Of a stretch of DNA of 64,000 nucleotides, positions 1-64,000 are shown one piece after another. Each line of letters begins with the position of its first letter. Within the stretch, counting starts at the first letter, position 1. Source of the DNA: an uncultured Planctomycetaceae bacterium (GTDB taxonomy: Bacteria; Planctomycetota; Planctomycetia; Pirellulales; Pirellulaceae); contig CAVWUB010000004.1 of the NCBI GenBank assembly GCA_963758085.1, forward strand, positions 334,259-398,258, in the 5' to 3' direction. The position numbers and the translations under genes were made by a program. Below the pieces are notes generated by a model, which was given only the letters and a program-made list of their open reading frames with translations, was not told the origin of the DNA and did not search any database.

Positions 1-824
1 AAGCAATCGTCCGTCAGATGGCCAAAAACAGCCATAGTTGCGTCTACCTCAGCCTGGCGCACCTGCCAGCCGACGTCGTTCGAAACCGTTTTCCAGGCAT
101 CGCCGAAGCCTGCGCAAAGTTTAGCCTCGATATCACCCGCGACCCGATTCCGGTACGGCCAGGTGCGCACTACATGGTCGGCGGCGTGACGGTCAACCGC
201 CAGGGCCAAACGAGCTTGCCGGGATTGTGGGCTGCGGGCGAGGTGACCAGCAGCGGATTGCACGGCGCCAATCGCCTAGCGAGCAACAGCTTGCTCGAAG
301 GATTGGTCTATGGGGCACACGCCGGTCAAGCGGCATCGCGGGCCGCGGGGGAAATGCCGGACACGATGAAGGCGCTGCGGATCGAGCAGCCAGTCAATCC
401 CTCGTCCAATGAGTTCGACGTTGCCGACGTCCGCGCTTCGCTGCGCAGTTTGATGGGACGGCTGGTGGGGGTCGAACGCGATGCGGAGGGACTGCGCGAA
501 GCCGCTGCAGGCGTCGATTCTTTTTGCAGCTACGTCATGCCGCGGCAGTTCGCGAGCATCACTGGCTGGGAGTTGCAGAACCTGCTGTGCACGGCGCAGA
601 TGATGACCCGCGCCGCGTTTGCTCGTCAGGAATCCCGCGGCGTCCATTTTCGGCTGGACTATCCGGCCGTCGATGATTTGCACTGGCGGCGGCATCTGAC
701 CATCCGGATCGACCGCAACGGCGGCCAGCCGCACAAGGAAGAGCTGTTCCCAGTGCAGGCCGATCCGCTGCGTTCGGCTCACGGGGAGCGGCTCGAGCGG
801 CCCGGACCGGTGACGGCTGGCTAG
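1..824 (+). CDS. nadB: L-aspartate oxidase, C-terminal part (5' end lies outside the window)
   Basis: The translation HYMVGGVTVN...GLWAAGEVTSSGLHGANRLASNSLLEGLVYG closely matches the E. coli NadB segment HYTCGGVMVD...[31 protein letters not shown]. The ORF runs to the window edge. Confidence 0.7.
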   Translation, partial: AIVRQMAKNSHSCVYLSLAHLPADVVRNRFPGIAEACAKFSLDITRDPIPVRPGAHYMVGGVTVNRQGQTSLPGLWAAGEVTSSGLHGANRLASNSLLEGLVYGAHAGQAASRAAGEMPDTMKALRIEQPVNPSSNEFDVADVRASLRSLMGRLVGVERDAEGLREAAAGVDSFCSYVMPRQFASITGWELQNLLCTAQMMTRAAFARQESRGVHFRLDYPAVDDLHWRRHLTIRIDRNGGQPHKEELFPVQADPLRSAHGERLERPGPVTAG

Positions 825-875
825 GCCAGCCGCGGCAAATTTCTCAATCCGATCCCGACGGCAGTGCCTGCGAAG

Positions 876-3119
876 TCAGTCCAGCACACCCCACTGCGAG
901 AGCGTCGGTACAATCCCTTCGGCCCAGCGGCGGTAGCCTTCGGCGCTGAGGTGCAGCCGGTCGGGCATCACCTCGGTGGGCAATGTTCCGTCGTCTTCGA
1001 GGAATAGCTCGCCCAAGTCCTGGTAGACCACGTGGTCGCCATCTGCCATCTCGCTGATCAGTCGGTTGACCGCTTCGTTGTTGACGCGCATGGGGTCATC
1101 GGCGCTTGCGCCGCGGGGAAAAACACCCAACAGCAGAATCCGAGTCGGCGGCGACTTTTGCCGCAGCGTCTGAATGATCTCCGCGACTCCTGCGGCAATC
1201 TGTTCCGGTTGCTGCATCAGATGACCGGTATTGTTCGTACCGATCAGTACCACCGCGGCCTGCGGCTGGTTCTGGCCCATTTGGTTATGTTTTAAACGCC
1301 ACAACACGTGCTCGGTCCGGTCGCCGCTGAAACCGAGGTTGAGCGCCTTGACCGAGCCGAAGTGCTGCTCCCAAACCTCCTTGCCGACCCCTTCCCATCC
1401 CTGGGTGATCGAGTCGCCGATGAACACCAGATCGTGGTCATTGGCCTTGGCCTGCTCGCGTTTAGCGCGGTCGCGTTGCTTCCACCAAGCTTCGTCGCCG
1501 CGGGTGGCGGGAAAGATCGCCGTGTTGACCTGATACTCATCGCGCAATTGCTGATAACGCTGTTGCAGTTCGGCGAGTACCGACTGATATTGCTCCACGT
1601 CGTGAACGCTTTGCATTTCCTGAGGATCGGTTTCCAAGTCAAACAGGTTCCATTCTTGCGTGCGCGGGAAGTACATCGCCTTATAGCGTTTTGTCCGCAC
1701 GCCGTCATGCTTGGGCACCATGTGCACTGCATCGTTTTCGTAATAGGCGTAGTAGATGGCATCCCGCCATCCTTCGACGGCCTCGCCTTGATTTTTCAGG
1801 ATCGGCAACAGGCTGCGGCCCTGAATCTCCTCAGGCACTTCCACACCGGCAACCTCTAAAAATGTGGGTGCGTAGTCGATATTCTGAATCAGCTCACCCG
1901 AACGTTTGCCGGCTTCGATCACTCCTGGCCAACGGATCAAGAACGGCATTCTCAGCGATTCTTCAAACATCCAGCGTTTGTCATACCAGCCGTGCTCGCC
2001 GAGATAGAAACCTTGATCGGAGGCATAGATGACGATCGTATTGTCCGACAAATTGTGCTCATCGAGATAATCGAGGATCCGTCCGACGTTATCGTCGACC
2101 GCTGCGACGCAGCCGAGGTAGTCGTGCATGTAACGTTGATACTTCCACTGGGTTACGTCCTGGTCGGAAAGCTCGCCCGCTCGCAGTTGCTTGAGAAACG
2201 CCTCGTTCTCCGGCTGATAATAAGCATCCCACTGTTGTTTCTGCTCGGCTGTCATCCGCTGATATTCGCCGTTGCCCATACCGCTTTGGAAATGTTGTGG
2301 AAACTCATTGGCGCCTTTGAACTTCATGTCGTGGGCCCAGTACATGTGCTTGGCGATCGTCATTTCGTTTTCTTGCAGCAACTTGCTGCGGCCCGCATAG
2401 TCGTCAAACAACGTTTCCGGCTCGGGAATGCTGCCGAGCTTGTATTTCCCGAAGTGCCGCGGGTGCGGCGACCAGTTGCGGTGCGGCGCCTTGTGTTGGC
2501 TCATCAATAAGAATGGGCGGTCGGGATCGCGATCTTCCAGCCACTGCAGCGAGAAGTCTCCGATCAAGTCGGTGCAGTAGCCTTCATAGCGTTTGCGTGA
2601 GCCATCCATGTGAATGAAGTCAGGGTTATAGTAACTGCCCTGACCCGGCAGGATTTGCCAGTAATCAAAGCCGGTCGGCTGGCTGACCAGGTGCCATTTA
2701 CCGATCACCGCCGTCTGGTAGCCCGCCTGCTGCAGCAGTTTGGGAAACGTCAGCTGCGAACCATCAAACCGGTCTTCGTTTCTCATAAACCCGTTCAAAT
2801 GGCTGTGCTTGCCCGTCAGGATGCAGGCGCGCGAGGGACCGCAGATCGAGTTGGCGCAGTACGAGCGGTCGAACACCATGCCGGCACCGGCCAATCGATC
2901 CAGCTGAGGCGTCGAGTTGACCTGTGAGCCGTAGCTGCCCATTGCCGCCAACGCGTGATCGTCGGAAAAGATGAACACGATGTTCGGCGGCTTGGCGGCC
3001 GTGCGACCCGCTGCGCTGGCTCGATCGTTTCCGTCGCCAAACTGCGCGACCGCTGGGTAATGCCCCAGCGCCGCGAGCAGCGCCAGACACAGGAGTGAAA
3101 CGTGATGAAGAAGACGCAT
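876..3119 (-). CDS. Secreted sulfatase fused to a C-terminal SGNH/GDSL esterase domain
   Basis: There is an N-terminal signal peptide. The sulfatase formylglycine signature C-X-P-S-R is present (SICGPSRACILTGKHSH). The C-terminal ~200 aa carry a GDSL-like block (LVFIGDSITQGWEG) and a DxxH block (DRLHLSAEGY). It is one 747-aa ORF. Confidence 0.75.
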   Translation of the reverse strand: MRLLHHVSLLCLALLAALGHYPAVAQFGDGNDRASAAGRTAAKPPNIVFIFSDDHALAAMGSYGSQVNSTPQLDRLAGAGMVFDRSYCANSICGPSRACILTGKHSHLNGFMRNEDRFDGSQLTFPKLLQQAGYQTAVIGKWHLVSQPTGFDYWQILPGQGSYYNPDFIHMDGSRKRYEGYCTDLIGDFSLQWLEDRDPDRPFLLMSQHKAPHRNWSPHPRHFGKYKLGSIPEPETLFDDYAGRSKLLQENEMTIAKHMYWAHDMKFKGANEFPQHFQSGMGNGEYQRMTAEQKQQWDAYYQPENEAFLKQLRAGELSDQDVTQWKYQRYMHDYLGCVAAVDDNVGRILDYLDEHNLSDNTIVIYASDQGFYLGEHGWYDKRWMFEESLRMPFLIRWPGVIEAGKRSGELIQNIDYAPTFLEVAGVEVPEEIQGRSLLPILKNQGEAVEGWRDAIYYAYYENDAVHMVPKHDGVRTKRYKAMYFPRTQEWNLFDLETDPQEMQSVHDVEQYQSVLAELQQRYQQLRDEYQVNTAIFPATRGDEAWWKQRDRAKREQAKANDHDLVFIGDSITQGWEGVGKEVWEQHFGSVKALNLGFSGDRTEHVLWRLKHNQMGQNQPQAAVVLIGTNNTGHLMQQPEQIAAGVAEIIQTLRQKSPPTRILLLGVFPRGASADDPMRVNNEAVNRLISEMADGDHVVYQDLGELFLEDDGTLPTEVMPDRLHLSAEGYRRWAEGIVPTLSQWGVLD

Positions 3120-3246
3120 GAGTGATCAACTCCGCGGACGAGGGGGGATGGGTGAAGGAGGTAGGAGGAAAAGGCGTGGCCGGTACTCCGACGATAGCAC
3201 ACTGCGATGCGAGCGGGGCAGGTGCGCGAACAGGGGCACGAGGGCC

Positions 3247-4068
3247 TTAGGACTGCGGCGCGTCGTCCGGAGCAATTTCGACAGCGAAATCGGCGATCAG
3301 CGGCAGATGATCCGATGCGTGCTTGGCCAGTGCGGTATGCCCCACAAATGAGGATTGCAGGTGCATCCCGCCACGGTAGTAGATCGCGTCGAGGCTGCGC
3401 ATCGGTCGATAAGCCGGAAACGTGCGGGACTGGCCCGAGGCGTTGACGAAGCCTTGGACGGTCATGATCTTCTTGCCGAGCGAACCCCAGACATCGTTGA
3501 AGTCGCCGCCGATCAGCGCAGGGGTGTCGCGGCGGATGTGCAGCAGCGGATCGCTGGCGAGCAAGCGGCCGAGCTGAATCACTCGCTCGAATCCAGCCAA
3601 GCCGAGATGCACGTTGGTCAGCACGAGCGTGCGCGAGTGGCCCTGGTGGTGGAGCAGTGCCTTGGCAACAATCGCCTGCCGGCGCTTCTTCATCCGGATG
3701 GTCAAGTCGATGTCCCAGGTCTCCGCCAAGGCAAACCGCGATAGGATGGCGTTACCGTAGTGTCCTTGAGTCAGCTTCACATTGGCCTGAAAAGCGTGGT
3801 GCTCAAAACCCAACGCCGCGCCAATCTGCTCCGCTTGCCGGTCAAAGCGTGACCGGGGAACGCCTTCGTCTACTTCCTGCAGGAACACAACGTCGGGTTG
3901 ATAGTGGCCGATCGTGTCGATGACTCGTTGCGGACGGTAACGCCGGTCGATACCCCCAATCCCTTTGTGGATATTGTACGTCATTACCCGTAGCATCATC
4001 ATAGCCGGCCCGTCCTCAGAACACGTATCTCGTCTCCAAATCATTTTACCCACAACCCTGCGCGTCAA
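3247..4068 (-). CDS. Endonuclease/exonuclease/phosphatase (EEP) family protein
   Basis: MTYNIHKGIGG...PDVVFLQEVDEG at the N-terminus and SDHLPLIADF at the C-terminus are typical EEP-fold motifs. The exact start is uncertain because there are several in-frame Met codons. Confidence 0.6.
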   Translation of the reverse strand: MTRRVVGKMIWRRDTCSEDGPAMMMLRVMTYNIHKGIGGIDRRYRPQRVIDTIGHYQPDVVFLQEVDEGVPRSRFDRQAEQIGAALGFEHHAFQANVKLTQGHYGNAILSRFALAETWDIDLTIRMKKRRQAIVAKALLHHQGHSRTLVLTNVHLGLAGFERVIQLGRLLASDPLLHIRRDTPALIGGDFNDVWGSLGKKIMTVQGFVNASGQSRTFPAYRPMRSLDAIYYRGGMHLQSSFVGHTALAKHASDHLPLIADFAVEIAPDDAPQS

Positions 4069-5519
4069 TGATGTGGCAGTCTGCCGCCTGGATTCTTGCG
4101 CTCGACTGGACGCTGCGGATCGGCTTTGCGATCCATGTCGTGATGCGGAAGCAGTCGATTGGGATGTCGCTGTCGTGGTTGATGATTGTATTGCTGTTCC
4201 CTTTCGTCGGGCCAGCTATTTACCTGGTGCTGGGGGAAAACTGGCTGGGGATCATGCGGTCCAAATGGGCCGCGCGGATGCCGCAGCACTACCAGGCGTG
4301 GAAGTCCCGCCAGGCCAAATGGGTGTTTAACGATTGGCCCGAGCGTCTCGGCGACCCCGCCCAGCTATCGCGGATCATCACTGCCGCCAGCGGGGAAAAG
4401 CCACTGGGGGGCAACAAGTTAAAACTGCTCGAGTCGACCCGGGCGATCTTCGCTTCGATGATCGACGACATCGATCACGCCCAGAGCTCCTGCAACATGG
4501 AGTTCTACATCTGGGAAGTCGGTGGTTGGGCAGATAAGTTCTGCGAGAGCCTGCGCAACGCAGCATCGCGGGGGCTCAAGGTGCGAATTCTCGTTGATGC
4601 TGTGGGCAGCCGCGGCTTCTTGCGCAGCCGGCAATGCGCCGAACTTCGCGCAGCGGGCGCTGAAGTGCGTGCCGCTCTGCCGGTCTGGCCGCTGCGGGCG
4701 TTGTTTTACCGGTTCGATCTGCGGATGCACCGCAAAACACTGATCGTCGACGACACCATCGGCTACGTCGGCAGCCAAAACATCGCTGACCCCAAAATCT
4801 TTCGCAACGGCGCGGGCTTTGGTCAGTGGGTCGACGCGATGGTGCGGATGGTTGGGCCTGCCGTTGACTCGCTGTCGATGGTGTTTTTCGAGGACTGGCA
4901 CTTCGAGCAAAGCGATTTTGAGACGGCCAACCAGTGGGAATCAGTTCGCCCTGTTCCGGCCGCCGAGGGCACGGTGCCGGTCCAAGTGGTTCCCGCCGGA
5001 CCAGGCATCGATAGCGAAGCGATTGTGCAGATCCTGCTCAATGCGATCTACATGGCTGATCAACACCTCACCATCACAACACCGTACTTCGTGCCCGACG
5101 AGTCGCTGCAGCGGGCGCTGATCTCCGCAGCCCGGCGCGGGGTGCATGTCACGCTGGTGGTCCCCAAGAAAGTCGACTCGCGGCTGGTGCGGTTGGCTAG
5201 CCGACCGTTCTTGCGGGAACTGGTACGGGCGGGCGTGACAGTGGCCGAATACCACCGCGGGATGCTGCACACCAAATCGATCACGATCGACCACGACACC
5301 AGTTTTTTCGGGTCGCTGAACCTCGATCCCCGCAGCCTGGAGCTGAACTTTGAGTTGATGTTGGCGATCTATGACGACACATTCACACGCGATTTGATCG
5401 CCTTACAAAAGGAATACGTCGCGCAGTCGGACGTGCTGTCAGCCAACCAGATCATCGTCCCGTCATTTTTTGTGCGATTTGCAGAACGTTGTGTTCGGCT
5501 GGTCTCGCCGCTGTTGTGA
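4068..5519 (+). CDS. cls: Cardiolipin synthase (two PLD/HKD domains)
   Basis: N-terminal TM helices are followed by two HKD motifs: HRKTLIVDDTIGYVGSQNI and HTKSITIDHDTSFFGSLNLDPRS. Confidence 0.85.
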   Translation: MMWQSAAWILALDWTLRIGFAIHVVMRKQSIGMSLSWLMIVLLFPFVGPAIYLVLGENWLGIMRSKWAARMPQHYQAWKSRQAKWVFNDWPERLGDPAQLSRIITAASGEKPLGGNKLKLLESTRAIFASMIDDIDHAQSSCNMEFYIWEVGGWADKFCESLRNAASRGLKVRILVDAVGSRGFLRSRQCAELRAAGAEVRAALPVWPLRALFYRFDLRMHRKTLIVDDTIGYVGSQNIADPKIFRNGAGFGQWVDAMVRMVGPAVDSLSMVFFEDWHFEQSDFETANQWESVRPVPAAEGTVPVQVVPAGPGIDSEAIVQILLNAIYMADQHLTITTPYFVPDESLQRALISAARRGVHVTLVVPKKVDSRLVRLASRPFLRELVRAGVTVAEYHRGMLHTKSITIDHDTSFFGSLNLDPRSLELNFELMLAIYDDTFTRDLIALQKEYVAQSDVLSANQIIVPSFFVRFAERCVRLVSPLL

Positions 5520-5588
5520 TTAGCAGATTTGTTGCCGGATCTCTCTCGAAGGTTCTTCCGCGAGGCAGGTAACCCGGCTGATAACACG

Positions 5589-5724
5589 CTTGGGTGGCAC
5601 GCTCAGAGACCCAGCGATAGGCGTGAGCGGCCGGAGTAGAAGATCTGGAACGACCAGACATGGTGTGGTAGCCACGCAGTTCCATCCAGCACGCCCTTCG
5701 TTCCCCAGGGACGTGCCACCCGCA
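5589..5724 (+). repeat. Conserved ~130-nt structured element, copy 1 of 3 (candidate sRNA or MITE-like)
   Basis: The 5' end is cttGGGTGGCACGCTCAGAGacCCAGCGATaGGCGTGaGCGG and the 3' end is CAGCACGCCCTTCGTTCCcCAGGGACGTGCCACCCg. The 10-nt terminal inverted repeat is GGGTGGCACG/CGTGCCACCC and there is an inner GGGCGTG/CACGCCC pairing. It is near-identical to the segments at 18356-18488 and 45946-46080. Confidence 0.7.
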
Positions 5725-5885
5725 GGCTCACAATTCTCGCGCCCATGAGCCTTGAAGATCTCGGAAGAATCCTCTCGGAACTCTCCCCGGGCAGAACTCG
5801 AGCATGAACCGGCCCCTAGAACGCGAAAAAAAAATCGCCGAATCCGTTTTTTGGCACTGCTCTTGTCGGTTTGCGCAGCGGCCAC

Positions 5886-5915
5886 TTGACGCAAACGGCA
5901 GACGGTTCCTATCCT
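5886..5915 (+). promoter_or_regulatory. Putative sigma70-type promoter for tRNA-Thr
   Basis: TTGACG (5886-5891), an 18-nt spacer and TATCCT (5910-5915) sit about 20 nt upstream of the tRNA 5' end. The same TTGACG -35 hexamer precedes tRNA-Ala. Confidence 0.4.
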
Positions 5916-5933
5916 TAGCCTTCCCGATTGGGT

Positions 5934-6007
5934 GCCAGCGTAGCTTCAATTGGTAGAGCATCGCATTCGTAATGCGAGGGTTGCGGGTTCGAGTCCCACC
6001 GCTGGCT
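5934..6007 (+). tRNA. tRNA-Thr (anticodon CGT)
   Basis: Manual cloverleaf: acceptor GCCAGCG/CGCTGGC, D-arm GCTC-AATTGGTA-GAGC, anticodon stem TCGCA/TGCGA with loop TTCGTAA (anticodon CGT), T-loop GGTTCGAGTCC. Length 74 nt. Confidence 0.85.
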
Positions 6008-6047
6008 TTCCTACGGTTCGTCTTTCCTTACTGGAGTTCTTGCATCC

Positions 6048-7378
6048 GTGGCCAACCAAGTCGATACCCAGGTGGATCTGCGGGAGCTTGTGGTCGCTAA
6101 CCAATCGTTCGGCCCTGCCGAAGTGGCAGCGATCCGTCAAGCGATTGTGGATAATCATCTCCATTTCATCGAACTGCGCGATGCGGTCGGCGAATTGGAA
6201 GACGATCCGGGGTTGACGCCGGCAGCGAGAACCAAGCTGGGCGTTTGCCTGTACTTGCTCGGCCGGTACAAGGCGGCCAGCGAGACACTCGCGCATGCCG
6301 ATGGCGGCGCGATGGCCCTGTTTTATTCGGCCCGCTGCGCTTTGGAGATGGGCGACTATCAGGGCGCGATCGAGCGCTACGAGCAGGCGCGGAAATCAGG
6401 CTACGACGGCGATCACTGCTTGTTAGGAATTGCCGAAGCCCATCGCTACCAGGGCAACCTGCAGGAAGCGATGAACATTCTGGACAACATGTTCGGGCCG
6501 ATCGAGCAGACCGCCAACTATTTGACTCAGCGTGCCGCCACTGTCTCGGCGATTGGCGGAAACCTGTCGGAAGCGATCGCACTCTACGAGCGCGCGGTGC
6601 AAACCGACAAAAATCATTCTGGCGCGTTGTTTGGTCTGGCATCGAAAACGACCGTCAGGGCAACGACGAAGAGGCACTGGCTCTTTACGAGCGGGCAGCG
6701 AACACCTTCCCGACCGGACTCGGGGCACTGCTGAACCTCGGCGTGTTCTACGAAGACAACAACCAGTACGACAAAGCACAGGTTTGTTATCGGCGGATTC
6801 TCGATGCGTTCCCCGATCATAAACAGGCGCTGCTGTACATGAAGGACGCTTCGGCGTCCGGCAATATCCTCTACGACGAAGAAACGCAGCGTCGCAACGA
6901 CCGTTTGGCTCAGATTCTCAACCAACCGGTCAGCAACTTCGAGTTGTCGGTTCGCAGCCGCAATTGCCTGGCGAAGATGGGCATCGAGACGATCGGGGAC
7001 CTAACGCGAACCAGCGAAGCGGAACTGCTGAGCAGCAAGAACTTCGGCGAAACCAGCTTGTATGAGATTCGCGAGGTGCTCTCGAGCAAAGGATTGTCGC
7101 TTGGCCAGTTCGCCAACGAACGCAAATCGAGCGATCCGCCGATCGACACGTCCCACATGTCGCCGGACGAACAGGCACTGTTGGATCGTCCGATCGCTGA
7201 TTTGAATCTGTCGGTTCGGGCTCGCAAGTGCATGGTCCGCTTGGGCATCAATACGATTGGCGAATTGATCCGCAAGACTGGCGACGACATGCTGGAGTGC
7301 AAGAACTTCGGTGTGACGAGCTTGAACGAGGTGCGTGAGAAGCTTGCGGCTCTCGGATTGAAGATGCGGGGCGACTGA
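6048..7378 (+). CDS. TPR-repeat protein with two tandem RNA polymerase alpha C-terminal-domain (alpha-CTD)-like modules. There is an apparent +1/-1 frameshift near 6620-6660.
   Basis: TPR-like repeats (LGRYKAASE..., [20 protein letters not shown]) lie in frame 0 up to ~6640. TPR ([15 protein letters not shown]...[23 protein letters not shown]) continues in frame 2, so the two ORFs 6048-6734 and 6245-7378 most likely belong to one gene. The C-terminus has two copies of [20 protein letters not shown]...[22 protein letters not shown], closely resembling E. coli RpoA alpha-CTD ([20 protein letters not shown]...[22 protein letters not shown]). Confidence 0.6.
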
Positions 7379-7394
7379 GCAACAGCCGAGCCTC

Positions 7395-8525
7395 GTGTCA
7401 TCATTTGTCTTTCAACTCCGCCACACCGATGCAGGTTGTGGCGCACGTCGCGGCGTTTTCTCAACGCCGCGTGGCGACGTGCAGACTCCGGCGTTCATGC
7501 CGGTCGGCACCCAGGGCTCCGTCAAGGGCCTGACCATCGAGCAAGTGCGGCAGAGCGGCGCTCAGATGCTGCTGGCCAACACTTACCACTTGGCCCTGCG
7601 GCCCGGCCATGAACTGGTCCGCAAGCTTGGCGGCTTGCATGCGATGATGCGCTGGGATGGCCCGATCCTCACCGACAGCGGTGGGTTTCAGATCTTCAGC
7701 CTCGGGGAACTCAACAAGGTCACCGAAGAAGCAGCGACCTTCAAAAGTCATCTCGATGGGGCAGTCATTCGGCTGACTCCGGAATATGCGATCGAGATCC
7801 AGGAGGCGCTGGGCAGCGACATCGCGATGGTCCTGGATCACGTGGTCGCCCTGCCCAATTCGCCTGAAGTGATCATCGATGCGGTGCAGCGAAGCGTGCG
7901 CTGGGCGGCACGTTGTCTGGCGGCCTCCAATCGCGACGATCAAGCATTGTTCGCAATTGTGCAAGGCGGACTCGACGAGACGCTTCGCCGGCAATGCGCG
8001 GCGGAGCTGGCGGTGATGGATTTTGAGGGCTTCGCGGTCGGCGGCCTGAGCGTTGGTGAGCCGCCCGAGGAGATGTACCGCATCACCGCCGCGACAACGC
8101 CGGAACTTCCAGTTGACAAGCCGCGGTATCTGATGGGCGTGGGCCGACCGATCGATCTGCTGGAGTCGATTGCCCGCGGGATCGACCTGTTTGATTGCGT
8201 GATGCCGACTCGCAATGGCCGCAACGCGATGGCGTTCACCTCGACCGGACCAATCAAAATCCGCAACGCCAGCCACCGCGAGGACACCCTGCCACTCGAT
8301 CCCGAGTGCCCGTGTGTGGCCTGTCAGCACAGCCGCGGCTACCTGCGACACCTGTTCATGGCCAACGAGATGCTCGGCCCGATCCTGCTCTCCCTGCACA
8401 ACCTGACGTACTACCAACGGCTGATGGCCACCGCTCGCCAAGCGATCGAGCAAGATCGGTTTGGGGAGCTGTTAGGGCATCACCGGGAGTTGTGGAAGCG
8501 CGGAACGGTAGCAGGTAGCAGGTAG
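7395..8525 (+). CDS. tgt: Queuine tRNA-ribosyltransferase (tRNA-guanine transglycosylase)
   Basis: [25 protein letters not shown]...[13 protein letters not shown]...[13 protein letters not shown] and the zinc site [16 protein letters not shown]. Confidence 0.85.
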
Positions 8526-8662
8526 CAGGTAGCAGGTGGACGGTGGACGGTGGACGGTGGACGGAATTCTGTATTTGCCGTGAGCGGTTGGTCGAGATCA
8601 AATTCCGCAACCCGCAACCCGCAACCCGCAACCCGCAACCCGCAACCCGCAACCCGCAACCC
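8506..8662. repeat. Cluster of heptanucleotide microsatellites: (GGTAGCA)x4, (GGTGGAC)x3, (CCGCAAC)x7-8
   Basis: Read directly: ggtagcaggtagcaggtagcaggtggacggtggacggtggacgg, then after ~40 nt ccgcaacccgcaacccgcaacccgcaacccgcaacccgcaacccgcaacccg. It lies in the tgt-serC intergenic region. Confidence 0.9.
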
Positions 8663-8840
8663 GTTCTGCTTCGATCGGCGGAGCGATCGACCGCTCTGCA
8701 ACCCCCAACCAACCGCGGCACGGTTCCGCAGTTGAGCCTGGGCCGATAGAATCCTGGGCGCATGTTTTCTGCCACCTGCGGACGCGATGCTGACCAGTCG
8801 CTCTGCATGTCCCCCAACCCGCAACGCTCGGATAGCCTCC

Positions 8841-9962
8841 ATGTCCACGTCGACGACCTCGGTCTCACAGCGCACCTACAATTTCTCGCCCGGCCCGGCG
8901 GTGCTTCCTGTTCCGGTCCTGGAAGAGATTCGCGACGAAATGCTTTGCCTGCCCGGCGCTGGATGCTCGTTGCTGGAGATGTCGCACCGAGACAAACGGT
9001 TCCTGGAAATCCTGCACGGGACTGAGGCATCGTTGCGGTCGCTGTTGGGCGTGAGCGACGATTACGCAGTGCTGTTCCTGCAGGGCGGTTCGCGGCTGCA
9101 GTTCTCGATGGTCGCCGCCAATCTGTTGCGAGGCACAGGTAAGCGGGCAGAGTATCTGCTGACCGGCTCGTGGGGCAAAACGGCGCTGGTCGAAGCGGTC
9201 AAGGAAGGTTCGGCCGCAGCGATCTACGACGCCAAGGCGACCAACTACAACGTCATTCCTACTTCCGATCAGTACCAAGTGTCAGCCGATGCCGCTTACC
9301 TGTATTACTGCAGCAACGAGACCATTCAGGGCGTGCAGTTCGGCAGCGAACCGGAATGTCCTCAGGGCGTGCCGCTGGTCTGCGACGCCTCGAGCGACTT
9401 CCTCAGCCGACCGGTGCAGATGGATCGCTACGGGATCTTGTATGCTTGTGCACAGAAAAATGCTGGCCCTGCCGGTGTGACGGTGGTGATCATCCGCCGC
9501 GATCTGTTGGCCCAGGGCAGTGACGACCTGCCGGGCTACCTGCTGTATCGCAACCACGCCGAGAACGATTCCGAATGGAACACCCCGCCGACGTTCGCGA
9601 TCTACGCGATGGGCAAAGTCGCTCGCTGGATCAGCGAAGACATCGGCGGGCTGGCGGCGATGAAGGCGCACAACGAGAAGAAAGCGGCGCTGCTGTACGA
9701 CGTGATCGAATCACATCGCGACTTCTATCAGGGTCATGCCGAGCCGAATTGCCGGTCGCTGATGAACGTCACCTTCCGCTTGCCCAATGACGAACTGCAG
9801 GCCTCGTTCTTGAAGGGAGCCAAAGCTCGCGAACTGGAAAACTTGGCCGGACACCGTAGCGTCGGCGGGATCCGTGCGAGCATCTACAACGCCATGCCGC
9901 TCCAGGGTGTCGAAGTGCTCGCTCAGTTCATGCGCGAGTTCGCTGCCGAGCACGCGTCCTAA
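8841..9962 (+). CDS. serC: Phosphoserine aminotransferase
   Basis: The N-terminus YNFSPGPAVLPVPVLEEIRDEM and overall class-V aminotransferase similarity support the call. The ATG at 8841 is preferred over the upstream in-frame ATG at 8787. Confidence 0.8.
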   Translation: MSTSTTSVSQRTYNFSPGPAVLPVPVLEEIRDEMLCLPGAGCSLLEMSHRDKRFLEILHGTEASLRSLLGVSDDYAVLFLQGGSRLQFSMVAANLLRGTGKRAEYLLTGSWGKTALVEAVKEGSAAAIYDAKATNYNVIPTSDQYQVSADAAYLYYCSNETIQGVQFGSEPECPQGVPLVCDASSDFLSRPVQMDRYGILYACAQKNAGPAGVTVVIIRRDLLAQGSDDLPGYLLYRNHAENDSEWNTPPTFAIYAMGKVARWISEDIGGLAAMKAHNEKKAALLYDVIESHRDFYQGHAEPNCRSLMNVTFRLPNDELQASFLKGAKARELENLAGHRSVGGIRASIYNAMPLQGVEVLAQFMREFAAEHAS

Positions 9963-10079
9963 GCCGGTTTTCGCCACTAGACCGATCTGCTGCGTGCGAC
10001 TGCGCTGCGGCGGATCGGCTGACCCAGTGTCACGGGTTCTCATTCACATCGCTCCACTTCCCCACGATCATCTGCTTCC

Positions 10080-11705
10080 ATGCACCGCATTCTTGTTTTA
10101 GATACCATCGCTCAGGACGGCCTCGATATTCTCGACCAAGCTGAAGGAATTCAGTATGAGGTTCGCACCGGCCTCAAGGGCGAGGAGCTGCGCAAGTCGC
10201 TCAATGAGTTTGACGGGGCGATCCTGCGATCAGGAGTCAAAATCACCGCCGAGTCGCTCGAAGGGAATACGCGCCTGCGGGCGTTGGTTCGCGCCGGGGT
10301 CGGCACGGACAACATCGACAAGGCCGCGGCAACGCGGCGCGGGATCGTGGTGATGAACACGCCAGCGGGAAACACGCTGTCGACCGCCGAACACACCTTT
10401 GCGTTGATGTTGGCCCTGAGCCGCAACATCGCGGCGGCCAACCAGAGCCTAGTCGAAGGGCGCTGGGACCGGAAATCCTACATGGGTACCCAGTTGGCCG
10501 GCAAAACGCTCGGCATCGTGGGAATGGGACGCATCGGCCGCGAGGTAGCGTCACGAGCGTTGGCGTTCGAGATGAAGGTCGTCGCCTACGACCCGTTCTT
10601 GACCACCGAGCAGGCTGCTGCCCTGGGTGTGGAGCTCTGCAAGACCGTCGAGGAGATGCTGCCGCAGCTCGATTACTTGACCGTCCACACGCCGCTAACG
10701 CCGGAAACCAAGGGGCTGATCAGTCAGGCACAGCTCGACCGCGTCAAACCGGGACTGCGGCTGATCAATGCCGCGCGCGGCGGGATCTACGACACCGCCG
10801 CGTTGATCGAAGGGCTCAAGAGCGGCAAACTCGGCGGCGTGGCCCTGGATGTTTTCGAAGAGGAACCATGCACCGACAGCCCGCTGTTCGGCATGCCCAA
10901 CGTCGTCTGCACCCCACACCTCGGAGCGAGCACCGAGGAAGCGCAAACCCAAGTCGCCGTCGAAGGGATTCACCTGTTGTTGAATTATCTGCGGACCGGC
11001 GAAATTCGTCACAGCGTGAACGTTGCCGCGCTGGATCCGAAAACACTCGAGGAGCTGCGGCCATTCCTCGACATCGCGTATCGGCTCGGCCTGTTGCTCT
11101 CGCAGTGGCACGGCGGCGGGGTCGATCAGGTTGCGCTGACTTTCCGCGGCGAAGTGTCGGGCCGCGACACCCGCATGCTCAACAACGCGTTCTGCGCAGG
11201 GTTGCTGCAGCGAGCGATCGGCGACGAAGTCAACGTGATCAATGCGGAGATGTTGCTGCGCGAGCGAGGGATTGAACTGACCGAGCAGAAGCACCGCGAA
11301 ATGACGGCATTTGCCTCGAGCATTGCCGCTCAAGTCAGTGGTGGTGGCGTTTCGGTCAGCGCATCCGGAGCGCCGCTGGGGCTGAAGATGCCGCGGCTGA
11401 TCATGATCGACGGGCATCGCTTGGAGTCATTCATGGACGGCACGCTGGTCGTTTTCGGCCATGAGGACGTGCCGGGCATCATCGGCCAGATCGGTACGGT
11501 GTTCGGCAAGCACAAGGTGAACATCGCACAGATGGCCGTCGGCCGCGGCAGCGACACGCCCGGCGGCGGCGCCATCGGCGTGCTCAACCTCGACACTCCG
11601 CCTTCGACCGAAGCACTGCAAGAGCTGACCGCGATCGAAGGGGTACACACAGCCAAGCTGATCGATCTGCCGCCGGCGGGCCAGTTGCCGTCTTGGCTGA
11701 GTTAA
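10080..11705 (+). CDS. serA: D-3-phosphoglycerate dehydrogenase with a C-terminal ACT domain
   Basis: A 2-hydroxyacid dehydrogenase fold with the NAD-binding motif GIVGMGRIGREVA and catalytic region, 541 aa with an ACT-like C-terminal extension. It lies immediately downstream of serC. Confidence 0.8.
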   Translation: MHRILVLDTIAQDGLDILDQAEGIQYEVRTGLKGEELRKSLNEFDGAILRSGVKITAESLEGNTRLRALVRAGVGTDNIDKAAATRRGIVVMNTPAGNTLSTAEHTFALMLALSRNIAAANQSLVEGRWDRKSYMGTQLAGKTLGIVGMGRIGREVASRALAFEMKVVAYDPFLTTEQAAALGVELCKTVEEMLPQLDYLTVHTPLTPETKGLISQAQLDRVKPGLRLINAARGGIYDTAALIEGLKSGKLGGVALDVFEEEPCTDSPLFGMPNVVCTPHLGASTEEAQTQVAVEGIHLLLNYLRTGEIRHSVNVAALDPKTLEELRPFLDIAYRLGLLLSQWHGGGVDQVALTFRGEVSGRDTRMLNNAFCAGLLQRAIGDEVNVINAEMLLRERGIELTEQKHREMTAFASSIAAQVSGGGVSVSASGAPLGLKMPRLIMIDGHRLESFMDGTLVVFGHEDVPGIIGQIGTVFGKHKVNIAQMAVGRGSDTPGGGAIGVLNLDTPPSTEALQELTAIEGVHTAKLIDLPPAGQLPSWLS

Positions 11706-11983
11706 TCACCACGTCTGCGCACGGGCTTGATGCCAGCGTTATCAAACAAATGTTTTGTGTCCGGCCGCTGAATCGTTTATATACTGGAAACCTCGGCCGG
11801 CAGGGTCACCGCGGTGCGCGGCTCCGCGGTGGCTCCGGCGTCAGCGGCGCCTGCCGATAGCGTTTCGCTCCCTTTATTTTTGCGGTCAATTCTGACCGTC
11901 GCAGATGTTAAAGCCAAACAAGAACATCGTTTTGACCGCAGCGCAGCGAGACAAGATGCGCCGCCGGACGCGCCAACGCTGAG

Positions 11984-12718
11984 TTGATGGATTACGTCCG
12001 GCCTCGCATCGCGGCCGGAGTGACCACCGAGCAGATCGACCAGTGGGTGCATGAGTGGACGTTGGAGCGAGGCTACCGGCCGGCGACGCTCGGTTATCAG
12101 GGCTACAGCAAGAGCTGCTGCACAAGCATCAATGAAGTGATCTGCCATGGGATTCCCGGTCCCTATGAGCTGCAAGAAGGCGACATCCTCAACCTCGACG
12201 TGACGACCGTTGTCGACGGTTGGCATGGCGACCAAAGCGAAACGTTCCTCATCGGTGCAGTCGACGAGGAAAAATTGGCCGTTACGCAGTGTGCGTTGGA
12301 CTGTCTGTACCTGGCGATCGACGCGATCACACCCGGCTGTCCAGTCAGCGTGATCGGTGAAACGATCGTCGCCGAAGCGCATCGTCGCGGTTTTGCGGTG
12401 GTCCGTGAGTACGTTGGTCACGGGCTGGGGCGGTCCTTTCATCAAGATCCCTCGATCCCGCACTTCCCCAATCGCCAAAGCCGCATCGATCGGTTGTTGC
12501 CAGGCATCGCCTTTACCGTCGAGCCGATGATCAATGCCGGATCGCGATTCACACGGCTCGACAAAGCCGATGGTTGGACCGTGCGGACCAAGGACGGCAA
12601 GCCGAGCGCGCAGTTCGAGCATTCGGTTCTCATGACCGAAGACGGGCCCGAGATCCTGACCATGACGCAGCACGGTCCCAAGCCTGGGCACATCTTCCGC
12701 AATCCCGTCGCCAGCTAG
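11984..12718 (+). CDS. map: Methionine aminopeptidase type I (N-terminus about 25 aa shorter than E. coli Map)
   Basis: LGYQGYSKSCCTSINEVICHGIP...DGWHGDQSETFLIG...HGLGRSFHQDPSIPHF...EHSVLMTEDGPEILT aligns to E. coli Map. An in-frame TGA at 11933-11935 limits any upstream extension. Confidence 0.75.
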   Translation: MMDYVRPRIAAGVTTEQIDQWVHEWTLERGYRPATLGYQGYSKSCCTSINEVICHGIPGPYELQEGDILNLDVTTVVDGWHGDQSETFLIGAVDEEKLAVTQCALDCLYLAIDAITPGCPVSVIGETIVAEAHRRGFAVVREYVGHGLGRSFHQDPSIPHFPNRQSRIDRLLPGIAFTVEPMINAGSRFTRLDKADGWTVRTKDGKPSAQFEHSVLMTEDGPEILTMTQHGPKPGHIFRNPVAS

Positions 12719-12748
12719 TCCTCGCCGTCAGGGTTTCAATTCGCCGGG

Positions 12749-14095
12749 TTAGAACCGAAAGTCACCGCCGACGGTGACGCCGTGCGCGTAGAAGTCACCT
12801 TGGCGGAACTCGAACCTCGGACGCAGCGGACCGGTCAGCGGATTCACCTCAACTGGAATCAGTTTCGGATTGACGTCGGTGTCGATCTGGTCGCCGGCGC
12901 GGACGACGTTGCTGAAGTACACGAAGGTGTAGCCGGCGGTCAGACTGAAACGTGGTGTGACGTGGAATCCGAGCGTCGCCCCCAGTTCCGGCACGACCGA
13001 TAGGCGATCGCGCTCATACGTGCCGATGTTGCTGCGCTGGGCGAGCAGGCCGCCCTGAAACGTGTCGGCGACCCCAGCCTCGACCAATTGCGTGGTACCT
13101 GCGATGCGTACCCGCTGGGCATTGTTACCGACCGCGATCTTGCTGACCGACTCGAACCACCAGCGACCGAATGGGATCTCGCGGACGATGCCGATCTCCA
13201 GCCCCTGGAAGCGGTTTTCGGTTTCAAAAGATTCGCGCAGGTTGAGCGAACCGCCAGGCGTGGTCAAGGAAGTCAGATTATCGGCGAAGACCAGCTCATC
13301 GTCGAGCATCACGTTCCGGTAGCCGACGGTCCAGTCGAGCCGAGGAAAACGGCCGCAGTCGTTGGCGACCTGAGTCACCGAATTGGGAGCGTTGAGCGCG
13401 TCGGCCTGGATGTGGATGCCGAATGATCGCAGGCGCGTGTCGGACTCGATGCTGGTGTTGCCGGCGACCAATCCTGGAAAACTGATCAGTTCGGCGGTTT
13501 CTCGTCCGGCAACGATGTCGAAGAACGGCCGCGCGAGAATCCGCGAGCCGTCCGACGACGCGGTGAAGTCATCGCCGCTGCCGAACAACTGGTAGTAGTC
13601 GCCGCCGATCCCCCAGTAGCGCGACGGGTCGACGTACCAGCCGCCGCGGACGCGAACACCGCTGCGAAACGCATCATTCAAGTCGCCGCCGAAGAGCGTG
13701 GATGTATTGGTGCCGCCGAGGAAGCCGGCTTGGCTGCGCGGCGTGCCGCTGGGGTTGGTTGTCACTAACGCTGGGGTTTCCAGCGGCGACGTCCACCAAG
13801 CCAGGTACTCACCGCGCAAGAACATTCGGCCGCGATAGGGCACCGGGTTAGCGAACAGCGGTTGGCCGCCGCCGACGGAGCCCAACAGCGGGCGGTCGAT
13901 CAGACCTGCTGTGGGTACATTGGAGTAGTAGCTGTTGGGCTGGATGGCGTAGGGGTCAACCGCTCCGGCCGTGATTGGGTCGTAGAGCACCGCACCGGCT
14001 GGCTGGGCGAGAGCATGGTGCAGCGCTCCTGTCCAAGCAGACCCAACCGCCCCGAGCGCGGCAACAATCAGCAGGATGTGAGGACGTGGGGACAA
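12749..14095 (-). CDS. Putative outer-membrane beta-barrel protein
   Basis: Signal peptide (MSPRPHILLIVAALGAVGSAWTGA). The protein is Gly/aromatic-rich with alternating hydrophobic residues and ends in a C-terminal aromatic residue (...GGDFRF), as is typical of OMPs. No specific family could be assigned. Confidence 0.5.
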   Translation of the reverse strand: MSPRPHILLIVAALGAVGSAWTGALHHALAQPAGAVLYDPITAGAVDPYAIQPNSYYSNVPTAGLIDRPLLGSVGGGQPLFANPVPYRGRMFLRGEYLAWWTSPLETPALVTTNPSGTPRSQAGFLGGTNTSTLFGGDLNDAFRSGVRVRGGWYVDPSRYWGIGGDYYQLFGSGDDFTASSDGSRILARPFFDIVAGRETAELISFPGLVAGNTSIESDTRLRSFGIHIQADALNAPNSVTQVANDCGRFPRLDWTVGYRNVMLDDELVFADNLTSLTTPGGSLNLRESFETENRFQGLEIGIVREIPFGRWWFESVSKIAVGNNAQRVRIAGTTQLVEAGVADTFQGGLLAQRSNIGTYERDRLSVVPELGATLGFHVTPRFSLTAGYTFVYFSNVVRAGDQIDTDVNPKLIPVEVNPLTGPLRPRFEFRQGDFYAHGVTVGGDFRF

Positions 14096-14665
14096 AGTCA
14101 GCTCTCAGTTCTCGAGATTCTTGAAGATTTTTATCAAGTTTTCGGCGATCGCTGCCGAGCCTGCAAAATTGCTGGCGGCTGAGTCAAGCCGAGAACGCCG
14201 CTTCACCGCGAGAAAAACCGTCCAGGAGAGAAAAATAGGGATCGCTGCTGCCGCGGCCAGAGAATCCTGAAGTTGCCGTGATTTCAACTCGATTCGCCTT
14301 GCCTCACGACGCGCCGGGTCGGTAGCCTTGGCCCATCCTTGATCCCGATTCAGTTCCCGTAGCCGAGAATGTTTGCCTAACAGCGACACGCGGAGATCAG
14401 TCCGGAAACGCTCAGCGCCGGGCGTGTGTGGGCCGATAACACAAGCATCTCGACATTTTGCGCTGGCGAAGTCTCTTTCAGTTACGGATTGCATCCTGGG
14501 ACAAGGATTGCGGCGCTCGGACTATTGGCGAGATCGACCATCGCATTTGTGGCTTGCCACGGTGTGCGGGTTGAGTCCACACTGGCGCTCGCATTCACCA
14601 CCGCTGGACGTAGCTAGGCTACTCCGACGCTGGTTTTGTTCATGTCCCTGGGGAGCAATTCCACA

Positions 14666-14959
14666 ATGCAGATTTTTGGCCCATTTCGGATTTCCACGAC
14701 GCAGGCAACCGGCCCCGCTCAGCGTTTGCAGCCGCAAGGTCCGCGAGAAGCCGGTCACCCGCGTGTATCCGGCCCCGTCGATCAGCTCGATCTTTCCAGC
14801 AGCGTTAGCCGAGCGGAAGGAACGTCCTCGATCGCCGGAGGCGGTGAAATCCGCATCGATCGAGTGGCCGATCTCCGCCGCCAAATCGCGAGCGGCAGCT
14901 ACGACACGCCTGAGAAGCTCGACTTTGCCCTTGAGCGGATGCTCGACCGGTTCGGGTAA
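14666..14959 (+). CDS. flgM: Anti-sigma-28 factor FlgM-like
   Basis: The C-terminus IRIDRVADLRRQIASGSYDTPEKLDFALERMLD matches the FlgM C-terminal helix region. It is a small (~97 aa) Ser-rich protein. The start was chosen at the internal Met MQIFGP. Confidence 0.6.
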   Translation: MQIFGPFRISTTQATGPAQRLQPQGPREAGHPRVSGPVDQLDLSSSVSRAEGTSSIAGGGEIRIDRVADLRRQIASGSYDTPEKLDFALERMLDRFG

Positions 14960-15064
14960 TCTGCCACCGGTAAGCCTCAATACGGGTAGCAGAGCCCACA
15001 AACCATCTGGCGGTCGTCGCCGCATCTTTTGATCCTACAGGCTTGGCGGCTACAATGCTAACAC

Positions 15065-15100
15065 TGCCGCGGACGTTCAGCGTCCCGCGGCATTTGTTTT
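15065..15100 (+). terminator. Rho-independent terminator downstream of flgM
   Basis: GC stem tgccgcggacg / cgtcccgcggca with loop ttcag, followed by tttgtttt. Confidence 0.55.
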
Positions 15101-15110
15101 CGCCGGTTTA

Positions 15111-15629
15111 TTGAGGTTTGGGGTGTCCATCGATCAAGCATCGCTCGGCAGCGTGGAAGTTGCGCTGACGCCACAAGAACGTTTTGAAGAGTACCTTCAA
15201 AGTCGAGGTTTGCGGCACACCGAGCAGCGACGGTTCTTGGTCAAACTGGTCTTTAGCCGGCATGAGCACTTCGACGCTGACATGCTGATCGAGAATCTGC
15301 CGCGGAAGGGCAAACCCGGTTATGTCAGCCCGGCAACCGTTTACCGGACTCTCAAGGAGTTCGTCGACGCTGGGCTGCTCAACTCGTTCCAGCTCGACGG
15401 GCGAACCGTCTACGAACATGACTACGGCTACCCGCAGCACGACCACTTGTACTGCACCCGTTGCCGTACGCTGGTCGAGTTCCGCAGTGAAGCGTTGATT
15501 GAGCTGCGCAATCAAGTCGGAACTGAGCATGGCTTCCGTGTGCTCGACCACCGCCTGATCATCAACGGCCTCTGTGGTGACTGCGCCAAGGTGCGGCGGC
15601 GAAAGAAGCGCAAGCAGGACCTCGTCTAA
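15111..15629 (+). CDS. Fur-family metalloregulator (Fur/Zur/PerR)
   Basis: RGLRHTEQRRFLVKLVFSRHEHFDADMLIENL...VSPATVYRTLKEFVDAGLL...HDHLYCTRCRTLVEFR...INGLCGDCA shows the Fur-family HTH and the two CxxC metal sites. Confidence 0.8.
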   Translation: MRFGVSIDQASLGSVEVALTPQERFEEYLQSRGLRHTEQRRFLVKLVFSRHEHFDADMLIENLPRKGKPGYVSPATVYRTLKEFVDAGLLNSFQLDGRTVYEHDYGYPQHDHLYCTRCRTLVEFRSEALIELRNQVGTEHGFRVLDHRLIINGLCGDCAKVRRRKKRKQDLV

Positions 15630-15668
15630 TTTGCCGATCGATCCGATTGTTCTTGCGGCGCAAGAGCG

Positions 15669-15709
15669 TCTTCTTTTAAAGAAGAGATCTGCCGATAGAT
15701 TCCATCGGC
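15669..15709. promoter_or_regulatory. AT-rich palindrome TCTTCTTTTAAAGAAGA plus inverted repeat GCCGAT-N7-ATCGGC between the fur homolog and the His-rich protein
   Basis: Read directly at 15669-15685 and 15691-15709. These are unusual AT-rich dyads in a GC-rich genome, located in the 90-nt gap upstream of the 15720 ORF. Confidence 0.35.
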
Positions 15710-15719
15710 ATCGGCTTGC

Positions 15720-16424
15720 ATGAGCCGTCCTGATTTCACCTTGATCGGAATGATGATGATGCGGCTGGTCCGTCGACGTGGTGTCTGGCGAGCGGGAACG
15801 CTGCTCGCAGTGGCGTGCTTGACAATGAAGTCAGGCGGTGCAGCGCATGCGCAAAACACGCAGCGCGGAGCTGTGGTGGGCGGACTCGGCGGCGCGATCG
15901 CCGGTGCGCTGATCGGTGATCACAACAACAAAGCAGGTGCCGGAGCCGCCATCGGTGGCGCACTCGGTGCCGTCGGCGGCGCGGTGATCGGCAACGCCCG
16001 CGACAAAGAGATCAACCAGCAGCGACAGCAGCAGTATTACGCTCAGCAGCACCAAGCCTACGCGTATCAGCAACAGCAGCTGGCCCAGACCCAAGCCGCA
16101 GTTTCAATCGGTGACATCGTCAACATGTCCCGCAGTGGACTGAGCGAGTCGGTGATGATCACGCAAATCCAGTCCCGCGGCGTCCAACAACAGCTGCAGG
16201 TCAGCGACATCATCCTGCTGCACCAACAGGGTGTACCCGAGTCGGTGATCACGGCGATGCAAAACGCACGTGTCGGTGCCGCCGTGCCAGCTCCGCCGAC
16301 CGTCGTTGTCCAGCAACCCCAGGTCGTGGTCCAGGAGCGATACGTCGTCCCGCACTATGCGCCGCCGGCCTACTACTACCACCACCGCCATCACCATCAT
16401 TATCACCGCGGACATCGCCACTGA
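15720..16424 (+). CDS. Glycine-zipper (17-kDa-antigen-like) protein with Gln-rich linker and His-rich C-terminal tail
   Basis: Hydrophobic N-terminal signal/anchor, a glycine zipper GGLGGAIAGALIGDHNNKAGAGAAIGGALGAVGGAVIG, and a tail ending HHRHHHHYHRGHRH. Confidence 0.55.
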   Translation: MSRPDFTLIGMMMMRLVRRRGVWRAGTLLAVACLTMKSGGAAHAQNTQRGAVVGGLGGAIAGALIGDHNNKAGAGAAIGGALGAVGGAVIGNARDKEINQQRQQQYYAQQHQAYAYQQQQLAQTQAAVSIGDIVNMSRSGLSESVMITQIQSRGVQQQLQVSDIILLHQQGVPESVITAMQNARVGAAVPAPPTVVVQQPQVVVQERYVVPHYAPPAYYYHHRHHHHYHRGHRH

Positions 16425-16545
16425 GGTGATCGGCGAATATCGGAGTAGGTACAATCCGAAGCTATAAATTTTCTGCGGAAGTTAACGGACGACGCAGGCT
16501 AAAGCCTGAACTCCAACCAGGGAGCATGCCTGTTGCCGCTGTTTC

Positions 16546-18279
16546 CTACTTTCCGTTCCACCACCAGCGGGACGCGCCTTCGGGACGCATTTGGGCGAAG
16601 TTGCTGATCGCATCGATCGTGGGATAAGGCTCAAAACGGGCCGCGAGCGTAGCGGCTGGCTCGACCCGCACACCCCCGCTGGCCATTAGTACGAAGTGGC
16701 GTTTCCTGCGGTGCTCGATCCGGTGGCCGACGGCGATCGAGTCAACTCGTTTGGGCACCGACATTGCACCGCCAGACGGATCGTCCAACAGCAGTGGGGC
16801 CAATAACTCGGCCATCCAATCACGAGCGTCGCTGCGGCGGATGACCTCCGCGACGGCTGCGGCTTGATAGACCGACTGCAGCGCGCCATAGGCCGGATAG
16901 GTGCGGATAATTTCTCCGAGATCGGCATTGAAGGCATCGACGAACTCAACCAGGCGAAAATCGTCGTTTGCATCCAGACGAGCGCCGTCTGCGCCGGCGA
17001 GCTGAGTTTCGCTAGCCAGCTTCATCGGTCGTCCGCCGAGCTGATAAACCATCGCGCTGCTGCCGACGCGCACCGCCAACGGCGAGGCCGTGAACCACAG
17101 CCGAAGCAGTTGGCCGTCGGGCGGCCCACGGTCGATATGCTCCCTGACGATGTCCACATAGTTGCGGCTGCCGCGCGGCATCGGCTGAAGGCCCAGCGAC
17201 ATCTGCTTCATGTGCCGATCGGCCTCGACCATCAGGTGAGCCAGCGGCGTGTCGCCCGCAGTCCCAAACACGCGGATTGACTGCTCGCCCAGTGCCTGTC
17301 GCAGATGCTCGGCTGCGCGTCCGAGCGGAATTTCGCCGCGGCGAATCTGCTCGCTCACATTCGCTGCCGCGGCCAATGACTCGGGGGCCGGATCGATCGA
17401 GCAGCCGAGCGGTTCCCCGGCAACGACTGCGGCGGCACAGGCCGCAAAGAAATCGAGCCGCATCGCCGGCAGCCCCGTTCGCCGGTCACGCAGCCAGCCC
17501 TGATGCGTTTCAATCCCGCCGACCGGCCCGATCAGCACCACATCGCGCTGCTGCGGGACCAGCACGACGTAATCGATCCGGCTCAGCCCAGCCAAGTGTC
17601 GCAGCTCGTCGCCAATCGGCAGGCCGCTGACCCGCGTTCGCAGCACCTGCTGGGTGACCCCGCGGAGCGAGACGCAGCGGCGACGCGCAGGCAATCGCCA
17701 ATCCGCTACGGCCGACGGCTGCGTGGCAGTCCGGTCCAGCGGTTCTTCGGCCAGCAGGACCGCGATGTTCTCAATCAGACTGTCATCAACGGGCTGTTCC
17801 GAGATGTCGGTGACCAGTCCGCTAGGATCGACCAAAATCCCGCCGGGATACGGTCGCGCGGTCCCCGATCCACCGGCCGGCTCCCACGTGTCCGGCGCGA
17901 TCGTCGCTTGAATCAGATCGATCAGCGGAGTGAAATCGGCAAACGGTGATCCGCCAGCTCCACCGCTGCGGCGCTGCTCGCCGGTTGCGCTGGGCAATAA
18001 CGCGACGCCGGCCGCTTGTGGACTGCTGGAAGCCTGACCCAAAGCGGTCTGCACCTGATCGAGCGCCTGAGCCAGCACGCGCCCATCGGCCACGCCGGCC
18101 AGCGTCCGCATCGAGCTGACCCAGTCGCCTCGCTGGGCCCGTTCGACAGCAAGCCGCTGTAGCTGCGCATCGCGCGCGGTGACCGCTGGCGCGGCGACTG
18201 GTTGCTGCGCGGAAGTTATGCCGTGCCAGAATTGACCCAAGACGAGCAGCATGACCAGCAAGACGAGTGGACGACCCAT
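16546..18279 (-). CDS. Hypothetical secreted protein (577 aa)
   Basis: A long ORF with a clear signal peptide MGRPLVLLVMLLVLGQFWHGITSAQ. No recognisable catalytic motifs. Confidence 0.5.
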   Translation of the reverse strand: MGRPLVLLVMLLVLGQFWHGITSAQQPVAAPAVTARDAQLQRLAVERAQRGDWVSSMRTLAGVADGRVLAQALDQVQTALGQASSSPQAAGVALLPSATGEQRRSGGAGGSPFADFTPLIDLIQATIAPDTWEPAGGSGTARPYPGGILVDPSGLVTDISEQPVDDSLIENIAVLLAEEPLDRTATQPSAVADWRLPARRRCVSLRGVTQQVLRTRVSGLPIGDELRHLAGLSRIDYVVLVPQQRDVVLIGPVGGIETHQGWLRDRRTGLPAMRLDFFAACAAAVVAGEPLGCSIDPAPESLAAAANVSEQIRRGEIPLGRAAEHLRQALGEQSIRVFGTAGDTPLAHLMVEADRHMKQMSLGLQPMPRGSRNYVDIVREHIDRGPPDGQLLRLWFTASPLAVRVGSSAMVYQLGGRPMKLASETQLAGADGARLDANDDFRLVEFVDAFNADLGEIIRTYPAYGALQSVYQAAAVAEVIRRSDARDWMAELLAPLLLDDPSGGAMSVPKRVDSIAVGHRIEHRRKRHFVLMASGGVRVEPAATLAARFEPYPTIDAISNFAQMRPEGASRWWWNGK

Positions 18280-18355
18280 GGCGACCTCCGTTGGAAATGA
18301 TCTGAACTCAATGTACCACGGCGAGTGAGTCTCCTTGGACTGGTATCGCCTTATC

Positions 18356-18488
18356 TTTGGGTGGCACGCTCAGAGCCCCAGCGATGGGCGTGGGCGGCAG
18401 GAGCAGATACCGAGTCGATGCGACATTTCCCGGTTGCGAAGTAGTTTTCCCAGCACGCCCTTCGTTCCTCAGGGACGTGCCACCCGAG
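18356..18488 (+). repeat. Conserved ~130-nt structured element, copy 2 of 3
   Basis: ctttGGGTGGCACGCTCAGAGCCCCAGCGATGGGCGTGGGCGG ... CAGCACGCCCTTCGTTCCTCAGGGACGTGCCACCCg. The termini are the same as copy 1 and the central ~45 nt diverge. Confidence 0.7.
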
Positions 18489-18733
18489 GGATCAGGACAC
18501 CCGCCCCAAGTGACGTCACGACATTCGTGGATAAAGCTGATATCAGCGGGCGGACTTCAGCTGGCAAGGCGTCATGTTAGAATCGCCGCCCGTTAGACAT
18601 GCCGACGCATCGGGCGCTGCCGACCATCGCTCCGCGCTGCCGAGCCAGCGACCCGCGAACCCGAGCCATCACGACGCGCGTCCTGTCCATAGCGCTGCGT
18701 TTTCCAAATCAACCACTGCCCTGCTTCATCACC

Positions 18734-21592
18734 ATGCCCCGATACAACCCCGCCGAAATCGAACCTCGCTGGCAGGCCTATTGGCAGCAGCACAAGACCT
18801 TCGCCACGGCCGAGATGCCTGACCTGAGCCGCGGGGGCAAGAAACGCTATATCCTGGACATGTTCCCGTACCCCAGCGGCGATGGGCTGCACGTCGGGCA
18901 CCCCGAAGGTTACACCGCCACCGACATTACATCGCGGTACGGGCGGATGCGCGGCGACAGCGTGCTGCACCCAATGGGCTTCGACGCCTTTGGACTGCCG
19001 GCGGAGGAACATGCGATTCGCACTGGCGAGCATCCGCGCGTGCAGACCTATCGCAACATCGAGACGTTCACGCGCCAGCTCAAAATGCTCGGTTTCAGTT
19101 ACGACTGGGACCGGACGATCGCGACCACCGACGAAGCCTACGTTCGCTGGACCCAGTGGATTTTCCTGGTGTTGTACGACACCTGGTTCGACACGCAGGC
19201 ACAACTGGGGCGGCCGATCGCCGAGCTGCCAATCCCGCCGGAAGTGTCGCTGCAGGGCGAAGACGCGGTTTCACGTTACCAGGACGCGCACCGCTTGGCC
19301 TATCAAGACGACGCTCTGGTCAACTGGTGTCCGGCCTTAGGAACCGTGCTGGCCAATGAAGAAGTGATCGACGGCAAGAGCGAACGCGGCTCGCATCCGG
19401 TTCAGCGGATCCCGCTGCGACAATGGATGCTGCGGATCACTTCTTACGCCGAACGGCTGCTCGAGGGGCTCGACGACCTGGACTGGCCGGCGGGAATTAA
19501 GAAGCTGCAACAGGACTGGATCGGCCGCAGCAGCGGCGCTGAAGTCGACTTCTATATCGGCGGCGCGGAGAGTTTCGAGTCCTGGAAGATCCTCCGCCAA
19601 GACGGTCCGCTGAACGACCCGCCACCGGCAGACGTGCTGCGCGTTTACACGACGCGGCCCGATACGTTATTCGGGGCGACCTACATGGTGATCGCGCCGG
19701 AACATCCATTGGTCGATGTGCTGACCGCTGCCGAGCAAACCGCCGAGGTCCGCGCGTATCGCGAGAAGGCGTCGTTCAAGAGCGACCGCGAACGAACCGA
19801 AGGTGATCGGCAAAAGACCGGCGTGTTTACCGGCAGCCATGCGATCAACCCGGTCACGGGAAAACCGATCCCGATCTGGGTCGCCGATTATGTGCTGGCA
19901 ACCTATGGCACCGGGGCGATCATGGCGGTCCCGGCGCACGACGACCGCGACTTCGAGTTCGCCGTCCAGTTCCGATTACCGATTATCCCGGTGGTCGATC
20001 CGCCGGCGGATTTCGAGCAGCGCGACCAGGTGCTCGCCGGCAAGGCCTGCTTTATCGGCTCCGGCAAAGTGATCAACAGCGGCGACTTCGATGGCCAGGA
20101 CAGCGACAGCGTGAAGTCCGCGATCACCGACCAACTCGCTCGTGAAGGGCTGGCGCGCGGAGCGGTGAATTACAAGCTGCGCGATTGGCTGTTCAGTCGC
20201 CAGCGGTTCTGGGGCGAACCGTTCCCGATCCTGCACGAGCTCGACACCCAGGGCAATCCAACCGGAGCAAAGCGGGCGGTGCCGGATGAGCAGTTGCCAG
20301 TCCTGCTGCCGGAACTCGCCGACTTCAAACCGCATGGTCGTCCCGAGCCACCGCTGGAAAAAGCGAGCGACGCGTGGCTGTATGTGACGATCGACGGCGT
20401 GCGTTACAAACGTGAAACCAACACGATGCCGCAGTGGGCCGGTTCGTGCTGGTACTACCTCCGCTACATCGATCCGAAGAACGATGCGGCGCTGGTCGAT
20501 CCGGCGAAGGAAAAAGCCTGGATGCCGGTCGACCTGTACGTCGGCGGGGCGGAGCACGCGGTGTTGCACCTGATGTATTCCCGCTTCTGGCACAAGGTGC
20601 TCTACGACCGCGGCCACGTCAGCACACCCGAGCCGTTCGGCAAGCTGGTCAATCAAGGGATGATCCTTGGCGAAGTGGAATTCACCGGCTACCAGAGCGA
20701 GGCCGGCCAATGGGTCTCGGCTCAGCAGTTGCGCCGCGACGCCGACGGCAATCGCGTCGATGCCGCGGGCAATGCCGTCTCGGCGGTGAAGGTTGACGAA
20801 GACGATGTGGAAAAGAGTGGCGAGGGATTTGTGCTCAAGGCCGACCCGTCGATCCGCATCGACAGCCGGGCGCACAAGATGTCCAAGAGCCGTGGCAACG
20901 TCGTCAATCCCGATGTCGTCGTCCGCGAGTACGGCGCCGATTCGTTGCGGCTGTATGAGATGTTCATGGGGCCGCTGGAGGCGACGAAGCCTTGGAGCAT
21001 GACCGGCGTCGGCGGCGTACGCAGCTTCCTCGACCGCGTGTGGCGGATGATCGTCGATGACCGCGCCGACGAGATGCAGCTTGCTGATGCCGTTGTCGAC
21101 ACACCGTGTGACGACGAACAGGCTCGCATGATGCACTTGACCATCAAGCGAGTTACCGAGGACATCGAGTCGATGAGTTTTAACACCGCGATCGCGCGGA
21201 TGATGGAGTTCACCAACTTCTTCACGCGCTGCGAACAGCGGCCGCGCGAAGCGATGGAGACGATCGTGGTTCTGCTGGCTCCGTACGCGCCACATATCGC
21301 TGAGGAGCTATGGCAACTGCTGTGCGGCGGCGATATTTCCGAGCGCGGCTGCGTGTCGCTGCAACCTTGGCCGGTCTGGGACGAAGCGGCCTTGGTTCAG
21401 AGCGCGATCGATTTGCCGGTTCAGATCAACGGCAAGGTGCGTGGCAAGATCAGCGTGTCGCCCGATGCCGATGAAGCGACGGTATTGCAGACCGCTCGCG
21501 AGGATGAGCGGATTGCGAAACTGATCGAAGGCAAGCAACTGGTCAAGTCGATCGTCGTGCCACAGCGGCTGGTCAACCTGGTGGTGAAGTAG
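18734..21592 (+). CDS. leuS: Leucyl-tRNA synthetase
   Basis: The class I HIGH motif (HVGHPEGY) and KMSKS ([12 protein letters not shown]) are present and the protein has LeuS-length architecture. The start is placed at [14 protein letters not shown], because the upstream in-frame extension overlaps the repeat element. Confidence 0.9.
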
Positions 21593-23129
21593 CGGCGGCA
21601 GAGGTGCCCATCGCGGCCAACAGCAGTTCGTGCTCGGTCCACGCGTGGGCCGGGCGAACCGCCACGATCCGGCCCCGCGCCATCACGGCGATCGTGTCGC
21701 ACAACTCGAGCAGCTCGCGAAAGTAGCTGCTGACAAACACGACCGCGCGCTGGTCGGCGGCCGCCGCGCCCATCAGCCGGTAGATTTCGGCCTTGGTGCC
21801 GACGTCAACCCCGCGCGTCGGCTCGTCGAACAACAAACACGTCGCCTCTTGGTGCAGCACGCGGGCGATCGCCACCTTTTGCTGATTGCCGCCGGACAGT
21901 GTCGCCACACTCTGATCCGGCCCATTGGCTTTGATTTGCAGTTTGTCCATCAGCTGACAAACCCGCCGATCTCGTTCGCCTCGCTGCAACCAACCACCGC
22001 GGGAGAAAGGGGACAGCCGACTGAGCACCGCGTTGTCGGCGATCGATAGGATCTGCGCCAACCCCTCGTGCTTGCGATCTTCGCTGAGCATGGCGATGCC
22101 GCGGCGAATCCGGCTTCCGGGCGTCCCGCTGAGCAATTTACCGCCGGCCGTGATCACGCCGCTGTGACAGGGTGCCAACCCGGCGATCACCCGTAGCGTC
22201 TCGGTGCGACCGGCACCGACCAGTCCAGCCAGTCCCATAATTTCACCCCGCCGCACCTGCAGCGAAACCGATCGCGGCAGCGGATCGCCCGAGACATTTT
22301 GGAGCGTCAGCCAAACTTCGCCTGGTGTGTGCGCAATTTTGGGAAAAAGTTCGTCGACACTGCGGCCGACCATCAGTTCCACGATCTCTCGTTCGCTGAC
22401 CCCTTTGAGCTCGCCTTGGCCAGCGACGCGGCCGTCACGGAGCACCAGATAGCTGTCGCAGATCTGCCGGACTTCCTCGAGAAAGTGGCTGATGTAAATC
22501 ACCGACAAGCCCTGAGCCGATAGCCGCTGGATTGTTTCAAACAACTTGGCGACATCGGCTGCGGCCAATGAACTGGTCGGTTCATCGAGCACCAGTACTT
22601 TCGCCTGGTCGACCAGCGCGCGGGCGATCTCCACCACCTGGCGCTGACCGATCGACAGCGACACCAGCAGGCGATCCGGATCGAGGTCTTCGTGCCCCAT
22701 TCGCGCCAAAACATCGCTGACCAGTTGCGACTGGGCGGCATGATCTAGCTTGCCGAAGTGGGAGCGCTCCCGGCCGAGCATGATGTTGTCTTGGATGCTC
22801 AAGTCCAGACAAACGCTCAACTCTTGATAAACGATCGCCAGTCCGGAGCGGCGGGCTAAGTCGGGTCTGCCCGGTGGTACAGCGTTGCCGCCGATCGTGA
22901 CCGATCCGGTGTCGGGCGATACAGCACCACTGAGGATCTTGACCAGCGTGCTTTTGCCGGCGCCATTTTCACCGAGCAGCGCCAGCACCTGACCGCTGCG
23001 GAGCATCAGGTCTGCATCGCGCAGCACCCAGTTTTTGCCATACCGCTTGCCCAGGCCGCGAGCCTCTAACGGCGGCTGGTCGCCGGCTCGTGCCGCTGGC
23101 CGGTCAATCGGAGCTTCGCCTACGCTCAC
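21573..23129 (-). CDS. Sugar ABC transporter ATP-binding protein (tandem ABC domains, RbsA/MglA/XylG type)
   Basis: Two Walker A sites (GENGAGKST and, by position, a second P-loop), an LSGGQQQ signature and a duplicated ABC cassette of 518 aa. Confidence 0.8.
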
Positions 23130-23135
23130 GCGACA

Positions 23136-24329
23136 TCAAACCTTTTCGGGGCTCAGCAGCTTTTGAATTTGCTCGCTGTCCATGTTTTCTTGCGTCGCCA
23201 CATGGACGCCGGTATCGACAAACGGCTCGACCGGTTCGCCGCGGATCGCTTTGACCATGGAGACGATCGCCAAATAACCCATCTGAACCGGGTCCTGCAG
23301 GATGATCGCCGAGAGTTTGCCATCCCGCAGCGCCTTAGCCATCGCGTCGCTGGAGTCGAAGCCGACGAACACAACTTTGCCGGCAAGTTTGCGATCCTCC
23401 AGCGCTCGCAGTACCCCTTCGGCGTTCGGTTCGCAGACGGCAAAGATCCCGTTGACTTGATCGGCGTAGCGATTGAGGACCTGCTGCGCCTTGTCCATCG
23501 CCGACTCGGTGGTCGTGCCGGCGTACTGGTCGCTGCTGATCACCTTGATGTCGGGGAATGCCTCGAGGCCTTTGAGAAAACCTTCTTCGCGTTGGTGCGT
23601 GCTTTCGCTCCCCTTGTTGTACCGCAGCAGGATGACGTTGCCCTTGCCACCGAGTTTCTCGGCCATCACTTCGGCCGCCAATTGGCCGCCGCGGTAATTG
23701 TCGGTGGAAACGTAGCTGGCAAACGCATCGGACGGGGCATTGAGTGCGCTGTCGAAGATCACCACCGGCACGCCGCCCCGGCGAGCTTCTTGAACGGGCC
23801 GGACCAGCGCATCGGCGTCGAGCGGCGCCAGACAGATGCCGTCGACCTGCTTGTTGACGAACCCCTGAACGACGTTGATCTGTTCGTCCCGGTCGCTTTC
23901 CTTTTGCGGTCCCCGCCACTGAATGTCGGCACCCAGTTCTTCGCCGGCCTTGAGCGCTCCGTAGTGGACCGACTTCCAAAAGATATGAGTTGTCCCCTTA
24001 GGGATCATCGCGATCTGCAGCCGCCGACCATCGCTGCCCGCAGCGGTCGATGCGGCTTGTTTGTCTGCGGAGGCCGGCGGTTGGCAGGCCACGGTGACGC
24101 CGAGCAGGAGCAACAGCAGGGGGGCAAGGTAACGCAAGGGAAAGTCGCCTCGTGAGGTGGGAAGATCGGGCAGCGATGTTGGGGACGCTGCCGCAGAGGT
24201 GAATAGTCCGGCCGAGCGAAGGTTGCCGTGATGGGTCGGGCTATTTGCCGTGCACCAGACGTTTAAACGCTTCGCTGAGCCGGAGCGTGATTTTACCCGG
24301 TTTGCCGTCGCCAATGGTGCGGTTATCAA
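23136..24329 (-). CDS. Periplasmic sugar-binding protein of an ABC transporter (RbsB/LacI-like PBP fold), probably a lipoprotein
   Basis: IAMIPKGTTHIFWKSVHYGALKAGEELG...VDGICLAPLDADALVRPVQEARRGGVPVVIFDS is typical of a PBP-I sugar-binding protein. A signal peptide with a lipobox (LGVTVAC) is present. The start codon is uncertain. Confidence 0.7.
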   Translation of the reverse strand: MITAPLATANRVKSRSGSAKRLNVWCTANSPTHHGNLRSAGLFTSAAASPTSLPDLPTSRGDFPLRYLAPLLLLLLGVTVACQPPASADKQAASTAAGSDGRRLQIAMIPKGTTHIFWKSVHYGALKAGEELGADIQWRGPQKESDRDEQINVVQGFVNKQVDGICLAPLDADALVRPVQEARRGGVPVVIFDSALNAPSDAFASYVSTDNYRGGQLAAEVMAEKLGGKGNVILLRYNKGSESTHQREEGFLKGLEAFPDIKVISSDQYAGTTTESAMDKAQQVLNRYADQVNGIFAVCEPNAEGVLRALEDRKLAGKVVFVGFDSSDAMAKALRDGKLSAIILQDPVQMGYLAIVSMVKAIRGEPVEPFVDTGVHVATQENMDSEQIQKLLSPEKV

Positions 24330-25105
24330 CCTTTGTCACTGAAATCACTTCGGCCGCACTACCGGTCAGGAAGCACTCGTCGGCGACGTAGATGTCATGA
24401 CGGACGAGCGTTTTTTCAGCCAGCGGAATGCCTTCGGCAGCGGCCAGCTCAATCACGGTGTTGCGGGTGATGCCTTCCAAGATGCCGGCATCGGTCGGTG
24501 GGGTGATCAGCATCCCGTGCTTAACGATGAAGATGTTGTCGCCGGTACACTCGGCCACTTCGCCCTTGTGGTTGAGCATCAGCGCTTCGTCGCAGCCGGC
24601 GCAGCCCTTCCATCTTCGCCAGAATGTTATTGAGATAGTTGAGCGATTTGATCCGCGGGCTCAGTGCCGCGGAGTGGTTGCGCATCGTCGACGCGGTGAC
24701 GATTTCCATCCCATCGCGGTAACGCTCCGGCGGATACAGCGCGATATGGTCGGTGATGATGATCACCTGCGGATTGGAGCAGCGATTGGGGTCCAGGCCC
24801 AGACTGCCGCTGCCGCGGGTGACGACCAGGCGGATGTACGCGTCGCTAAGCTGATTCACCTCCAACGTGCTGCGGACGCTATCGGCCATCGCCGCTTTGT
24901 CGATCGGGATGCTCAAGCCGATTGCCAGCGCCGATTCGTAGAGCCGATCGAGGTGTTCGGCGAGTTTGAACACTCGTCCGCTGTAGGCCCTCATCCCCTC
25001 GAAGACTCCATCGCCGTAGAGCAAGCCGTGGTCATAGACGCTGATTTTGGCGTCTTCTTTGTCGAACAATTGGCCGTTGATGGAAACCTTCAGGCTCATG
25101 ATCAA
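24241..25105 (-). CDS. ilvE: Branched-chain / class IV aminotransferase, interrupted by a single-nucleotide frameshift near 24595
   Basis: The N-terminal part (24521-25105) contains [22 protein letters not shown]...[14 protein letters not shown]. The C-terminal part (24241-24579, other frame) contains [28 protein letters not shown]...[11 protein letters not shown]. The junction ctgcgccggctgcgac reads LRAGCDEAL if one G is restored. Confidence 0.7.
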
Positions 25106-25514
25106 GTGTTTGCGGTGAGAGTGAACGTCGAGAAACGCGGCGATGGTTGTGGCAGTACGATGGTTGCGGCAGTATAAGAGGTCACCGGGGGTACCGCGAG
25201 TTCACTGGATTTCCACTCAGAGCGGTCCATTTCCCCCGCTGCCGGGCCGGCCGCAGAAGCAGCGACCGCGTTTAACGGAGCAGCCGAGGCTCAAGCCGGA
25301 CGGATGCTAGCGTTAAAATCGTGCCATGTCTTCTAGAAAGGGCTTCCGAGACGCCACCGCGAACGCTAAACTGCTCGACCGGCATCTTTCCTGCAGTGCC
25401 CACCGCGATCGGTCCGACTGGGACCCGTGCTGGGAAAAGTTAATGGGTGCCTCTAACCGAGCTGCGTCAGGCGGCTCCTAACCGAATCTTTAGCCAGTGA
25501 TCGAAGCAACCAGT

Positions 25515-25829
25515 ATGTACGCCATCATCGTCGACGGCGGTCGCCAGTACCGCGTGGAACCCGGCATGGAACTCGACTTGGATTTCCGGGAGGCCGCGGC
25601 CGGAGACAACATCACTTTGGGTAAAGTCCTCTGCATCGGCGGTGAGGATGGTCTCAAGCTCGGCTCGCCGACGCTTGCCAACACCGCGGTGATCGCTTCG
25701 GTCATCGGCGCACGTCAGGGTGAAAAGTTGTTCATCCAGAAATTTCGCCGCCGCAAACACTTCAAGAAGCGAACCGGCCACCGCCAGCTGTACACCCGCG
25801 TTCGCATCGAATCGATCGGCGCAGCCTAA
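25515..25829 (+). CDS. rplU: 50S ribosomal protein L21
   Basis: MYAIIVDGGRQYRVEPGMELDLD...KFRRRKHFKKRTGHRQLYTRVRIESI matches the L21 consensus. Confidence 0.85.
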   Translation: MYAIIVDGGRQYRVEPGMELDLDFREAAAGDNITLGKVLCIGGEDGLKLGSPTLANTAVIASVIGARQGEKLFIQKFRRRKHFKKRTGHRQLYTRVRIESIGAA

Positions 25830-25883
25830 TCCAGCCGCTGCTGACGGGAAGAGACGTTATTCCTCCGTTCCCCTGAGCCGACC

Positions 25884-26927
25884 ATGTCCAGGCTGAAGCT
25901 GGATGATTATCACGTCGGCTCGGTGCTCGGTGTCGGCACCGTGGGAACCATCTACGCGGCGACGGAGAAGGCGACCGGCAAACCGGTCGCGATCAAAAAG
26001 CTGCATCCTGCGGTCAGCCGTAATCCACTGATCGGAGCACGCTTCCGCCGCGAGATGATGATCCTCGAAAAGCTCCGCCACCCCAATGTGATTGGGTACT
26101 TCGGTGGCGGCGAGGACATCGACGGCAACCTGTTCTACATCATGGAACTGGTCGAGGGGGGATCGATCCGCGACCTGTTGGACAGTAGCGGTTTCCTCGC
26201 TTGGCAGCTGGTCGTCAGCGCAGCGGTTCAAATCTGTTCGGCCCTCCAGTGCGCCCACAACCACGGCATCATTCACCGTGACCTGAAGCCTGGCAATCTG
26301 TTCCTGACGCGCGACGGCATGATCAAGCTCGGCGACTTCGGAATCGCCCGCGATGTCAGCGCTTCGGACCTTACCGACCAGGGCCTGACCGTGGGAACGC
26401 ACGCCTACATGGCTCCGGAGCAAATCACCGGCGACGCGACGATCTCCGGCAAAGCCGACCTGTATGCCTTGGGATGCTGCCTGTATGAGATGCTCACCGG
26501 TCAAAAGCCGTACATCGCCGACAGCTTCCCGCAACTGTTCGAGCAACACCTGCGGGCGGATCCGCCCAAGCCGAGCCGGATCATCCAGTGCCCGCCGGAG
26601 GTCGATGAGATCGTCATCCATCTGCTTGCGAAGCGGCCCGAGGATCGTCCGTTCAATGCCCGCGAGGTGCAGGGCAAGATGCTGCGGATCATGGACAAAT
26701 ATGGCCTTCGTGACGAAGTGTCGCGGCCGCCGACTGCTGGCAATATGAAGGACATTTCAGCCGGCCAAGTGCAGGACATGGGACGGCAAATGCTGCAGCG
26801 TCAGATCCGGGCGAGGCTCGGCGGCGAGGCCCGCCGGGAGGTCTCCTGGAGTAAATTTGCGGCGATTCTGGCGATGATTATTATCCTGTGCGTTGCGTTG
26901 GTGGTCGCTCGCCGGTTTTCGGCATGA
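25884..26927 (+). CDS. Serine/threonine protein kinase with a C-terminal TM anchor
   Basis: Gly-loop LGVGTVGTIY, VAIK, HRDLKPGNLFL, DFGIAR and APE motifs, plus a hydrophobic C-terminal helix. Confidence 0.85.
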   Translation: MSRLKLDDYHVGSVLGVGTVGTIYAATEKATGKPVAIKKLHPAVSRNPLIGARFRREMMILEKLRHPNVIGYFGGGEDIDGNLFYIMELVEGGSIRDLLDSSGFLAWQLVVSAAVQICSALQCAHNHGIIHRDLKPGNLFLTRDGMIKLGDFGIARDVSASDLTDQGLTVGTHAYMAPEQITGDATISGKADLYALGCCLYEMLTGQKPYIADSFPQLFEQHLRADPPKPSRIIQCPPEVDEIVIHLLAKRPEDRPFNAREVQGKMLRIMDKYGLRDEVSRPPTAGNMKDISAGQVQDMGRQMLQRQIRARLGGEARREVSWSKFAAILAMIIILCVALVVARRFSA

Positions 26928-27098
26928 ACGACCGGCGCATGCTCGACCGGGCGACTCAGCGGTGGCGGGGCGTGATCAATTCCTGCCGCTCATTGTCAAA
27001 AAACGCTTAAGCGAGTAGCTTTTTGGCATAGCGGGCGACGTTGTTGCATCCCGCACCGGACATTCCGTTCCCGTTCATTTTGCGGATTTCTATTCCTC

Positions 27099-28365
27099 GT
27101 GATCGCCCCTTCTCGAGTCGATTCGCTTCCCGATTCTCAGCGGATTGTTATCACCGGCATCGGATTGACGTCTCCCAACGGCAACGATTGGCAATCCTTT
27201 CGCCAAGCGCTGTTAGAGAAACGCAGTGGCGTTAGGCCATACGAAATTCGCTACGTCGGCGAGACGCTGGCCGGCGTCTGCGATTTCGACGCGCTGCGAT
27301 ACCAGACGAAGAAAGACCTCCGCCGCGGCACCCGTGCCGGCAGCGTCGGCATCTACTGCAGCCAACGAGGCGGTCAAGCGACTGCGGGCTCGATTGGGCA
27401 AACATCGATCGTTCGCGCGTCGGCATCTACATCGGCGTGACCGAGCACGGCAACGTCGAGACCGAGAACGAGATCTACGAGATCAAGGGCTACGACTACG
27501 ACACCAAGGTCTGGTCGCACCACCACAATCCGCGCACGGTGGCCAACAACCCGGCCGGCGAAATCACGCTGAACATGGGCATCACCGGGCCCGCACTACA
27601 CGATCGGCGCCGCCTGTGCCGCCGGCAATGCCGGGCTGATCCAGGGCGCGCAGATGCTGCGGCTGGGCGAATGCGACGTGGCGCTGGCCGGCGGCGTCTC
27701 GCGAAAGCATTCACACGTTCGGCATCTTCGCCAGCTTCAAGAGCCAAGGCGCGCTGGCCACGCACGAGCGATCCGGCCCAAGCCGTCGCGCCGTTCGACC
27801 GCGATCGCAACGGCATCGTCGTGGCCGAAGGCGGCTGCGTCTACGTGCTGGAACGGCTCAGCGACGCGAAGAACCGCGGCGCGAAGATCTACGGCGAGCT
27901 GGCCGGCTACGCGATGAACACCGACGCCACCGACTTCGTGCTGCCCAATCCCGAGCGGCAGGCGCAGTGCATCGCAGCTGGCGCTGCAGCGCGCCGGGCT
28001 GGAGCCGGAGGAGATCGACATCGTCAGCACCCACGCCACGGGCACCAACAGCGGCGACGTCCAGGAGTGCGATGCGCTGCGCGGGTGTTCGGCGATTGCA
28101 AGACGGTGAAGTTCAACAACACCAAGAGCTTCATCGGCCACGCGATGGGCGCCGCCGGAGCGCTGGAATTGGCCGGCAACCTTGCCGGCCTTCGACGACG
28201 GCGTCGTGCCACGCCACGATCAACGTCGACGACCTCGATCCCGAGTGCGCTCTGCCGGGATTAGTGACCGGTGAGGCTCAGGAAGTCCGCGGCGTCGACT
28301 ACATTCTGAACAACTCGTTCGGCATGCTGGGCATCAACTCGGTCGTGATCATCCGGCGCGTGTAA
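27099..28365 (+). pseudogene. Beta-ketoacyl-ACP synthase (FabF/KAS-II-like), multiply frameshifted
   Basis: KAS segments were followed through all three frames: VITGIGLTSPNGNDWQSF (f0), AANEAVKRL (f1), IDRSRVGIYIGVTEHGN...ITGP (f2), HYTIGAACAAGNAGLIQGAQMLRLGECDVALAGGVS (f0), ESIHTFGIFASFKSQGALATHE (f1), FDRDRNGIVVAEGGCVYVLERLSDAKNRGAKIYGELAGY (f2), LALQRAGLEPEEIDIVSTHATGTNSGDVQECDALRG (f0), VFGDCKTVKFNNTKSFIGHAMGAAGALE (f2), TINVDDLDPECALPGL...NNSFGMLGINSVVIIRRV (f1). That gives about 8 frameshifts. Confidence 0.75.
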
Positions 28366-28441
28366 TTTCCAGTTATCAGGCAGCCCCACCAGCGGTACGG
28401 ACTGCATCTGCGATTGCCTTTATCCATTCACCACAGAGAAC

Positions 28442-28690
28442 CTACCGACCATGAGTCCCGCCGAAATCCGCGATGAGATCCTCGACATTCTTGGAGACAT
28501 CGCTCCGGACGAGGACCTCGACGAATGGTCGACGACAAGAACTTCCGCGAGCAGATGGAACTCGACAGCATGGACTTCCTCGACATCGTGATGGAACTCC
28601 GCAAGCGCCATCGCATGCAGATTCCGGAGGAGGATTACGGCCAATTGGCCAGCATGCAGACCACGGTGAGCTACCTCGAACCGAAAGATG
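28442..28690 (+). pseudogene. Acyl carrier protein, frameshifted once
   Basis: MSPAEIRDEILDILGDIAPDEDLDEW in one frame continues as LVDDKNFREQMELDSMDFLDIVMELRKRH in another. This is an ACP helix II region (DSM/DSL-like). Confidence 0.55.
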
Positions 28691-28722
28691 CGCAGACATC
28701 GTCAAGGCATAGCCTGCGCCAT

Positions 28723-30119
28723 GTACGACACGATCATCATCGGCGCCGGCATGTCCGGGTTGGCCGCGGGCATCCGCCTGGCATACTACGACCAGCGGGT
28801 CTGCATCCTCGAGCGGCACTACACGATCGGCGGGCTCAACTCGTTCTACCGCCTGCGCGGCCGCGATTACGACGTCGGCCTGCACGCGGTCACGAACTTC
28901 ACGCCCAAGGGGACCGCAGACGGGCCGCTGGCCCGGTTGCTGCGTCAGCTGCGTTTCAACTGGGAAGACTTCGCCCTGGCCGCAGATCGGCTCGTCGATT
29001 CGCTTTCCCGGCGTCAGTCTCGACTTCGGCAACGACATCGAACTGCTGCAAAGCGAGATCGCGCGCGAGTTTCCCGACTGGTCGAGGCAACTTGCGAAAC
29101 TGCTGCGATTCAGCTCGTCGACTACGACGATCTGGCGGGAGATGATCCGAACTTCAACCGCAGCGCCCGCACGGTGCTGGAGCAGTTGATCCCGATCCGC
29201 TGCTCGTCGAAATGCTGCTCTGCCCGCTGATGTGGTACGGCAATGCCCGCGAGGACGACATGGACTGCGGCCAGTTCTGCATCATGTTCCGCAGCATTTA
29301 TCTCGAAGGGTTCGGCCGTCCGTTCACCGGCGTGCGACTGATCCTCAAGACTCTGGTGCGCAAGTTCCGCGGCCTGGGCGGCGAACTGAAACTCCGCAGC
29401 GGTGTGTCGCGGATCCACGTCGAGGACGGCCGCGCCGTCGGCGTGGTGCTCGACGATGGGACGGAGCTCGCCGGCCGCCGCATCCTGTCCTCAGCCGGCA
29501 CGGTCGAAACGCTGCGGATGTGCGACGACATCACCGAAGTCGACGTGGCCAAAGCGGGCCAGCTGAGCTTTATCGAGTCGATCTCGATCCTCGATGTTCA
29601 ACCCAAGGACATCGGATACGACCGCACGATCGTGTTTTACAACGACAGCGAGACCTTCCATTGGCGGCGGCCCGAACAAGGACTGTGCGATATGCGCACC
29701 GGCGTCATCTGCTCGCCGAACAACTATCGTTATGATGCCGCCGACGGAATGCTGCCCGACGGTGTCATCCGGATCACCACGCTGGCCAACTACGACCGCT
29801 GGTGTGCGTTGCCCGAACCGATGTACCGGGCCGAGAAGGTCGCTCGGTACGACCGCGGTCGCACTCGGCGGTGCGGTTCATGCCCGACTTCCGCCGGCAC
29901 GTCATCGACACCGACATGTTCACGCCCACGACGATCCGCCGCTTCACCTGGCACGACAACGGCGCGGTGTACGGCGCGCCGGACAAACGGCTCGACGGCA
30001 CGACGCATCTGAAGAACCTGTTCCTCTGCGGCACCGACCAGGGCTTCGTCGGCATCATCGGCGCCATTATCAGCGGCATCAGCATGGCCAATCGCCACTG
30101 CCTCGTCTCAGCCGACTGA
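28723..30119 (+). pseudogene. FAD-dependent oxidoreductase (phytoene-desaturase/amine-oxidase-like), multiply frameshifted
   Basis: The N-terminus MYDTIIIGAGMSGLAAGIRLA (Rossmann GxGxxG) and C-terminus LFLCGTDQGFVGIIGAIISGISMA (FAD-binding) are in different frames. The body is split over at least 3 frames with at least 5 shifts (ORFs 28688-29230, 29212-30012, 29802-30119). Confidence 0.65.
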
Positions 30120-30261
30120 GCTGCTCGGTCAGATTGCGCGCCCTGAAGCGGATCAAAATCGGCCCGTGGTCATACCCGCATCGCGGGCGACGTCGGGTCC
30201 AGTTGTGGACTAGAATCTTTCGGGGGCCACGACCCTACCCGCTCGCTCGTCCACTCCTTCA

Positions 30262-30930
30262 GTGCAATCCGCAATCATGTGGCAGTCGCTACAACCGCTC
30301 ATCGAATCGTTGTTCGTCGGTCCGGTCTGGCCGGCTTCGGTGCTGTTGTTGTTGGTCTTGGGCTACCTGTTGTTGTCGCTGGGTACATCTTGGGATGTGG
30401 ACGGTCCGGACCTGGAGGTCGATGCCCACGTTTGGCAAAGCCTTGGAACTGCCACGCTGCGCTGGCTGCACTTGGATTCGGTTCCAGTGGTCATCTGGGG
30501 CGGTCTGTTTGCCTGCATCAACTGGTTGCTGGCCTACATCCTGTGGAATGCTTTTGATTCGGCGCGGCACGACCCGACGTGGCTTGTATCAGCGCTGCTG
30601 GCGACGCGCAACGCGGTGATCGCGGCGGTGATCACGAGGTTCGTCACCGCGCCGCTGGCGCCCTACCTGGGCGGCGGAGCGGCCTACGGTGTAGAGACGC
30701 TGATCGGCAGGTCGTGCGTCGTCTCCTCGGGTGAAGCGACGCCGACCTTTGGACAAGCGAAGTACGACACCGGCGGCGCTCCGCTGCTGCTCAACATCCG
30801 CACCGATGGACCTCATCTCGCCAAAGGCACACCGGTCCGCATCGTCTCCTTCGATCCCACCAAACGCATCTACTCTGTCACCCTCGATCTTGATACTGAT
30901 ATCAATACCTTTTCCGGGACCCAAACATGA
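30262..30930 (+). CDS. NfeD/YqiJ-like membrane protein (TM region plus a C-terminal soluble beta domain)
   Basis: Multiple TM helices are followed by a C-terminal ~70-aa soluble domain (GTPVRIVSFDPTKRIYSVTLDLD). It overlaps the flotillin start by 4 nt (ATGA), a pairing typical of nfeD-flotillin (yqiJ-yqiK, yuaF-floT) operons. Confidence 0.55.
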   Translation: MQSAIMWQSLQPLIESLFVGPVWPASVLLLLVLGYLLLSLGTSWDVDGPDLEVDAHVWQSLGTATLRWLHLDSVPVVIWGGLFACINWLLAYILWNAFDSARHDPTWLVSALLATRNAVIAAVITRFVTAPLAPYLGGGAAYGVETLIGRSCVVSSGEATPTFGQAKYDTGGAPLLLNIRTDGPHLAKGTPVRIVSFDPTKRIYSVTLDLDTDINTFSGTQT

Positions 30931-33074
30931 TCATCCATCCGCTGCTTGCTCTTTCTGATGCGGCGATGTACGGCCTGCTGACCGTCGGGCTGCTGGTGTT
31001 CTTCGCGATGTTGGCGGCGTTTTACGTCAGCATCTTTTTCGTCAAAGTTGGACCGGATGAGGCGATCGTCAAGTCGGGAGCGGGCGGGATCAAGGTCGTC
31101 ACCGATGGTGGTTTGCTGCGGATGCCGCTCGTCCAGCACATCGAGTACATGGACCTGACGCTCAAGAGCTTTGAGATCGCGCGTCAAGGCGCTGAAGGCT
31201 TGATCTGCAAGGACAATATTCGCGCCGATATTAAAGTCGCGTTCTTCATCCGTGTCGACAAAACGGCGGAAGAGATCAAGGAAGTCGCTCAGTCGATCGG
31301 CCCGAAGCGGTGCAGTGAGATCGAGACGCTCCGCGAACTGTTTGATGCCAAGTTCAGCGAAGCGCTCAAGACGGTCGGCAAACAGTTCGACTTCGTCGAC
31401 CTGTATGACAAACGCGATAAATTCAAGGACGAAATCCTCAAGGTCATCGGCACCGATCTCAATGGTTACCGACTCGACGATGCCGCGATCGACTACCTCG
31501 AGCAGACGCCGCTGTCGCTGCTCAACCCCAACAACATCCTCGACGCCGAAGGGATCAAAAAGATCACCGAGCTGACGTCGACCGAAAAGATCAAGGAAAA
31601 CCAGTTCACTCGTGACCGCGAAAAGACGCTTAAGAAACAAGACGTCGAAGCGGAAGAAACGATCCTCGAACTCGAGCGGCAACGCGTCCAGGCGGTCGAG
31701 AAGCAACAACGCGAAATCGCAGAACTCCGAGCTCGTGAAAAGGCATCAGCCGATAAGGTCCGCGAACAACAGCGACTAGAATCCGAACGTGTGCGGATTC
31801 AGACCGAGGAAGAAATCGGCATCGCCGAGGAAAACAAGTCCCGGCAAATCCTCGTCGCCCAGCGCAACAAGGAACGCACCGACGGGGTCGAACTGGAACG
31901 CGTCCAGCGTGATCGCGAACTGGAAGCGGTCGAACGCTTGCGGTTGGTCGGCGTCGCCGATGTCGAAAAGCAAAAGGCGATCGAAGTTGAAAACCGCAAC
32001 ATCCAAGAAGTGATTCGCGAGCGAGTGGCGGTCGAGCGGGCTGTGGTGGAAGAGAAAGAGCGAATCAAAGACACCGAAGAAAAGGCCGGGGCCGAACGAC
32101 TCAAGTCGGTCCAGATCACCGCCGCTCAAATGCGTGCCGAAGAAGATCTCATCCGCCAAACCAAAGCCGCTCAGGCCGAAAAAGAAGCTGCTCTAATGTT
32201 GGCCGATAAGATTCGCGTCGAGGCCGAGGCGATGAAGGACGCGGCCGAGCGCGAGACCGCTGCGACTAAGATGCTGGCCGAAGCCGAATCAGCCAAACAG
32301 GCAGCGGTCGGACTGGCCGAAGCGCGGGTTCAGGAAGCCAAAGCCGATTCGCTGCAGAAGGAAGGTATTGCTCAGGCCACCGTGCTGGAACGCAAAGCCG
32401 TTGCGGAAGCTAAGGGTATCGAAGCCAAGGCGGAGGCCCTTCAGAAGCAAGGCTTAGCTGAAGCGGCCGTGGCGCTGGAAAAGTACCACAGCGAAGCGAC
32501 CGGCATCACCGAAAAGGCCGAGGCGATGAAGCAACTCGACAGCGTCGGCAAGGAACACGAAGAGTTCAAGCTGCGACTGGAGAAAGAGCAGAACGTCGAG
32601 ATTGCGGCAATCAATGCCCAGAAGAATATCGCCGAAAGCCAAGCCGGCGTCGTCGGCGAAGCGCTGCGAGCGGCCCGAATCGACATCGTCGGCGGCGATG
32701 GCCAGTTCTTCGAGCAGATCACCTCAGCCGTCAAGGGCGGCAAGGCGATCGACCGCTTCGTCTACAACAGCCGCGTGGCAACTGACATTAAGGATACCTT
32801 CTTTGATGGCAACCCCGGCTACTTCCGCGACAAGCTGCTGACGCTAGTGGCGCAGTTCAACCTCAGCACCGACGATATCAAGGACCTGTCGATTGCGGCC
32901 CTAATCGCGCAGTTGATGGGCGCGGCTAAGAGTGAGGACCTTCGCTCGCAGCTGACCAGTCTGCTCGGCATGGCGGGCTCGGCTGGAATCGCTGACCAAC
33001 GGGTCTCCAAACTGGTGTTGGATGCCCCCAAAGTCACACAGGTAACCAGCGTCAACGGCAATAGCAAGAAATAA
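30927..33074 (+). CDS. Flotillin-family protein (SPFH/band-7 domain plus long Ala/Glu-rich coiled coil), 715 aa
   Basis: An N-terminal TM, then SPFH-like VKVGPDEAIVKSGAGGIKVV...LTLKSFEIARQGAEGLICKDNIRADIKVAFFIRV, then about 450 aa of EA-repeat coiled coil as in FloT/YqiK. Confidence 0.75.
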   Translation: MIIHPLLALSDAAMYGLLTVGLLVFFAMLAAFYVSIFFVKVGPDEAIVKSGAGGIKVVTDGGLLRMPLVQHIEYMDLTLKSFEIARQGAEGLICKDNIRADIKVAFFIRVDKTAEEIKEVAQSIGPKRCSEIETLRELFDAKFSEALKTVGKQFDFVDLYDKRDKFKDEILKVIGTDLNGYRLDDAAIDYLEQTPLSLLNPNNILDAEGIKKITELTSTEKIKENQFTRDREKTLKKQDVEAEETILELERQRVQAVEKQQREIAELRAREKASADKVREQQRLESERVRIQTEEEIGIAEENKSRQILVAQRNKERTDGVELERVQRDRELEAVERLRLVGVADVEKQKAIEVENRNIQEVIRERVAVERAVVEEKERIKDTEEKAGAERLKSVQITAAQMRAEEDLIRQTKAAQAEKEAALMLADKIRVEAEAMKDAAERETAATKMLAEAESAKQAAVGLAEARVQEAKADSLQKEGIAQATVLERKAVAEAKGIEAKAEALQKQGLAEAAVALEKYHSEATGITEKAEAMKQLDSVGKEHEEFKLRLEKEQNVEIAAINAQKNIAESQAGVVGEALRAARIDIVGGDGQFFEQITSAVKGGKAIDRFVYNSRVATDIKDTFFDGNPGYFRDKLLTLVAQFNLSTDDIKDLSIAALIAQLMGAAKSEDLRSQLTSLLGMAGSAGIADQRVSKLVLDAPKVTQVTSVNGNSKK

Positions 33075-33118
33075 ACTGTGATTCGGAATCTGCTCCACCG
33101 CCACTTAGACGTCCGCAC

Positions 33119-36100
33119 ATGACGACCAACGACGACCTCTCCGGCGGTACTTATGAGATCTTGCGCAACCGCCTTCGGGATGGAGCGACCGTGCTGCGCA
33201 ACCGCCTCGGCGGGCTTAACCAGGATCGTGCAGCGGTCTTCGGCAACATCCAAACCACACTGCTTGCCACCGAACGGGTGACGACGGAACACAATTGTGT
33301 ACCGCGAGATCTGGTGGCGGTCGGCGACCGCTTCTTGTTTGGATATAACGTCCAGTTCGGCCTAAAAACGGAGACGCATCTGCAGGACGTTTTCGCCTGC
33401 TATCGATTCGACGGTTTAGAGTTTCATCCTGAACCGCTTGAGAGTTTGCTGCGCGACGAGCGTTTCGCCACCGATTTTTCTGACCTCTACCGCTACTACA
33501 AACACACCGCGTTCACCCGTTTCTTTTCCAACGGTCCATTCGTCTACTTCGTGTTCCAGGTAGGACGCACTGCCGCGGATATCAAAGCGTTCAAGTGGCG
33601 GTCAGCCGGTGGCGAGTTTCAGTACGTCGATAACCGCAGCGAGCACGAGGTTGTCCACCCACCGCAACATGAGTTCGTGTGGAAACGCACCACGCGCGAC
33701 CAACATCACTACGGACGCCATCCGCACATCTCGATCGAAGACCGCATGTTTGTGGAAACCGTCGGCGGTGACTTGACTATCAAAGTTGAGAACAACACCG
33801 AATCCGGTGAAGGGATTTACAGCGAGCCGGTCGATCATGCCGACCAAACACTCGACGACGCCGAAATCTACTACGCATCGCTCGGCAACCTCGTACTGCT
33901 CAAGATCCGCCCGTATCAGGAGCAGCGGTTCCGTTTCCTCGTCTTCAATGCCAAGCTGAACACCGTGATCCGTATGGATGAGATCGAGCATGCATGCGTG
34001 ATGCTGCCCGACGATCAAGGGATCATCTTTCCCGGTGGATACTACTTACAGACGGGAGAGTATAAACGGTTCGATCACGGCCTCAATCAGATGCTCTATG
34101 AGCGAACACTGCCAGCATCCAATGGTGAGGATTTCCTGTATCTGTTCTATCAGCGCGACAGTGGAACTTACATCCAGCTGCGCTACAACCTGATCCGGCA
34201 GAGCGTCGACACGCCGATGATCACCAGCGGCCAGACGTTCTTTGGCGACGGCAAGATGGTCGCCTTCAAAGCGAATGAGCAGCCGCAGAAGCATCACGCC
34301 GTACAGATTTGGCAAACCCCGTTCACCGGTCCCGACTTTGTTCCCGACAGCAATTCCGATTCATTGTTATTCAAGATCGGCAATAAAGAACTCGTGCGCT
34401 GCATGGCTGAGTGCAGTGAGATCTTGCACCTGATCGACAAGGAAGACAACTACGAAGGTTTGTATGTCGATCTTGTCAAACGCAGCGGCGATGTGCTGGA
34501 TAGCTACTTCTGGATCGACAAGTCTGAGACACACAAACTCGATGAGCCGCTGCGCACGATCCGCGAGGCAGCTTCCGCCGCAGTCGAAGAGTATGAGAAG
34601 GTGGTTCGCTTGCGACGCGATACGAGCAGTCGCACCGAAACCGTCAAGCATTCCATCGAAGCGCTGATTAAGCAGCTCGACCTGGGCCGGTTTGAGGCCG
34701 TCGATGATTTTGTCAATGCACTGGCGAAACTGCGCGAGCAGCGCGGAGCTGCAATCGCCCTTCGCGAGCTGCGGTACGTCGATCTGCAAGTGGTCGAATC
34801 GCTCGAAAAGCTGACGGCCGAGCGTTCCGAACGGCTCAGTCGGCGGTGCGTCGATTTCCTTGCCACGCCGCATGCGCTCGATCCCTACCGTCAGCGTGTC
34901 GACAAGGCAGCGACCGCAGTTGCCGGGCTGGAGCGAGTGACGCAGGCGAAAGAGTTGCAAAAAACGATCGATGAAGCGGCAGGGCAACTGGAACTGCTGA
35001 CCGAGACGGTCAGCAACCTGCAGATCGAAGATACAACCAAGCGAACGGAGATCATCGACGGCATCAGCGAGGTTTTTGCCTCGCTCAATCGGGTTCGCAG
35101 CGCTCTGCGCTCGCGGCTATCGGAACTGATGGGCAGCGAGGGAAGAGCCGAGTTTGCATCGCAACTGAAGCTGCTGCAGCAGACCGTCAACGGCTACCTC
35201 GACGTCTGTGACGCGCCCGATAAATGCGACAGCTATCTGACCCGGCTGATGATCCAGTTGGAGGAACTCGAGGGCCGGTTCGCTGAGTACGACGAGTTTG
35301 TCAGCGAGCTGACTCAGCGCCGCGAGGACATCTACACCGCATTTGAGTCGCGCAAGGTTCAGCTCGTCGAGGCGCGCAATCGCCGCGCTGAGACACTCGC
35401 GTCATCGGCCAATCGGATCTTGCAGGGAATCCAGACCAAAGCCTCGTCGTTGAAGGGCGTCGACGAAATCCTCGCCTATTTCGCTTCCGATCTGATGGTC
35501 GACAAGGCGCGAGGCATCATTGAACAACTGCGCAAGCTCGACGATACGGTCCGCGCGGAAGAGATCGAAAGCCGGCTCAAAACGGTTCGCGAAGACACTG
35601 TCCGGCAGCTCAAGGATCGCCAGGAGCTGTTCGAGGACGGCGGCGACACAATCCGTCTGGGACGTCACCGGTTTGGGGTCAACACGCAGCCGATCGATCT
35701 GACGAGTGTTGTCCGGGATGGCGTGTTGAGTCTGCACGTGACGGGCACGCAGTTCTTTGAGCCGCTGGACGATCCCGACCTGCTCGCCGCTCAAGATTTA
35801 TGGAATCAGGAGCTGATCAGCGAGAATGCAGAGGTTTATCGCGGCGAGTTCCTGGCGACCGATCTGTTTGAAACCTGGAAACGGTCCGCCGATCATCCCG
35901 GCGCGGCCATCCCCACGCTCGCTTGGGTCCAGCAACAGATCGCGGGTCGATTTTCTGAGGGCTTTGCCAAGGGCGTGCATGACCACGACGCGGCGCTGAT
36001 CCTCGAAGCGCTGGTGCGTCTGGATCAGCAAATCGGCTTGCTCCGGCACCGCCCCAGCGCCCGTGCTGCGGCGACGCTCTGGTGGCAGCGTTTGATCTCG

Positions 36101-38377
36101 AAGGCGAATCGCAATGCTCTGACCAGCTGGATCGGCGGCTTCGCGCATCTGGCCAGAGCCTTCCCCGGCGCCCGCCCGGCCGCTGAGTTTCGCCAGCGGA
36201 TCGTCGACTTGGTAGGTGACCCTCAGCAGGATCATGGCAGCTCGCTGGCCGAGATTTTTCCGGACGTCACGGCAACCATGGTCGCCGATTATTTATTTGA
36301 TGTGCTGACCGCGGCGGCGGCGACGCCTGTCTTTAGCTCCACCGCGGCGCGGTGGTATGAGTCATTTTGCGAGTCGATGCCACAGGAGGACCGCAAGGCG
36401 TGGGTCACGGACGTGCTCGGCGCCAACAACGCTCGCCCGCTGGAGTCGTTCGTGCTGGCCCGCAACTGGGCCGATGCATTCTTGACCAGCCAGGCGCCTG
36501 CCGCCGACGTCATCGACCCGCCGTTGGATTATCGCGACGAATTGGCGCTGTTGATTCAGCAGGATGGGGTGGGCAATTCGCAAATAGTGACCGCACACGT
36601 TGCCCAGCAGGTCGAGGGACTGGTAGGCGATCATCGCCGCATTGCCGGCGGTAAGCTGGTGGTCCATTATCACGAGCTGCTGGAGCGATTGCGCCGGTAT
36701 CACGCTCGGGTCGTGCCGCGGTTCAAACGCTTGGGCACCGCGAAGCATCAGGTATTAGAACGCTCACGTGCGGAACTGCGATTGGATGAGTTCCGCCCCA
36801 AGGTGCTGACCAGCTTTGTCCGCAACCGGCTGATCGACGAGGTTTACTTGCCGATGATCGGCGACAACCTCGCCAAGCAACTCGGAGCGGCCGGTGAAAA
36901 CAAACGCACCGATCGCTCGGGCATGTTGCTGTTGATCAGCCCGCCGGGCTATGGCAAAACGACGCTGATGGAATACGTTGCCAATCGGCTGGGCGTCGTA
37001 TTCATGAAAATCAACGGCCCGACCATCGGCCATGGAGTCACGTCGCTCGATCCCGATGAAGCGCCCAACGCGGCGGCGCGGGAAGAGGTGGCGCGAATCA
37101 ACTTAGCCCTGGAAATGGGCGACAATGTGATGCTGTACCTCGACGACATCCAGCACACACACCCGGAGTTGCTGCAAAAGTTCATTTCGCTCTGCGACAG
37201 CACCCGCCGGATCGAAGGTGTGCGAAACGGACGCACCAAAACTTATGATCTGCGAGGCCGTCGGTTTGCCGTCGTCATGGCTGGAAATCCTTATACCGAA
37301 AGCGGCGAGCGATTTCAGATCCCCGACATGCTTGCCAACCGTGCCGACGTTTATAACCTCGGCGAAATCATCGGCGATGCCTCCGACGCATTCGAGATGA
37401 GCTACTTGGAAAATTGTTTGACCAGCAATGAGCATTTGGCGCCACTGGCGGCCGGCAATCCCGAAGACGCACGGCAACTGATCCGCGCCGCTGGGCGTGA
37501 CTCGATTGAGGGTGCCGAGCTGAAGGGGAATTACTCGGCGGACCAAGTGCGGTCGATGTTCGAGGTGCTGCGAAAACTTATCCGCGTGCGCGATGTCGTG
37601 CTCAAGGTCAACCGCGCCTATATCCGGTCCGCTGCGCAGGCGGATGCGTATCGCACCGAGCCGCCGTTCAAGCTGCAGGGCAGCTACCGCAACATGAACC
37701 GGATGGCGCAGAAGGTCGCACCGGTCATGAATGATGCGGAATTAGCAACACTCATCTATGCGAGCTACGAGCAGGATGCACAGACACTCACCACGGACAA
37801 CGAAGCCAATCTACTGAAGCTCAAAGAACTGCTCGGGACGCTCACGGTTCAGGAGCAGGAACGCTGGGATGCGATCAAGTACGCGTTTGTTGAAAACGTG
37901 CGAATGTCGGGAATCAGCACGGAAGACCAAGCCGGCCAAGTGCTGCGTCAACTCGCGTCGATGCGCGATGGGCTGGAGTCGATCCGTCAGGTGATTGCGC
38001 GAGCGGTTACCATTCACGGCGAAGGCGCCGAGCAGCGGATGGACGAGCGGTTCGATGCGCTGCGCAGCGGACTGGTCACCGCCACCGATCAGCTCGCCGT
38101 CGTGCTGCAGTCGACCGCCGGGCAGTTGCAGAAGATCAGCGAGTTCCAAGCCGCGAACCCACCGGAGCAGAATGTCACGGTCCAGCACAAGGTCCCACGG
38201 GTGATGCTCGATTTGATCCGTGGCCAGTTCCATCTGATGCAAGAATGGCTGCGCCCGATCCTCGAAGGCTCGACGGTGCAGGGGCGTGAACTGGAAAGCC
38301 TGCGCGTCCGCATCGACAGCATGCTCGATACCTACGTGCGGCTGCAATCAGAACTCGAATCGGCCGTCGACAAATAG
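33119..38377 (+). CDS. Giant (1752 aa) uncharacterised protein with a C-proximal AAA+ ATPase module
   Basis: A single uninterrupted ORF. Walker A LLISPPGYGKTTLMEY (about aa 1275), Walker B VMLYLDDIQH (about aa 1340) and a sensor/arginine region VVMAGNPYTESGERFQIPDMLANRADVY (about aa 1390). The N-terminal ~1200 aa have no motif I recognise, and the central region is coiled-coil-like. It is spaced 45 nt from flotillin on the same strand. Confidence 0.6.
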   Translation: MTTNDDLSGGTYEILRNRLRDGATVLRNRLGGLNQDRAAVFGNIQTTLLATERVTTEHNCVPRDLVAVGDRFLFGYNVQFGLKTETHLQDVFACYRFDGLEFHPEPLESLLRDERFATDFSDLYRYYKHTAFTRFFSNGPFVYFVFQVGRTAADIKAFKWRSAGGEFQYVDNRSEHEVVHPPQHEFVWKRTTRDQHHYGRHPHISIEDRMFVETVGGDLTIKVENNTESGEGIYSEPVDHADQTLDDAEIYYASLGNLVLLKIRPYQEQRFRFLVFNAKLNTVIRMDEIEHACVMLPDDQGIIFPGGYYLQTGEYKRFDHGLNQMLYERTLPASNGEDFLYLFYQRDSGTYIQLRYNLIRQSVDTPMITSGQTFFGDGKMVAFKANEQPQKHHAVQIWQTPFTGPDFVPDSNSDSLLFKIGNKELVRCMAECSEILHLIDKEDNYEGLYVDLVKRSGDVLDSYFWIDKSETHKLDEPLRTIREAASAAVEEYEKVVRLRRDTSSRTETVKHSIEALIKQLDLGRFEAVDDFVNALAKLREQRGAAIALRELRYVDLQVVESLEKLTAERSERLSRRCVDFLATPHALDPYRQRVDKAATAVAGLERVTQAKELQKTIDEAAGQLELLTETVSNLQIEDTTKRTEIIDGISEVFASLNRVRSALRSRLSELMGSEGRAEFASQLKLLQQTVNGYLDVCDAPDKCDSYLTRLMIQLEELEGRFAEYDEFVSELTQRREDIYTAFESRKVQLVEARNRRAETLASSANRILQGIQTKASSLKGVDEILAYFASDLMVDKARGIIEQLRKLDDTVRAEEIESRLKTVREDTVRQLKDRQELFEDGGDTIRLGRHRFGVNTQPIDLTSVVRDGVLSLHVTGTQFFEPLDDPDLLAAQDLWNQELISENAEVYRGEFLATDLFETWKRSADHPGAAIPTLAWVQQQIAGRFSEGFAKGVHDHDAALILEALVRLDQQIGLLRHRPSARAAATLWWQRLISKANRNALTSWIGGFAHLARAFPGARPAAEFRQRIVDLVGDPQQDHGSSLAEIFPDVTATMVADYLFDVLTAAAATPVFSSTAARWYESFCESMPQEDRKAWVTDVLGANNARPLESFVLARNWADAFLTSQAPAADVIDPPLDYRDELALLIQQDGVGNSQIVTAHVAQQVEGLVGDHRRIAGGKLVVHYHELLERLRRYHARVVPRFKRLGTAKHQVLERSRAELRLDEFRPKVLTSFVRNRLIDEVYLPMIGDNLAKQLGAAGENKRTDRSGMLLLISPPGYGKTTLMEYVANRLGVVFMKINGPTIGHGVTSLDPDEAPNAAAREEVARINLALEMGDNVMLYLDDIQHTHPELLQKFISLCDSTRRIEGVRNGRTKTYDLRGRRFAVVMAGNPYTESGERFQIPDMLANRADVYNLGEIIGDASDAFEMSYLENCLTSNEHLAPLAAGNPEDARQLIRAAGRDSIEGAELKGNYSADQVRSMFEVLRKLIRVRDVVLKVNRAYIRSAAQADAYRTEPPFKLQGSYRNMNRMAQKVAPVMNDAELATLIYASYEQDAQTLTTDNEANLLKLKELLGTLTVQEQERWDAIKYAFVENVRMSGISTEDQAGQVLRQLASMRDGLESIRQVIARAVTIHGEGAEQRMDERFDALRSGLVTATDQLAVVLQSTAGQLQKISEFQAANPPEQNVTVQHKVPRVMLDLIRGQFHLMQEWLRPILEGSTVQGRELESLRVRIDSMLDTYVRLQSELESAVDK

Positions 38378-38423
38378 CAGTCGTTTAACCGTGCTCGCTG
38401 AAAACGATTTGCCGGGTGCGGGA

Positions 38424-39470
38424 ATGTCGACTAATCTCGTGCCAACGGAGCGCGGTTGGCGGATCCGGCTTGGTGGCAGCGACTCAAGGCTTTCAGTTTT
38501 GGCAATCCAGTTTCAGTGCCATGAGTGTGGCAAAACGATCAGCGTGAAAGACGAACTAGCCGGTAAGCGGGTGAAGTGCCCGTGCGGCGCTGTCGTCACT
38601 GCAACCGCTGCGGCTCCCACGGCGACTGCCGGCGCCGCACGTCCTGCCCGGCCGGCGCCTGCGCGGCCGGTGCCCGCCCGACCGGTGGCTGCCCGACCCG
38701 CTGTTCAAACTTCTACCGCTGCCCGAGCGGGCACCGCACGCCCGGCACCGGGTCTACCGGCCAGCGGCAATCCGTACATCGCGGGCAGCAATGACCTCAG
38801 TTCGCTGTTTGATGAACTGACGGAATCGGATCTGCAGACCAAGCGTGAGCGGGATCAGCAGGCGGCGGACTCGCAGGCCGCGGTCAAAGATCCGCTGGCC
38901 GCCTACCGCCCCGATAAAGGCGGCAAAGCATCGCGTCCCGGCGGTGCCGGTCCGCGGCCGGTGGGGCTGACGATCCTGGCGGTCCTCAACTTTTTAATCG
39001 CGGCGCTCATGCTCACGCTCGGGGTGCTGTTCCTGGTTGGCACCCAAGCCTTCGGTGATGCCCTCGCAGAAGTGGAGTTCCTGCAAGAAGTCGCCACTGC
39101 CATTGCGGTGACGATACTCATCGCTGGCGGCTTTTGTGCAGCCACCGGCGCGGGGTTACTCAGCGGCCAGCCCTGGGGTTGGTGGCTCGGCACGACGGTC
39201 TATACATACAGTGCCTTCGACGGCATCTTCTCCATCATCTTCGCACTGCTCGAGGCCGCTCCGCCGGACACTGCATTTAAAAATGTTGGGAGGGTCCTGT
39301 TTGCGATCGGGGTCGTCTCCTACCTCTTTAATGAAGAACGTCGCGCGTATTACAGAATCCAAACCAAGCCCGCGATCGCCGCGGTGATCGTGATTGGCAC
39401 GATGGCAGTCCTAGCGTTCGCACTGCAATTGGGCCTGCACCTGATGGTCGAGGATGTGCCGGCCCAGTAG
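38424..39470 (+). CDS. Membrane protein with an N-terminal zinc ribbon, Pro/Ala-rich linker and a C-terminal 4-TM domain
   Basis: CHECGKTISVKDELAGKRVKCPCG (C-x2-C...C-x-C), then PAPARPVPARPVAARP repeats, then four hydrophobic helices. The start is set at the ATG at 38424 to avoid overlapping the upstream gene. Confidence 0.5.
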   Translation: MSTNLVPTERGWRIRLGGSDSRLSVLAIQFQCHECGKTISVKDELAGKRVKCPCGAVVTATAAAPTATAGAARPARPAPARPVPARPVAARPAVQTSTAARAGTARPAPGLPASGNPYIAGSNDLSSLFDELTESDLQTKRERDQQAADSQAAVKDPLAAYRPDKGGKASRPGGAGPRPVGLTILAVLNFLIAALMLTLGVLFLVGTQAFGDALAEVEFLQEVATAIAVTILIAGGFCAATGAGLLSGQPWGWWLGTTVYTYSAFDGIFSIIFALLEAAPPDTAFKNVGRVLFAIGVVSYLFNEERRAYYRIQTKPAIAAVIVIGTMAVLAFALQLGLHLMVEDVPAQ

Positions 39471-39516
39471 CCGCGGCATCGCTACTGCGGCGGTCGCCCT
39501 AGCCCGCTGCCCGTGC

Positions 39517-40629
39517 CTATTGCACAGCCGAAAAACGGTGCGTCGGCAGTGGCCGGCCGGGCCGGAAACTCTGTGTCTGAGTGACTTGGCAGCTCCCGCC
39601 CACCGACCGGCAAGCCTGCTCGACCGCCTGCTGCACCAGTTCTTGCAGCGTCTGCGGATCGATGGCCACGCGAGCGTTGACCACCACATCGGCCGCTGCG
39701 GTCTGGCACTGGGAGGCCAATGACAGTTCGGCTGGCGACAGGCTGCTGGTCAAGTTGGCGACCGCGGAAAAACCTTCCCACAGCCCGATCGCTTTCAGGT
39801 GAGCGGTTTCAGCGCCGGCATGGGCCAGCGACGCCTGCAGCGCCGCGACAATCCCCAGGATCAATTCGTCTAGCGCAAACGGCTCATTGGCCGTAGCCTT
39901 CAAACTCATATTGAGCCAGCCGAGTTCCGCTTCGCCCTCGGCGTAAATGTCGTAGTCGATTTCCAGCGTCCGCCGCCCGAAGTCGCCGCGCTGGTCGAGC
40001 ATTTCTAGCAACAGGTCGAACCCGGCCCCGGTACGCGCGCTGGTCCGCAGGATCGGCACTCCGGCGGCTTCGGTCGCCAATAGCCCCGCCAACTCATCGA
40101 GTTCCTCTGCCGTCAGCTCGTCGGCGCGATTGATGATCACGAAGTCGGCTTCTTCGAGCTGTTTTTTGAAGATGTACTGGGCCTTGGGCGAGAAACCGGC
40201 CCGCTGACCACCGGAAAGGATGCGTTTACCGTGATTTGGCTTGAGGATGACGCCATAAGGTGCCACGTCGAACTGCTCGCCCAACAATTGCACCAGCGGC
40301 TGGATCACGGTGGCGACCAAGTCGGTGCAACTACCGACCGGCTCGGCCAGAATCACGTCCGGCCGCCCATCGCGACCGAGCTCTTCAGCCCGCTGAGTCA
40401 GCTCATTGAAATTGCAGCAGAAACAAGAGCCCGCTACCTCGCCGACCTCAAAGCCCTGCGCCCGCAGCGTCTGCGTGTCGACCAGATCGGTCGCTTGATC
40501 GTTGGTCACGATCGCCACCCGCAGCCCACGGCTCTGATAAGTGCGAGCCAACCTGGCAATGGTGGTCGTCTTACCGGCGCCAAGGAAGCCGCCGAGCATG
40601 ATGAATCGAATCGGTGCCATGGGACGCAA
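39517..40629 (-). CDS. G3E-family P-loop GTPase (HypB/UreG/CobW-like), putative metallochaperone
   Basis: The N-terminal P-loop is GGFLGAGKTT. IVTNDQATDLVDTQTLRAQG and EPVGSCTDLVATV resemble the UreG/HypB Switch and ENVGNLVCP regions. A CFCC Cys cluster is present. There is a ~170-aa C-terminal extension of unknown function. Confidence 0.45.
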   Translation of the reverse strand: MRPMAPIRFIMLGGFLGAGKTTTIARLARTYQSRGLRVAIVTNDQATDLVDTQTLRAQGFEVGEVAGSCFCCNFNELTQRAEELGRDGRPDVILAEPVGSCTDLVATVIQPLVQLLGEQFDVAPYGVILKPNHGKRILSGGQRAGFSPKAQYIFKKQLEEADFVIINRADELTAEELDELAGLLATEAAGVPILRTSARTGAGFDLLLEMLDQRGDFGRRTLEIDYDIYAEGEAELGWLNMSLKATANEPFALDELILGIVAALQASLAHAGAETAHLKAIGLWEGFSAVANLTSSLSPAELSLASQCQTAAADVVVNARVAIDPQTLQELVQQAVEQACRSVGGSCQVTQTQSFRPGRPLPTHRFSAVQ

Positions 40630-40740
40630 GACCTTCTATTTCAGGTGCATTCGGGATCGCTGCGGCGATAGGCGGCAGGGAGCAAGAGGAATGAGGCGTT
40701 CACGATAGCTCAGAGTGAGACGGTAGGCGAGGAGCGGGTG

Positions 40741-40775
40741 GCGGGAGAACGGAGGACGGTGGACGGTGGACGAGG
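40741..40775. repeat. GGACGGTGGACGGTGGACG heptamer repeat (same unit as at 8536-8560)
   Basis: Read directly: ggaggacggtggacggtggacgagg, at the 3' end of the YihY-family gene. Confidence 0.8.
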
Positions 40776-40776
40776 A

Positions 40777-42318
40777 TTATCCGGCGGCCGCGATGGCGTC
40801 ACTGGCGGCTTCAGGTTCCAGCGGCACTGGCTGATCGCAGACGAGGTCGGCGAGCGTTTTATCGCCGGCGGCGGCAAGCTGGGCGGCTTTGAGCGCATCG
40901 AGCGTCTGCCAAGCGGTGCCCGAGAGGCCGGAGGGCAATTCGTGAGCGATCTCCAACACATCGCGAATCTGAATCGACTCCGGCGGACATGCCAGCGTGT
41001 AACTCTCGTCAGCTTCATCCGAACAAGCCAACCGGGCGACCCAGCCGGCGGCTTCCAGCTTGCGAACCATCGAGTGCACGACGGTTGTTGGTAGCAGCAA
41101 CCGCTCGGACAGGTCCTGCTGGTCGGTCGCACTGCCGCGCATGAACGCCTGGCCGATCGTGACCAGAATCGGCAAGATCCAAATCGGGTCGCCGGTAGGA
41201 AGGTTGGCCAGTGGCGTTTGCAGCTTGGCGGGGTAACGTCCGCGGAGGGTCTGTAGGGTGTGGGTCAGCACCACGCCGAACAAGATGATCATCCACGTCA
41301 CGTAGATCCAGAACAGGAACAGTGGGATCAGTCCCAATGAGCCGTACAACGACGAATAGGGGAGTGCTTTGACCACGTAGAGCTGGAAACCGAGCTTGGC
41401 GACTTCCCACAGCGCCGCTCCAACGGCCGCGCCGATCGCTGCGGCGCGAAGCGAGACGTGGGTGTTGGGCATCAGCGCGTAGAGCAGGAACAGCAGCACC
41501 CAGCTAGCGAGGATCGACAGGCCCCGGGTCAGCACCGTCGCCGTGGTCGCGATCGGGACGACCCCCGAGAGGTACTCGATGAACTGCCCGGACAGATAGA
41601 GGCTGGCCGCCAGCAGGCCGCTGCCCAAGGTGATGATCGACCAATGGATCGCCAGCCGCAGGTGTAGAGGACGCTCCGTGGGCGCCTCAAAGATGATGTT
41701 GAACAGATATTCCACAGCGTTGGAGAGCGCCACGGCGGTGTAGATGAACAGCAGCAGACCAAAGATCCCCAGCGAGGCGAAATCGAGGCTGGCGACCTTG
41801 CCGGTCGCCTCCCGCAGCCCCCGGCGGATGCTCGCCTTCACTTCGTGGCTCTCATCGCTCAAGTCGGCGATCGGCTCAGCTAACGCCGTATCCAACACCG
41901 TATCCCCCGATTCGGGCTCGGCTGCCTCCAGATCGAGCCCATACGTCTCGGGCACTTCGGGGACGCCGAAAAATGAGTAGAGCTGGTTTTCCAGACTCGC
42001 CTGGACTTCCTCCACTCCGCCGACGACACGAAACATCACCAGGCTCAAGACCACGACCGGAATCAGCGAAAAGATCGTCCGATAGGTCAGCTCGGCGGCC
42101 ATGCCTTCGGCCCGTACCCGCGCCAATTCACGATAACAGTGAGCCGCAATCCGTCCCGCCTTGCGAACGCGGATCTGCAGCCGAGTCAGTTCGTCTTCGG
42201 GACGAGCAAAGAAGTCCTGCAGTCGTTCAATATGTTCACGCAGCATAGACGCCGAGCCGATGGGACTGGAAAATACGGACCGAGCCGGTGCCGACAGCAG
42301 CGAGTGGGGGGTCAACAC
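40777..42318 (-). CDS. YihY/BrkB-family inner-membrane protein with a C-terminal soluble (winged-helix-like) extension
   Basis: ELTYRTIFSLIPVVVLSLVMF and about 6 TM helices are typical of YihY/BrkB. A ~130-aa C-terminal hydrophilic domain follows. The start could be 42318 or the internal MLREH. Confidence 0.55.
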   Translation of the reverse strand: MLTPHSLLSAPARSVFSSPIGSASMLREHIERLQDFFARPEDELTRLQIRVRKAGRIAAHCYRELARVRAEGMAAELTYRTIFSLIPVVVLSLVMFRVVGGVEEVQASLENQLYSFFGVPEVPETYGLDLEAAEPESGDTVLDTALAEPIADLSDESHEVKASIRRGLREATGKVASLDFASLGIFGLLLFIYTAVALSNAVEYLFNIIFEAPTERPLHLRLAIHWSIITLGSGLLAASLYLSGQFIEYLSGVVPIATTATVLTRGLSILASWVLLFLLYALMPNTHVSLRAAAIGAAVGAALWEVAKLGFQLYVVKALPYSSLYGSLGLIPLFLFWIYVTWMIILFGVVLTHTLQTLRGRYPAKLQTPLANLPTGDPIWILPILVTIGQAFMRGSATDQQDLSERLLLPTTVVHSMVRKLEAAGWVARLACSDEADESYTLACPPESIQIRDVLEIAHELPSGLSGTAWQTLDALKAAQLAAAGDKTLADLVCDQPVPLEPEAASDAIAAAG

Positions 42319-42706
42319 CGACTGTTCGGGTCAAGGGGTCAGCAGTCAATTGTGCGCAGCACCTGAAGGGCCGTGCCGGCAATTCACTCCTGACCCCTTA
42401 ACCGCTCCTGCACGAATCCATCCGGCCGTTCATCATACCGCAGGTCCTGTGCCCAGCCGATCGGTGAGCGCTGCTCACAGCTTGACGGCTTACCGGCGAC
42501 GATGGTCACAACCCTCACCCAGATGGCTCGAATGCGCCGCTCAAGCGGACCAACTGCGCAAAAGCTATATCGCATCGGTGCCCTCGGCGTTACAACGGTG
42601 GCCTTTCGGTGAGTTATCCCAAAGATCGAGTCGGAGTCGGAATCGTTTGCTGATGCTCAAGGATCTAAGCCCTCTAAAAGTGCCCGTCGATTCAGCGGTT
42701 CGCAGC

Positions 42707-43579
42707 ATGACCGGCCAGGGTACCGGTCGCGTTGAGAGCGAACTCGGTTCGCTGACGGTGGAGTTGCGTTCGGTCAACCAACGCGGACTGCGGGTCTCGC
42801 CGCGGATGGGCGAACTGCTATCGCCGCTCGAAAGTCGCTTTGAGCAGCTGATCCGTAGCCAGTTGAAGCGCGGAGCGCTGCAGGCTTCGGTTCGCTTTGC
42901 GCCCTCGGCGGCCATTTTGCCGACAATGATCAACTCGGAGGTGGTCATCGCCTACGTGGCCCAGCTGCGTCAGATCCGCACCTCGATCGGGCTCCAGGAT
43001 CCAATTGATCCGACCGGACTGCTGCAGTTGCCCGGAGTGATCAGCGGGACGGAAGGGGCGGCGATTGATCCCGAAGCGGTGTGGCCACTGCTGCAGGAAG
43101 CGACCGAGCTGGCGCTGCAGAGCCTTGACGAGATGCGCGCTGTCGAAGGTGCGGCGATGGCTGTTCAGCTGCGACTGGATGCCGCCTCGATCTCAGAGCA
43201 GCTGCGGCAAATCACGGTTCTGGCACCCCGGGTCGTGGTCCAGCATCGCGATCGGCTCGAAGGCCGTGTTACGCGTTACTTGGAACAGCGCGGCTTGGAG
43301 GTGACGCAGTTGGACTTGCTGCGTGAAGTGCAATTGTTCGCCGATCGTTGTGACATCAGCGAAGAAATCACGCGGCTCTCTAGCCACCTGCAACTGTTTG
43401 CCGACACGCTCGGCGGCTCCGAAGCCAGCGGCCGTAAACTCGATTTCATCATCCAGGAAATGTTCCGCGAGACCAACACGATCGGCAGCAAGGCCAGCGA
43501 CGCTCAAATCGCCGCGCTGGTGGTCGAGATCAAGTGTGCCCTGGAGCGAATGCGTGAACTGGTGCAAAATCTTGAGTAA
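42707..43579 (+). CDS. yicC: YicC-family stress-induced protein
   Basis: The N-terminus MTGQGTGRVESELGSLTVELRSVNQRGL and C-terminus KLDFIIQEMFRETNTIGSKA are conserved YicC N- and C-terminal domains. The upstream in-frame extension overlaps the opposite-strand gene and was rejected. Confidence 0.75.
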   Translation: MTGQGTGRVESELGSLTVELRSVNQRGLRVSPRMGELLSPLESRFEQLIRSQLKRGALQASVRFAPSAAILPTMINSEVVIAYVAQLRQIRTSIGLQDPIDPTGLLQLPGVISGTEGAAIDPEAVWPLLQEATELALQSLDEMRAVEGAAMAVQLRLDAASISEQLRQITVLAPRVVVQHRDRLEGRVTRYLEQRGLEVTQLDLLREVQLFADRCDISEEITRLSSHLQLFADTLGGSEASGRKLDFIIQEMFRETNTIGSKASDAQIAALVVEIKCALERMRELVQNLE

Positions 43580-43584
43580 CGAAC

Positions 43585-44217
43585 GTGCGTAACTTTGATG
43601 CCGGAATCATGACTAGGAACGAACCGGCCCGCGGCCAGCTGATCATCGTCTCCGGCCCCAGCGGTGCGGGTAAGTCGACCGTCGTGCGCCGGCTGATCCA
43701 GGAATGCCCGCTGCCGCTGGCGACGAGCATTTCGGCGACCACGCGGCAGCCGCGAGACACCGAACGCGACGGCATCGATTACTTCTTCATGTCCCCGGAG
43801 CGATTCGCCCAGCTCCAGCGCGAGGGGGCGTTTGTCGAGTGCAAACAGAACTTCGGGCTGCAGCACTGGTACGGGACGCTGCACGATCAGGTTGCCGCTG
43901 GCTTAAATGCCGGCAAATGGTTAATCTTAGAGATCGATGTTCAGGGCGCGATGGAGGTGATGGAAAATCCTCACTTCGACCCGATCACCATCTTCATCCA
44001 TCCCGGCGGCTTGGATGAGCTGGAACGCCGACTGCGAGGCCGTGGCAGCGAAACCGAAGAATCGCTGGCAGCCCGGCTAAAAACCGCTGCGGCGGAAATG
44101 CGGTACATGTCGCGCTACCAATACGAAGTGGTCAACGCGTCGGTCACCCAAGCTGTCACCGAAATCTGCCAGATCTTACTGCACGCTAAGGAACTGAACG
44201 AATGCTCGAAGAGCTAA
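43585..44217 (+). CDS. gmk: Guanylate kinase
   Basis: LIIVSGPSGAGKSTVVRRL...SISATTRQPRDTERDGIDYFFMSPERF. It is a conserved yicC neighbour. Confidence 0.85.
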   Translation: MRNFDAGIMTRNEPARGQLIIVSGPSGAGKSTVVRRLIQECPLPLATSISATTRQPRDTERDGIDYFFMSPERFAQLQREGAFVECKQNFGLQHWYGTLHDQVAAGLNAGKWLILEIDVQGAMEVMENPHFDPITIFIHPGGLDELERRLRGRGSETEESLAARLKTAAAEMRYMSRYQYEVVNASVTQAVTEICQILLHAKELNECSKS

Positions 44218-44465
44218 AAGAAGAAGAAATCGTCAACAAAGTTGGCGGCCGGTTCAAACTCAGCACTTTGATCCAGAAACGACTGGTCCAGCTCAACCAA
44301 GGCAGCCGCGCCCTGGTCAACGTCGATACCCATGACAAGATGAGCATCGTGCTCAAGGAGATCATGGCCGACAAGATCACGCTGAGCTTGGACAACGAAA
44401 TCCAAACGCTCGACGCACAGATCGCCGCCTTCGAAGGCCCTGATCTGGGCGCCATGGACCTGTAA
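44202..44465 (+). CDS. rpoZ: DNA-directed RNA polymerase subunit omega
   Basis: An 87-aa protein, VNKVGGRFKLSTLIQKRLVQLNQG, in the conserved position after gmk. Confidence 0.65.
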   Translation: MLEELKEEEIVNKVGGRFKLSTLIQKRLVQLNQGSRALVNVDTHDKMSIVLKEIMADKITLSLDNEIQTLDAQIAAFEGPDLGAMDL

Positions 44466-44473
44466 GCGTCAGC

Positions 44474-44531
44474 GTGGCCGACCGCTCCGCCGGTCGGAGT
44501 TGAATGTGGCCGACCGCTCCGCCGGTCGGTG
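44474..44531 (+). terminator. Two tandem GC hairpins (GGCCGACCG-CTCCGC-CGGTCGG, twice) downstream of rpoZ; no U-tract
   Basis: A direct repeat of a 24-nt unit, each self-complementary (CCGACCG/CGGTCGG). Confidence 0.35.
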
Positions 44532-44599
44532 CTCCCTGACAGCAACCGTTCGATCGCGGAGCGATCGACCACCTAACACTGCACTTCCACGAGCTTTCT

Positions 44600-45214
44600 A
44601 TGGCCGCTGCGGGCCGACCTGTTGTGATTCTCGCTGTCGGCGGCGGGATCGCCGCTTACAAATCCGCAGCCCTCTGTAGCCGATTGGTCCAGAGCGGCTA
44701 TGAAGTCCGTGTCGCCATGACCTCCTCGGCGACCGAATTCGTGGGACCGGCGACCTTTGCGGCGCTCTCGGGCCAAGCGGTCGCAACCGGGTCCTTTGAT
44801 CCGGCTCAGTGGCCGCTTGGACCTCACATCGAACTCGCCGGCGGAACGCGTCGAGCCGACGCCGACTTACTGATCGTTGCTCCGGCGACCGCGAACCTGC
44901 TCGGCCAGTTCGCCCACGGGATCGCAATCGATTTGGTCACCACGCTGTACTTGCAGGTCGGCTGCCCCGTGCTCCTGGCTCCGGCGATGAGCCAAGTGAT
45001 GTGGGCCAAGCCGGCGGTCCAGAGAAATATCCAACAGCTGCGCGATGACGGCTGCCACTTCGTCGGACCGGAACAGGGCTGGCTCAGTTGCCGGCAGTCC
45101 GGCAGCGGCCGCATGAGCGAACCGGAATCGATCGCTCAGGCATGCGATGAGTTGCTGCGGACCGCTCGTGAGCGACTCGAAGAAGATGCCCGCGCAGCCG
45201 ACCAGCGCTGCTGA
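44600..45214 (+). CDS. coaC: Phosphopantothenoylcysteine decarboxylase flavoprotein (CoaC domain only)
   Basis: VVILAVGGGIAAYKSAALCSRLVQSGYEVRVAMTSSATEFVGPATF...ADLLIVAPATANLLGQFAHGIA is a flavodoxin-like CoaC. The 204-aa ORF stops before any CoaB domain. Confidence 0.75.
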   Translation: MAAAGRPVVILAVGGGIAAYKSAALCSRLVQSGYEVRVAMTSSATEFVGPATFAALSGQAVATGSFDPAQWPLGPHIELAGGTRRADADLLIVAPATANLLGQFAHGIAIDLVTTLYLQVGCPVLLAPAMSQVMWAKPAVQRNIQQLRDDGCHFVGPEQGWLSCRQSGSGRMSEPESIAQACDELLRTARERLEEDARAADQRC

Positions 45215-45238
45215 CCGGGCACCTGTACCTCGGTTTTC

Positions 45239-45790
45239 TCAACCGCCATCGCTGGACGCGATCTTCCCTTTCGACACCAAGTCAAAGTCAGCCACATTGC
45301 GCTTGCCTGCTACGACTTCAAATTGCAGTGTCGACTCCGCATTGAACTGACTTGGGATCCGCTCGGGAACGGCAGGAACAGGAGTCCCGTCGGCCGTTTC
45401 ACTCGGCCCCTGTGCGGTCGTAATACGAACGCGACTCAAGCCCGGCACGGCACCTTGCCGTCCCTGAGCATAATTCAATACGTAACGCCCCTGATCGTCG
45501 GTGATCCCACCCGCTGGCCTGCCTTGACCCCGGATGAACACGACCGTTGCCTTGGGCAACGGCTGCCCGTCCATGGTAACCGTCCCTTCCACCCTGCCGA
45601 TGTCGGAGTCCGATGAGCAGCCGCCGGTGTAGAGGAGCGCGCCAGCAGGAACGCCCGCCCAATCCGGAGGCGACGGGACACGCCGGTTCGTGGTCGACCT
45701 GCGCAACGGGAGACCAAGCGTTGCGAAACCCTTGCCGAAGCTGCATGTCCACCTCCAACGGGACGCAACTTCGGCTCGTGGCTGGACCAT
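45239..45790 (-). CDS. Small lipoprotein with a carboxypeptidase-regulatory-like beta-sandwich domain
   Basis: A lipobox-like LLYTGGCSS, then GTVTMDGQPLPKATVVFIRG...DDQGRYVL, a typical CarbopepD_reg-like pattern. The start is uncertain, possibly a non-ATG start downstream of 45790. Confidence 0.45.
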   Translation of the reverse strand: MVQPRAEVASRWRWTCSFGKGFATLGLPLRRSTTNRRVPSPPDWAGVPAGALLYTGGCSSDSDIGRVEGTVTMDGQPLPKATVVFIRGQGRPAGGITDDQGRYVLNYAQGRQGAVPGLSRVRITTAQGPSETADGTPVPAVPERIPSQFNAESTLQFEVVAGKRNVADFDLVSKGKIASSDGG

Positions 45791-45945
45791 TTAGTGGAGA
45801 CTGCGTCCATTGCTTTGGTGATTTTCATATTGGTGCTAAAAAATGATGGATTCACTGGACGTTATGAGATATCAATTGATCTCGCAGGTATCAATAACCT
45901 GGTGCTTCCGCGAATTGCGTGGCAGGCAACCCGTCAGGTAAACCT

Positions 45946-46080
45946 CTTGGGTGGCACGCTTAGAGCCACAGCGATGGGCGTGGGCGGACAGAGTTAACTT
46001 CCCGAACGACCAGCCATGCTGTGGTAGCCACGCCGTTCCCTCCAAGACGCCATTCGTTCCTCAGGGTCGTGCCACTTGAG
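45946..46080 (+). repeat. Conserved ~130-nt structured element, copy 3 of 3
   Basis: ctcttGGGTGGCACGCTTAGAGCCACAGCGATGGGCGTGGGCGG ... ACGCCATTCGTTCCTCAGGGTCGTGCCACTTg. The 3' terminal repeat is CCACTT instead of CCACCC, which still pairs with 5' GGGTGG through G-U pairs. Confidence 0.7.
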
Positions 46081-46206
46081 AGTTCAAAGCCCGCACCCCA
46101 TGCGCCATCAAAAGCCCGGAAGAACCAAAATCTCAACCGCTCCGTTGCCCCGTGTCCCACAACTCCAATGGGACACAGGGGCAGCGGATGGCTGATTGCA
46201 TACAGC

Positions 46207-47306
46207 TTAGAACTCGCCGACAATCAATCCATCATTGATGGAGTAGAGTCGCTGATAAATGCCATAACCCTCGCCACGATTTGGACGCTCGAAGGCGCTG
46301 GCCGCGTTGACCCATGCAGTCGCCGTGTGCTGGACGAACTCCGAGACGAACCGGACCGATCCGTCGGCAAACCCAAACGTCGCACCTCCGGGGTGCTGGC
46401 TGCTGGCGGTGCGGTGCGGCTGCGGGTTTCCTTGGTCCTGGGTCCAGTTAATCGCCCACTGGCCATTGACCATCAGCGCATTGGTCGCACCGGACGCGTA
46501 CTCCGCAATATCCTTGCCTGCATAGATCCGGGACCGGTTGCGACCATTGGCATCCATCTCCCATTTGGTTTCAGCAACCATGATGGTATTGGTCGAGCCA
46601 TCGAGGATGTCACGTAGACCGACGGCCGGCCCGCGGTTGTTGCGGCAGAATACACCGTTGAACCGGCCGGCGGCCGGTTCGCGCCGACCGCAGCTCCTGC
46701 CCAGCCGTCGTAGGCACTGCCGGCACCTTGATAACTGCTTGTCGCCGAATTCGGTATGGCGCCGTCGTTCCACTGCGGCGGCTTGGTATCAGAGGGGCAG
46801 CTGAACAATGCCAGGGGTGTCTGGCACACCTCACGGTTTCGTGTGATCGTATTCTCGCCCGCGGGGTACCTGGGATCAAAGCGATCGAACTGATTGCCTT
46901 GTTCAATGAAGTGCAGCAAGCCGGTGGCCCAACCAAAACCTGATCCGCCTTCGGCATTGAGCCGATTGCCGTCAAAATCTCCACGGTAATCGTGACCGAT
47001 CGGAAACTTATTATGAGTATCGTGGTAGTTGTGCAGTGCCAGCCCGATGTTCTTAAGGTTGTTACTGCACGACATCCGCCGCGCCGCCTCACGAGCCGAT
47101 TGCACAGCCGGCAACAGCAGTCCGACCATCACGCCAATGATGGCGATCACGACCAGGAGTTCGACGAGCGTGAAACCGCTAGAGCAATGGCTGGCTGAGT
47201 GCCGTGGTGGCTGTGACGATGGGATCGGCCTCGGCTTGCGCGTCGTCGAAGGTTTGACCGGGGCAGTATCGAGATAGTACCGCCGTTGAGTTGCATTCCA
47301 TTTCAT
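46207..47306 (-). CDS. DUF1559 / prepilin-type N-terminal cleavage-methylation domain protein, with a frameshift near 46680-46770
   Basis: [53 protein letters not shown] is in ORF 46473-47306. The typical C-terminus NTIMVAETK...[16 protein letters not shown] is in the overlapping ORF 46207-46773 in another frame. Confidence 0.7.
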
Positions 47307-47653
47307 TTTGTGGTGCTCGGTGCAGGTGAGTGGAGTATGTGGCTAAAACCGCACGCTGGGTGCTGTATGAGGGCTTGAGGAGATCGGGATTCAGTCCGTC
47401 AGAAACCTTCTGAGTCGGCGTCTACGCGAGACCTGTGCCAAATGATGAGTAGCTCCCGAAAAAGAGCCTCTTGGGGCGTCATGAAGGGCGCATTGACGCC
47501 GTTTTTTGTTGCTTCCTTGCCATTGGCGACGAAATTGCAAACAGTGCAGCAGAGGCATTGTGGCCGTGCGCCGCCGTGAGATATTATGGCTCCCCCGACG
47601 GCTTCCCGTGATATGTGACGGCAAGCCAGTAAATCAGATAACACGAGATCGAC

Positions 47654-49297
47654 TTGGAACGCTTTCAGTCTCTTTTACTGAGCGTGTGGCGTGAGGCTTG
47701 CCGCCACATTGAATTATCCGAATCTGCAGCCGTGATCGCGTGCCTGCTCGAGGAGCGTTTGCCACTGGAGTTGCTGATGGTTCGTCAGTTCGACTTCGAC
47801 AGCTGCGCCCTGAAGACCGTTGCGATTGGGCAATCGCATTCGGCTCCCTTTCACGCCACGCCCGACGCTTTCGCTTCTCCGGCTCGGTGGCAGCGGTTGA
47901 TCGCTTGGGCGCAACGCGGAGCGACTCTGTCGAGTCCGGCGAACCGGCGTAGCGGGGAAACGGCCCTGCTGGTGCCGCCCGAGGTAGAAGGCGACGTGAT
48001 CGCCGGTCCGCTGACCGGTTCGGCGGGACCGATTGGAGCACTGGTGCTCACCGCCCCATTCAATCGTTCATTTAGCACCTTGGATGCTCAGCTGCTGGCT
48101 CAACTGTTAGAGCCGTTTTCGGTGGCGTTGGAGAATCACCTGCGCGTGCATGAACTGAAGACGCTGCGGGAAGCGGCGGTTGCGGAGAAACACACGCTCC
48201 TAAAACGCTTAGGCCATTCAAAAAAAACCGATGAGACGATCATCGGGGCCGAGTCTGGATTGCACCGCGTGATGCAACGGGTGGATATGGTGGCCTCCTC
48301 GGATGTGCCGGTGCTGATCTTGGGCGAGACCGGGACGGGTAAGGAAGTGATCTCGCGAGCGATCCATACCCGCTCACGACGATCCAGCGGACCTTTCATC
48401 CGAGTCAACTGTGGTGCGATCCCAAACGAATTGATCGATAGCCAACTGTTTGGGCATGAACGCGGCAGCTTCACCGGCGCCGACGCCACTCGGCAAGGTT
48501 GGTTCGAGCGCGCCGATGGCGGCACGCTGTTCTTGGACGAGATCGGCGAGTTGCCGTTGGCTGCTCAGGTGCGTCTGCTGCGCGTGCTTCAAGACGCATT
48601 CATCGAACGCGTGGGCGGGCAGAACCCCATACGCGTCGATGTCCGGATCGTTGCGGCGACTCACCGGGACCTATCATCCATGGTCCGCAGCGGCCAGTTC
48701 CGCGAAGACCTGTGGTATCGCATCAACGTGTTTCCATTGCAAATGCCGCCGCTACGCGATCGTCCCGAGGATATCGCTAAGTTGGTGCGGCATTTCACCG
48801 CCCGCGCGTCCGAACGGTTTGGGCTGCCCTACGTCGAGCCATCCTCGGACGACTTGTTGGTGATGTTACAGTACCGCTGGCCGGGCAACATCCGCGAGCT
48901 CGCCGCGGTGATCGACCGCGCTGTGATCCTCGGCGAAGGTCAGCGACTGGAAATTGGAACCGCACTGGGAGTGGGCCGGCCGACTGAGCCCGTCATGCCG
49001 CCCACCGATGGTACGGAGGAGCAGCCGACCTTCTATGAAGTGATTCCCGAGTCACTTCCCAGCACTTCGGGTGCACCGTCCAGACTGACCGCTGGTCAAC
49101 AAGTGTCCGCTGAGCCGCTGACGCTCGATGAGGCGATGAAACGGCACATCCAGTCGGTCCTGCAGCGTGTTTCGGGCCGGATCGAAGGTCGCGGTGGCGC
49201 GGCGGAACTGCTGGGAATCAACCCGCACACCTTGCGCGCCCGGATGCGCAAGCTCGGTGTCCAGTGGGCCGCCTTCCGCGGCCGCAATGGGTATTGA
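47654..49297 (+). CDS. Sigma-54-dependent transcriptional activator (GAF-like sensor, AAA+ sigma54-interaction domain, Fis-type HTH)
   Basis: VLILGETGTGKEVISRAIH, the GAFTGA-like motif ERGSFTGA, GGTLFLDEIGELP, and the C-terminal HTH AAELLGINPHTLRARMRKLG. Confidence 0.85.
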   Translation: MERFQSLLLSVWREACRHIELSESAAVIACLLEERLPLELLMVRQFDFDSCALKTVAIGQSHSAPFHATPDAFASPARWQRLIAWAQRGATLSSPANRRSGETALLVPPEVEGDVIAGPLTGSAGPIGALVLTAPFNRSFSTLDAQLLAQLLEPFSVALENHLRVHELKTLREAAVAEKHTLLKRLGHSKKTDETIIGAESGLHRVMQRVDMVASSDVPVLILGETGTGKEVISRAIHTRSRRSSGPFIRVNCGAIPNELIDSQLFGHERGSFTGADATRQGWFERADGGTLFLDEIGELPLAAQVRLLRVLQDAFIERVGGQNPIRVDVRIVAATHRDLSSMVRSGQFREDLWYRINVFPLQMPPLRDRPEDIAKLVRHFTARASERFGLPYVEPSSDDLLVMLQYRWPGNIRELAAVIDRAVILGEGQRLEIGTALGVGRPTEPVMPPTDGTEEQPTFYEVIPESLPSTSGAPSRLTAGQQVSAEPLTLDEAMKRHIQSVLQRVSGRIEGRGGAAELLGINPHTLRARMRKLGVQWAAFRGRNGY

Positions 49298-49599
49298 GCA
49301 GACCTGCTTCATTCGCACCTTACGGTGATAACACTTTGCTTAGCCCAACTCGTTGCGTTCCCCTGCATTAACGGATGAACCGCAACTCAGCCGCCGCCAG
49401 CAGCGATTGGCTCCTCCTACAGGTCGCTGGGGCCTTCCGTTTCATAAACCGCTGCGGATGACGCCGGCCATTTTGCACCGCACCATGCTGAGCAGCTAAC
49501 GCCGACTTAGGGACTGCCCGTCTTCGCCTGGAGTGATCGTGCAGCTAAACTGAACAAGCCCGAGAACCCATTTCCGCCCGCTTTCGATGGAGACTTGCG

Positions 49600-50181
49600 A
49601 TGTCCCGCACCTTCGCCCTTTTGGTCACACTGTTGGTAAGTGCCGCGGTTCCAGCTGCGAATGCCGAAGAACCCAAATCGCCTGGCGTGGGTGATCCGGC
49701 GCCTACGTTTGAGGCGCAGGATGACCAAGGGAAAACCTGGAAGTCGTCCGAACATTTCGGCAAGAAGATCGTCGTGATTTACTTTTATCCTGCGGACATG
49801 ACCGGTGGGTGTACCGCTCAAGCGTGCGCGTTCCGCGATGACATGGGCGAGTTGGCTGACAAGGAAGTTGAAGTCGTTGGAGTCAGTGGTGACTCAGTGG
49901 AAAACCACCAGTTGTTTAAGAAAGCGCACGGCTTGAACTTTACCCTGCTAGCCGACGTCGACGGTAAAGTCGCCGATGCGTTCGGGGTGCCGAAAACGGT
50001 CGGCGAGAAGACCGTCAAGGCGGTCATTGACGGAGTGACTCACGATCTCACCCGCAACGTCACCACCCAGCGTTGGACCTTTATCGTCGACCGTGATGGC
50101 AAAATCGCCTATAAGGATCCGAGCGTGAACGCCCGTCAGGACAGCCAAAAGGTCTTGGCCGCCCTGGATAAACTGCGCTAA
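49600..50181 (+). CDS. bcp: Secreted peroxiredoxin, Bcp/PrxQ type
   Basis: A signal peptide, and FYPADMTGGCTAQACAFRDD closely matches the Bcp active site FYPKAMTPGCTVQACGLRD. Confidence 0.8.
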   Translation: MSRTFALLVTLLVSAAVPAANAEEPKSPGVGDPAPTFEAQDDQGKTWKSSEHFGKKIVVIYFYPADMTGGCTAQACAFRDDMGELADKEVEVVGVSGDSVENHQLFKKAHGLNFTLLADVDGKVADAFGVPKTVGEKTVKAVIDGVTHDLTRNVTTQRWTFIVDRDGKIAYKDPSVNARQDSQKVLAALDKLR

Positions 50182-50645
50182 GCACCCGGGAACAATTGGG
50201 TTCAGTCAGCGGATTTTTCCAAAACCACTAAGGATTGGTTTCGGCTAAGTCAATCCCAACAGCCGGACTGTGTCTCGACATTGAATAGATCCATGAGCAT
50301 TGAAGCTTAGGTCATGCTTGGCGTGGTCGGATTCGACTTTGTAGTCGTCGCCGGCGTGCGTGAGACGCGGGCTTGCTGGGCTGGGCAGGACAACAGATCC
50401 CTGGTCGGGCAAAAACAGAATGAGGTGTGATGCTCCGCCTAGCCGGGGTGGTGCTGCCGATGTTCGCCTTCCTGAACAATACGCCTGTCGCCGCGATGTT
50501 CGTGCCGGTGGTCCTCGACTGGTGCCGCCGGCAGTCACTGTGCTGGAAGGCAGTCTGGGTAGCGGCAGGCAAATCCGTTACACTTTGCCGGCCCACACCG
50601 GATTGTTGCATTTGATGTCCCGCCGAAGCCGTCGACGGATCGCTG

Positions 50646-53591
50646 ATGAGCCTTGCCCTGATCGTTTTGCTCCCGTTTCTCGGAGCCGTGCTACCGGCGC
50701 TGATGATTCGTTCAGGACGAGATGCGTGTGCGATCGCGACCGGATCAATCAACACGCTCGCTCTGGCACTTTTGCTGACCAACATCCCGGCAGTGCTCCG
50801 CGGCGAGGTCGTTCGCGCCGATTGGCCGTGGATGTCTCGCCTGGGCTTGAATATCCAGTTCTTCGTCGATGGGCTCGGGTTGCTGTTTGCCGCGATGATT
50901 TTGGGCATCGGGCTGCTGATCGTGCTGTATGCCCGATTCTACCTGTCCGATGGCGACACGATGGGCAACTTTTACACGTACCTACTGCTCTTTCAGGGGG
51001 CGATGGTCGGCATCGTGTTGTCCAACAACGTGCTGCTGATGCTGATCTTTTGGGAACTAACCAGCCTGTCGTCGTTCTTGTTGATCGGATTTTGGGGACA
51101 TACGGCGGCCGGGCGGCAGGGCGCGAGGATGGCGCTGACGGTCACCGGCGGAGGAGGGTTGGCATTAATCGCTGGCATGATGCTGCTGGGGCACATCGCC
51201 GGCTCCTATGAGTTGACCGAGATCCTTACCAGCGGCGCGGCAGTCCGCAGTTCAGCGCTCTATCCGTGGGCACTGATGCTGATCCTGATTGGCTGTTTCA
51301 CCAAGAGTGCGCAGTTTCCATTTCACTTCTGGCTGCCTCATGCCATGGCTGCGCCGACACCGGTTTCGGCGTACCTGCACTCAGCGACGATGGTCAAAGC
51401 GGGCATCTTTCTGATGGCCAGGTTGTGGCCGGTCCTATCGGGGACTGACCTGTGGTTCTACATCGTCGCGACGACAGGCCTGGTGACGATGCTGGTCGCC
51501 GCCACCATTGCGCTGTTTGAAGACGACCTAAAAGGTTTATTGGCTTATTCTACGGTCAGCCACTTAGGTCTGATGACGATGCTGCTGGGGTTTTCAACGC
51601 CGATGGCGGTGGTTGCCTGCATGTTGCACATCATCAATCATGCGACATTTAAGGCGGCCCTGTTTATGAATACCGGTATCATCGATCACGAGACCGGTAC
51701 CCGAGACCTTCGCAAACTTGGCGGGCTGATCCACCTCATGCCGATGACGGCAACGCTCGGCATCACGGCCGCCGCGTCGATGGGTGGTTTACCGCTGCTA
51801 AGTGGCTTTCTCTCTAAAGAGATGATGCTCGAGGAGGCATCTCATACCGTCTGGGCGGGATCAACTTGGGTGCTTCCCGTGCTGGTCACGCTGGCAGCAG
51901 TGCTGTCAATGGCATACTCGCTGCGCTACATCGCTCACCTGTACCTCGGCAAACAACGCGATGACTACCCTCAACCGCCGCACGATCCAGGGTTGGGCTT
52001 AACGCTGCCGTCGGCTGTGTTGGTGGTCTTGGTGGTCTTGGTCGGGTTGTTTCCTGAAACGTTTGCGGGAACCACGGTGCGACTTGCATCGTCAGCTGTA
52101 CTGCAAGCACCGCTGCCGGAGTTTCACCTGGCGATCTGGCACGGTTGGACTCCGGCCGTGACAATGTCGGCGATCGCAATCGTCGTCGGATTTAGCACAT
52201 TGCTCGCATTTGGTTTGATTCGTGAACCTTGGACGCGGCTGCCGCTGCCCGTAGGCAAGTCGCTCTTTGATGCCCTCATCGATGCGCTTGCCGCCCTTTC
52301 GCGGGCGGTGGGCTCAGGACTCCACAACGGTTCGCTGCAGCGCTATTTGTTTGTGATGATCACCACCACACTCATCCTGGGCATGTGGTCATTTATAAGG
52401 CACGAACATGCCGCTGGCCAGCGGCCTCTGATGCCAATCAACGCAGTCGTTTTCGTTGCCTGGTTGCTCCTGATGGGCTCTTGCTTCTTGATCATCCGCC
52501 ATCATGCAGACCGTTTATTGGCGTTGATCATTGTCAACGTGATCGGGCTGATCGCGTCACTGGGGTTCGTCTACCTGTCAGCACCCGACCTGGCGCTGAC
52601 TCAGATTTCGGTCGAGGTGGTGACGCTGATCCTGATGCTCTTGGCGCTTTACTTCTTGCCAAAACATTCACTGACAGCGGTAACGCGGGCGGTGCGTGTT
52701 CGGCATGGCCTGTTGTCGGTGTTTGCCGGAGCAGCCGCAGGTGGTCTGACCTGGGCGATGATGACACGCGATTCCAAGTCAATTTCAGAATACTACTGGC
52801 AACAGGCGATTCCCGGCAGCGGCGGCAAGAATGTCGTCAATGTGATCATCGTTGACTTCCGCGGCTTTGACACTTTCGGCGAGATCATGGTACTGGGCAT
52901 CTCAGCGCTGATCATCTACGCACTGCTCGAGGGGATGCTGCGCGGGGAGGCATTGATGAAGCTGGCAATGTGGAACTCAGACCAGCGGTATTCACCCAAT
53001 CGCCACCCACTGGTGATGGTGGTGGTAACGCGGCTGATGTTACCTTTGGCGCTGATGGTCAGCGTGTTCATCTTCCTGCGCGGCCATAATATGCCAGGAG
53101 GCGGCTTCATTGCCGCATTGGTGGTGGCGATTGCGCTGATCATGCAGTACATGGCCAGCGGGTTCGGCTGGGCCGCCAAGCAGGTGCGATTCGACTACCA
53201 CGCGCTGATCGGCGGCGGTGCCTTGATCGCTGCGGCGACAGGGATTTCTGCGATGGTTCTGGATCTCCCCTTTCTGACCAGCGGCCATGACCATTTTCAT
53301 TTGCCTTGGATCGGCGACGTCGAACTTTCCAGTACCGTCGCATTTGATCTTGGCGTGTTTCTAACAGTAGTTGGCGGGGTGATGCTGGCGCTGGCGCAGT
53401 TATCTTACCTCGGAGAGAACACCGCTCGAGAAAAGATGAATGAAGAGCCGATGGATTTTGATCCCTCGGCGCGGCGGCCTCGGCTCGCCTCTGCCGATCA
53501 ACAAGCGGCAAGTGCAGCGGCGTCGCTGCCGCGACCTCAAGCCGGCCAGATCACTGGTTCGGAAGCGTCCGATTTCCCTAAAGAGCACTGA
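50646..53591 (+). CDS. mrpA: Na+/H+ antiporter subunit A, fused with subunit B (MrpA/MrpB)
   Basis: A 981-aa polytopic protein with NuoL-like MrpA conservation. The extra ~200 aa at the C-terminus are consistent with an MrpB fusion. It is the first gene of a 7-cistron mrp cluster. Confidence 0.8.
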   Translation: MSLALIVLLPFLGAVLPALMIRSGRDACAIATGSINTLALALLLTNIPAVLRGEVVRADWPWMSRLGLNIQFFVDGLGLLFAAMILGIGLLIVLYARFYLSDGDTMGNFYTYLLLFQGAMVGIVLSNNVLLMLIFWELTSLSSFLLIGFWGHTAAGRQGARMALTVTGGGGLALIAGMMLLGHIAGSYELTEILTSGAAVRSSALYPWALMLILIGCFTKSAQFPFHFWLPHAMAAPTPVSAYLHSATMVKAGIFLMARLWPVLSGTDLWFYIVATTGLVTMLVAATIALFEDDLKGLLAYSTVSHLGLMTMLLGFSTPMAVVACMLHIINHATFKAALFMNTGIIDHETGTRDLRKLGGLIHLMPMTATLGITAAASMGGLPLLSGFLSKEMMLEEASHTVWAGSTWVLPVLVTLAAVLSMAYSLRYIAHLYLGKQRDDYPQPPHDPGLGLTLPSAVLVVLVVLVGLFPETFAGTTVRLASSAVLQAPLPEFHLAIWHGWTPAVTMSAIAIVVGFSTLLAFGLIREPWTRLPLPVGKSLFDALIDALAALSRAVGSGLHNGSLQRYLFVMITTTLILGMWSFIRHEHAAGQRPLMPINAVVFVAWLLLMGSCFLIIRHHADRLLALIIVNVIGLIASLGFVYLSAPDLALTQISVEVVTLILMLLALYFLPKHSLTAVTRAVRVRHGLLSVFAGAAAGGLTWAMMTRDSKSISEYYWQQAIPGSGGKNVVNVIIVDFRGFDTFGEIMVLGISALIIYALLEGMLRGEALMKLAMWNSDQRYSPNRHPLVMVVVTRLMLPLALMVSVFIFLRGHNMPGGGFIAALVVAIALIMQYMASGFGWAAKQVRFDYHALIGGGALIAAATGISAMVLDLPFLTSGHDHFHLPWIGDVELSSTVAFDLGVFLTVVGGVMLALAQLSYLGENTAREKMNEEPMDFDPSARRPRLASADQQAASAAASLPRPQAGQITGSEASDFPKEH

Positions 53592-53593
53592 AG

Positions 53594-53947
53594 ATGGAAT
53601 ATCTAGTGGCGAGCGCGGTGGCGGTGATGGCCGCTGCGGGAGTTTACCTGACGCTCAGCCAAGGAACCTTCACCATTGTGATCGGACTGACCCTGCTGAC
53701 CTATGCGACCAATTTGTTTCTCTTCACGATGGGGCGCTTGGCTGCCAATCAACCGGGCATTATCTTCGATCCGGCGGCTCCCCATTCTGATCCGATTCCA
53801 CAAGCACTGGTACTGACGGCAATCGTCATCTCTTTCGGGATGACGGCACTGCTACTGGTAATGTCCGTGCGCGGGTACTTTGAGAGTGATGGCGACACCG
53901 TCGACCTGCTTGGCCCCGAGGAAACGGTGGCGCGGAGCCGGCAATGA
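53594..53947 (+). CDS. mrpC: Na+/H+ antiporter subunit C (NuoK-like)
   Basis: A 117-aa, 3-TM protein (LTLLTYATNLFLFTMG), positioned after mrpA. Confidence 0.75.
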   Translation: MEYLVASAVAVMAAAGVYLTLSQGTFTIVIGLTLLTYATNLFLFTMGRLAANQPGIIFDPAAPHSDPIPQALVLTAIVISFGMTALLLVMSVRGYFESDGDTVDLLGPEETVARSRQ

Positions 53948-55470
53948 ACCATTGGTTGATCCTACCGATCTTAGTGCCTGCCATTGTGGCGCCCCTACTG
54001 GCGATGGCGGTCCGACACGACATTGTGCTGGCACGCGTTTACTCAGTCGGCTCGACCGTTTTACTCGTGCTGATTGGACTCCTGCAAGTTTGGATGGCGT
54101 TTGACGGAACAACGCGCACCTATGCGCTGGGCAACTGGGCGGCGCCGTTCGGGATCATTTTGGTCCTGGATCGCTTGGCGGCGATCATGCTGCTGCTGAC
54201 CGCCGTGCTGGGATTGTTCGTTCTGCTCTATGCCATCAATGGGTGTGACCGCCGCGGACAACATTTTCACGCGCTGTTTCAGTTTCAGTTGATGGGGCTC
54301 AATGGTGCATTTTTAACGGGTGACCTGTTTAATCTGTTTGTGTTTTTCGAGGTTTTGCTGATTGCATCGTATGGGCTAATGGTTCATGGCGGCGGTGCGG
54401 CAAGAACGCGAGCAGCAATCCAGTACGTGGTTGTGAACCTCGTCGGCTCGAGCCTGTTCCTGTTCGCTTTGGGATTGATTTATGGTGTCACCGGCACGCT
54501 AAACATGGCCGACTTGGCGACAAAGGTCCCTCAAGTTGAAAGCGGCAATCGAGCCTTGCTTTACACCGGCGCCACACTGCTGTTGATCGTTTTCGGTCTG
54601 AAAGCCGCGATGGTCCCGCTGCATTTTTGGTTGCCCGGAACGTATGCCAATACGACCGGCCCTGTGGCGGCACTGTTTTCGATCATGACGAAGGTCGGTG
54701 CTTACGGGATCATCCGCGTTTTTATTTTGGCGTTTGGCCCAGCGGAAGGTGAAAACGGTTGGTTCATGGCCGATTGGTTGATGCCGTCGGCGGCCATCAC
54801 CGTGGTGTTAGGAATGATCGGGGTTGTCGCCGCACGCAGCCTCAGTCAGCAAGGTAGCTTCGCCGCCATGGCGTCGATGGGAACCGTGATGATTGCGGTT
54901 GCCGGTTTTACCCCGCAGACGGAATCGGCGGCGCTCTACTACCTCATTCATTCCACCCTTGCAATTGCGGCGTTGTTCCTCGTCATCGACGCGGTGACCA
55001 TCCGCCGCCCCGGCTTTGGCGATGCGTTGACCACCGCTCCTCAGTTCGCTCAGATCGGCTTGATTGGATCGATGTTTTTCGTCACTGTGATTGCGGTAGC
55101 CGGACTGCCGCCACTCTCCGGCTTCACCGGCAAACTGCTCATTCTCGACGCAACTAGGGGACTGCAGGGCTGGGGGTGGATTTGGGCTGTGATTTTAGGA
55201 ACATCGCTGCTGGCATTGATCAGTTTTGCCAGTAGCGGGAGTGTGATTTTCTGGAAAAGCACATCGGTCGAGGGCACATTGGTCACAGCGGATCGCCCGC
55301 CAATCGCGTTGCCCATGGTAGCCATTGGATCCGTTCTCGCGATCTTGTTTCTGTTCACGGCAGCGTCACCCGCAGTCAACAGCTACCTCGATGCGACCGC
55401 CGAGCAACTCTTCGATTCTCAGCAATACATCCGCGCTGTCCTCGATGAAGCGGAGCTTGCCTCGTCATGA
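53944..55470 (+). CDS. mrpD: Na+/H+ antiporter subunit D (NuoM/N-like)
   Basis: A 508-aa polytopic protein with the proton-pumping antiporter-like fold. It overlaps mrpC by 4 nt. Confidence 0.8.
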   Translation: MNHWLILPILVPAIVAPLLAMAVRHDIVLARVYSVGSTVLLVLIGLLQVWMAFDGTTRTYALGNWAAPFGIILVLDRLAAIMLLLTAVLGLFVLLYAINGCDRRGQHFHALFQFQLMGLNGAFLTGDLFNLFVFFEVLLIASYGLMVHGGGAARTRAAIQYVVVNLVGSSLFLFALGLIYGVTGTLNMADLATKVPQVESGNRALLYTGATLLLIVFGLKAAMVPLHFWLPGTYANTTGPVAALFSIMTKVGAYGIIRVFILAFGPAEGENGWFMADWLMPSAAITVVLGMIGVVAARSLSQQGSFAAMASMGTVMIAVAGFTPQTESAALYYLIHSTLAIAALFLVIDAVTIRRPGFGDALTTAPQFAQIGLIGSMFFVTVIAVAGLPPLSGFTGKLLILDATRGLQGWGWIWAVILGTSLLALISFASSGSVIFWKSTSVEGTLVTADRPPIALPMVAIGSVLAILFLFTAASPAVNSYLDATAEQLFDSQQYIRAVLDEAELASS

Positions 55471-56093
55471 GTGAACATGCGCAACAACGTCATCGCCAAG
55501 AGGTGAAGCACCAGCGAGATCTCGACACGGGCGAGCGTGATATCGACCATCGCGACAATGACCGCCGCGACACGCGTGCCGGCATGCCACACCGCCGTGG
55601 CTATCTGCAACGTTGGTTACCACACCCGCTGTTGACGCTTGTGCTGGTGTTGCTGTGGATGGCGTTGCTCAATAGTTTTACCGTAGGTGGTCTGTTGATG
55701 GGCATCGTGCTTGGCATGTTGATTCCGATCTACACCGCCCATTTCTGGCCAGAACGCCCGGTGGTGCGATCACCGCACAAGGTGTTGGTGCTTATTGGGA
55801 TTGTTGCATTCGACATGATTGTCGCCAACATTCATGTGGCATACCTCATTCTGTTTCGGCCCGTGGCGCGTCTGCAGAACCGATGGGTTAGCATACCTCT
55901 AGACTTAACCAGCCCCGAGGCAATTACCGTCCTGATTGGTACCATCACTCTCACGCCTGGGACGGTAGCCAGCGACTTGGCAGCCGATGGAAGCTCGCTG
56001 CTGATCTATTGCCTCGACGTGGATGATGAAGATGAGCTCATTCGCCGCGTCAAGGATCGCTACGAGAGAAGAATCGGAGAGTTTTTGCCATGA
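55467..56093 (+). CDS. mrpE: Na+/H+ antiporter subunit E
   Basis: The MrpE-like core LLTLVLVLLWMALLNSFTVGGLLMGIVLG...ITLTPGTVASDL. The N-terminal His/Asp/Arg-rich 40 aa may not be translated, so the start is uncertain. Confidence 0.65.
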   Translation: MSEHAQQRHRQEVKHQRDLDTGERDIDHRDNDRRDTRAGMPHRRGYLQRWLPHPLLTLVLVLLWMALLNSFTVGGLLMGIVLGMLIPIYTAHFWPERPVVRSPHKVLVLIGIVAFDMIVANIHVAYLILFRPVARLQNRWVSIPLDLTSPEAITVLIGTITLTPGTVASDLAADGSSLLIYCLDVDDEDELIRRVKDRYERRIGEFLP

Positions 56094-56359
56094 TCGAGTA
56101 CGCCCTGGCATTTGGCTTTGTCGCCGTCTCCGCAGCACTATTGATGAATCTGTGGCGACTGGCGGCCGGTCCAACTGTGATGGATCGCGTGGTGGCCGTT
56201 GACACGATGGTGATCAATATCATCGCGCTGATCATTCTATATGGGATTTGGGTTAACACCACACTTTATTTTGAATCCGCACTGCTACTGGCGATGTTCA
56301 GTTTTATCTCCACGGTAGCGTGCTGCCGGTTCTTGCTGCGCGGCGACGTAATCGAGTAG
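56090..56359 (+). CDS. mrpF: Na+/H+ antiporter subunit F
   Basis: An 89-aa, 3-TM protein, MIEYALAFGFVAVSAALLMNLWRL, the typical MrpF N-terminus. Confidence 0.7.
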   Translation: MIEYALAFGFVAVSAALLMNLWRLAAGPTVMDRVVAVDTMVINIIALIILYGIWVNTTLYFESALLLAMFSFISTVACCRFLLRGDVIE

Positions 56360-56369
56360 AGCTAGACTC

Positions 56370-56771
56370 ATGAATCTTTACACTGAGATATTGATCACGT
56401 TTTTCATCATCGTGGGGGCATTCTTCATCGCCGTCGGCTCCTATGGATTGATCAAGTTCCCGGACCTGATGAGCCGGTTGCATGGTCCTTCCAAAGCCAC
56501 CACCCTCGGCGTCGGCGGATGTTTGATCGCTTCGATGATCCACTTTGCTGCCATCGAGGGTCGGTTGTCGATCCAAGAGCTGCTGATCACGTTCTTTCTG
56601 TTCATTACCGCTCCTGTGACCGCCCATTTTGTTGCCAAGGCTTACTTGCACACAGAAGTTGATCCGGATCAGGACTTGCCTCAACCATCTGGTCGCTATG
56701 GCTGGAGTACCTTCGAATCGGTCGAAGACGAGCCGCTGGCCACCGGAGATTCAGCAGCCAGGGTGCTCTGA
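56370..56771 (+). CDS. mrpG: Na+/H+ antiporter subunit G
   Basis: MNLYTEILITFFIIVGAFFIAVGSYGLIKFPDLMSRLHGPSKATTLG is the conserved MrpG N-terminus. Confidence 0.75.
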   Translation: MNLYTEILITFFIIVGAFFIAVGSYGLIKFPDLMSRLHGPSKATTLGVGGCLIASMIHFAAIEGRLSIQELLITFFLFITAPVTAHFVAKAYLHTEVDPDQDLPQPSGRYGWSTFESVEDEPLATGDSAARVL

Positions 56772-56862
56772 GAGCCTATCGGAAACAACGTGCATTTTGG
56801 CAGGCGGTGCGTTATCCTGATCCTCCGACTGAGTCCGGTGATATCAACCAAAAGGTGTTGCG

Positions 56863-58116
56863 ATGTCTGCGGGGAACCAACATGGGCGCGTTGGGGTGCT
56901 ACTATTTTTGCTGCTGCTCGGTCTGGCTGTCGGACCAGCACGCTTGCTGGCCGACGGCACGCTCAATTCGGCTGGCCCACCGATCATTTCCTGCATCGGC
57001 GGTGAGAATGCAACGACAGTTGCCACCTGCGGCCAAGGGTGGCTGGAGCAAATCAACGGCTACCGGGTATTGCACCTCAAAGGTTCGCCCTACGAGATGG
57101 GATACCAGCACGGCGTGCTGCTGCGGGACAGCGTTCGCAAAAATTTTGACACCTTGCTGCGGATCAAAGGCGATGAGACGCTAGTGGAGTTTGCGGGGCT
57201 GAAGGTCAAGCCGCGTGGCGTGATCGAGATGATCATGAAGGTTCAGGAGCCGTTTGTCCCGGAGAAGTACACGCAGGAGATGGACGGCTTGGCGGCCGGT
57301 GCTGGTCTGGCGGCCAGCGACATCCGCGTGGCGAACTTCATCCCGGAGTTGTTTCACTGCAGCGGCTTCGCCATCTCAGGGGGTGCTACCGCAGATGGAA
57401 CCTTATATCACGGCCGCGTGCTGGACTACGCGGTGGACTGGGGACTGCAGGAGCATTCGGTGATCATCGTTGCTCAGCCCGATGAGGGTATCCCGTTTGT
57501 AAACATTTCTTATGCGGGGTTCGTCGGCAGCGTCACCGGGATGAATACGCAGCAGGTTTCGATTGGCGAAATGGGTGGCGGTGGCCTGGGCAATTGGGAA
57601 GGCGTGCCGATGGCACAGCTGATGCGCGAGGTTCTGCAAACGGCAGCAACGCTCGATGATGCCATTGCTGTTTTTAAGAACCATCCGCGGACTTGCCAGT
57701 ACTTCTATGTGATCGCTGATGGCAAGACCGGTCAGTCGGTTGGGATCGAAGCGACTTGGGAAAAGGTCGATGTGATCCGCGCCGGCGAAGCCCACCCGCT
57801 GTTGCCCCACGCGGTCGAGCACTGCGCACTGCTAAGCGCCGGGGATCGCTACCATGAACTGGTCCGGCGTGTCAAAGCAGGGGCCGGAACCTTTGATGCT
57901 CACTCGGCACTCAGCTTAATGGCTCGACCGGTGGCAATGGGTTCCAACCTGCACAACGTGCTGTTCGAGCCGGCTTCGACCTGTTTTTGGGTGGCCAATG
58001 CCGGCATCGATGGCAGCCCGGCCGCTGAGCAGCCCTACTACGCCTTTCAATTGACCGAGTTGCTCGCCAGGCAGCCTGACCCGGCGGCACCCGCGCTGGC
58101 GATGCAGACGCGGTGA
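56863..58116 (+). CDS. Secreted C45-family Ntn-hydrolase (acyl-CoA:6-aminopenicillanic-acid acyltransferase / choloylglycine-hydrolase-like)
   Basis: A signal peptide. HCSGFAISGGATADGTLYHGRVLDY places the Cys nucleophile in the CxxF...GRxxD context typical of the C45/C59 families. Confidence 0.6.
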   Translation: MSAGNQHGRVGVLLFLLLLGLAVGPARLLADGTLNSAGPPIISCIGGENATTVATCGQGWLEQINGYRVLHLKGSPYEMGYQHGVLLRDSVRKNFDTLLRIKGDETLVEFAGLKVKPRGVIEMIMKVQEPFVPEKYTQEMDGLAAGAGLAASDIRVANFIPELFHCSGFAISGGATADGTLYHGRVLDYAVDWGLQEHSVIIVAQPDEGIPFVNISYAGFVGSVTGMNTQQVSIGEMGGGGLGNWEGVPMAQLMREVLQTAATLDDAIAVFKNHPRTCQYFYVIADGKTGQSVGIEATWEKVDVIRAGEAHPLLPHAVEHCALLSAGDRYHELVRRVKAGAGTFDAHSALSLMARPVAMGSNLHNVLFEPASTCFWVANAGIDGSPAAEQPYYAFQLTELLARQPDPAAPALAMQTR

Positions 58117-58191
58117 ACAACTCACCGCCTGAGATTCACACCGCAGCCGATGCTTGCCATGGAAAATGGCTGGCTCGCTTGCGGACAGGAA

Positions 58192-59542
58192 TTAAAACTG
58201 GAATCCGTCGGGGATCTCGGCGTCCTTGATCACCACGGGAATACCATCGCGGACCTGCATCGGCTCATCCTCGCCTTGGTTCTCGACCGCCCCTGCGTTG
58301 GTGATCCGCACGTTCTTACCGATGCGGCAGTTCTTGTCCAACAGCGTGCCTTCGATCACGCTGCCGTCCCCGATGCCGACCGGAATTTGTCCCTCTTTCA
58401 GATCTTCCTTCGATTCGCGGTAATCGGCGCCCATGATCACCGAATTGCGAATCGTGACATTGTCACCGATCACCGTTCGCAGCCCGATCACGCTGCCTTC
58501 GATGACGGTTCCGCGGCCGATCTGACACCCATCTGCGATCAACGAGCTGGTGATTTTGGCATCTTCAACCACTGTCGGCGGCAGAAAGCGGCCGCGGCTG
58601 TAGACCGGCGCTCGACTGTCACTGAAGTCGAAGGGCGGCGACTTGCGGGTCAAGCTGAGGTTAGCCTCATAGAACGCCCGAATGGTGCCGATGTCTTCCC
58701 AGTAGCCATCAAACAGGTGCAACTGAACGTGGTAATTGTTCAGCGCAGCAGGAAATACTTCCTTGCCGAAATCTTGATAATCCGTGTTGGTCAGCAGGTC
58801 GACCATCACGTCACGGTTAAAAATATAAAGTCCCATGTTGGCCAACAGGTCGCGGCCCTCGGAAGGAATACCATGGGCATCGATCCAAGCGGGATCCGTG
58901 CGAACGCCGGCATGTTGATCTTCCGTCTTTGGCTTCTCAACAAAACCGGTTACTCGGCCACTGTCGTCAACCTTAATGATCCCCAGCGCTTCGGCGTCCT
59001 TGCGGTGGACCGGAATCCCTGCGATCGTCACCGCCGCGCCGGATTCGACATGCGTCTTCATCATGTCTTCGAAGTTCATCCGGTAGAGTTGATCGCCCGA
59101 GAGGATCAGGACGTGGTCGACCCAGCGTTGTTCGATGTAGCGGATGTTTTTCCGCACGGCGTCCGCGGTCCCTTGGTACCAGTCCATTCCCTCTTCGACG
59201 GTCTGCTGGGCAGCGAGCAGTTCGACAAAGCCGTTGTTGAAGTGATCAAAGCGGTAGGTCTGACGCAGGTGACGGTGCAAGCGAGACCGACAGGAACTGC
59301 GTCAGCACGTAGATGCGGTTGACGCCGCTGTTGATGCAATTGCTGATCGGAATGTCGATCAAGCGGTACTTGCCCGCCAACGGCACGGCCGGCTTGGCGC
59401 GGATCTTGGTCAGTGGGAACAGCCGAGTTCCTCGGCCACCGCCGAGAATCAAGGCAACCGTGTTTCGCATGTCCATCGGAAAACTATTGGTTGGAGGTGA
59501 GTGCTGGGGTCCGCTTCCGATGGACGCCAGCCAGGCGCTCAC
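58192..59542 (-). CDS. glgC: Glucose-1-phosphate adenylyltransferase, interrupted by a frameshift near 59275-59290
   Basis: The N-terminal part (59246-59542) is [54 protein letters not shown]. The body (58192-59280, other frame) starts at ...[12 protein letters not shown], which is the expected NSASLNRHL region. A one-nucleotide indel lies at the junction. Confidence 0.75.
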
Positions 59543-59576
59543 CGGGTGAAGGCGATCTTACCAGATTGGCGCTCCC

Positions 59577-61232
59577 TCAATCACGGGGGCGATCTTCGAC
59601 CGTGCTGAGGATGGGCGAATCGACCATCGACGCCGACAGCCGAACCCCGAGAACCCGCAAACAGACATTGATCGCCGAAATCGATTTCAGCTGTGTTCCG
59701 AACAACAGTCCCAGCGCCAACAGACGCCCGCAGGAGGACATCCCGAACAGCACCCAGTAGGCCGATTGGCCTCCCCCTAGCAGTTGCAGCATTCCTGCAC
59801 CGACGAAGGCCCCACCACATAACGCCATCATGTTGGCCAAGTTGTAGTAGGTCAGCATCCGGGTACGTTTCTCGATCGGCAGCGTCTCAAAGAACATCAG
59901 AAAAAACCCAAGCTCATAGGCGGCCCACATGATCCCTGAGATCATCTGCACTATGGCTAGCTGATAAATGTTGTCCGAGATGATCCACAGTGCTGACAGC
60001 GGAACGATCCCGACTCCACCGATCCACAACAGGCGCTGCGCCCCACCGTTGTGAGTGAGCTTAGTCCACCATGACAGCGCGATGATTTTCGACAGAAAAC
60101 CGATCGCTAGAAGCGTCACGAACTGTGAGTATGAGAAATGAAGTTGCTTGAGCATGTAGGGCGAGAAGAACGGTCCAGAGATCTGTACCATTCCCTGTAC
60201 GGCAACCAAGTAGGTCAACAATCGCATGCCGCTAATGCCGGGCGATCGCTTTCGCCGCGTGGAAGTGCTGGCCGCAGCCGTCGCTGCCGCCTTGCGGGTG
60301 CGACTGTGAACGCTCGGCTCGCCGGTCCTAGCCGGCTGGTGATGGCGGATCAGCCATGACACCGACCACATGCGAAACAAACCCGCTGCGGCAAAGATGC
60401 ACGCGAACCCTACCAGCGCGTGACCATGCGTGTCCGCCCACTGCAGCGTCACTCCACCGGCAACCAACCCGGTCAAGGTGCAGATCTGGGACAGCCGCGT
60501 GCGTAAGGAAAAGTACCGCGGTCGAATCCGCGACGGCACGATCGATTCCATCCAAGTATTCCACGCCGGTCCACTGGCCAAACCGCCCGCCCAGTACAGT
60601 GATGCGATCGCCAATAGCGGCACGAGCGCAAGGGAGCCCTGAATCGCTGCATAAACCAAAGGAAAAAAGCTCAGGCCTTGCAACGTGGCGCAACAGACCA
60701 CCCAGCGTTTCTCCGAGCCGAACCAGTGCACGGCGCGCAGGGAAATCAATTGCAAAATACCGCCGGCGAGCAGCGGCACACTAGACACCAATCCAGCCGA
60801 AATCTCGCCTAGACCAATCGCTAGCGCGAATGCCGCTAAGTAGCTCTCACCCACTCCGACCATCACGCCGAACGTCGCTCCGTCGGCCATGCTGGCGCAC
60901 AGGTTGGCGCGTGTGGTCAGCGCTCGGGTGCCGTCAGTTGTCGCAGGCTGTACAGCTGGCGAGACCGGTGGCTCGTCCGTGTGAACCAGCGGAAAGGGAT
61001 GCGAAGTCGGCTCGCTGACGGTCCAGTCCGCGAGGACCGCGATCTGTGGCGATGTGGTAAACGAATCGCAAAGCGGGTCAGAAGCAGAGGAAGACGCGGC
61101 CGTAAGGGTGGCGGACATATTGCACGAGGTACGGGTAAAGGCCAGATCCGTACCGATTGTACGGATTGGGTGGACACGAAGGGATTGTTCAAAGTTCGCG
61201 GCGCTTCCGCCACGGCAAAACAGCAAAATCAA
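59577..61232 (-). CDS. MFS transporter (12-TM)
   Basis: Two 6-TM halves with a central Arg/Lys-rich loop and a transporter-like hydrophobicity pattern. An N-terminal Ser/Thr/Pro-rich extension is present and the start could be 61232 or the internal MSATL. Confidence 0.55.
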   Translation of the reverse strand: MILLFCRGGSAANFEQSLRVHPIRTIGTDLAFTRTSCNMSATLTAASSSASDPLCDSFTTSPQIAVLADWTVSEPTSHPFPLVHTDEPPVSPAVQPATTDGTRALTTRANLCASMADGATFGVMVGVGESYLAAFALAIGLGEISAGLVSSVPLLAGGILQLISLRAVHWFGSEKRWVVCCATLQGLSFFPLVYAAIQGSLALVPLLAIASLYWAGGLASGPAWNTWMESIVPSRIRPRYFSLRTRLSQICTLTGLVAGGVTLQWADTHGHALVGFACIFAAAGLFRMWSVSWLIRHHQPARTGEPSVHSRTRKAAATAAASTSTRRKRSPGISGMRLLTYLVAVQGMVQISGPFFSPYMLKQLHFSYSQFVTLLAIGFLSKIIALSWWTKLTHNGGAQRLLWIGGVGIVPLSALWIISDNIYQLAIVQMISGIMWAAYELGFFLMFFETLPIEKRTRMLTYYNLANMMALCGGAFVGAGMLQLLGGGQSAYWVLFGMSSCGRLLALGLLFGTQLKSISAINVCLRVLGVRLSASMVDSPILSTVEDRPRD

Positions 61233-61331
61233 ATCAGTGGCGGAGATTCGGATCTACCTGCCGCGCGGCCGCTCCGTCATCGACCGCTAGGCGCTCAGTT
61301 CGGGGACACCTACACAGGGTGACTCCGCAGG

Positions 61332-62456
61332 TTAAGAATCCGGCAAGGCCTGCGGTGTTGGCTGCTCGCTCCGATTCATCTCGTGAGCGGTGACCAACTC
61401 GCTAGTCACGGCTGAATCACCCGTGGTTAAGACACCGCTGCTCGAATTGCCAACGAGGGGGCCGTCAGGTGGCACAGCGCCCAGACTCTGGAACTCGCCC
61501 AGCTGCGCGGTACCGCTGGTGCCACCGAGTGAACTCGGCTCGACCGGGTCGCTGAGGTACTGCTCGCGCGTAGCAAACGGCCGGATCGGTGGCGGCACCG
61601 CCGGTTCCCAAACCTTGGTGCTGAGAGTGACTTCGGGAATGGCGTAAGCGTGATGGTGAGCGGCGGCGTGACCAACAATGACTGATCCGTAGTACAGTGG
61701 ATCGGCATAACGAGGGAGGACAAATCCCAGCGCGCCGCCGACGTACGTTCCATAGGCCGGGTAGAGGATGCGGTAAGCCTCACGCTGCAACTCTGCGTCA
61801 CCGGTCGCTGCGACATACGCCATCACATCACCCGTTGCGACCCGCTCATGCCAGAGCGGCACGATCGGAATCAGGTACACCAGCGCGTAGGTTCCCGGAT
61901 GTTCCTGCCGCGAAAAATCCTTGGCATGTGCCGCCTCGTGCAACGCAATCGACGGCAGGTCGCTGTAAAGATGCACCGTTGCGGTAAATGGGTTGTAGTG
62001 ATCGCCGCCGAAAATCCGACCCGGTAGGATCGCTTCACCCAATACCGAGAGCGTGCCGAGCGTATAGCGATACCCCCAGCCGACCGTTTTATTGGCCCGC
62101 AACCGCCGCCAATCTTCCAGCGGCGCGTATTGGTTGATCCGCAGCTTGACGTGCTCCAGGTCGTTGGCGGCCAGGTAGCCGGCTACCACCGCCTCGCTGT
62201 GCTGTGAGATGTGGTGGTTGTCGATCCGCGGATCCCACAACAGCAGCCGGCCTGGAATGCCAAACACCCAGCCGACCGAGTCGATGATCGGCAGCGGCCG
62301 CCCGCGTTCGATCGGTGGCCTGGTCAGGGCCAGCAGTTCCGGAGCGACCCGGTAGGAATCGACAATGATCGGTCGTGGAGCCAGTGGATTGCACCCTGGG
62401 GCGACCGACAGAGCGATGGAGATAATCGCCGAGGCGACCATGCGATCAAGGAGCAT
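61332..62456 (-). CDS. Putative lipoprotein with an HExxH metallopeptidase-like motif
   Basis: Signal/lipobox ISIALSVAPGC, an LHEAAHAKD motif (HEXXH), and a second His cluster HAAAHHHAYA. Confidence 0.45.
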   Translation of the reverse strand: MLLDRMVASAIISIALSVAPGCNPLAPRPIIVDSYRVAPELLALTRPPIERGRPLPIIDSVGWVFGIPGRLLLWDPRIDNHHISQHSEAVVAGYLAANDLEHVKLRINQYAPLEDWRRLRANKTVGWGYRYTLGTLSVLGEAILPGRIFGGDHYNPFTATVHLYSDLPSIALHEAAHAKDFSRQEHPGTYALVYLIPIVPLWHERVATGDVMAYVAATGDAELQREAYRILYPAYGTYVGGALGFVLPRYADPLYYGSVIVGHAAAHHHAYAIPEVTLSTKVWEPAVPPPIRPFATREQYLSDPVEPSSLGGTSGTAQLGEFQSLGAVPPDGPLVGNSSSGVLTTGDSAVTSELVTAHEMNRSEQPTPQALPDS

Positions 62457-62601
62457 TCCGAACTCGGCCCAAGCGGTGATAGAACGCTGCGCACCCGTAG
62501 TGAATGGCTCTACCGCTCCGGCTGCCGCCGGGTCAAGATCGCTGCTGAAACCGCCTGCGTTCCGACTCCCGCCGCGACAAAAAGTTTCATCCTCAACACG
62601 C

Positions 62602-62629
62602 TTGACGAGCCCTGGCCAGACGTGATACT
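62602..62629 (+). promoter_or_regulatory. Putative sigma70-type promoter for tRNA-Ala
   Basis: TTGACG (62602-62607), a 16-nt spacer, then GATACT preceded by TG (62623-62629), about 70 nt upstream of the tRNA. Confidence 0.4.
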
Positions 62630-62698
62630 CTTCTCGACCCGGCGACGGGGAAGCGGCAACAGCCGACCGCGATCGGACGCCGACCGAATTAAAAACTC

Positions 62699-62774
<76 letters not shown>

Positions 62775-62775
62775 C

Positions 62776-62800
62776 AAGCCACCTTCGGGTGGCTTTTTTT
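62776..62800 (+). terminator. Rho-independent terminator after tRNA-Ala
   Basis: AAGCCACC-TTCG-GGTGGCTT followed by TTTTTTT. Confidence 0.8.
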
Positions 62801-62893
62801 ACGTCTGCCCGACCGGGGCGACGACGCGTTGCCGACAGCCACGGCGGTTTTGCACGCGACCAAGTGAACCGGACCGCCCAGCCATGGCTTCGG

Positions 62894-63358
62894 TCAGTCT
62901 CGCAGGTCGATCTTGCAACAGCCGAAGTCCAGCGACTTGATCACCGCGCGCCCCTTGAGGAAGTCGGCGTTGAGTTGGTAGTAGCTGAACTTCCCTTCTT
63001 TCTGCGTCGTCACCAACTGGGCATGAAATAGCACCCGCAGGTGGTGAGATACGTTCGGCAACTCCAGTTCCAGCATTTCGGCAATGTCCGTCACGCTCAG
63101 CGGACCGGCCTGGAGTAGCCGGACGATCTGCAGACGCACCGGATCGCCGAGCGCCTTCAGGTAGCCTGCGCATCGATCGGCCGCTTGAGTCGATGAACTG
63201 TCGGCCACCCTCTCACCCGCCTTGCGAACGCTGAACCTCGGATCTCCACCGGCCCGAATTATCGCAGCGATCAGCGCGGGTGCAACCGGAGCGCGGCACT
63301 CGCCGAACTGACGCCAGCTAAACTGCCCACTCGTCGCCGTATTCCAGCTAGTTGACAC
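62894..63358 (-). CDS. ArsR/SmtB-family transcriptional regulator
   Basis: The wHTH LKALGDPVRLQIVRLLQAGPLSVTDIAEMLELELPNVSHHLRVL is the ArsR signature. There are Cys residues N-terminal of the HTH (DRCAGYL) and a C-terminal CC pair. Confidence 0.8.
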   Translation of the reverse strand: MSTSWNTATSGQFSWRQFGECRAPVAPALIAAIIRAGGDPRFSVRKAGERVADSSSTQAADRCAGYLKALGDPVRLQIVRLLQAGPLSVTDIAEMLELELPNVSHHLRVLFHAQLVTTQKEGKFSYYQLNADFLKGRAVIKSLDFGCCKIDLRD

Positions 63359-63374
63359 GCGCTGCGGGGCGACG

Positions 63375-63400
63375 TACGCTCAAACGCTCGTTTGAGCGTA
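63375..63400. promoter_or_regulatory. Perfect 12-2-12 palindrome TACGCTCAAACG-CT-CGTTTGAGCGTA, a candidate ArsR-family operator
   Basis: Read directly. It lies 17 nt upstream of the ArsR start codon, in the divergent region shared with the rhodanese gene. 12-2-12 dyads are the classical ArsR/SmtB operator geometry. Confidence 0.55.
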
Positions 63401-63485
63401 GGCTCAGCGAGGACGCGATGAGTTCAAGCCGCAAGCAACTCATGATCGATCCTTATCACTGCCCTTTCACTTGAGGAACGACAAC

Positions 63486-64000
63486 ATGAAGCAGATTTTC
63501 TTGGTCGCTATCGCGCTCTGGACCGGCTCCGCAAGTCTGGGGCGGGCCGAAATTGGAATTATCTCTCCGGCTGAAGCCAAACGTCTCATGGAGGTGTCCG
63601 ATCCAGCGAAGCGTCCGATCGTACTCGATACGCGCGGTGGCTATAAGGATTATTTTCGCGGGCATTTGCCACTGGCTCATCACCTCAACTTCGATACCCT
63701 CCGCGGCACCGATCGCGGTGTTCCTGTGCAATACCTTCCCGACGACCTCACCCGGGCGCTGTTGGTCCGTGCGGGTGTGGACCGCGACCGGACGCATTTG
63801 ATTTATGCCACCGGTGATCGACTACCCAACGATGAGGTGCTCAGCGCCAGCATGGTGGCCTATGTGCTGGAAAAGTTTGGCGTACAGGATATTCGCATCA
63901 TTGACGGCGGGCTGCCGCAGTGGGAGCGTGCGAACCTGCCCGTCGTGCAGGAATACTTTGGCAACCCGCCGGGAAAACTGCCTGAGCAAGATCATCCAGC
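63486..64000 (+). CDS. Secreted rhodanese-domain sulfurtransferase (3' end outside the window)
   Basis: A signal peptide MKQIFLVAIALWTGSASLGRA. PIVLDTRGGYKDYFRGHLPLAHHLNF is a rhodanese-like fold start. The ORF runs off the window end and is therefore absent from the ORF track. Confidence 0.6.
   Translation, partial: MKQIFLVAIALWTGSASLGRAEIGIISPAEAKRLMEVSDPAKRPIVLDTRGGYKDYFRGHLPLAHHLNFDTLRGTDRGVPVQYLPDDLTRALLVRAGVDRDRTHLIYATGDRLPNDEVLSASMVAYVLEKFGVQDIRIIDGGLPQWERANLPVVQEYFGNPPGKLPEQDHP

Follow-up and report, generated by a model that had tools for sequence, protein, structure and literature searches.

A giant MoxR-class AAA+ protein encoded directly after flotillin and NfeD-like genes is a candidate remodeller of bacterial membrane assemblies

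The giant ORF in the window (the whole stretch of 64,000 nt of planctomycete DNA analysed here) probably encodes a ring-forming AAA+ remodeller of flotillin/NfeD assemblies, supplying the soluble ATPase subunit to a membrane module of three genes; we put the probability of this reading at about 0.55. The module comprises a YqiJ/NfeD-like membrane protein, a long flotillin of the YqiK type and a protein combining propeller, arm and AAA+ motor. An ATP-driven remodeller of flotillin membrane assemblies appears the most likely role because the gene is nearly always found directly after those for a flotillin and its NfeD/YqiJ partner, and it is from gene neighbourhood, and from nothing else, that we infer the functional link. 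To our knowledge, no mechanism has been established by which bacterial flotillin (SPFH) assemblies are loaded, opened or recycled, and the only well-understood pairing of an SPFH protein with an AAA+ ATPase that we know of is that of HflK/C with the protease FtsH. Being linked almost without exception to a long flotillin and an NfeD/YqiJ protein, the giant ATPase stands out as the candidate energy source. All three genes are located on one strand:

30262..30930, + strand: gene 1, YqiJ/NfeD-like (DUF1449-type) small membrane protein, 222 aa
30927..33074, + strand: gene 2, long flotillin-like SPFH protein, 715 aa
33119..38377, + strand: gene 3, giant ATPase ORF, ATG start, 1752 aa, predicted soluble

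The stop codon of gene 1 overlaps the flotillin start codon (ATGA, a 4-nt overlap), and 44 nt separate the flotillin gene from the giant ATPase gene. TM segments are present in the products of genes 1 and 2; the giant protein has no TM-like segment (maximum Kyte-Doolittle 19-residue mean 1.34). The gene 1 product, with its hydrophobic segments, gives weak Pfam matches to YqiJ_N (E 5.6e-4) and to the C-terminal domain of NfeD (E 3.2e-4) and is 43% identical to the Stieleria protein at the equivalent position, while PGAP names the Hymenobacter protein at this position 'DUF1449 family'. In 38 of 65 loci, phmmer located gene 1 orthologues just 5' of the flotillin gene. Since the gene 2 product has no direct Pfam match, even at E 10, its identity was drawn via its orthologues. 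These bear the PGAP names 'SPFH domain-containing' and 'flotillin family', Pfam Band_7 is found in four of 20 of them (best E 7e-14), and a profile of 20 orthologues matches the SPFH protein QmcA (8z5g). The window protein itself is 77% identical to its Stieleria neighbour and matches NCBIfam FloT over aa 51-314 (E 5e-5). It consists of an N-terminal TM segment (approximately aa 6-43), the SPFH domain, a helical region rich in E, A and K, and a C-terminal domain that is conserved.

Across at least ten phyla the giant ATPase is genetically locked to flotillin and NfeD genes. In 63 of the 66 related loci with enough flank, a flotillin orthologue precedes the ATPase gene on its strand (within 600 nt in 45), leaving three without an adjacent flotillin gene, and annotations record the three-gene set in Hymenobacter, Pseudomonas pQBR103, Streptomyces, Deinococcus and Stieleria. 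The linkage does not hold in the other direction: many bacteria, E. coli included, have YqiJ-YqiK without the giant ATPase, and flotillin assemblies therefore do not generally need it. The downstream ORF at 38286..39470 was dropped as a fourth component, being dissimilar to the gene at that position in Stieleria. In other phyla, small ORFs lie between the genes for flotillin and ATPase; considered as hidden components, they turned out to be heterogeneous (DMP19, DUF559, IS200 transposase, DUFs). A scan for promoters and terminators between 29 and 39.8 kb was uninformative because its counts were no higher than those of shuffled sequence. The YqiJ/NfeD-flotillin operon, the most informative feature of the region, is situated upstream of the part that an earlier sequence-only reading had covered.

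In 21 of 85 loci, mostly from Bacteroidota, the co-directional cluster also contains PspA/IM30 genes, as it does on pQBR103 and the Hymenobacter plasmid. Ravi et al. 2024 (PMC11237479) recorded the operon with the giant ATPase computationally, in the form of PspA-CesT/Tir operons, and state that most PspA homologues lack a known ATPase. The giant protein might thus be a Vps4 analogue that disassembles or remodels PspA, the bacterial ESCRT-III, with flotillin and NfeD serving only as a recruiting platform. We consider this unlikely, as the flotillin link is far tighter than that to PspA, no PspA homologue is encoded in the 64-kb window or near the orthologues of Stieleria, Streptomyces and Deinococcus, no MIT-like domain was detected in the giant protein, and its motor is of the MoxR class rather than of the classical AAA clade to which Vps4 belongs. 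The same authors mention an 'abbreviated operon' lacking PspA, and it is this form that the window matches (PMC11237479).

The giant ORF is a real bacterial protein, conserved at full length. More than 6500 homologues of about 1550-2040 aa were found in many phyla (Planctomycetota, Bacteroidota, Verrucomicrobiota, Actinomycetota, Pseudomonadota, Deinococcota, Clostridia and others). At E < 1e-30, 449 clusters (50% identity) were matched, and family representatives align over query residues 1 to 1200. The sequence-only reading had named a fusion of two genes as a condition that would overturn its interpretation; such an artefact is ruled out by these collinear homologues of the same length. Together with the Pfam scores (DUF3686 at E 1e-188, DUF7902 at E 4e-27, AAA_5 and AAA above their gathering cut-offs), the number of homologues places the signal far beyond chance. 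At least 579 species genomes or loci carry a relative, as retrieved with the patterns SPPGYGKTT and [YL][LVI]DDIQH. The window ATPase is 62-91% identical to those of other Planctomycetota and 27-55% to those of other phyla, and identity among the homologues broadly follows taxonomy.

Every mark of the DUF3686/DUF7902 family is present in the window ORF: PF12458, PF25472, the AAA+ motifs in collinear arrangement and the flotillin-NfeD context. The family catalogued by Ravi et al. 2024 (PMC11237479) has the same domain order, length and neighbours (a YqiJ/NfeD-like protein and a long flotillin) and shares the invariant motifs SPPGYGKTT, DDIQH, AGNPYTESG and QGSYRNM with the window protein. Nothing essential sets the latter apart, although it carries a longer C-terminal extension that many Bacteroidota lack. 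It is thus an ordinary planctomycete orthologue of a catalogued, uncharacterised family, and our literature search found no experimental work on the operon or the ATPase.

AlphaFold2 gave two models of the giant protein at pLDDT 86.4 and 85.8, which predict a beta-propeller, a long helical arm and one AAA+ motor of the MoxR/dynein type; model A and model B below refer to these. Outside the motor, the protein is composed of:

33134..33241, + strand: N-terminal long helix, aa 6-41 (model A), with L26, R37 and F41 invariant
33254..34318, + strand: beta-propeller, aa 46-400, the core of DUF3686 (Pfam and model A)
34364..35629, + strand: helical arm, aa 416-837, including DUF7902 (model A)
34871..35122, + strand: DUF7902 (PF25472), aa 585-668, inside the helical arm (E 4.2e-27, full model length)
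35648..35764, + strand: small conserved beta domain, aa 844-882, LGxHRFxVN...HLTGTxF (strands in both models)
35774..36814, + strand: middle helical domain and long linker helix into the ATPase, aa 886-1232 (model B)
37829..38374, + strand: variable C-terminal long helices, aa 1571-1752 (model B)

The N-terminal 1200 aa had been thought to carry no recognisable motif, a view contradicted by the presence of both DUF3686 and DUF7902. PF12458 (DUF3686) spans aa 26-464 (model positions 2-448 of 448, E 1e-188), and within it aa 47-399 are predicted to be all-beta, with some 28 strands consistent with about seven blades (pLDDT ~90). The aromatic richness ascribed to the first ~400 aa is real, two of four blocks containing 20 and 16 F/W/Y per 100 aa. 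In Foldseek the propeller matched those of WD40 proteins (DCAF1, EED), prolyl-oligopeptidase and the clathrin terminal domain, while no PDB relative was found at the sequence level, even at E 10. The coiled coil proposed for aa 470-800 stands insofar as the all-helical arm has long helices, among them ones of 48, 52 and 58 residues (the maximum); the model does not show it as one continuous coil, short loops separating the helices of what is better described as a bundle or arm. Conservation is uneven. The small beta domain has a mean identity of 0.45 (G848, F852 and G876 invariant in our alignments A1 and A3, N855 in A3, T877 nearly so). The middle helical domain (aa 886-1183 ahead of the linker), to which neither a family nor a fold could be assigned, carries the conserved motif RYxEGYxKGVHDxDA; with the linker it is the second least conserved region (0.23), and the C-terminal region has an identity of 0.13 at an occupancy of 59%. 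The latter, with predicted helices of 29, 43 and 58 residues at lower pLDDT, is missing or shorter in many homologues; Bacteroidota members stop at about residue 1630 of the query.

With approximately 1200 of 1752 residues in non-catalytic propeller and helical domains and a long variable helical C-terminus, the protein could also be imagined as a coat-like structural scaffold beneath the membrane, in which the AAA+ domain would be a nucleotide-dependent assembly switch rather than a threading motor. Foldseek indeed lists proteins joining a propeller to helical repeats, namely clathrin heavy chain and ROD, but because the TM-scores are only 0.08-0.2 these matches amount to a resemblance at the level of architecture. 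Moreover, conservation is highest in the catalytic loops of the ATPase and those facing the pore, not in the arms, which argues for an active motor and makes a scaffold improbable.

The motor has the following elements:

36815..37363, + strand: AAA+ alpha/beta core, aa 1233-1415, of the AAA_5 (MoxR/midasin/dynein) type
36938..36964, + strand: Walker A/P-loop SPPGYGKTT, aa 1274-1282 (K1280, T1281), S1274-T1281 invariant
37130..37147, + strand: Walker B MLYLDD, aa 1338-1343 (D1342, D1343), followed by invariant IQH (motif and alignments)
37208..37249, + strand: predicted pre-sensor-1 beta-hairpin, aa 1364-1377, RIEGV..G...TYDL (model B)
37271..37363, + strand: strand beta4 with sensor 1 (N1390 in AGNPYTESG), then helix IPDMLANRAD with candidate arginine finger R1408
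37364..37828, + strand: enlarged helical lid, aa 1416-1570, with extra helices before the candidate sensor 2 (model B)
37673..37696, + strand: candidate sensor-2 motif LQGSYRNM, aa 1519-1526 (R1524), at the start of a lid helix

Walker A, Walker B and the sensor region lie where the sequence-only reading had placed them. The P-loop region LLISPPGYGKTTLMEY (aa 1271-1286) holds the sole P-loop of the GxxGK[ST] type in the giant protein, and the Walker B region DNVMLYLDDIQHTHPELL (aa 1335-1352) its sole hhhhD[DE] match; the sensor region is VVMAGNPYTESGERFQIPDMLANRADVYNLG (aa 1385-1415). Degeneracy of the ATPase, the other condition named against that interpretation, is likewise ruled out: K1280, T1281, D1342, D1343, N1390, R1408 and R1524 are invariant both in 30 diverse full-length homologues and in a set of 68 sequences. 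Likewise invariant among the 30 are G1389, N1390, P1391, P1402, M1404, L1405, N1407 and R1408 in the stretch from sensor 1 to R1408, whose pattern, in our own reading, recalls the MoxR motif NPxExEGxxxLPEAxLDRF. A single P-loop in a protein of this size had been called atypical; it is the constant layout of a large family and therefore no oddity of this gene. The domain order and the suggestion of one AAA+ module per subunit of a ring are sound.

According to model B, the strands of the hairpin (aa 1364-1369 and 1372-1377, numbered 535-540 and 543-548 in the model) are inserted between helix alpha3 and strand beta4; in this region R1363 is invariant, while G1367, G1371 and G1380 reach at least 90% conservation in the 30 homologues. 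A further conserved loop, GPxLGHxVTSLDP, would face the pore. The model connects beta2 (aa 1294-1299) to alpha2 (aa 1318-1333) by a conserved loop of 18 residues that includes a 4-residue helix, and the helix-2 insert beta-hairpin typical of MoxR proteins is not predicted in model B. The roughly 300 residues that follow the ATPase had been described as helical, and aa 1416-1752 are all-helical in the model, yet about half of them belong to the AAA+ lid (mean identity 0.47). From sensor 1 to the candidate sensor-2 residue R1524 there are 134 residues with five predicted helices, an arrangement that would be compatible with a pre-sensor-2 helical insert and a sensor-2 arginine. In the putative sensor-2 motif L1519, Q1520, G1521, S1522, Y1523, R1524 and M1526 are invariant in the 30 homologues, the model helix beginning at aa 1523.

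By its predicted fold, the motor belongs to the MoxR/midasin/dynein (AAA_5) structural class. The AAA_5 profile scores 29.9 bits against a gathering score of 22 (model positions 2-126 of 139) and covers the entire core in 24 of 24 family members, and Foldseek places the ATPase nearest to the MoxR-type proteins CbbQ/NorQ (PDB 6l1q, 9qh4), followed by midasin and dynein. CbbQ and NorQ, however, are stand-alone proteins of about 260 aa that act with a VWA-domain adaptor (CbbO, NorD). The giant protein exceeds them by some 1230 N-terminal and 180 C-terminal residues, is only 14-16% identical in sequence and lacks the helix-2 insert hairpin in its model. No annotated or scanned neighbour, in the window or in the loci L001-L005, has the VWA domain of the partner with which MoxR-class ATPases normally act, and we therefore regard the motor as MoxR-class in fold without calling it a canonical MoxR system. 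Nor does it fall into the classical AAA clade (Vps4, p97/Cdc48, FtsH, NSF), whose marks are an aromatic-hydrophobic-Gly motif in pore loop 1, two Arg fingers within a second region of homology, and the absence of a pre-sensor-1 hairpin.

Databases name the family 'ATPase involved in DNA repair' (Pfam DUF3686) or 'DNA repair ATPase' (PGAP), and weak matches to RuvB_N and RuvB might seem to bear this out. They are confined to the P-loop and remain below the cut-offs (Pfam RuvB_N 22.6 versus 27 bits, NCBIfam RuvB 22.9 versus 282). No DNA-binding, nuclease or helicase domain was found, and no repair genes recur nearby, the recurring neighbours being membrane proteins. In our literature search nothing mentioned DUF3686/PF12458 or tied the name to an experiment. 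Thus neither profile, nor DNA-binding or nuclease module, nor gene context places the protein in the DNA repair and recombination class (RuvB, SMC/RecN-like), and a role as a DNA repair ATPase is very improbable. The name, as it stands in Pfam and RefSeq, is misleading, and its correction would halt its spread.

A large NTPase with a propeller also recalls sensor NTPases, raising the question if the module could be an anti-phage or conflict system whose propeller senses the invader while the ATPase triggers a membrane response via flotillin and NfeD. Copies of the ATPase gene occur in 13 plasmid records, megaplasmids included; selfish elements (IS200 transposase, a DUF559 endonuclease-like gene) are sometimes inserted beside it; and a LexA-family regulator adjoins the Hymenobacter cluster. 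On the other hand, the giant protein contains no nuclease, protease, TIR or other effector domain, and its motor is AAA+ and not STAND. The 72% identity of its core across phyla contrasts with the rapid evolution of defence genes. PADLOC-DB v2, scanned with the giant and flotillin-like proteins, yielded no match for the latter and two marginal ones for the former: the LmuB coiled coil (E 1.4e-4) and the IetA P-loop (E 4.6e-4). The match to LmuB, which is SMC-like, covers aa 493-839 of the helical arm and reflects coiled-coil composition. With no meaningful PADLOC match and no match in the phage collection, assignment to a known defence system is unsupported, and a conflict role in general is improbable.

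For the preferred reading, a remodeller of flotillin/NfeD assemblies, we propose the following mechanism. The AAA+ domains would assemble into a ring, probably a hexamer as seen in the PDB entries of the nearest structural relatives, CbbQ and NorQ; the invariant R1408 fits ring assembly and may act in trans as an arginine finger. Propeller and helical arm (~420 residues) would dock the ring on the flotillin/NfeD assembly from the cytoplasmic side, most likely at the conserved C-terminal domain of flotillin. ATP hydrolysis would act via two conserved elements facing the pore, the loop GPxLGHxVTSLDP and the pre-sensor-1 hairpin, so that the motor pulls a segment of flotillin, NfeD or a client protein held by the assembly, and pulling might open, disassemble or recycle the assembly during membrane stress. 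In lineages with PspA in the operon, the module may act jointly with PspA. According to the summary in PMC13086221, cage-like assemblies are built by SPFH-NfeD pairs (QmcA-YbbJ), and FloA-NfeD of S. aureus stabilises unfolded proteins independently of ATP.

In functional terms, the ATPase may relate to flotillin as Vps4 does to ESCRT-III or NSF to SNAREs, built around a MoxR-type motor. The proposed shared logic is that of a soluble AAA+ ring which recognises a membrane oligomer through an N-terminal domain and recycles it, and in some lineages the ESCRT-III homologue PspA even shares the ATPase operon; Vps4 and NSF, however, belong to another AAA+ clade and have MIT or NSF-N where the giant protein has propeller and helical arm. 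FtsH-HflK/C and the m-AAA protease-prohibitin complex follow the same theme of an SPFH membrane assembly functionally coupled to a ring-shaped AAA+ ATPase, a coupling that is putative for the giant protein. Yet FtsH is a membrane-anchored protease of the classical clade enclosed by its cage, whereas the giant ATPase is predicted to be soluble, of the MoxR class and without a protease domain, and its SPFH partner is of the flotillin type with an NfeD partner, unlike in FtsH systems. More tentatively, and with the odds rather against it, the family could be the missing ATP-dependent machine that disassembles or opens flotillin/NfeD assemblies (and PspA where co-encoded), a MoxR-class motor docking through propeller and arm and threading a flotillin or client segment. 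If so, bacterial membrane microdomains would be actively recyclable, and the motor would be the first AAA+ remodeller to have an SPFH scaffold as its dedicated target while carrying no protease domain of its own. Experimental handles are offered by K1280, D1343, R1408 and the propeller, with Pseudomonas fluorescens SBW25 (pQBR103), Proteus mirabilis and Flavobacteriia as hosts.

The giant ORF starts with an ATG and encodes a protein of 1752 aa. It is the last gene of a same-strand triad, and this gene context is the decisive evidence for the role of the ATPase. A sequence-only reading had captured the motifs and layout of the giant protein, but the flotillin operon, the informative feature, lay just outside the coordinates it considered. 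The triad consists of:

30262..30930, + strand: 222-aa membrane protein with weak YqiJ_N and NfeD C-terminal matches
30927..33074, + strand: 715-aa flotillin-like protein; gene overlaps the preceding one by 4 nt
33119..38377, + strand: giant AAA+ ATPase, 44 nt beyond the flotillin-like gene

In the 715-aa protein, a TM segment lies at the N-terminus, an SPFH region resembles FloT (NCBIfam E 5e-5) and a helical region is rich in E, A and K. As it has no Pfam match of its own, it was identified via its orthologues: Band_7 was matched in 4 of 20 (best E 7e-14), a profile built from these 20 matches the SPFH protein QmcA, and orthologues are named "SPFH domain-containing" or "flotillin family" by PGAP. 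The triad is annotated in Stieleria, to which the window's flotillin-like and YqiJ/NfeD-like proteins are 77% and 43% identical, and also on a Hymenobacter plasmid, Pseudomonas fluorescens pQBR103, a Streptomyces linear plasmid and a Deinococcus plasmid.

Gene context was counted in 85 fetched loci encoding homologues of the giant ATPase, 66 of them with upstream sequence of 2.3 kb or more. A flotillin orthologue lies upstream on the same strand in 63 of these 66, at a distance of up to 600 nt in 45 loci and of 0.6-2.7 kb in 18; no adjacent orthologue was found at the other three (L030, L032 and L056). By phmmer, an NfeD/YqiJ-like gene can be detected upstream of the flotillin gene in 38/65 loci. 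The genetic link between the giant ATPase, a membrane-anchored flotillin and an NfeD partner is obligate-looking. The wider gaps (L023, L033, L040, L049, L076 and others) mostly hold one to three small ORFs. Ten of these ORFs were sampled and proved heterogeneous (e.g. DMP19-like, DUF3997, DUF3592, DUF559 endonuclease-like, IS200 transposase); this points to a permissive insertion site rather than to additional components. Conservation does not extend to the gene 3' of the giant ORF. In the window, this is an ORF at 38286..39470 (+), overlapping the end of the giant gene by 92 nt if a GTG start is used; its product shows a zinc-ribbon-like CxxC motif (weak match of LysW type) and hydrophobic C-terminal segments. 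Judged by its dissimilarity to the Stieleria gene at the same position, it probably does not belong to the module.

A PspA/IM30 gene occurs within the cluster in 21 of the 85 loci, mainly in Bacteroidota. The Hymenobacter plasmid carries a complete set of Tir-like chaperone, PspA, DUF1449, flotillin and ATPase. In Bacteroidota and pQBR103 the module is lengthened upstream by PspA/IM30 (L002 4589-8802; L003 983-8827), and pQBR103 adds a YjfI-YjfJ(PspA)-DUF2491-DUF350-DUF1190-glutathionylspermidine-synthase-like cluster and a rhomboid protease. A Vps4-like role of the giant ATPase specific to PspA is nevertheless unlikely, PspA being absent from most loci and, when searched for, from the 64-kb window. 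One comparative-genomics paper describes the operon (Ravi et al. 2024, mSystems, PMC11237479): it lists CesT/Tir-PspA with, among others, a 3TM YqiJ/YuaF protein, reports a wider distribution for abbreviated operons that have no PspA, and suggests, from comparative genomics, functions in sub-membrane dynamics.

The anatomy of the giant protein was derived from Pfam, a motif scan and two AlphaFold2 models built on 68-sequence alignments (aa 1-880, pLDDT 86.4; aa 830-1752, pLDDT 85.8), which together bore out the domain layout and motif positions proposed before. From the N-terminus (amino acid numbering; AlphaFold2 unless stated otherwise), the features are:

aa 6-41: long N-terminal helix
aa 26-464: DUF3686 (PF12458, "ATPase involved in DNA repair"; Pfam, E 1e-188)
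aa 47-399: all-beta domain of ~28 strands in ~7 four-stranded blades
aa 416-837: helical region; long helices (e.g. 48, 58 and 52 residues) with short loops between them
aa 585-668: DUF7902 (Pfam, E 4e-27)
aa 844-882 (window 35648..35764): small beta domain, LGxHRFxVN...HLTGT
aa 886-1183 (window 35774..36667): middle domain, mostly helical and poorly conserved
after the middle domain: linker helix of 37 residues
aa ~1233-1415: AAA+ alpha/beta core
aa 1270-1394: AAA/AAA_5 (Pfam)
aa 1271-1286: Walker A stretch, LLISPPGYGKTTLMEY (motif scan)
aa 1335-1352: Walker B stretch, DNVMLYLDDIQHTHPELL (motif scan)
aa 1385-1415: sensor stretch, VVMAGNPYTESGERFQIPDMLANRADVYNLG (motif scan)
up to aa ~1570: enlarged helical lid
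C-terminus: three long, poorly conserved helices

According to the motif scan, aromatic residues are abundant in the N-terminal 400 aa, PPGYGKT is the sole P-loop and MLYLDD the sole Walker-B-like motif. The N-terminal part had been described as lacking any recognisable motif, which overlooked the catalogued propeller domain, DUF3686. Foldseek relates this piece to beta-propellers (DCAF1 and EED of the WD40 type, prolyl oligopeptidases, the clathrin terminal domain); a profile search up to E 10 found no solved structure related to DUF3686 by sequence. In all, the giant protein has a propeller followed by a long helical arm. The small beta domain is well conserved and the middle domain holds an invariant GVHDxDA-type motif, both being without a family or fold match. 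With the aa 1-880 model (window 33119..35758), Foldseek also returned proteins that combine a propeller with helical repeats, namely the clathrin heavy chain (1xi4, 1bpo, 5ods) and ROD, a subunit of RZZ (7qpg). Since TM-scores are just 0.08-0.2, this likeness holds at the level of architecture only, and a mainly structural, coat-like scaffold is accordingly a rather improbable function. The likeness is notable in a planctomycete host, yet the family is not planctomycete-specific.

The sequence-only reading recognised the AAA+ core but missed that its class can be assigned. Sequence searches of the PDB align no more than helix alpha0 and the P-loop, with classical AAA proteins (Rix7, p97) and with RuvB, and the Pfam AAA model is covered only in its first half. 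AAA_5 ("dynein-related subfamily") fits the whole core (model positions 2-126 of 139; 29.9 bits, gathering score 22) and was matched in 24/24 members tested. In the structural ranking, the MoxR AAA+ protein CbbQ came first (17.0; 237 residues aligned, 3.2 Å), followed by NorQ (16.2), midasin (14.4), dynein (14.1-13.2), and ClpA, NVL, ClpB and others (12.8 or less); NorQ and CbbQ were likewise top in Foldseek. The model places a two-stranded hairpin at aa 1364-1377 between alpha3 and beta4, the predicted pre-sensor-1 hairpin. We therefore assign the motor to the MoxR/midasin/dynein class in fold. The 134 residues with five modelled helices between sensor 1 and R1524 would be compatible with a pre-sensor-2 insert, and no helix-2 insert hairpin is predicted in the model. 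The giant ATPase does not qualify as a canonical MoxR system: its size is six times that of CbbQ/NorQ, and none of the neighbour genes examined codes for a VWA partner.

A search of 5.8 billion proteins yielded more than 6500 homologues, the best 120 of which are from Planctomycetota, ~1710-1800 aa long, and cover 99-100% of the query. Exhaustive phmmer, with residues 1-1200 as the query and 1.84 billion cluster representatives as the target, matched 1395 clusters, 449 with E < 1e-30; full-length members of 1550-2036 aa align over query residues 1 to 1200. Such full-length homologues, collinear across phyla from residue 1, rule out the fusion artefact that had been considered. A relative was present in at least 579 genomes in a scan of one genome per species. 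The 80 loci kept from it represent Planctomycetota, Bacteroidota, Verrucomicrobiota, Kiritimatiellota, Desulfobacterales and Clostridia; profile and plasmid searches added Acidobacteriota, Myxococcota, Sumerlaeota, Actinomycetota, Deinococcota and Gammaproteobacteria.

Degenerate ATPase motifs, the other objection raised earlier, are ruled out as well. Among 30 diverse full-length members, which share 32-48% identity with the window protein, there is no variation in the Walker A residues K1280 and T1281, the Walker B residues D1342 and D1343, N1390 of sensor 1, the candidate arginine finger R1408 and the candidate sensor-2 residue R1524, which lies inside the invariant QGSYRNM. Relative to the window protein, mean identity is 0.72 in the AAA+ core, 0.47 in the lid, 0.45 in the small beta domain, 0.43 in the propeller, 0.30-0.40 in the helical arm, 0.23 in the middle domain and 0.13 in the C-terminal helices, found in just 59% of alignment rows. 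With no TM-like segment found, the protein is predicted to be soluble; it carries an intact, very strongly conserved MoxR-class motor.

We favour, at a probability of roughly 0.55, a ring motor that docks on flotillin/NfeD and uses ATP for opening, disassembly, recycling or client extraction. By analogy with the hexameric CbbQ and NorQ, the motor would assemble as a ring in which R1408 acts in trans, and propeller and arm would dock it on the flotillin/NfeD assembly from the cytoplasmic side. Pulling powered by ATP through the conserved loops that face the pore (GPxLGHxVTSLDP, pre-sensor-1 hairpin) would then open, disassemble or recycle this assembly, or extract its clients. SPFH-NfeD pairs build cage-like assemblies (QmcA-YbbJ), and S. 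aureus FloA-NfeD keeps unfolded proteins stable without ATP (PMC13086221). A conflict or defence system is quite improbable: PADLOC gave no meaningful match, neither an effector domain nor a phage-borne copy was found, and the ATPase evolves slowly. DNA repair, as the database name implies, is the least credible function, the only pointer being sub-threshold RuvB P-loop matches, and the name is probably wrong. The literature searched contained no mention of DUF3686 or PF12458, nor of a "DNA repair ATPase" tied to flotillin.

The window locus is a planctomycete member of a catalogued, computationally noted and experimentally uncharacterised family. As a subject for studies of bacterial membrane microdomains the family is well suited, but this copy is ordinary within it. 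Other features of the window are:

25884..26927, + strand: Ser/Thr protein kinase of the eukaryotic type (Pkinase, E 4e-53), ~3.3 kb 5' of the module
39517..40629, - strand: CobW/COG0523 GTPase
40777..42318, - strand: BrkB/YihY-type membrane domain fused with a C-terminal MarR-type winged-helix segment
42161..43579, + strand: YicC-like protein
43585..44217, + strand: guanylate kinase, directly 3' of the YicC-like gene (yicC-gmk pair)
50646..53591: 981-aa ORF

In the listed ORF, the YicC-like domains do not begin before residue 180, which puts the probable true start near 42.7 kb. The 981-aa ORF lies, together with other + strand ORFs, in a region (50000..58000) with strongly negative AT skew (-0.10 to -0.19) and a GC content of 0.565-0.58, below that of the rest of the window.

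Follow-up and report, generated by a model that had tools for sequence, protein, structure and literature searches.

At the end of a 64,000-nt stretch of DNA from a Pirellulales-like planctomycete (here referred to as the window), a gene for an ArsR-family regulator lies divergent to a rhodanese gene, which raises the question of what this regulator controls and which signal it might sense. The initial annotation had proposed a BigR/CstR-type regulator that responds to sulfide or persulfide and acts through a palindrome between the two genes. We compared the locus with related planctomycete loci; the positions of its features are collected in Table 1.

Profile searches placed the minus-strand open reading frame (ORF) in the ArsR family (PF01022, E = 2.8e-13; NF033788, 86.1 bits against a cut-off of 55), and it contains the two cysteine motifs noted initially, DRCAGYL and GCCK. 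The longest ORF starts at GTG 63358 and would encode 154 aa. Most homologs begin ~50 codons downstream of that position, and most of the best 120 homologs listed are 100 to 108 aa long. In a DNA alignment, the homologs' ATG falls in the same column as GTG 63208 of the window, and the 50 codons before it are not conserved. Because the homolog lengths and the ATG column agree and the preceding codons are unconserved, we take GTG 63208 as the start of arsR. This gives an intergenic region of 277 nt (63209-63485), in which 166 nt separate the palindrome from the arsR start and 85 nt separate it from the rhodanese ATG. The distances given initially, a palindrome 17 nt upstream of the ArsR start in a 128-nt divergent region, rest on the longest ORF and had to be replaced.

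Table 1. Features of the arsR-rhodanese locus, by position in the window
Feature	Position	Strand	Basis or remark
arsR coding sequence	62894..63208	-	104 aa plus stop, GTG 63208 start; PF01022/PF12840, NF033788; homolog lengths and DNA alignment
Upstream part of longest ORF	63209..63358	-	Most likely noncoding (arsR leader and promoter); no protein-level conservation among homologs
Putative arsR promoter	63258..63285	-	-35 TTGCAC 63285..63280, 16-nt spacer, -10 GATAAT 63263..63258
-35 hexamer TTGACA, predicted rhodanese-PiT promoter	63352..63357	+	Cross-locus conservation
Probable operator, perfect 12-2-12 dyad TACGCTCAAACG-CT-CGTTTGAGCGTA	63375-63400	.	Unique in window; PWM match of 36.2 bits; position and sequence conserved in relatives
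Predicted -10 element TACGCT (first six bases of the dyad)	63375-63380	+	Position 17 nt from TTGACA
Shine-Dalgarno-like GAGGAA	63473..63478	+	7 nt before rhodanese ATG; cacttGAGGAAc also in L104
Rhodanese gene, 5' part, 171 codons	63486..64000	+	PF00581; runs off the window end

The protein has an HTH_5-type winged helix by PF01022, NF033788, an AF2 model, and Foldseek, and so belongs to the ArsR/SmtB superfamily. The model is a monomer with an overall pLDDT of 81.5, and its C-terminal 25 residues are of low confidence (pLDDT ~58-64). The top Foldseek matches were CzrA, SrnR, HlyU, SmtB, CadC, and AfArsR, and all ArsR structures matched about equally well, so that the search is uninformative on subtype. 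A Pfam profile search gave matches to HTH_5 and HTH_20 and none to a CsoR-type family. The fold of the CsoR superfamily is all-helical. CstR belongs to that superfamily (PMC8643695) and thus has a different fold from the PF01022/HTH_5 protein described here; with it the present regulator shares solely the idea of a cysteine-based repressor tied to sulfurtransferase genes, and the CstR part of the initial proposal falls away.

The exact 26-bp inverted repeat is present as first described. No other perfect palindrome in the window combines arms of 12 nt or more with a spacer of 0 to 6 nt; no such palindrome occurred in 20 shuffles, and the dyad pattern was matched in 0 of 100 shuffles. A 12-2-12 geometry is known for SmtB/CzrA operators. 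That geometry is exact in the window, but the perfect symmetry is specific to it: the core conserved across the family is TCAAAC-N4-GTTTGA plus an outer AC/GT, with the consensus AACACTCAAACGATCGTTTGAGTGTT across related planctomycete loci. At a threshold of 12 bits, a position weight matrix (PWM) for this operator gave 53 matches, spread over 46 of the 80 related planctomycete loci, versus 1 in shuffled DNA. The matches cluster between arsR and the divergent gene, before cobW-like genes, and before a rhodanese gene distant from arsR (L047). Judged from this conservation, the neighboring ArsR very probably has its cognate operator in the dyad, as the initial annotation had supposed, and its direct target in the rhodanese gene. 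What changes is the placement, which is at the rhodanese promoter and not just upstream of arsR.

A consensus promoter scan called no promoter in the intergenic region, TACGCT included; both promoters were recovered only through cross-locus conservation. At 24 of 54 operator sites, exactly 17 nt separate the operator edge from a hexamer TTGACA (with at most one mismatch), which always points away from arsR, toward the divergent gene or, at L056, a DUF1559 gene. The length of the spacer between TTGACA and operator is conserved, and its sequence is not. Given this exact distance and constant orientation, the outer six bases of the dyad probably form the rhodanese -10 element, a weak hexamer, which would place the transcription start near the dyad center. 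At cobW promoters, by comparison, the operator lies between -35 and -10. The element that we tentatively assign as arsR's own promoter is ~50 nt upstream of the GTG start and does not overlap the dyad. Of 79 related loci, 30 have its pattern, TTG(C/T)nn-16/17-GATAAT, at a comparable position, and no shuffled control contained it; in the closest relative, L104, the arsR promoter region differs and the spacer region is shorter.

The divergent gene encodes a rhodanese, as initially annotated. Its N terminus, MKQIFLVAIALWTGSASLGRA followed by EIG, resembles a signal peptide by eye (63486-63548) and precedes a noncatalytic, N-terminal rhodanese domain. This first domain is the only one inside the window; judging from the orthologous loci L082, L084, and L104, which we used for the region past the window end, the catalytic domain and a PiT gene would follow. 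Full-length orthologs are 303 to 306 aa long and have two rhodanese domains (PF00581 twice) and the loop YCGTSREGS. They are of the TST/MST type, with the 6-residue catalytic loop CGTSRE in domain 2, and their best PDB relatives are 1UAR and SseA (1URH). We rejected a reading as an Acr2/Cdc25-type arsenate reductase, as the loop has 6 residues and not 7 and the nearest relatives are sulfurtransferases. In the orthologous operons the rhodanese gene is followed by a 318- to 320-aa PHO4/PiT permease gene, with which the operon ends; the persulfide dioxygenase suspected downstream is not found there, nor are blh, sqr, or tauE. The closest curated family for the permease is the CysP sulfate permease, and it is closer to CysP than to PitA. 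The rhodanese-PiT pair is conserved at >70% identity across Planctomycetota. In Gemmata and Anatilimnocola the pair is present without this operator, which suggests that its control by ArsR is lineage specific.

Three cysteines of the regulator are invariant: C13 in helix alpha1, and C97 and C98 in the invariant C-terminal signature LDFGCC (C63, C147, and C148 in the numbering of the 154-aa ORF). The alpha1 cysteine and GCC are present in all 120 of the best homologs listed, with an 84-residue spacing in 117 of 119, and all three cysteines are kept in 86 of the best 150 representatives at 50% identity, giving a subfamily of at least 86 clusters at that identity. After the pair the protein ends within six residues (KIDLRD-stop), none of them a cysteine. 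Where YgaV, HlyU, and BigR have their alpha2 cysteine, this subfamily has Arg or Lys (YgaV Cys31 aligns with Arg80 in the 154-aa numbering by hhalign), the alpha2 consensus being RLQIVRAL versus the RLxILC motif of persulfide sensors, and with the BigR model NF040642 the protein reaches 48.6 bits, where the cut-off is 155. Alignments to YgaV, HlyU, and BigR end short of the C-terminal pair, which by residue counting comes ~2 residues later than their alpha5 cysteine. The protein's profile is closest to CadC, NmtR, SmtB, and CzrA, and CadC is the best match among solved structures (57.7 bits). Helix alpha3 reads L-S-V-S-D-L versus L-C-V-C-D-I in CadC (SVS instead of CVC), and the segment LNxEFLKxRSVAKSLDFGCC has no His, so that the alpha5 ligand set of metal sensors (SmtB/CzrA/NmtR) is absent. 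By its sequence, then, the regulator is a member of a broad, uncharacterized ArsR subfamily and not of the BigR type that had been suggested. A literature search found no paper on an ArsR subfamily with an alpha1 cysteine and GCC or on planctomycete ArsR regulons.

Known sensors resemble this protein in part. CmtR, the Cd/Pb sensor of Mycobacterium tuberculosis, has three cysteines, one of them in the C-terminal tail. CadC is the best sequence relative, and a CadI-type VOC gene is likewise linked to ArsR-type regulators; unlike CmtR, CadC, and SmtB, however, the present protein has no alpha3N CXC, no alpha5 His/Asp/Glu site, and no alpha4 cysteines. Four As(III) site types and one MAs(III)-selective variant have been described for ArsR; every As(III)-responsive site type uses three cysteines, two of them as a vicinal pair, and SpArsR, which has the CC pair only, senses MAs(III) (PMC11868830). 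Like AfArsR of Acidithiobacillus ferrooxidans (type 2 As(III) site, 6J05) and SpArsR, the regulator combines the ArsR/SmtB fold with a vicinal Cys-Cys that ends the dimerization region. With AfArsR it also shares a total of three cysteines and the lack of CXC in alpha3, and both phmmer and profile searches align its FGCCK with ENCCH of 6J05, placing C97/C98 on Cys95/96. In AfArsR, in contrast, the third cysteine is Cys102, six residues past the pair, and alpha5 is long, whereas here the third is C13 and AF2 predicts, at low confidence, a short helix and hairpin. The targets here are also not ars genes, and the operator lies in a target promoter and not in an autoregulated arsR promoter. The persulfide sensors BigR, SqrR, YgaV, and HlyU (SSN cluster 4) form one class that senses through a cysteine pair (PMC10054925). 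The regulator has in common with them the fold, the repressor logic, and a thiol site made of a cysteine in the N-terminal half and a C-terminal one, and with YgaV an association with a rhodanese gene, as in ygaV-ygaP of Escherichia coli. It differs from them in having three invariant cysteines versus their two, an operon without their sulfur-oxidation genes, and a sequence nearer CadC, NmtR, and SmtB.

Planctomycetes have a separate ArsR at their sulfide-oxidation genes. The sqr-pdo operons (L110 to L115) have an ArsR of another subfamily and an operator of their own, TCGGAA-N2/3-TTCCGA, with this second ArsR heading the operon ygaP-(trx)-pdo/rhodanese-tauE-sqr-dsrE-soxA/tsdA. It is similar in length (104 to 105 aa) and fold, has an alpha1 cysteine and no alpha2 cysteine, and its operator too is embedded in a TTGACA promoter. 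Its cysteines, however, lie in AAECLRVLAHP, LMQRCGFL, and ILNCVEDRF, with no GCC tail, and its operator sits between -35 and -10. Both systems coexist in L034, L035, and L045, where a ygaP-trx-pdo/rhodanese unit beside arsR-cobW has its own promoter with the TCGGAA-N2/3-TTCCGA operator. We therefore rejected this adjacency as support for persulfide sensing, and control of sqr-pdo operons probably falls to the other regulator.

Across related loci, the operon most often under operator control in the subfamily includes a gene for an ArsI/CadI VOC enzyme (138 bits; cut-off, 116) whose only PDB relatives are the ArsI C-As lyase and in which CCYA is conserved. The commonest downstream or operator-controlled neighbor gene encodes a CobW-like GTPase with a CxCC (CFCC) motif. 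The regulon consists mostly of ArsI/CadI-MT, PhyH, MFS, DUF1559, CobW, and PhnD-like genes, and at L073 a YgaP-like rhodanese follows DUF1559 in an operator-controlled operon. No canonical arsenic genes (arsB/acr3, arsC, arsM, or arsH) were among the recurrent neighbors in the 80 loci, and no efflux ATPase or CDF was among those in related loci. Other recurrent neighbor clusters, unrelated by eye, encode an ABC ATPase, kinases, an RND pump, a phosphatase, PSCyt/DUF1501, and PQQ-like proteins.

Most likely, ArsR silences the secreted rhodanese and its partner transporter by sitting on the 26-bp palindrome in their promoter. The family signature, operator, promoter architecture, and operon content are established here by sequence comparison; DNA binding, repression, release, and the response to a ligand we infer as follows. 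A homodimeric winged-helix repressor made from arsR, when reduced and ligand free, would bind the dyad, which is embedded in a predicted sigma-70-type promoter facing away from arsR, and would block RNA polymerase at -10/+1 of the two-gene operon. That operon would yield two products, a rhodanese sulfurtransferase that is secreted and has two domains, and an anion permease of the PiT family (CysP-like). The repressor itself is probably made constitutively, since its putative promoter is separate and ~90 nt from the operator. Ligation or modification of the three-cysteine site would then release it, and with a metalloid or metal as ligand the role of the rhodanese-permease module would be to provide sulfur under stress that consumes thiols. 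We assign a probability of roughly 0.5 to this reading as a whole, in which the locus is a divergent regulator-target pair, ArsR represses rhodanese-PiT through the dyad, and the ligand is a thiophilic metalloid or metal.

That another regulator binds the dyad, or that it is a chance or structural palindrome while the neighboring ArsR acts elsewhere, is scarcely credible. The idea draws on a metagenome scan for promoter plus operator, in which TTGACA-N18-AC-NN-TCAAAC-N4-GTTTGA appeared in high-GC proteobacteria as well, at genes for TetR-type regulators (L086, L091, L093, L096, L101, and L103), so that the motif is not exclusive to this ArsR subfamily. Of its 23 matches, 11 belong to the ArsR subfamily system, with a DUF1559 operon or rhodanese-PiT downstream, and the other 12 are unrelated: these 6 at TetR-type genes (by eye), 5 inside an ApbE-like coding sequence, and 1 other; no new target genes emerged. 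In planctomycetes, however, the motif tracks the arsR subfamily in the 46 loci and 11 metagenome matches irrespective of the target gene, no TetR gene lies near the dyad within the window, and the shuffles exclude a chance origin. We regard as very improbable a Zur-like alternative, in which Zn(II) or another metal at the Cys3 (+ Asp94) site acts as co-repressor and starvation derepresses a CobW/COG0523-type chaperone, a metal-phosphate PiT, and other acquisition genes. PiT transporters do carry metal-phosphate complexes, COG0523 genes are typical of zinc starvation, and the CFCC CobW-like GTPase is the most frequent operator-controlled neighbor. Yet, to our knowledge, the ArsR/SmtB proteins characterized so far lose DNA affinity and are released when they bind ligand, and we know of no metal co-repressor among them; moreover, zinc acquisition involves neither rhodanese nor ArsI/CadI, and the PiT here is nearer CysP than PitA.

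For the ligand itself we favor, at nearly even odds, a thiophilic metal or metalloid such as As(III), an organoarsenical, or Cd. The alignment of the CC pair on AfArsR Cys95/96, the CadC-like profile, the ArsI/CadI operon, the CxCC CobW, and the existence of a separate sqr-pdo ArsR speak for it. The three-cysteine signature and the regulon thus point at least as strongly to a metal or metalloid as to sulfane sulfur, as in the case that the initial annotation had named as its refutation, albeit without the alpha3 CXC and alpha5 His sites of classical metal sensors. Against a metal or metalloid, the target operon in the window is a sulfur-transfer module and fits a sulfur signal more directly; there is also no equivalent of AfArsR Cys102, and the canonical arsenic genes are missing from the recurrent neighborhoods of the 80 loci. 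A response to sulfane sulfur (persulfide or polysulfide), though not of the BigR/CstR type first proposed, is accordingly kept as an unlikely but substantial competitor. The same repressor, operator, and promoter would then serve a regulator that is an analogue, not a homologue, of BigR/SqrR/YgaV, in which a di- to tetrasulfide bridge would link C13 with C97/C98 and whose inducible targets would be a sulfurtransferase of the periplasm and a permease for sulfite, thiosulfate, or sulfate. The direct target, rhodanese plus a CysP-like PiT, agrees with this, as do the YgaP-like rhodanese of the L073 operon and E. coli YgaV-YgaP, an ArsR-rhodanese pair of the persulfide cluster (PMC10054925). The planctomycete sqr-pdo ArsR, with alpha1 and alpha5 cysteines and none in alpha2, makes an alpha1 partner plausible, and regulatory crosstalk of As(III) and sulfide is reported for the ArsR-controlled sqr operon of Synechocystis (cited in PMC6620896). 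On the other hand, the defining alpha2 cysteine is missing and the BigR score is far under its cut-off; the described sensors use a cysteine pair (PMC10054925), which leaves the invariant vicinal pair plus a third cysteine unexplained; the sqr-pdo-tauE operons, and ygaP-trx-pdo in L034, L035, and L045, are under the other ArsR's operator; and most regulon genes have no known role in sulfide detoxification.

ArsR-family sensors are a standard example of ligand sites that evolved repeatedly on one scaffold, and the locus reveals a large subfamily in planctomycetes whose cysteines are strictly conserved in a different arrangement. For this subfamily the operator is sharply defined, the promoter logic is defined, and the target operons are few. 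A single protein and a single 26-bp oligonucleotide are therefore enough to test ligand specificity directly. We propose, at somewhat less than even odds, that the alpha1 cysteine and C-terminal GCC form a new, independently evolved type of ArsR sensory site, which would be either one more site for As(III)/organoarsenicals or one that senses sulfane sulfur with three cysteines. In Pirellula-like planctomycetes it would wire thiol-reactive stress to a periplasmic sulfurtransferase and a sulfur-oxyanion permease, an operon for an ArsI-like enzyme, and a CobW-like GTPase, through one operator in two promoter architectures. Planctomycetes have two separate ArsR circuits, each with its own operator and one of them at the sulfide-oxidation operon, and the rhodanese-PiT pair, conserved in Planctomycetota and without known function, now has a predicted regulator. 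If the ligand is a metalloid, the locus would provide a direct transcriptional link from metalloid stress to sulfur acquisition.

The divergent gene pair proposed in the initial annotation, an ArsR-family regulator and a rhodanese, was borne out by matches to PF01022 and NF033788 and to PF00581, respectively. From 5.8 billion proteins searched, 212 were retrieved as relatives of the regulator, the named ones all from Planctomycetota (Pirellulaceae, Pirellula). Among the best 120 of these, most are 100 to 108 aa long; in protein and DNA alignments, the column of their ATG falls on GTG 63208, upstream of which no protein-level conservation was found. We therefore rejected the 154-aa reading of ArsR as too long in favor of a 104-aa model, which leaves an intergenic region of 277 nt, not 128 nt. 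Within it, complementarity of the arms supports the exact 26-bp dyad with 12-2-12 geometry described before. The dyad is the single match to its pattern in the window, even at 3 mismatches (0 of 100 shuffles gave one), and no other perfect palindrome with arms of 12 nt or more and 0 to 6 nt between them occurs in the 64 kb (0 of 20 shuffles gave one). It lies 85 nt from the rhodanese ATG and 166 nt from arsR, rather than the 17 nt first reported. The observation of dyad, ArsR, and rhodanese is real, and its geometry was misread because of the arsR start codon chosen. Just beyond the arsR stop, a tRNA-Ala(GGC) at 62699-62772 converges with the arsR 3' end, accompanied by a promoter-like TTGACG-16-GATACT (62602-62629) and a stem-loop/T-run terminator (62776-62795).

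Features of the divergent locus in the window and sites of the separate ArsR circuit at sulfide operons of related planctomycete loci (L handles)
Feature	Position	Strand or direction	Basis
ArsR-family ORF, longest reading, 154 aa	62894-63358	minus	PF01022 E=2.8e-13; NF033788 86 bits vs cut-off 55
arsR gene model, 104 aa	62894-63208	minus	GTG 63208 start, from homologue alignments
Putative arsR promoter	63285-63258	minus	TTG(C/T)nn-16/17-GATAAT; ~90 nt from dyad
Predicted -35 of rhodanese promoter	63352-63357	toward rhodanese	TTGACA spacing
Predicted -10 of rhodanese promoter, TACGCT	63375-63380		outer six dyad bases, by eye
Inverted repeat TACGCTCAAACG-CT-CGTTTGAGCGTA	63375-63400		two 12-nt arms, 100% complementary; 2-nt spacer
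Rhodanese ORF	ATG 63486 to past window end	plus	PF00581
Sulfide-operon ArsR circuit, L110	3875-4236		
Sulfide-operon ArsR circuit, L112	3498-3865		
Sulfide-operon ArsR circuit, L113	3380-3744		
Sulfide-operon ArsR circuit, L034	7580-7601		
Sulfide-operon ArsR circuit, L035	3101		
Sulfide-operon ArsR circuit, L045	4982		

The operator core, TCAAAC-N4-GTTTGA with outer AC/GT and half-sites spaced 10 bp center to center, recurs upstream of arsR in the relatives. At a threshold of 12 bits, a 26-nt matrix gave 53 matches, spread over 46 of 80 loci, compared with 1 in shuffled sequence. These matches lie between arsR and a divergent gene, directly past the arsR stop and before a cobW-like gene, before cobW operons pointing away from arsR, and, in locus L047, ~50 nt before a rhodanese gene that does not adjoin the arsR promoter. 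Of 54 sites, 24 have a TTGACA (at most 1 mismatch) separated from the operator edge by precisely 17 nt, among them 22 of the 29 that lie upstream of arsR. The hexamer is always oriented for transcription away from arsR, and the intervening spacer is conserved in length, not in sequence. At the listed sites, the outer six operator bases, nACnnT, retain, by eye, A and T as in a -10 element. Transcription of the rhodanese is expected to start near the dyad center, and an ArsR dimer bound to the dyad would occlude polymerase. Because of this conserved sequence architecture, we give the repressor-operator-promoter model a probability of about 0.8. The earlier proposal of a regulatory link between ArsR and the rhodanese is well supported by a conserved operator inside the predicted rhodanese promoter. 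An imperfect hairpin in the predicted rhodanese leader (ATGAGTT ... AACTCAT, 12-nt loop, 63414-63447) is not conserved in the closest relative, L104, and is therefore probably insignificant.

The regulator gene appears to have a promoter of its own: TTG(C/T)nn-16/17-GATAAT is found ~50 nt before the arsR start in 30 of 79 loci and never in shuffled controls. Given its distance from the dyad in the window, arsR is probably not autoregulated by occlusion, a tentative reading since L104 has less sequence here. The operator occupies the spacer and the -10 at promoters of cobW. This second architecture (L018 6390-6445 and the arsR-cobW gaps of L010, L027, L032, L046, and L074) has a -35 TTGAnn immediately before the operator, whose left part serves as the 17-nt spacer; a (T/G/C)AGAAT -10 takes the place of part of the right arm and so lowers the symmetry of these sites.

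Scanning metagenomes for promoter plus operator yielded 23 loci. Eleven represent this arsR system, 10 with a DUF1559 operon and 1 (L104) with the rhodanese-PiT unit; the other 12 are unrelated (6 at proteobacterial regulator genes, TetR-type by eye; 5 coincidences in coding sequence; 1 other). The TetR-like genes, assigned by eye, carry TTGACA-N18-AC-NN-TCAAAC-N4-GTTTGA on high-GC, apparently proteobacterial contigs (L086, L091, L093, L096, L101, and L103), four of which (L086, L093, L096, and L101) have a divergent ABC-transporter-like ORF. An unrelated regulator family thus appears to use a near-identical dyad.

Inside the window, the rhodanese is represented only by a signal-peptide-like segment and the noncatalytic first domain. 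Full-length orthologues, of 303 to 306 aa, combine two rhodanese domains with a YCGTSREGS loop, and their nearest solved structures are Thermus thermophilus rhodanese and Escherichia coli SseA. A Cdc25/Acr2 identity was rejected because the loop is six residues long, like that of sulfurtransferases, rather than seven. In called-gene tables and in L104, whose ArsR is ~91% identical to that of the window, the next gene encodes a 318- to 320-aa PHO4/PiT permease, followed by unrelated genes; the persulfide dioxygenase suggested as a possible downstream gene is absent from these orthologous loci. The closest curated family to the permease is the CysP sulfate permease, with a score well below that family's cut-off.

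The rhodanese-PiT unit is operator-linked in 13 of 80 loci, in three different arrangements. Another operator-linked, divergent operon of four genes encodes, in this order, a DUF1559 pseudopilin-like protein, a PhyH dioxygenase, an MFS protein, and an ArsI-CadI VOC-methyltransferase fusion, the VOC domain of which reaches 138 bits (cut-off 116), conserves CCYA, and has ArsI C-As lyase as its only solved relatives. This VOC operon is the family's commonest target, lying ~0.2 to 5 kb upstream of arsR in eight loci (L005, L007, L010, L016, L032, L049, L050, and L058); the fused methyltransferase-like domain is degenerate, seemingly without SAM-binding motif I. Also operator-linked is a CobW-like GTPase bearing a CFCC motif, at times alongside a PhnD-like binding protein. 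The rhodanese itself is 71 to 100% identical among the best 120 of >2,500 matches, with labels including Gemmata, Urbifossiella, and Anatilimnocola, and the rhodanese-PiT pairs of Gemmata and Anatilimnocola have no such operator. Hence, the pair is widespread and was recruited to this ArsR in some lineages only. Its protein identity exceeds 70% across planctomycete orders, also in Gemmata sp. (L108 6001-7901) and Anatilimnocola floriformis (L109 6001-7919), in which neither an ArsR gene nor the operator adjoins it.

An alpha1 cysteine (C13) three residues before YLKALGDP and a C-terminal LDFGCC(K/R)hDL motif (C97/C98) are present in all 120 best ArsR homologues. They stand 84 residues apart in 117 of 119, and in 104 of 119 no further cysteine lies between them. 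When 1.84 billion cluster representatives were searched with a profile, 86 of the best 150 had all three cysteines, which shows that the signature, as a sequence pattern, reaches well beyond the clade of the window ArsR; the only more distant cluster that bears an organism name is labeled Planctomycetaceae. In the AF2 model (pLDDT 81.5), alpha1-alpha4 and the wing are confidently predicted, C13 falls within alpha1, and FGCC occupies the turn of a C-terminal hairpin that is itself poorly predicted; a fold search with it returned every ArsR structure alike. Residues 80-104 (window 62897-62971) are modeled at low confidence (pLDDT ~58 to 64) as a short helix and beta hairpin, in contrast to the long alpha5 dimerization helix typical of ArsR/SmtB proteins; folding of this segment may require the dimer or ligand binding.

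Persulfide-sensing ArsR proteins are defined by an alpha2 and alpha5 cysteine pair (PMC10054925), whereas the alpha2 position is Arg/Lys in this family. The window ArsR scores 48.6 against the BigR cut-off of 155, and CstR belongs to the CsoR family (PMC8643695); the BigR/CstR-type label is accordingly unsupported. As(III)-responsive ArsRs have three cysteines whose positions evolved independently several times, Cys95, Cys96, and Cys102 in AfArsR, while SpArsR senses methylarsenite by a vicinal pair alone (PMC11868830). C97/C98 align on AfArsR Cys95/96, but Cys102 has no equivalent and the third cysteine here lies in alpha1. The nearest families by profile score, CadC, NmtR, SmtB, and CzrA, have a CVC metal site where this family has SVS. 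These comparisons place the family outside every described ArsR site type, and no publication on this variant was found in the literature searched.

Planctomycete sulfide operons (ygaP-like rhodanese, thioredoxin, PDO-rhodanese, TauE, SQR, DsrE, and SoxA/TsdA cytochrome, in that order) are headed by a different ArsR of 104 to 105 aa, whose cysteines lie in alpha1, behind alpha4, and in alpha5 (AAECLRVLAHP, LMQRCGFL, and ILNCVEDRF) and which has neither an alpha2 cysteine nor a GCC tail. Their promoter carries TTGACA-N2-TCGGAA-N2/3-TTCCGA, with the operator between -35 and -10. The TCGGAA-N2/3-TTCCGA operator also fronts ygaP in L034, L035, and L045, where a PDO-rhodanese fusion lies near arsR-cobW; the ygaP unit there is therefore not under the window-type ArsR, and we discarded this proximity, which had seemed the best evidence of persulfide sensing. 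The two ArsR regulators coexist in these genomes, which suggests that the persulfide signal is already served by its own sensor. The sulfide-operon ArsR appears to be a persulfide sensor of an undescribed type, in which the cysteine pair is alpha1/alpha5 instead of alpha2/alpha5.

For the window ArsR, we tentatively favor a soft (thiophilic) metal or metalloid as the ligand, in view of three invariant cysteines, two of them a vicinal pair at the AfArsR position, an ancestry among metal sensors, and ArsI-like and CobW-like regulon members. Against this, the recurrent neighbors in related loci included no canonical ars or efflux genes, and the target in the window is a sulfur module. Sulfane sulfur is a serious rival, if on balance less likely: arsenite-sulfide crosstalk has been reported at an ArsR-controlled sqr operon in Synechocystis (as cited in PMC6620896), but the separate sulfide circuit, with its own ArsR and operator, speaks against this ligand and for a metal or metalloid. 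A different ligand, or none, is slightly less probable still. If the ligand is a metalloid, the rhodanese-permease pair would, more speculatively, raise the sulfur supply for thiol-based defense. Overall, the locus holds a regulator of a known kind in an uncharacterized variant.
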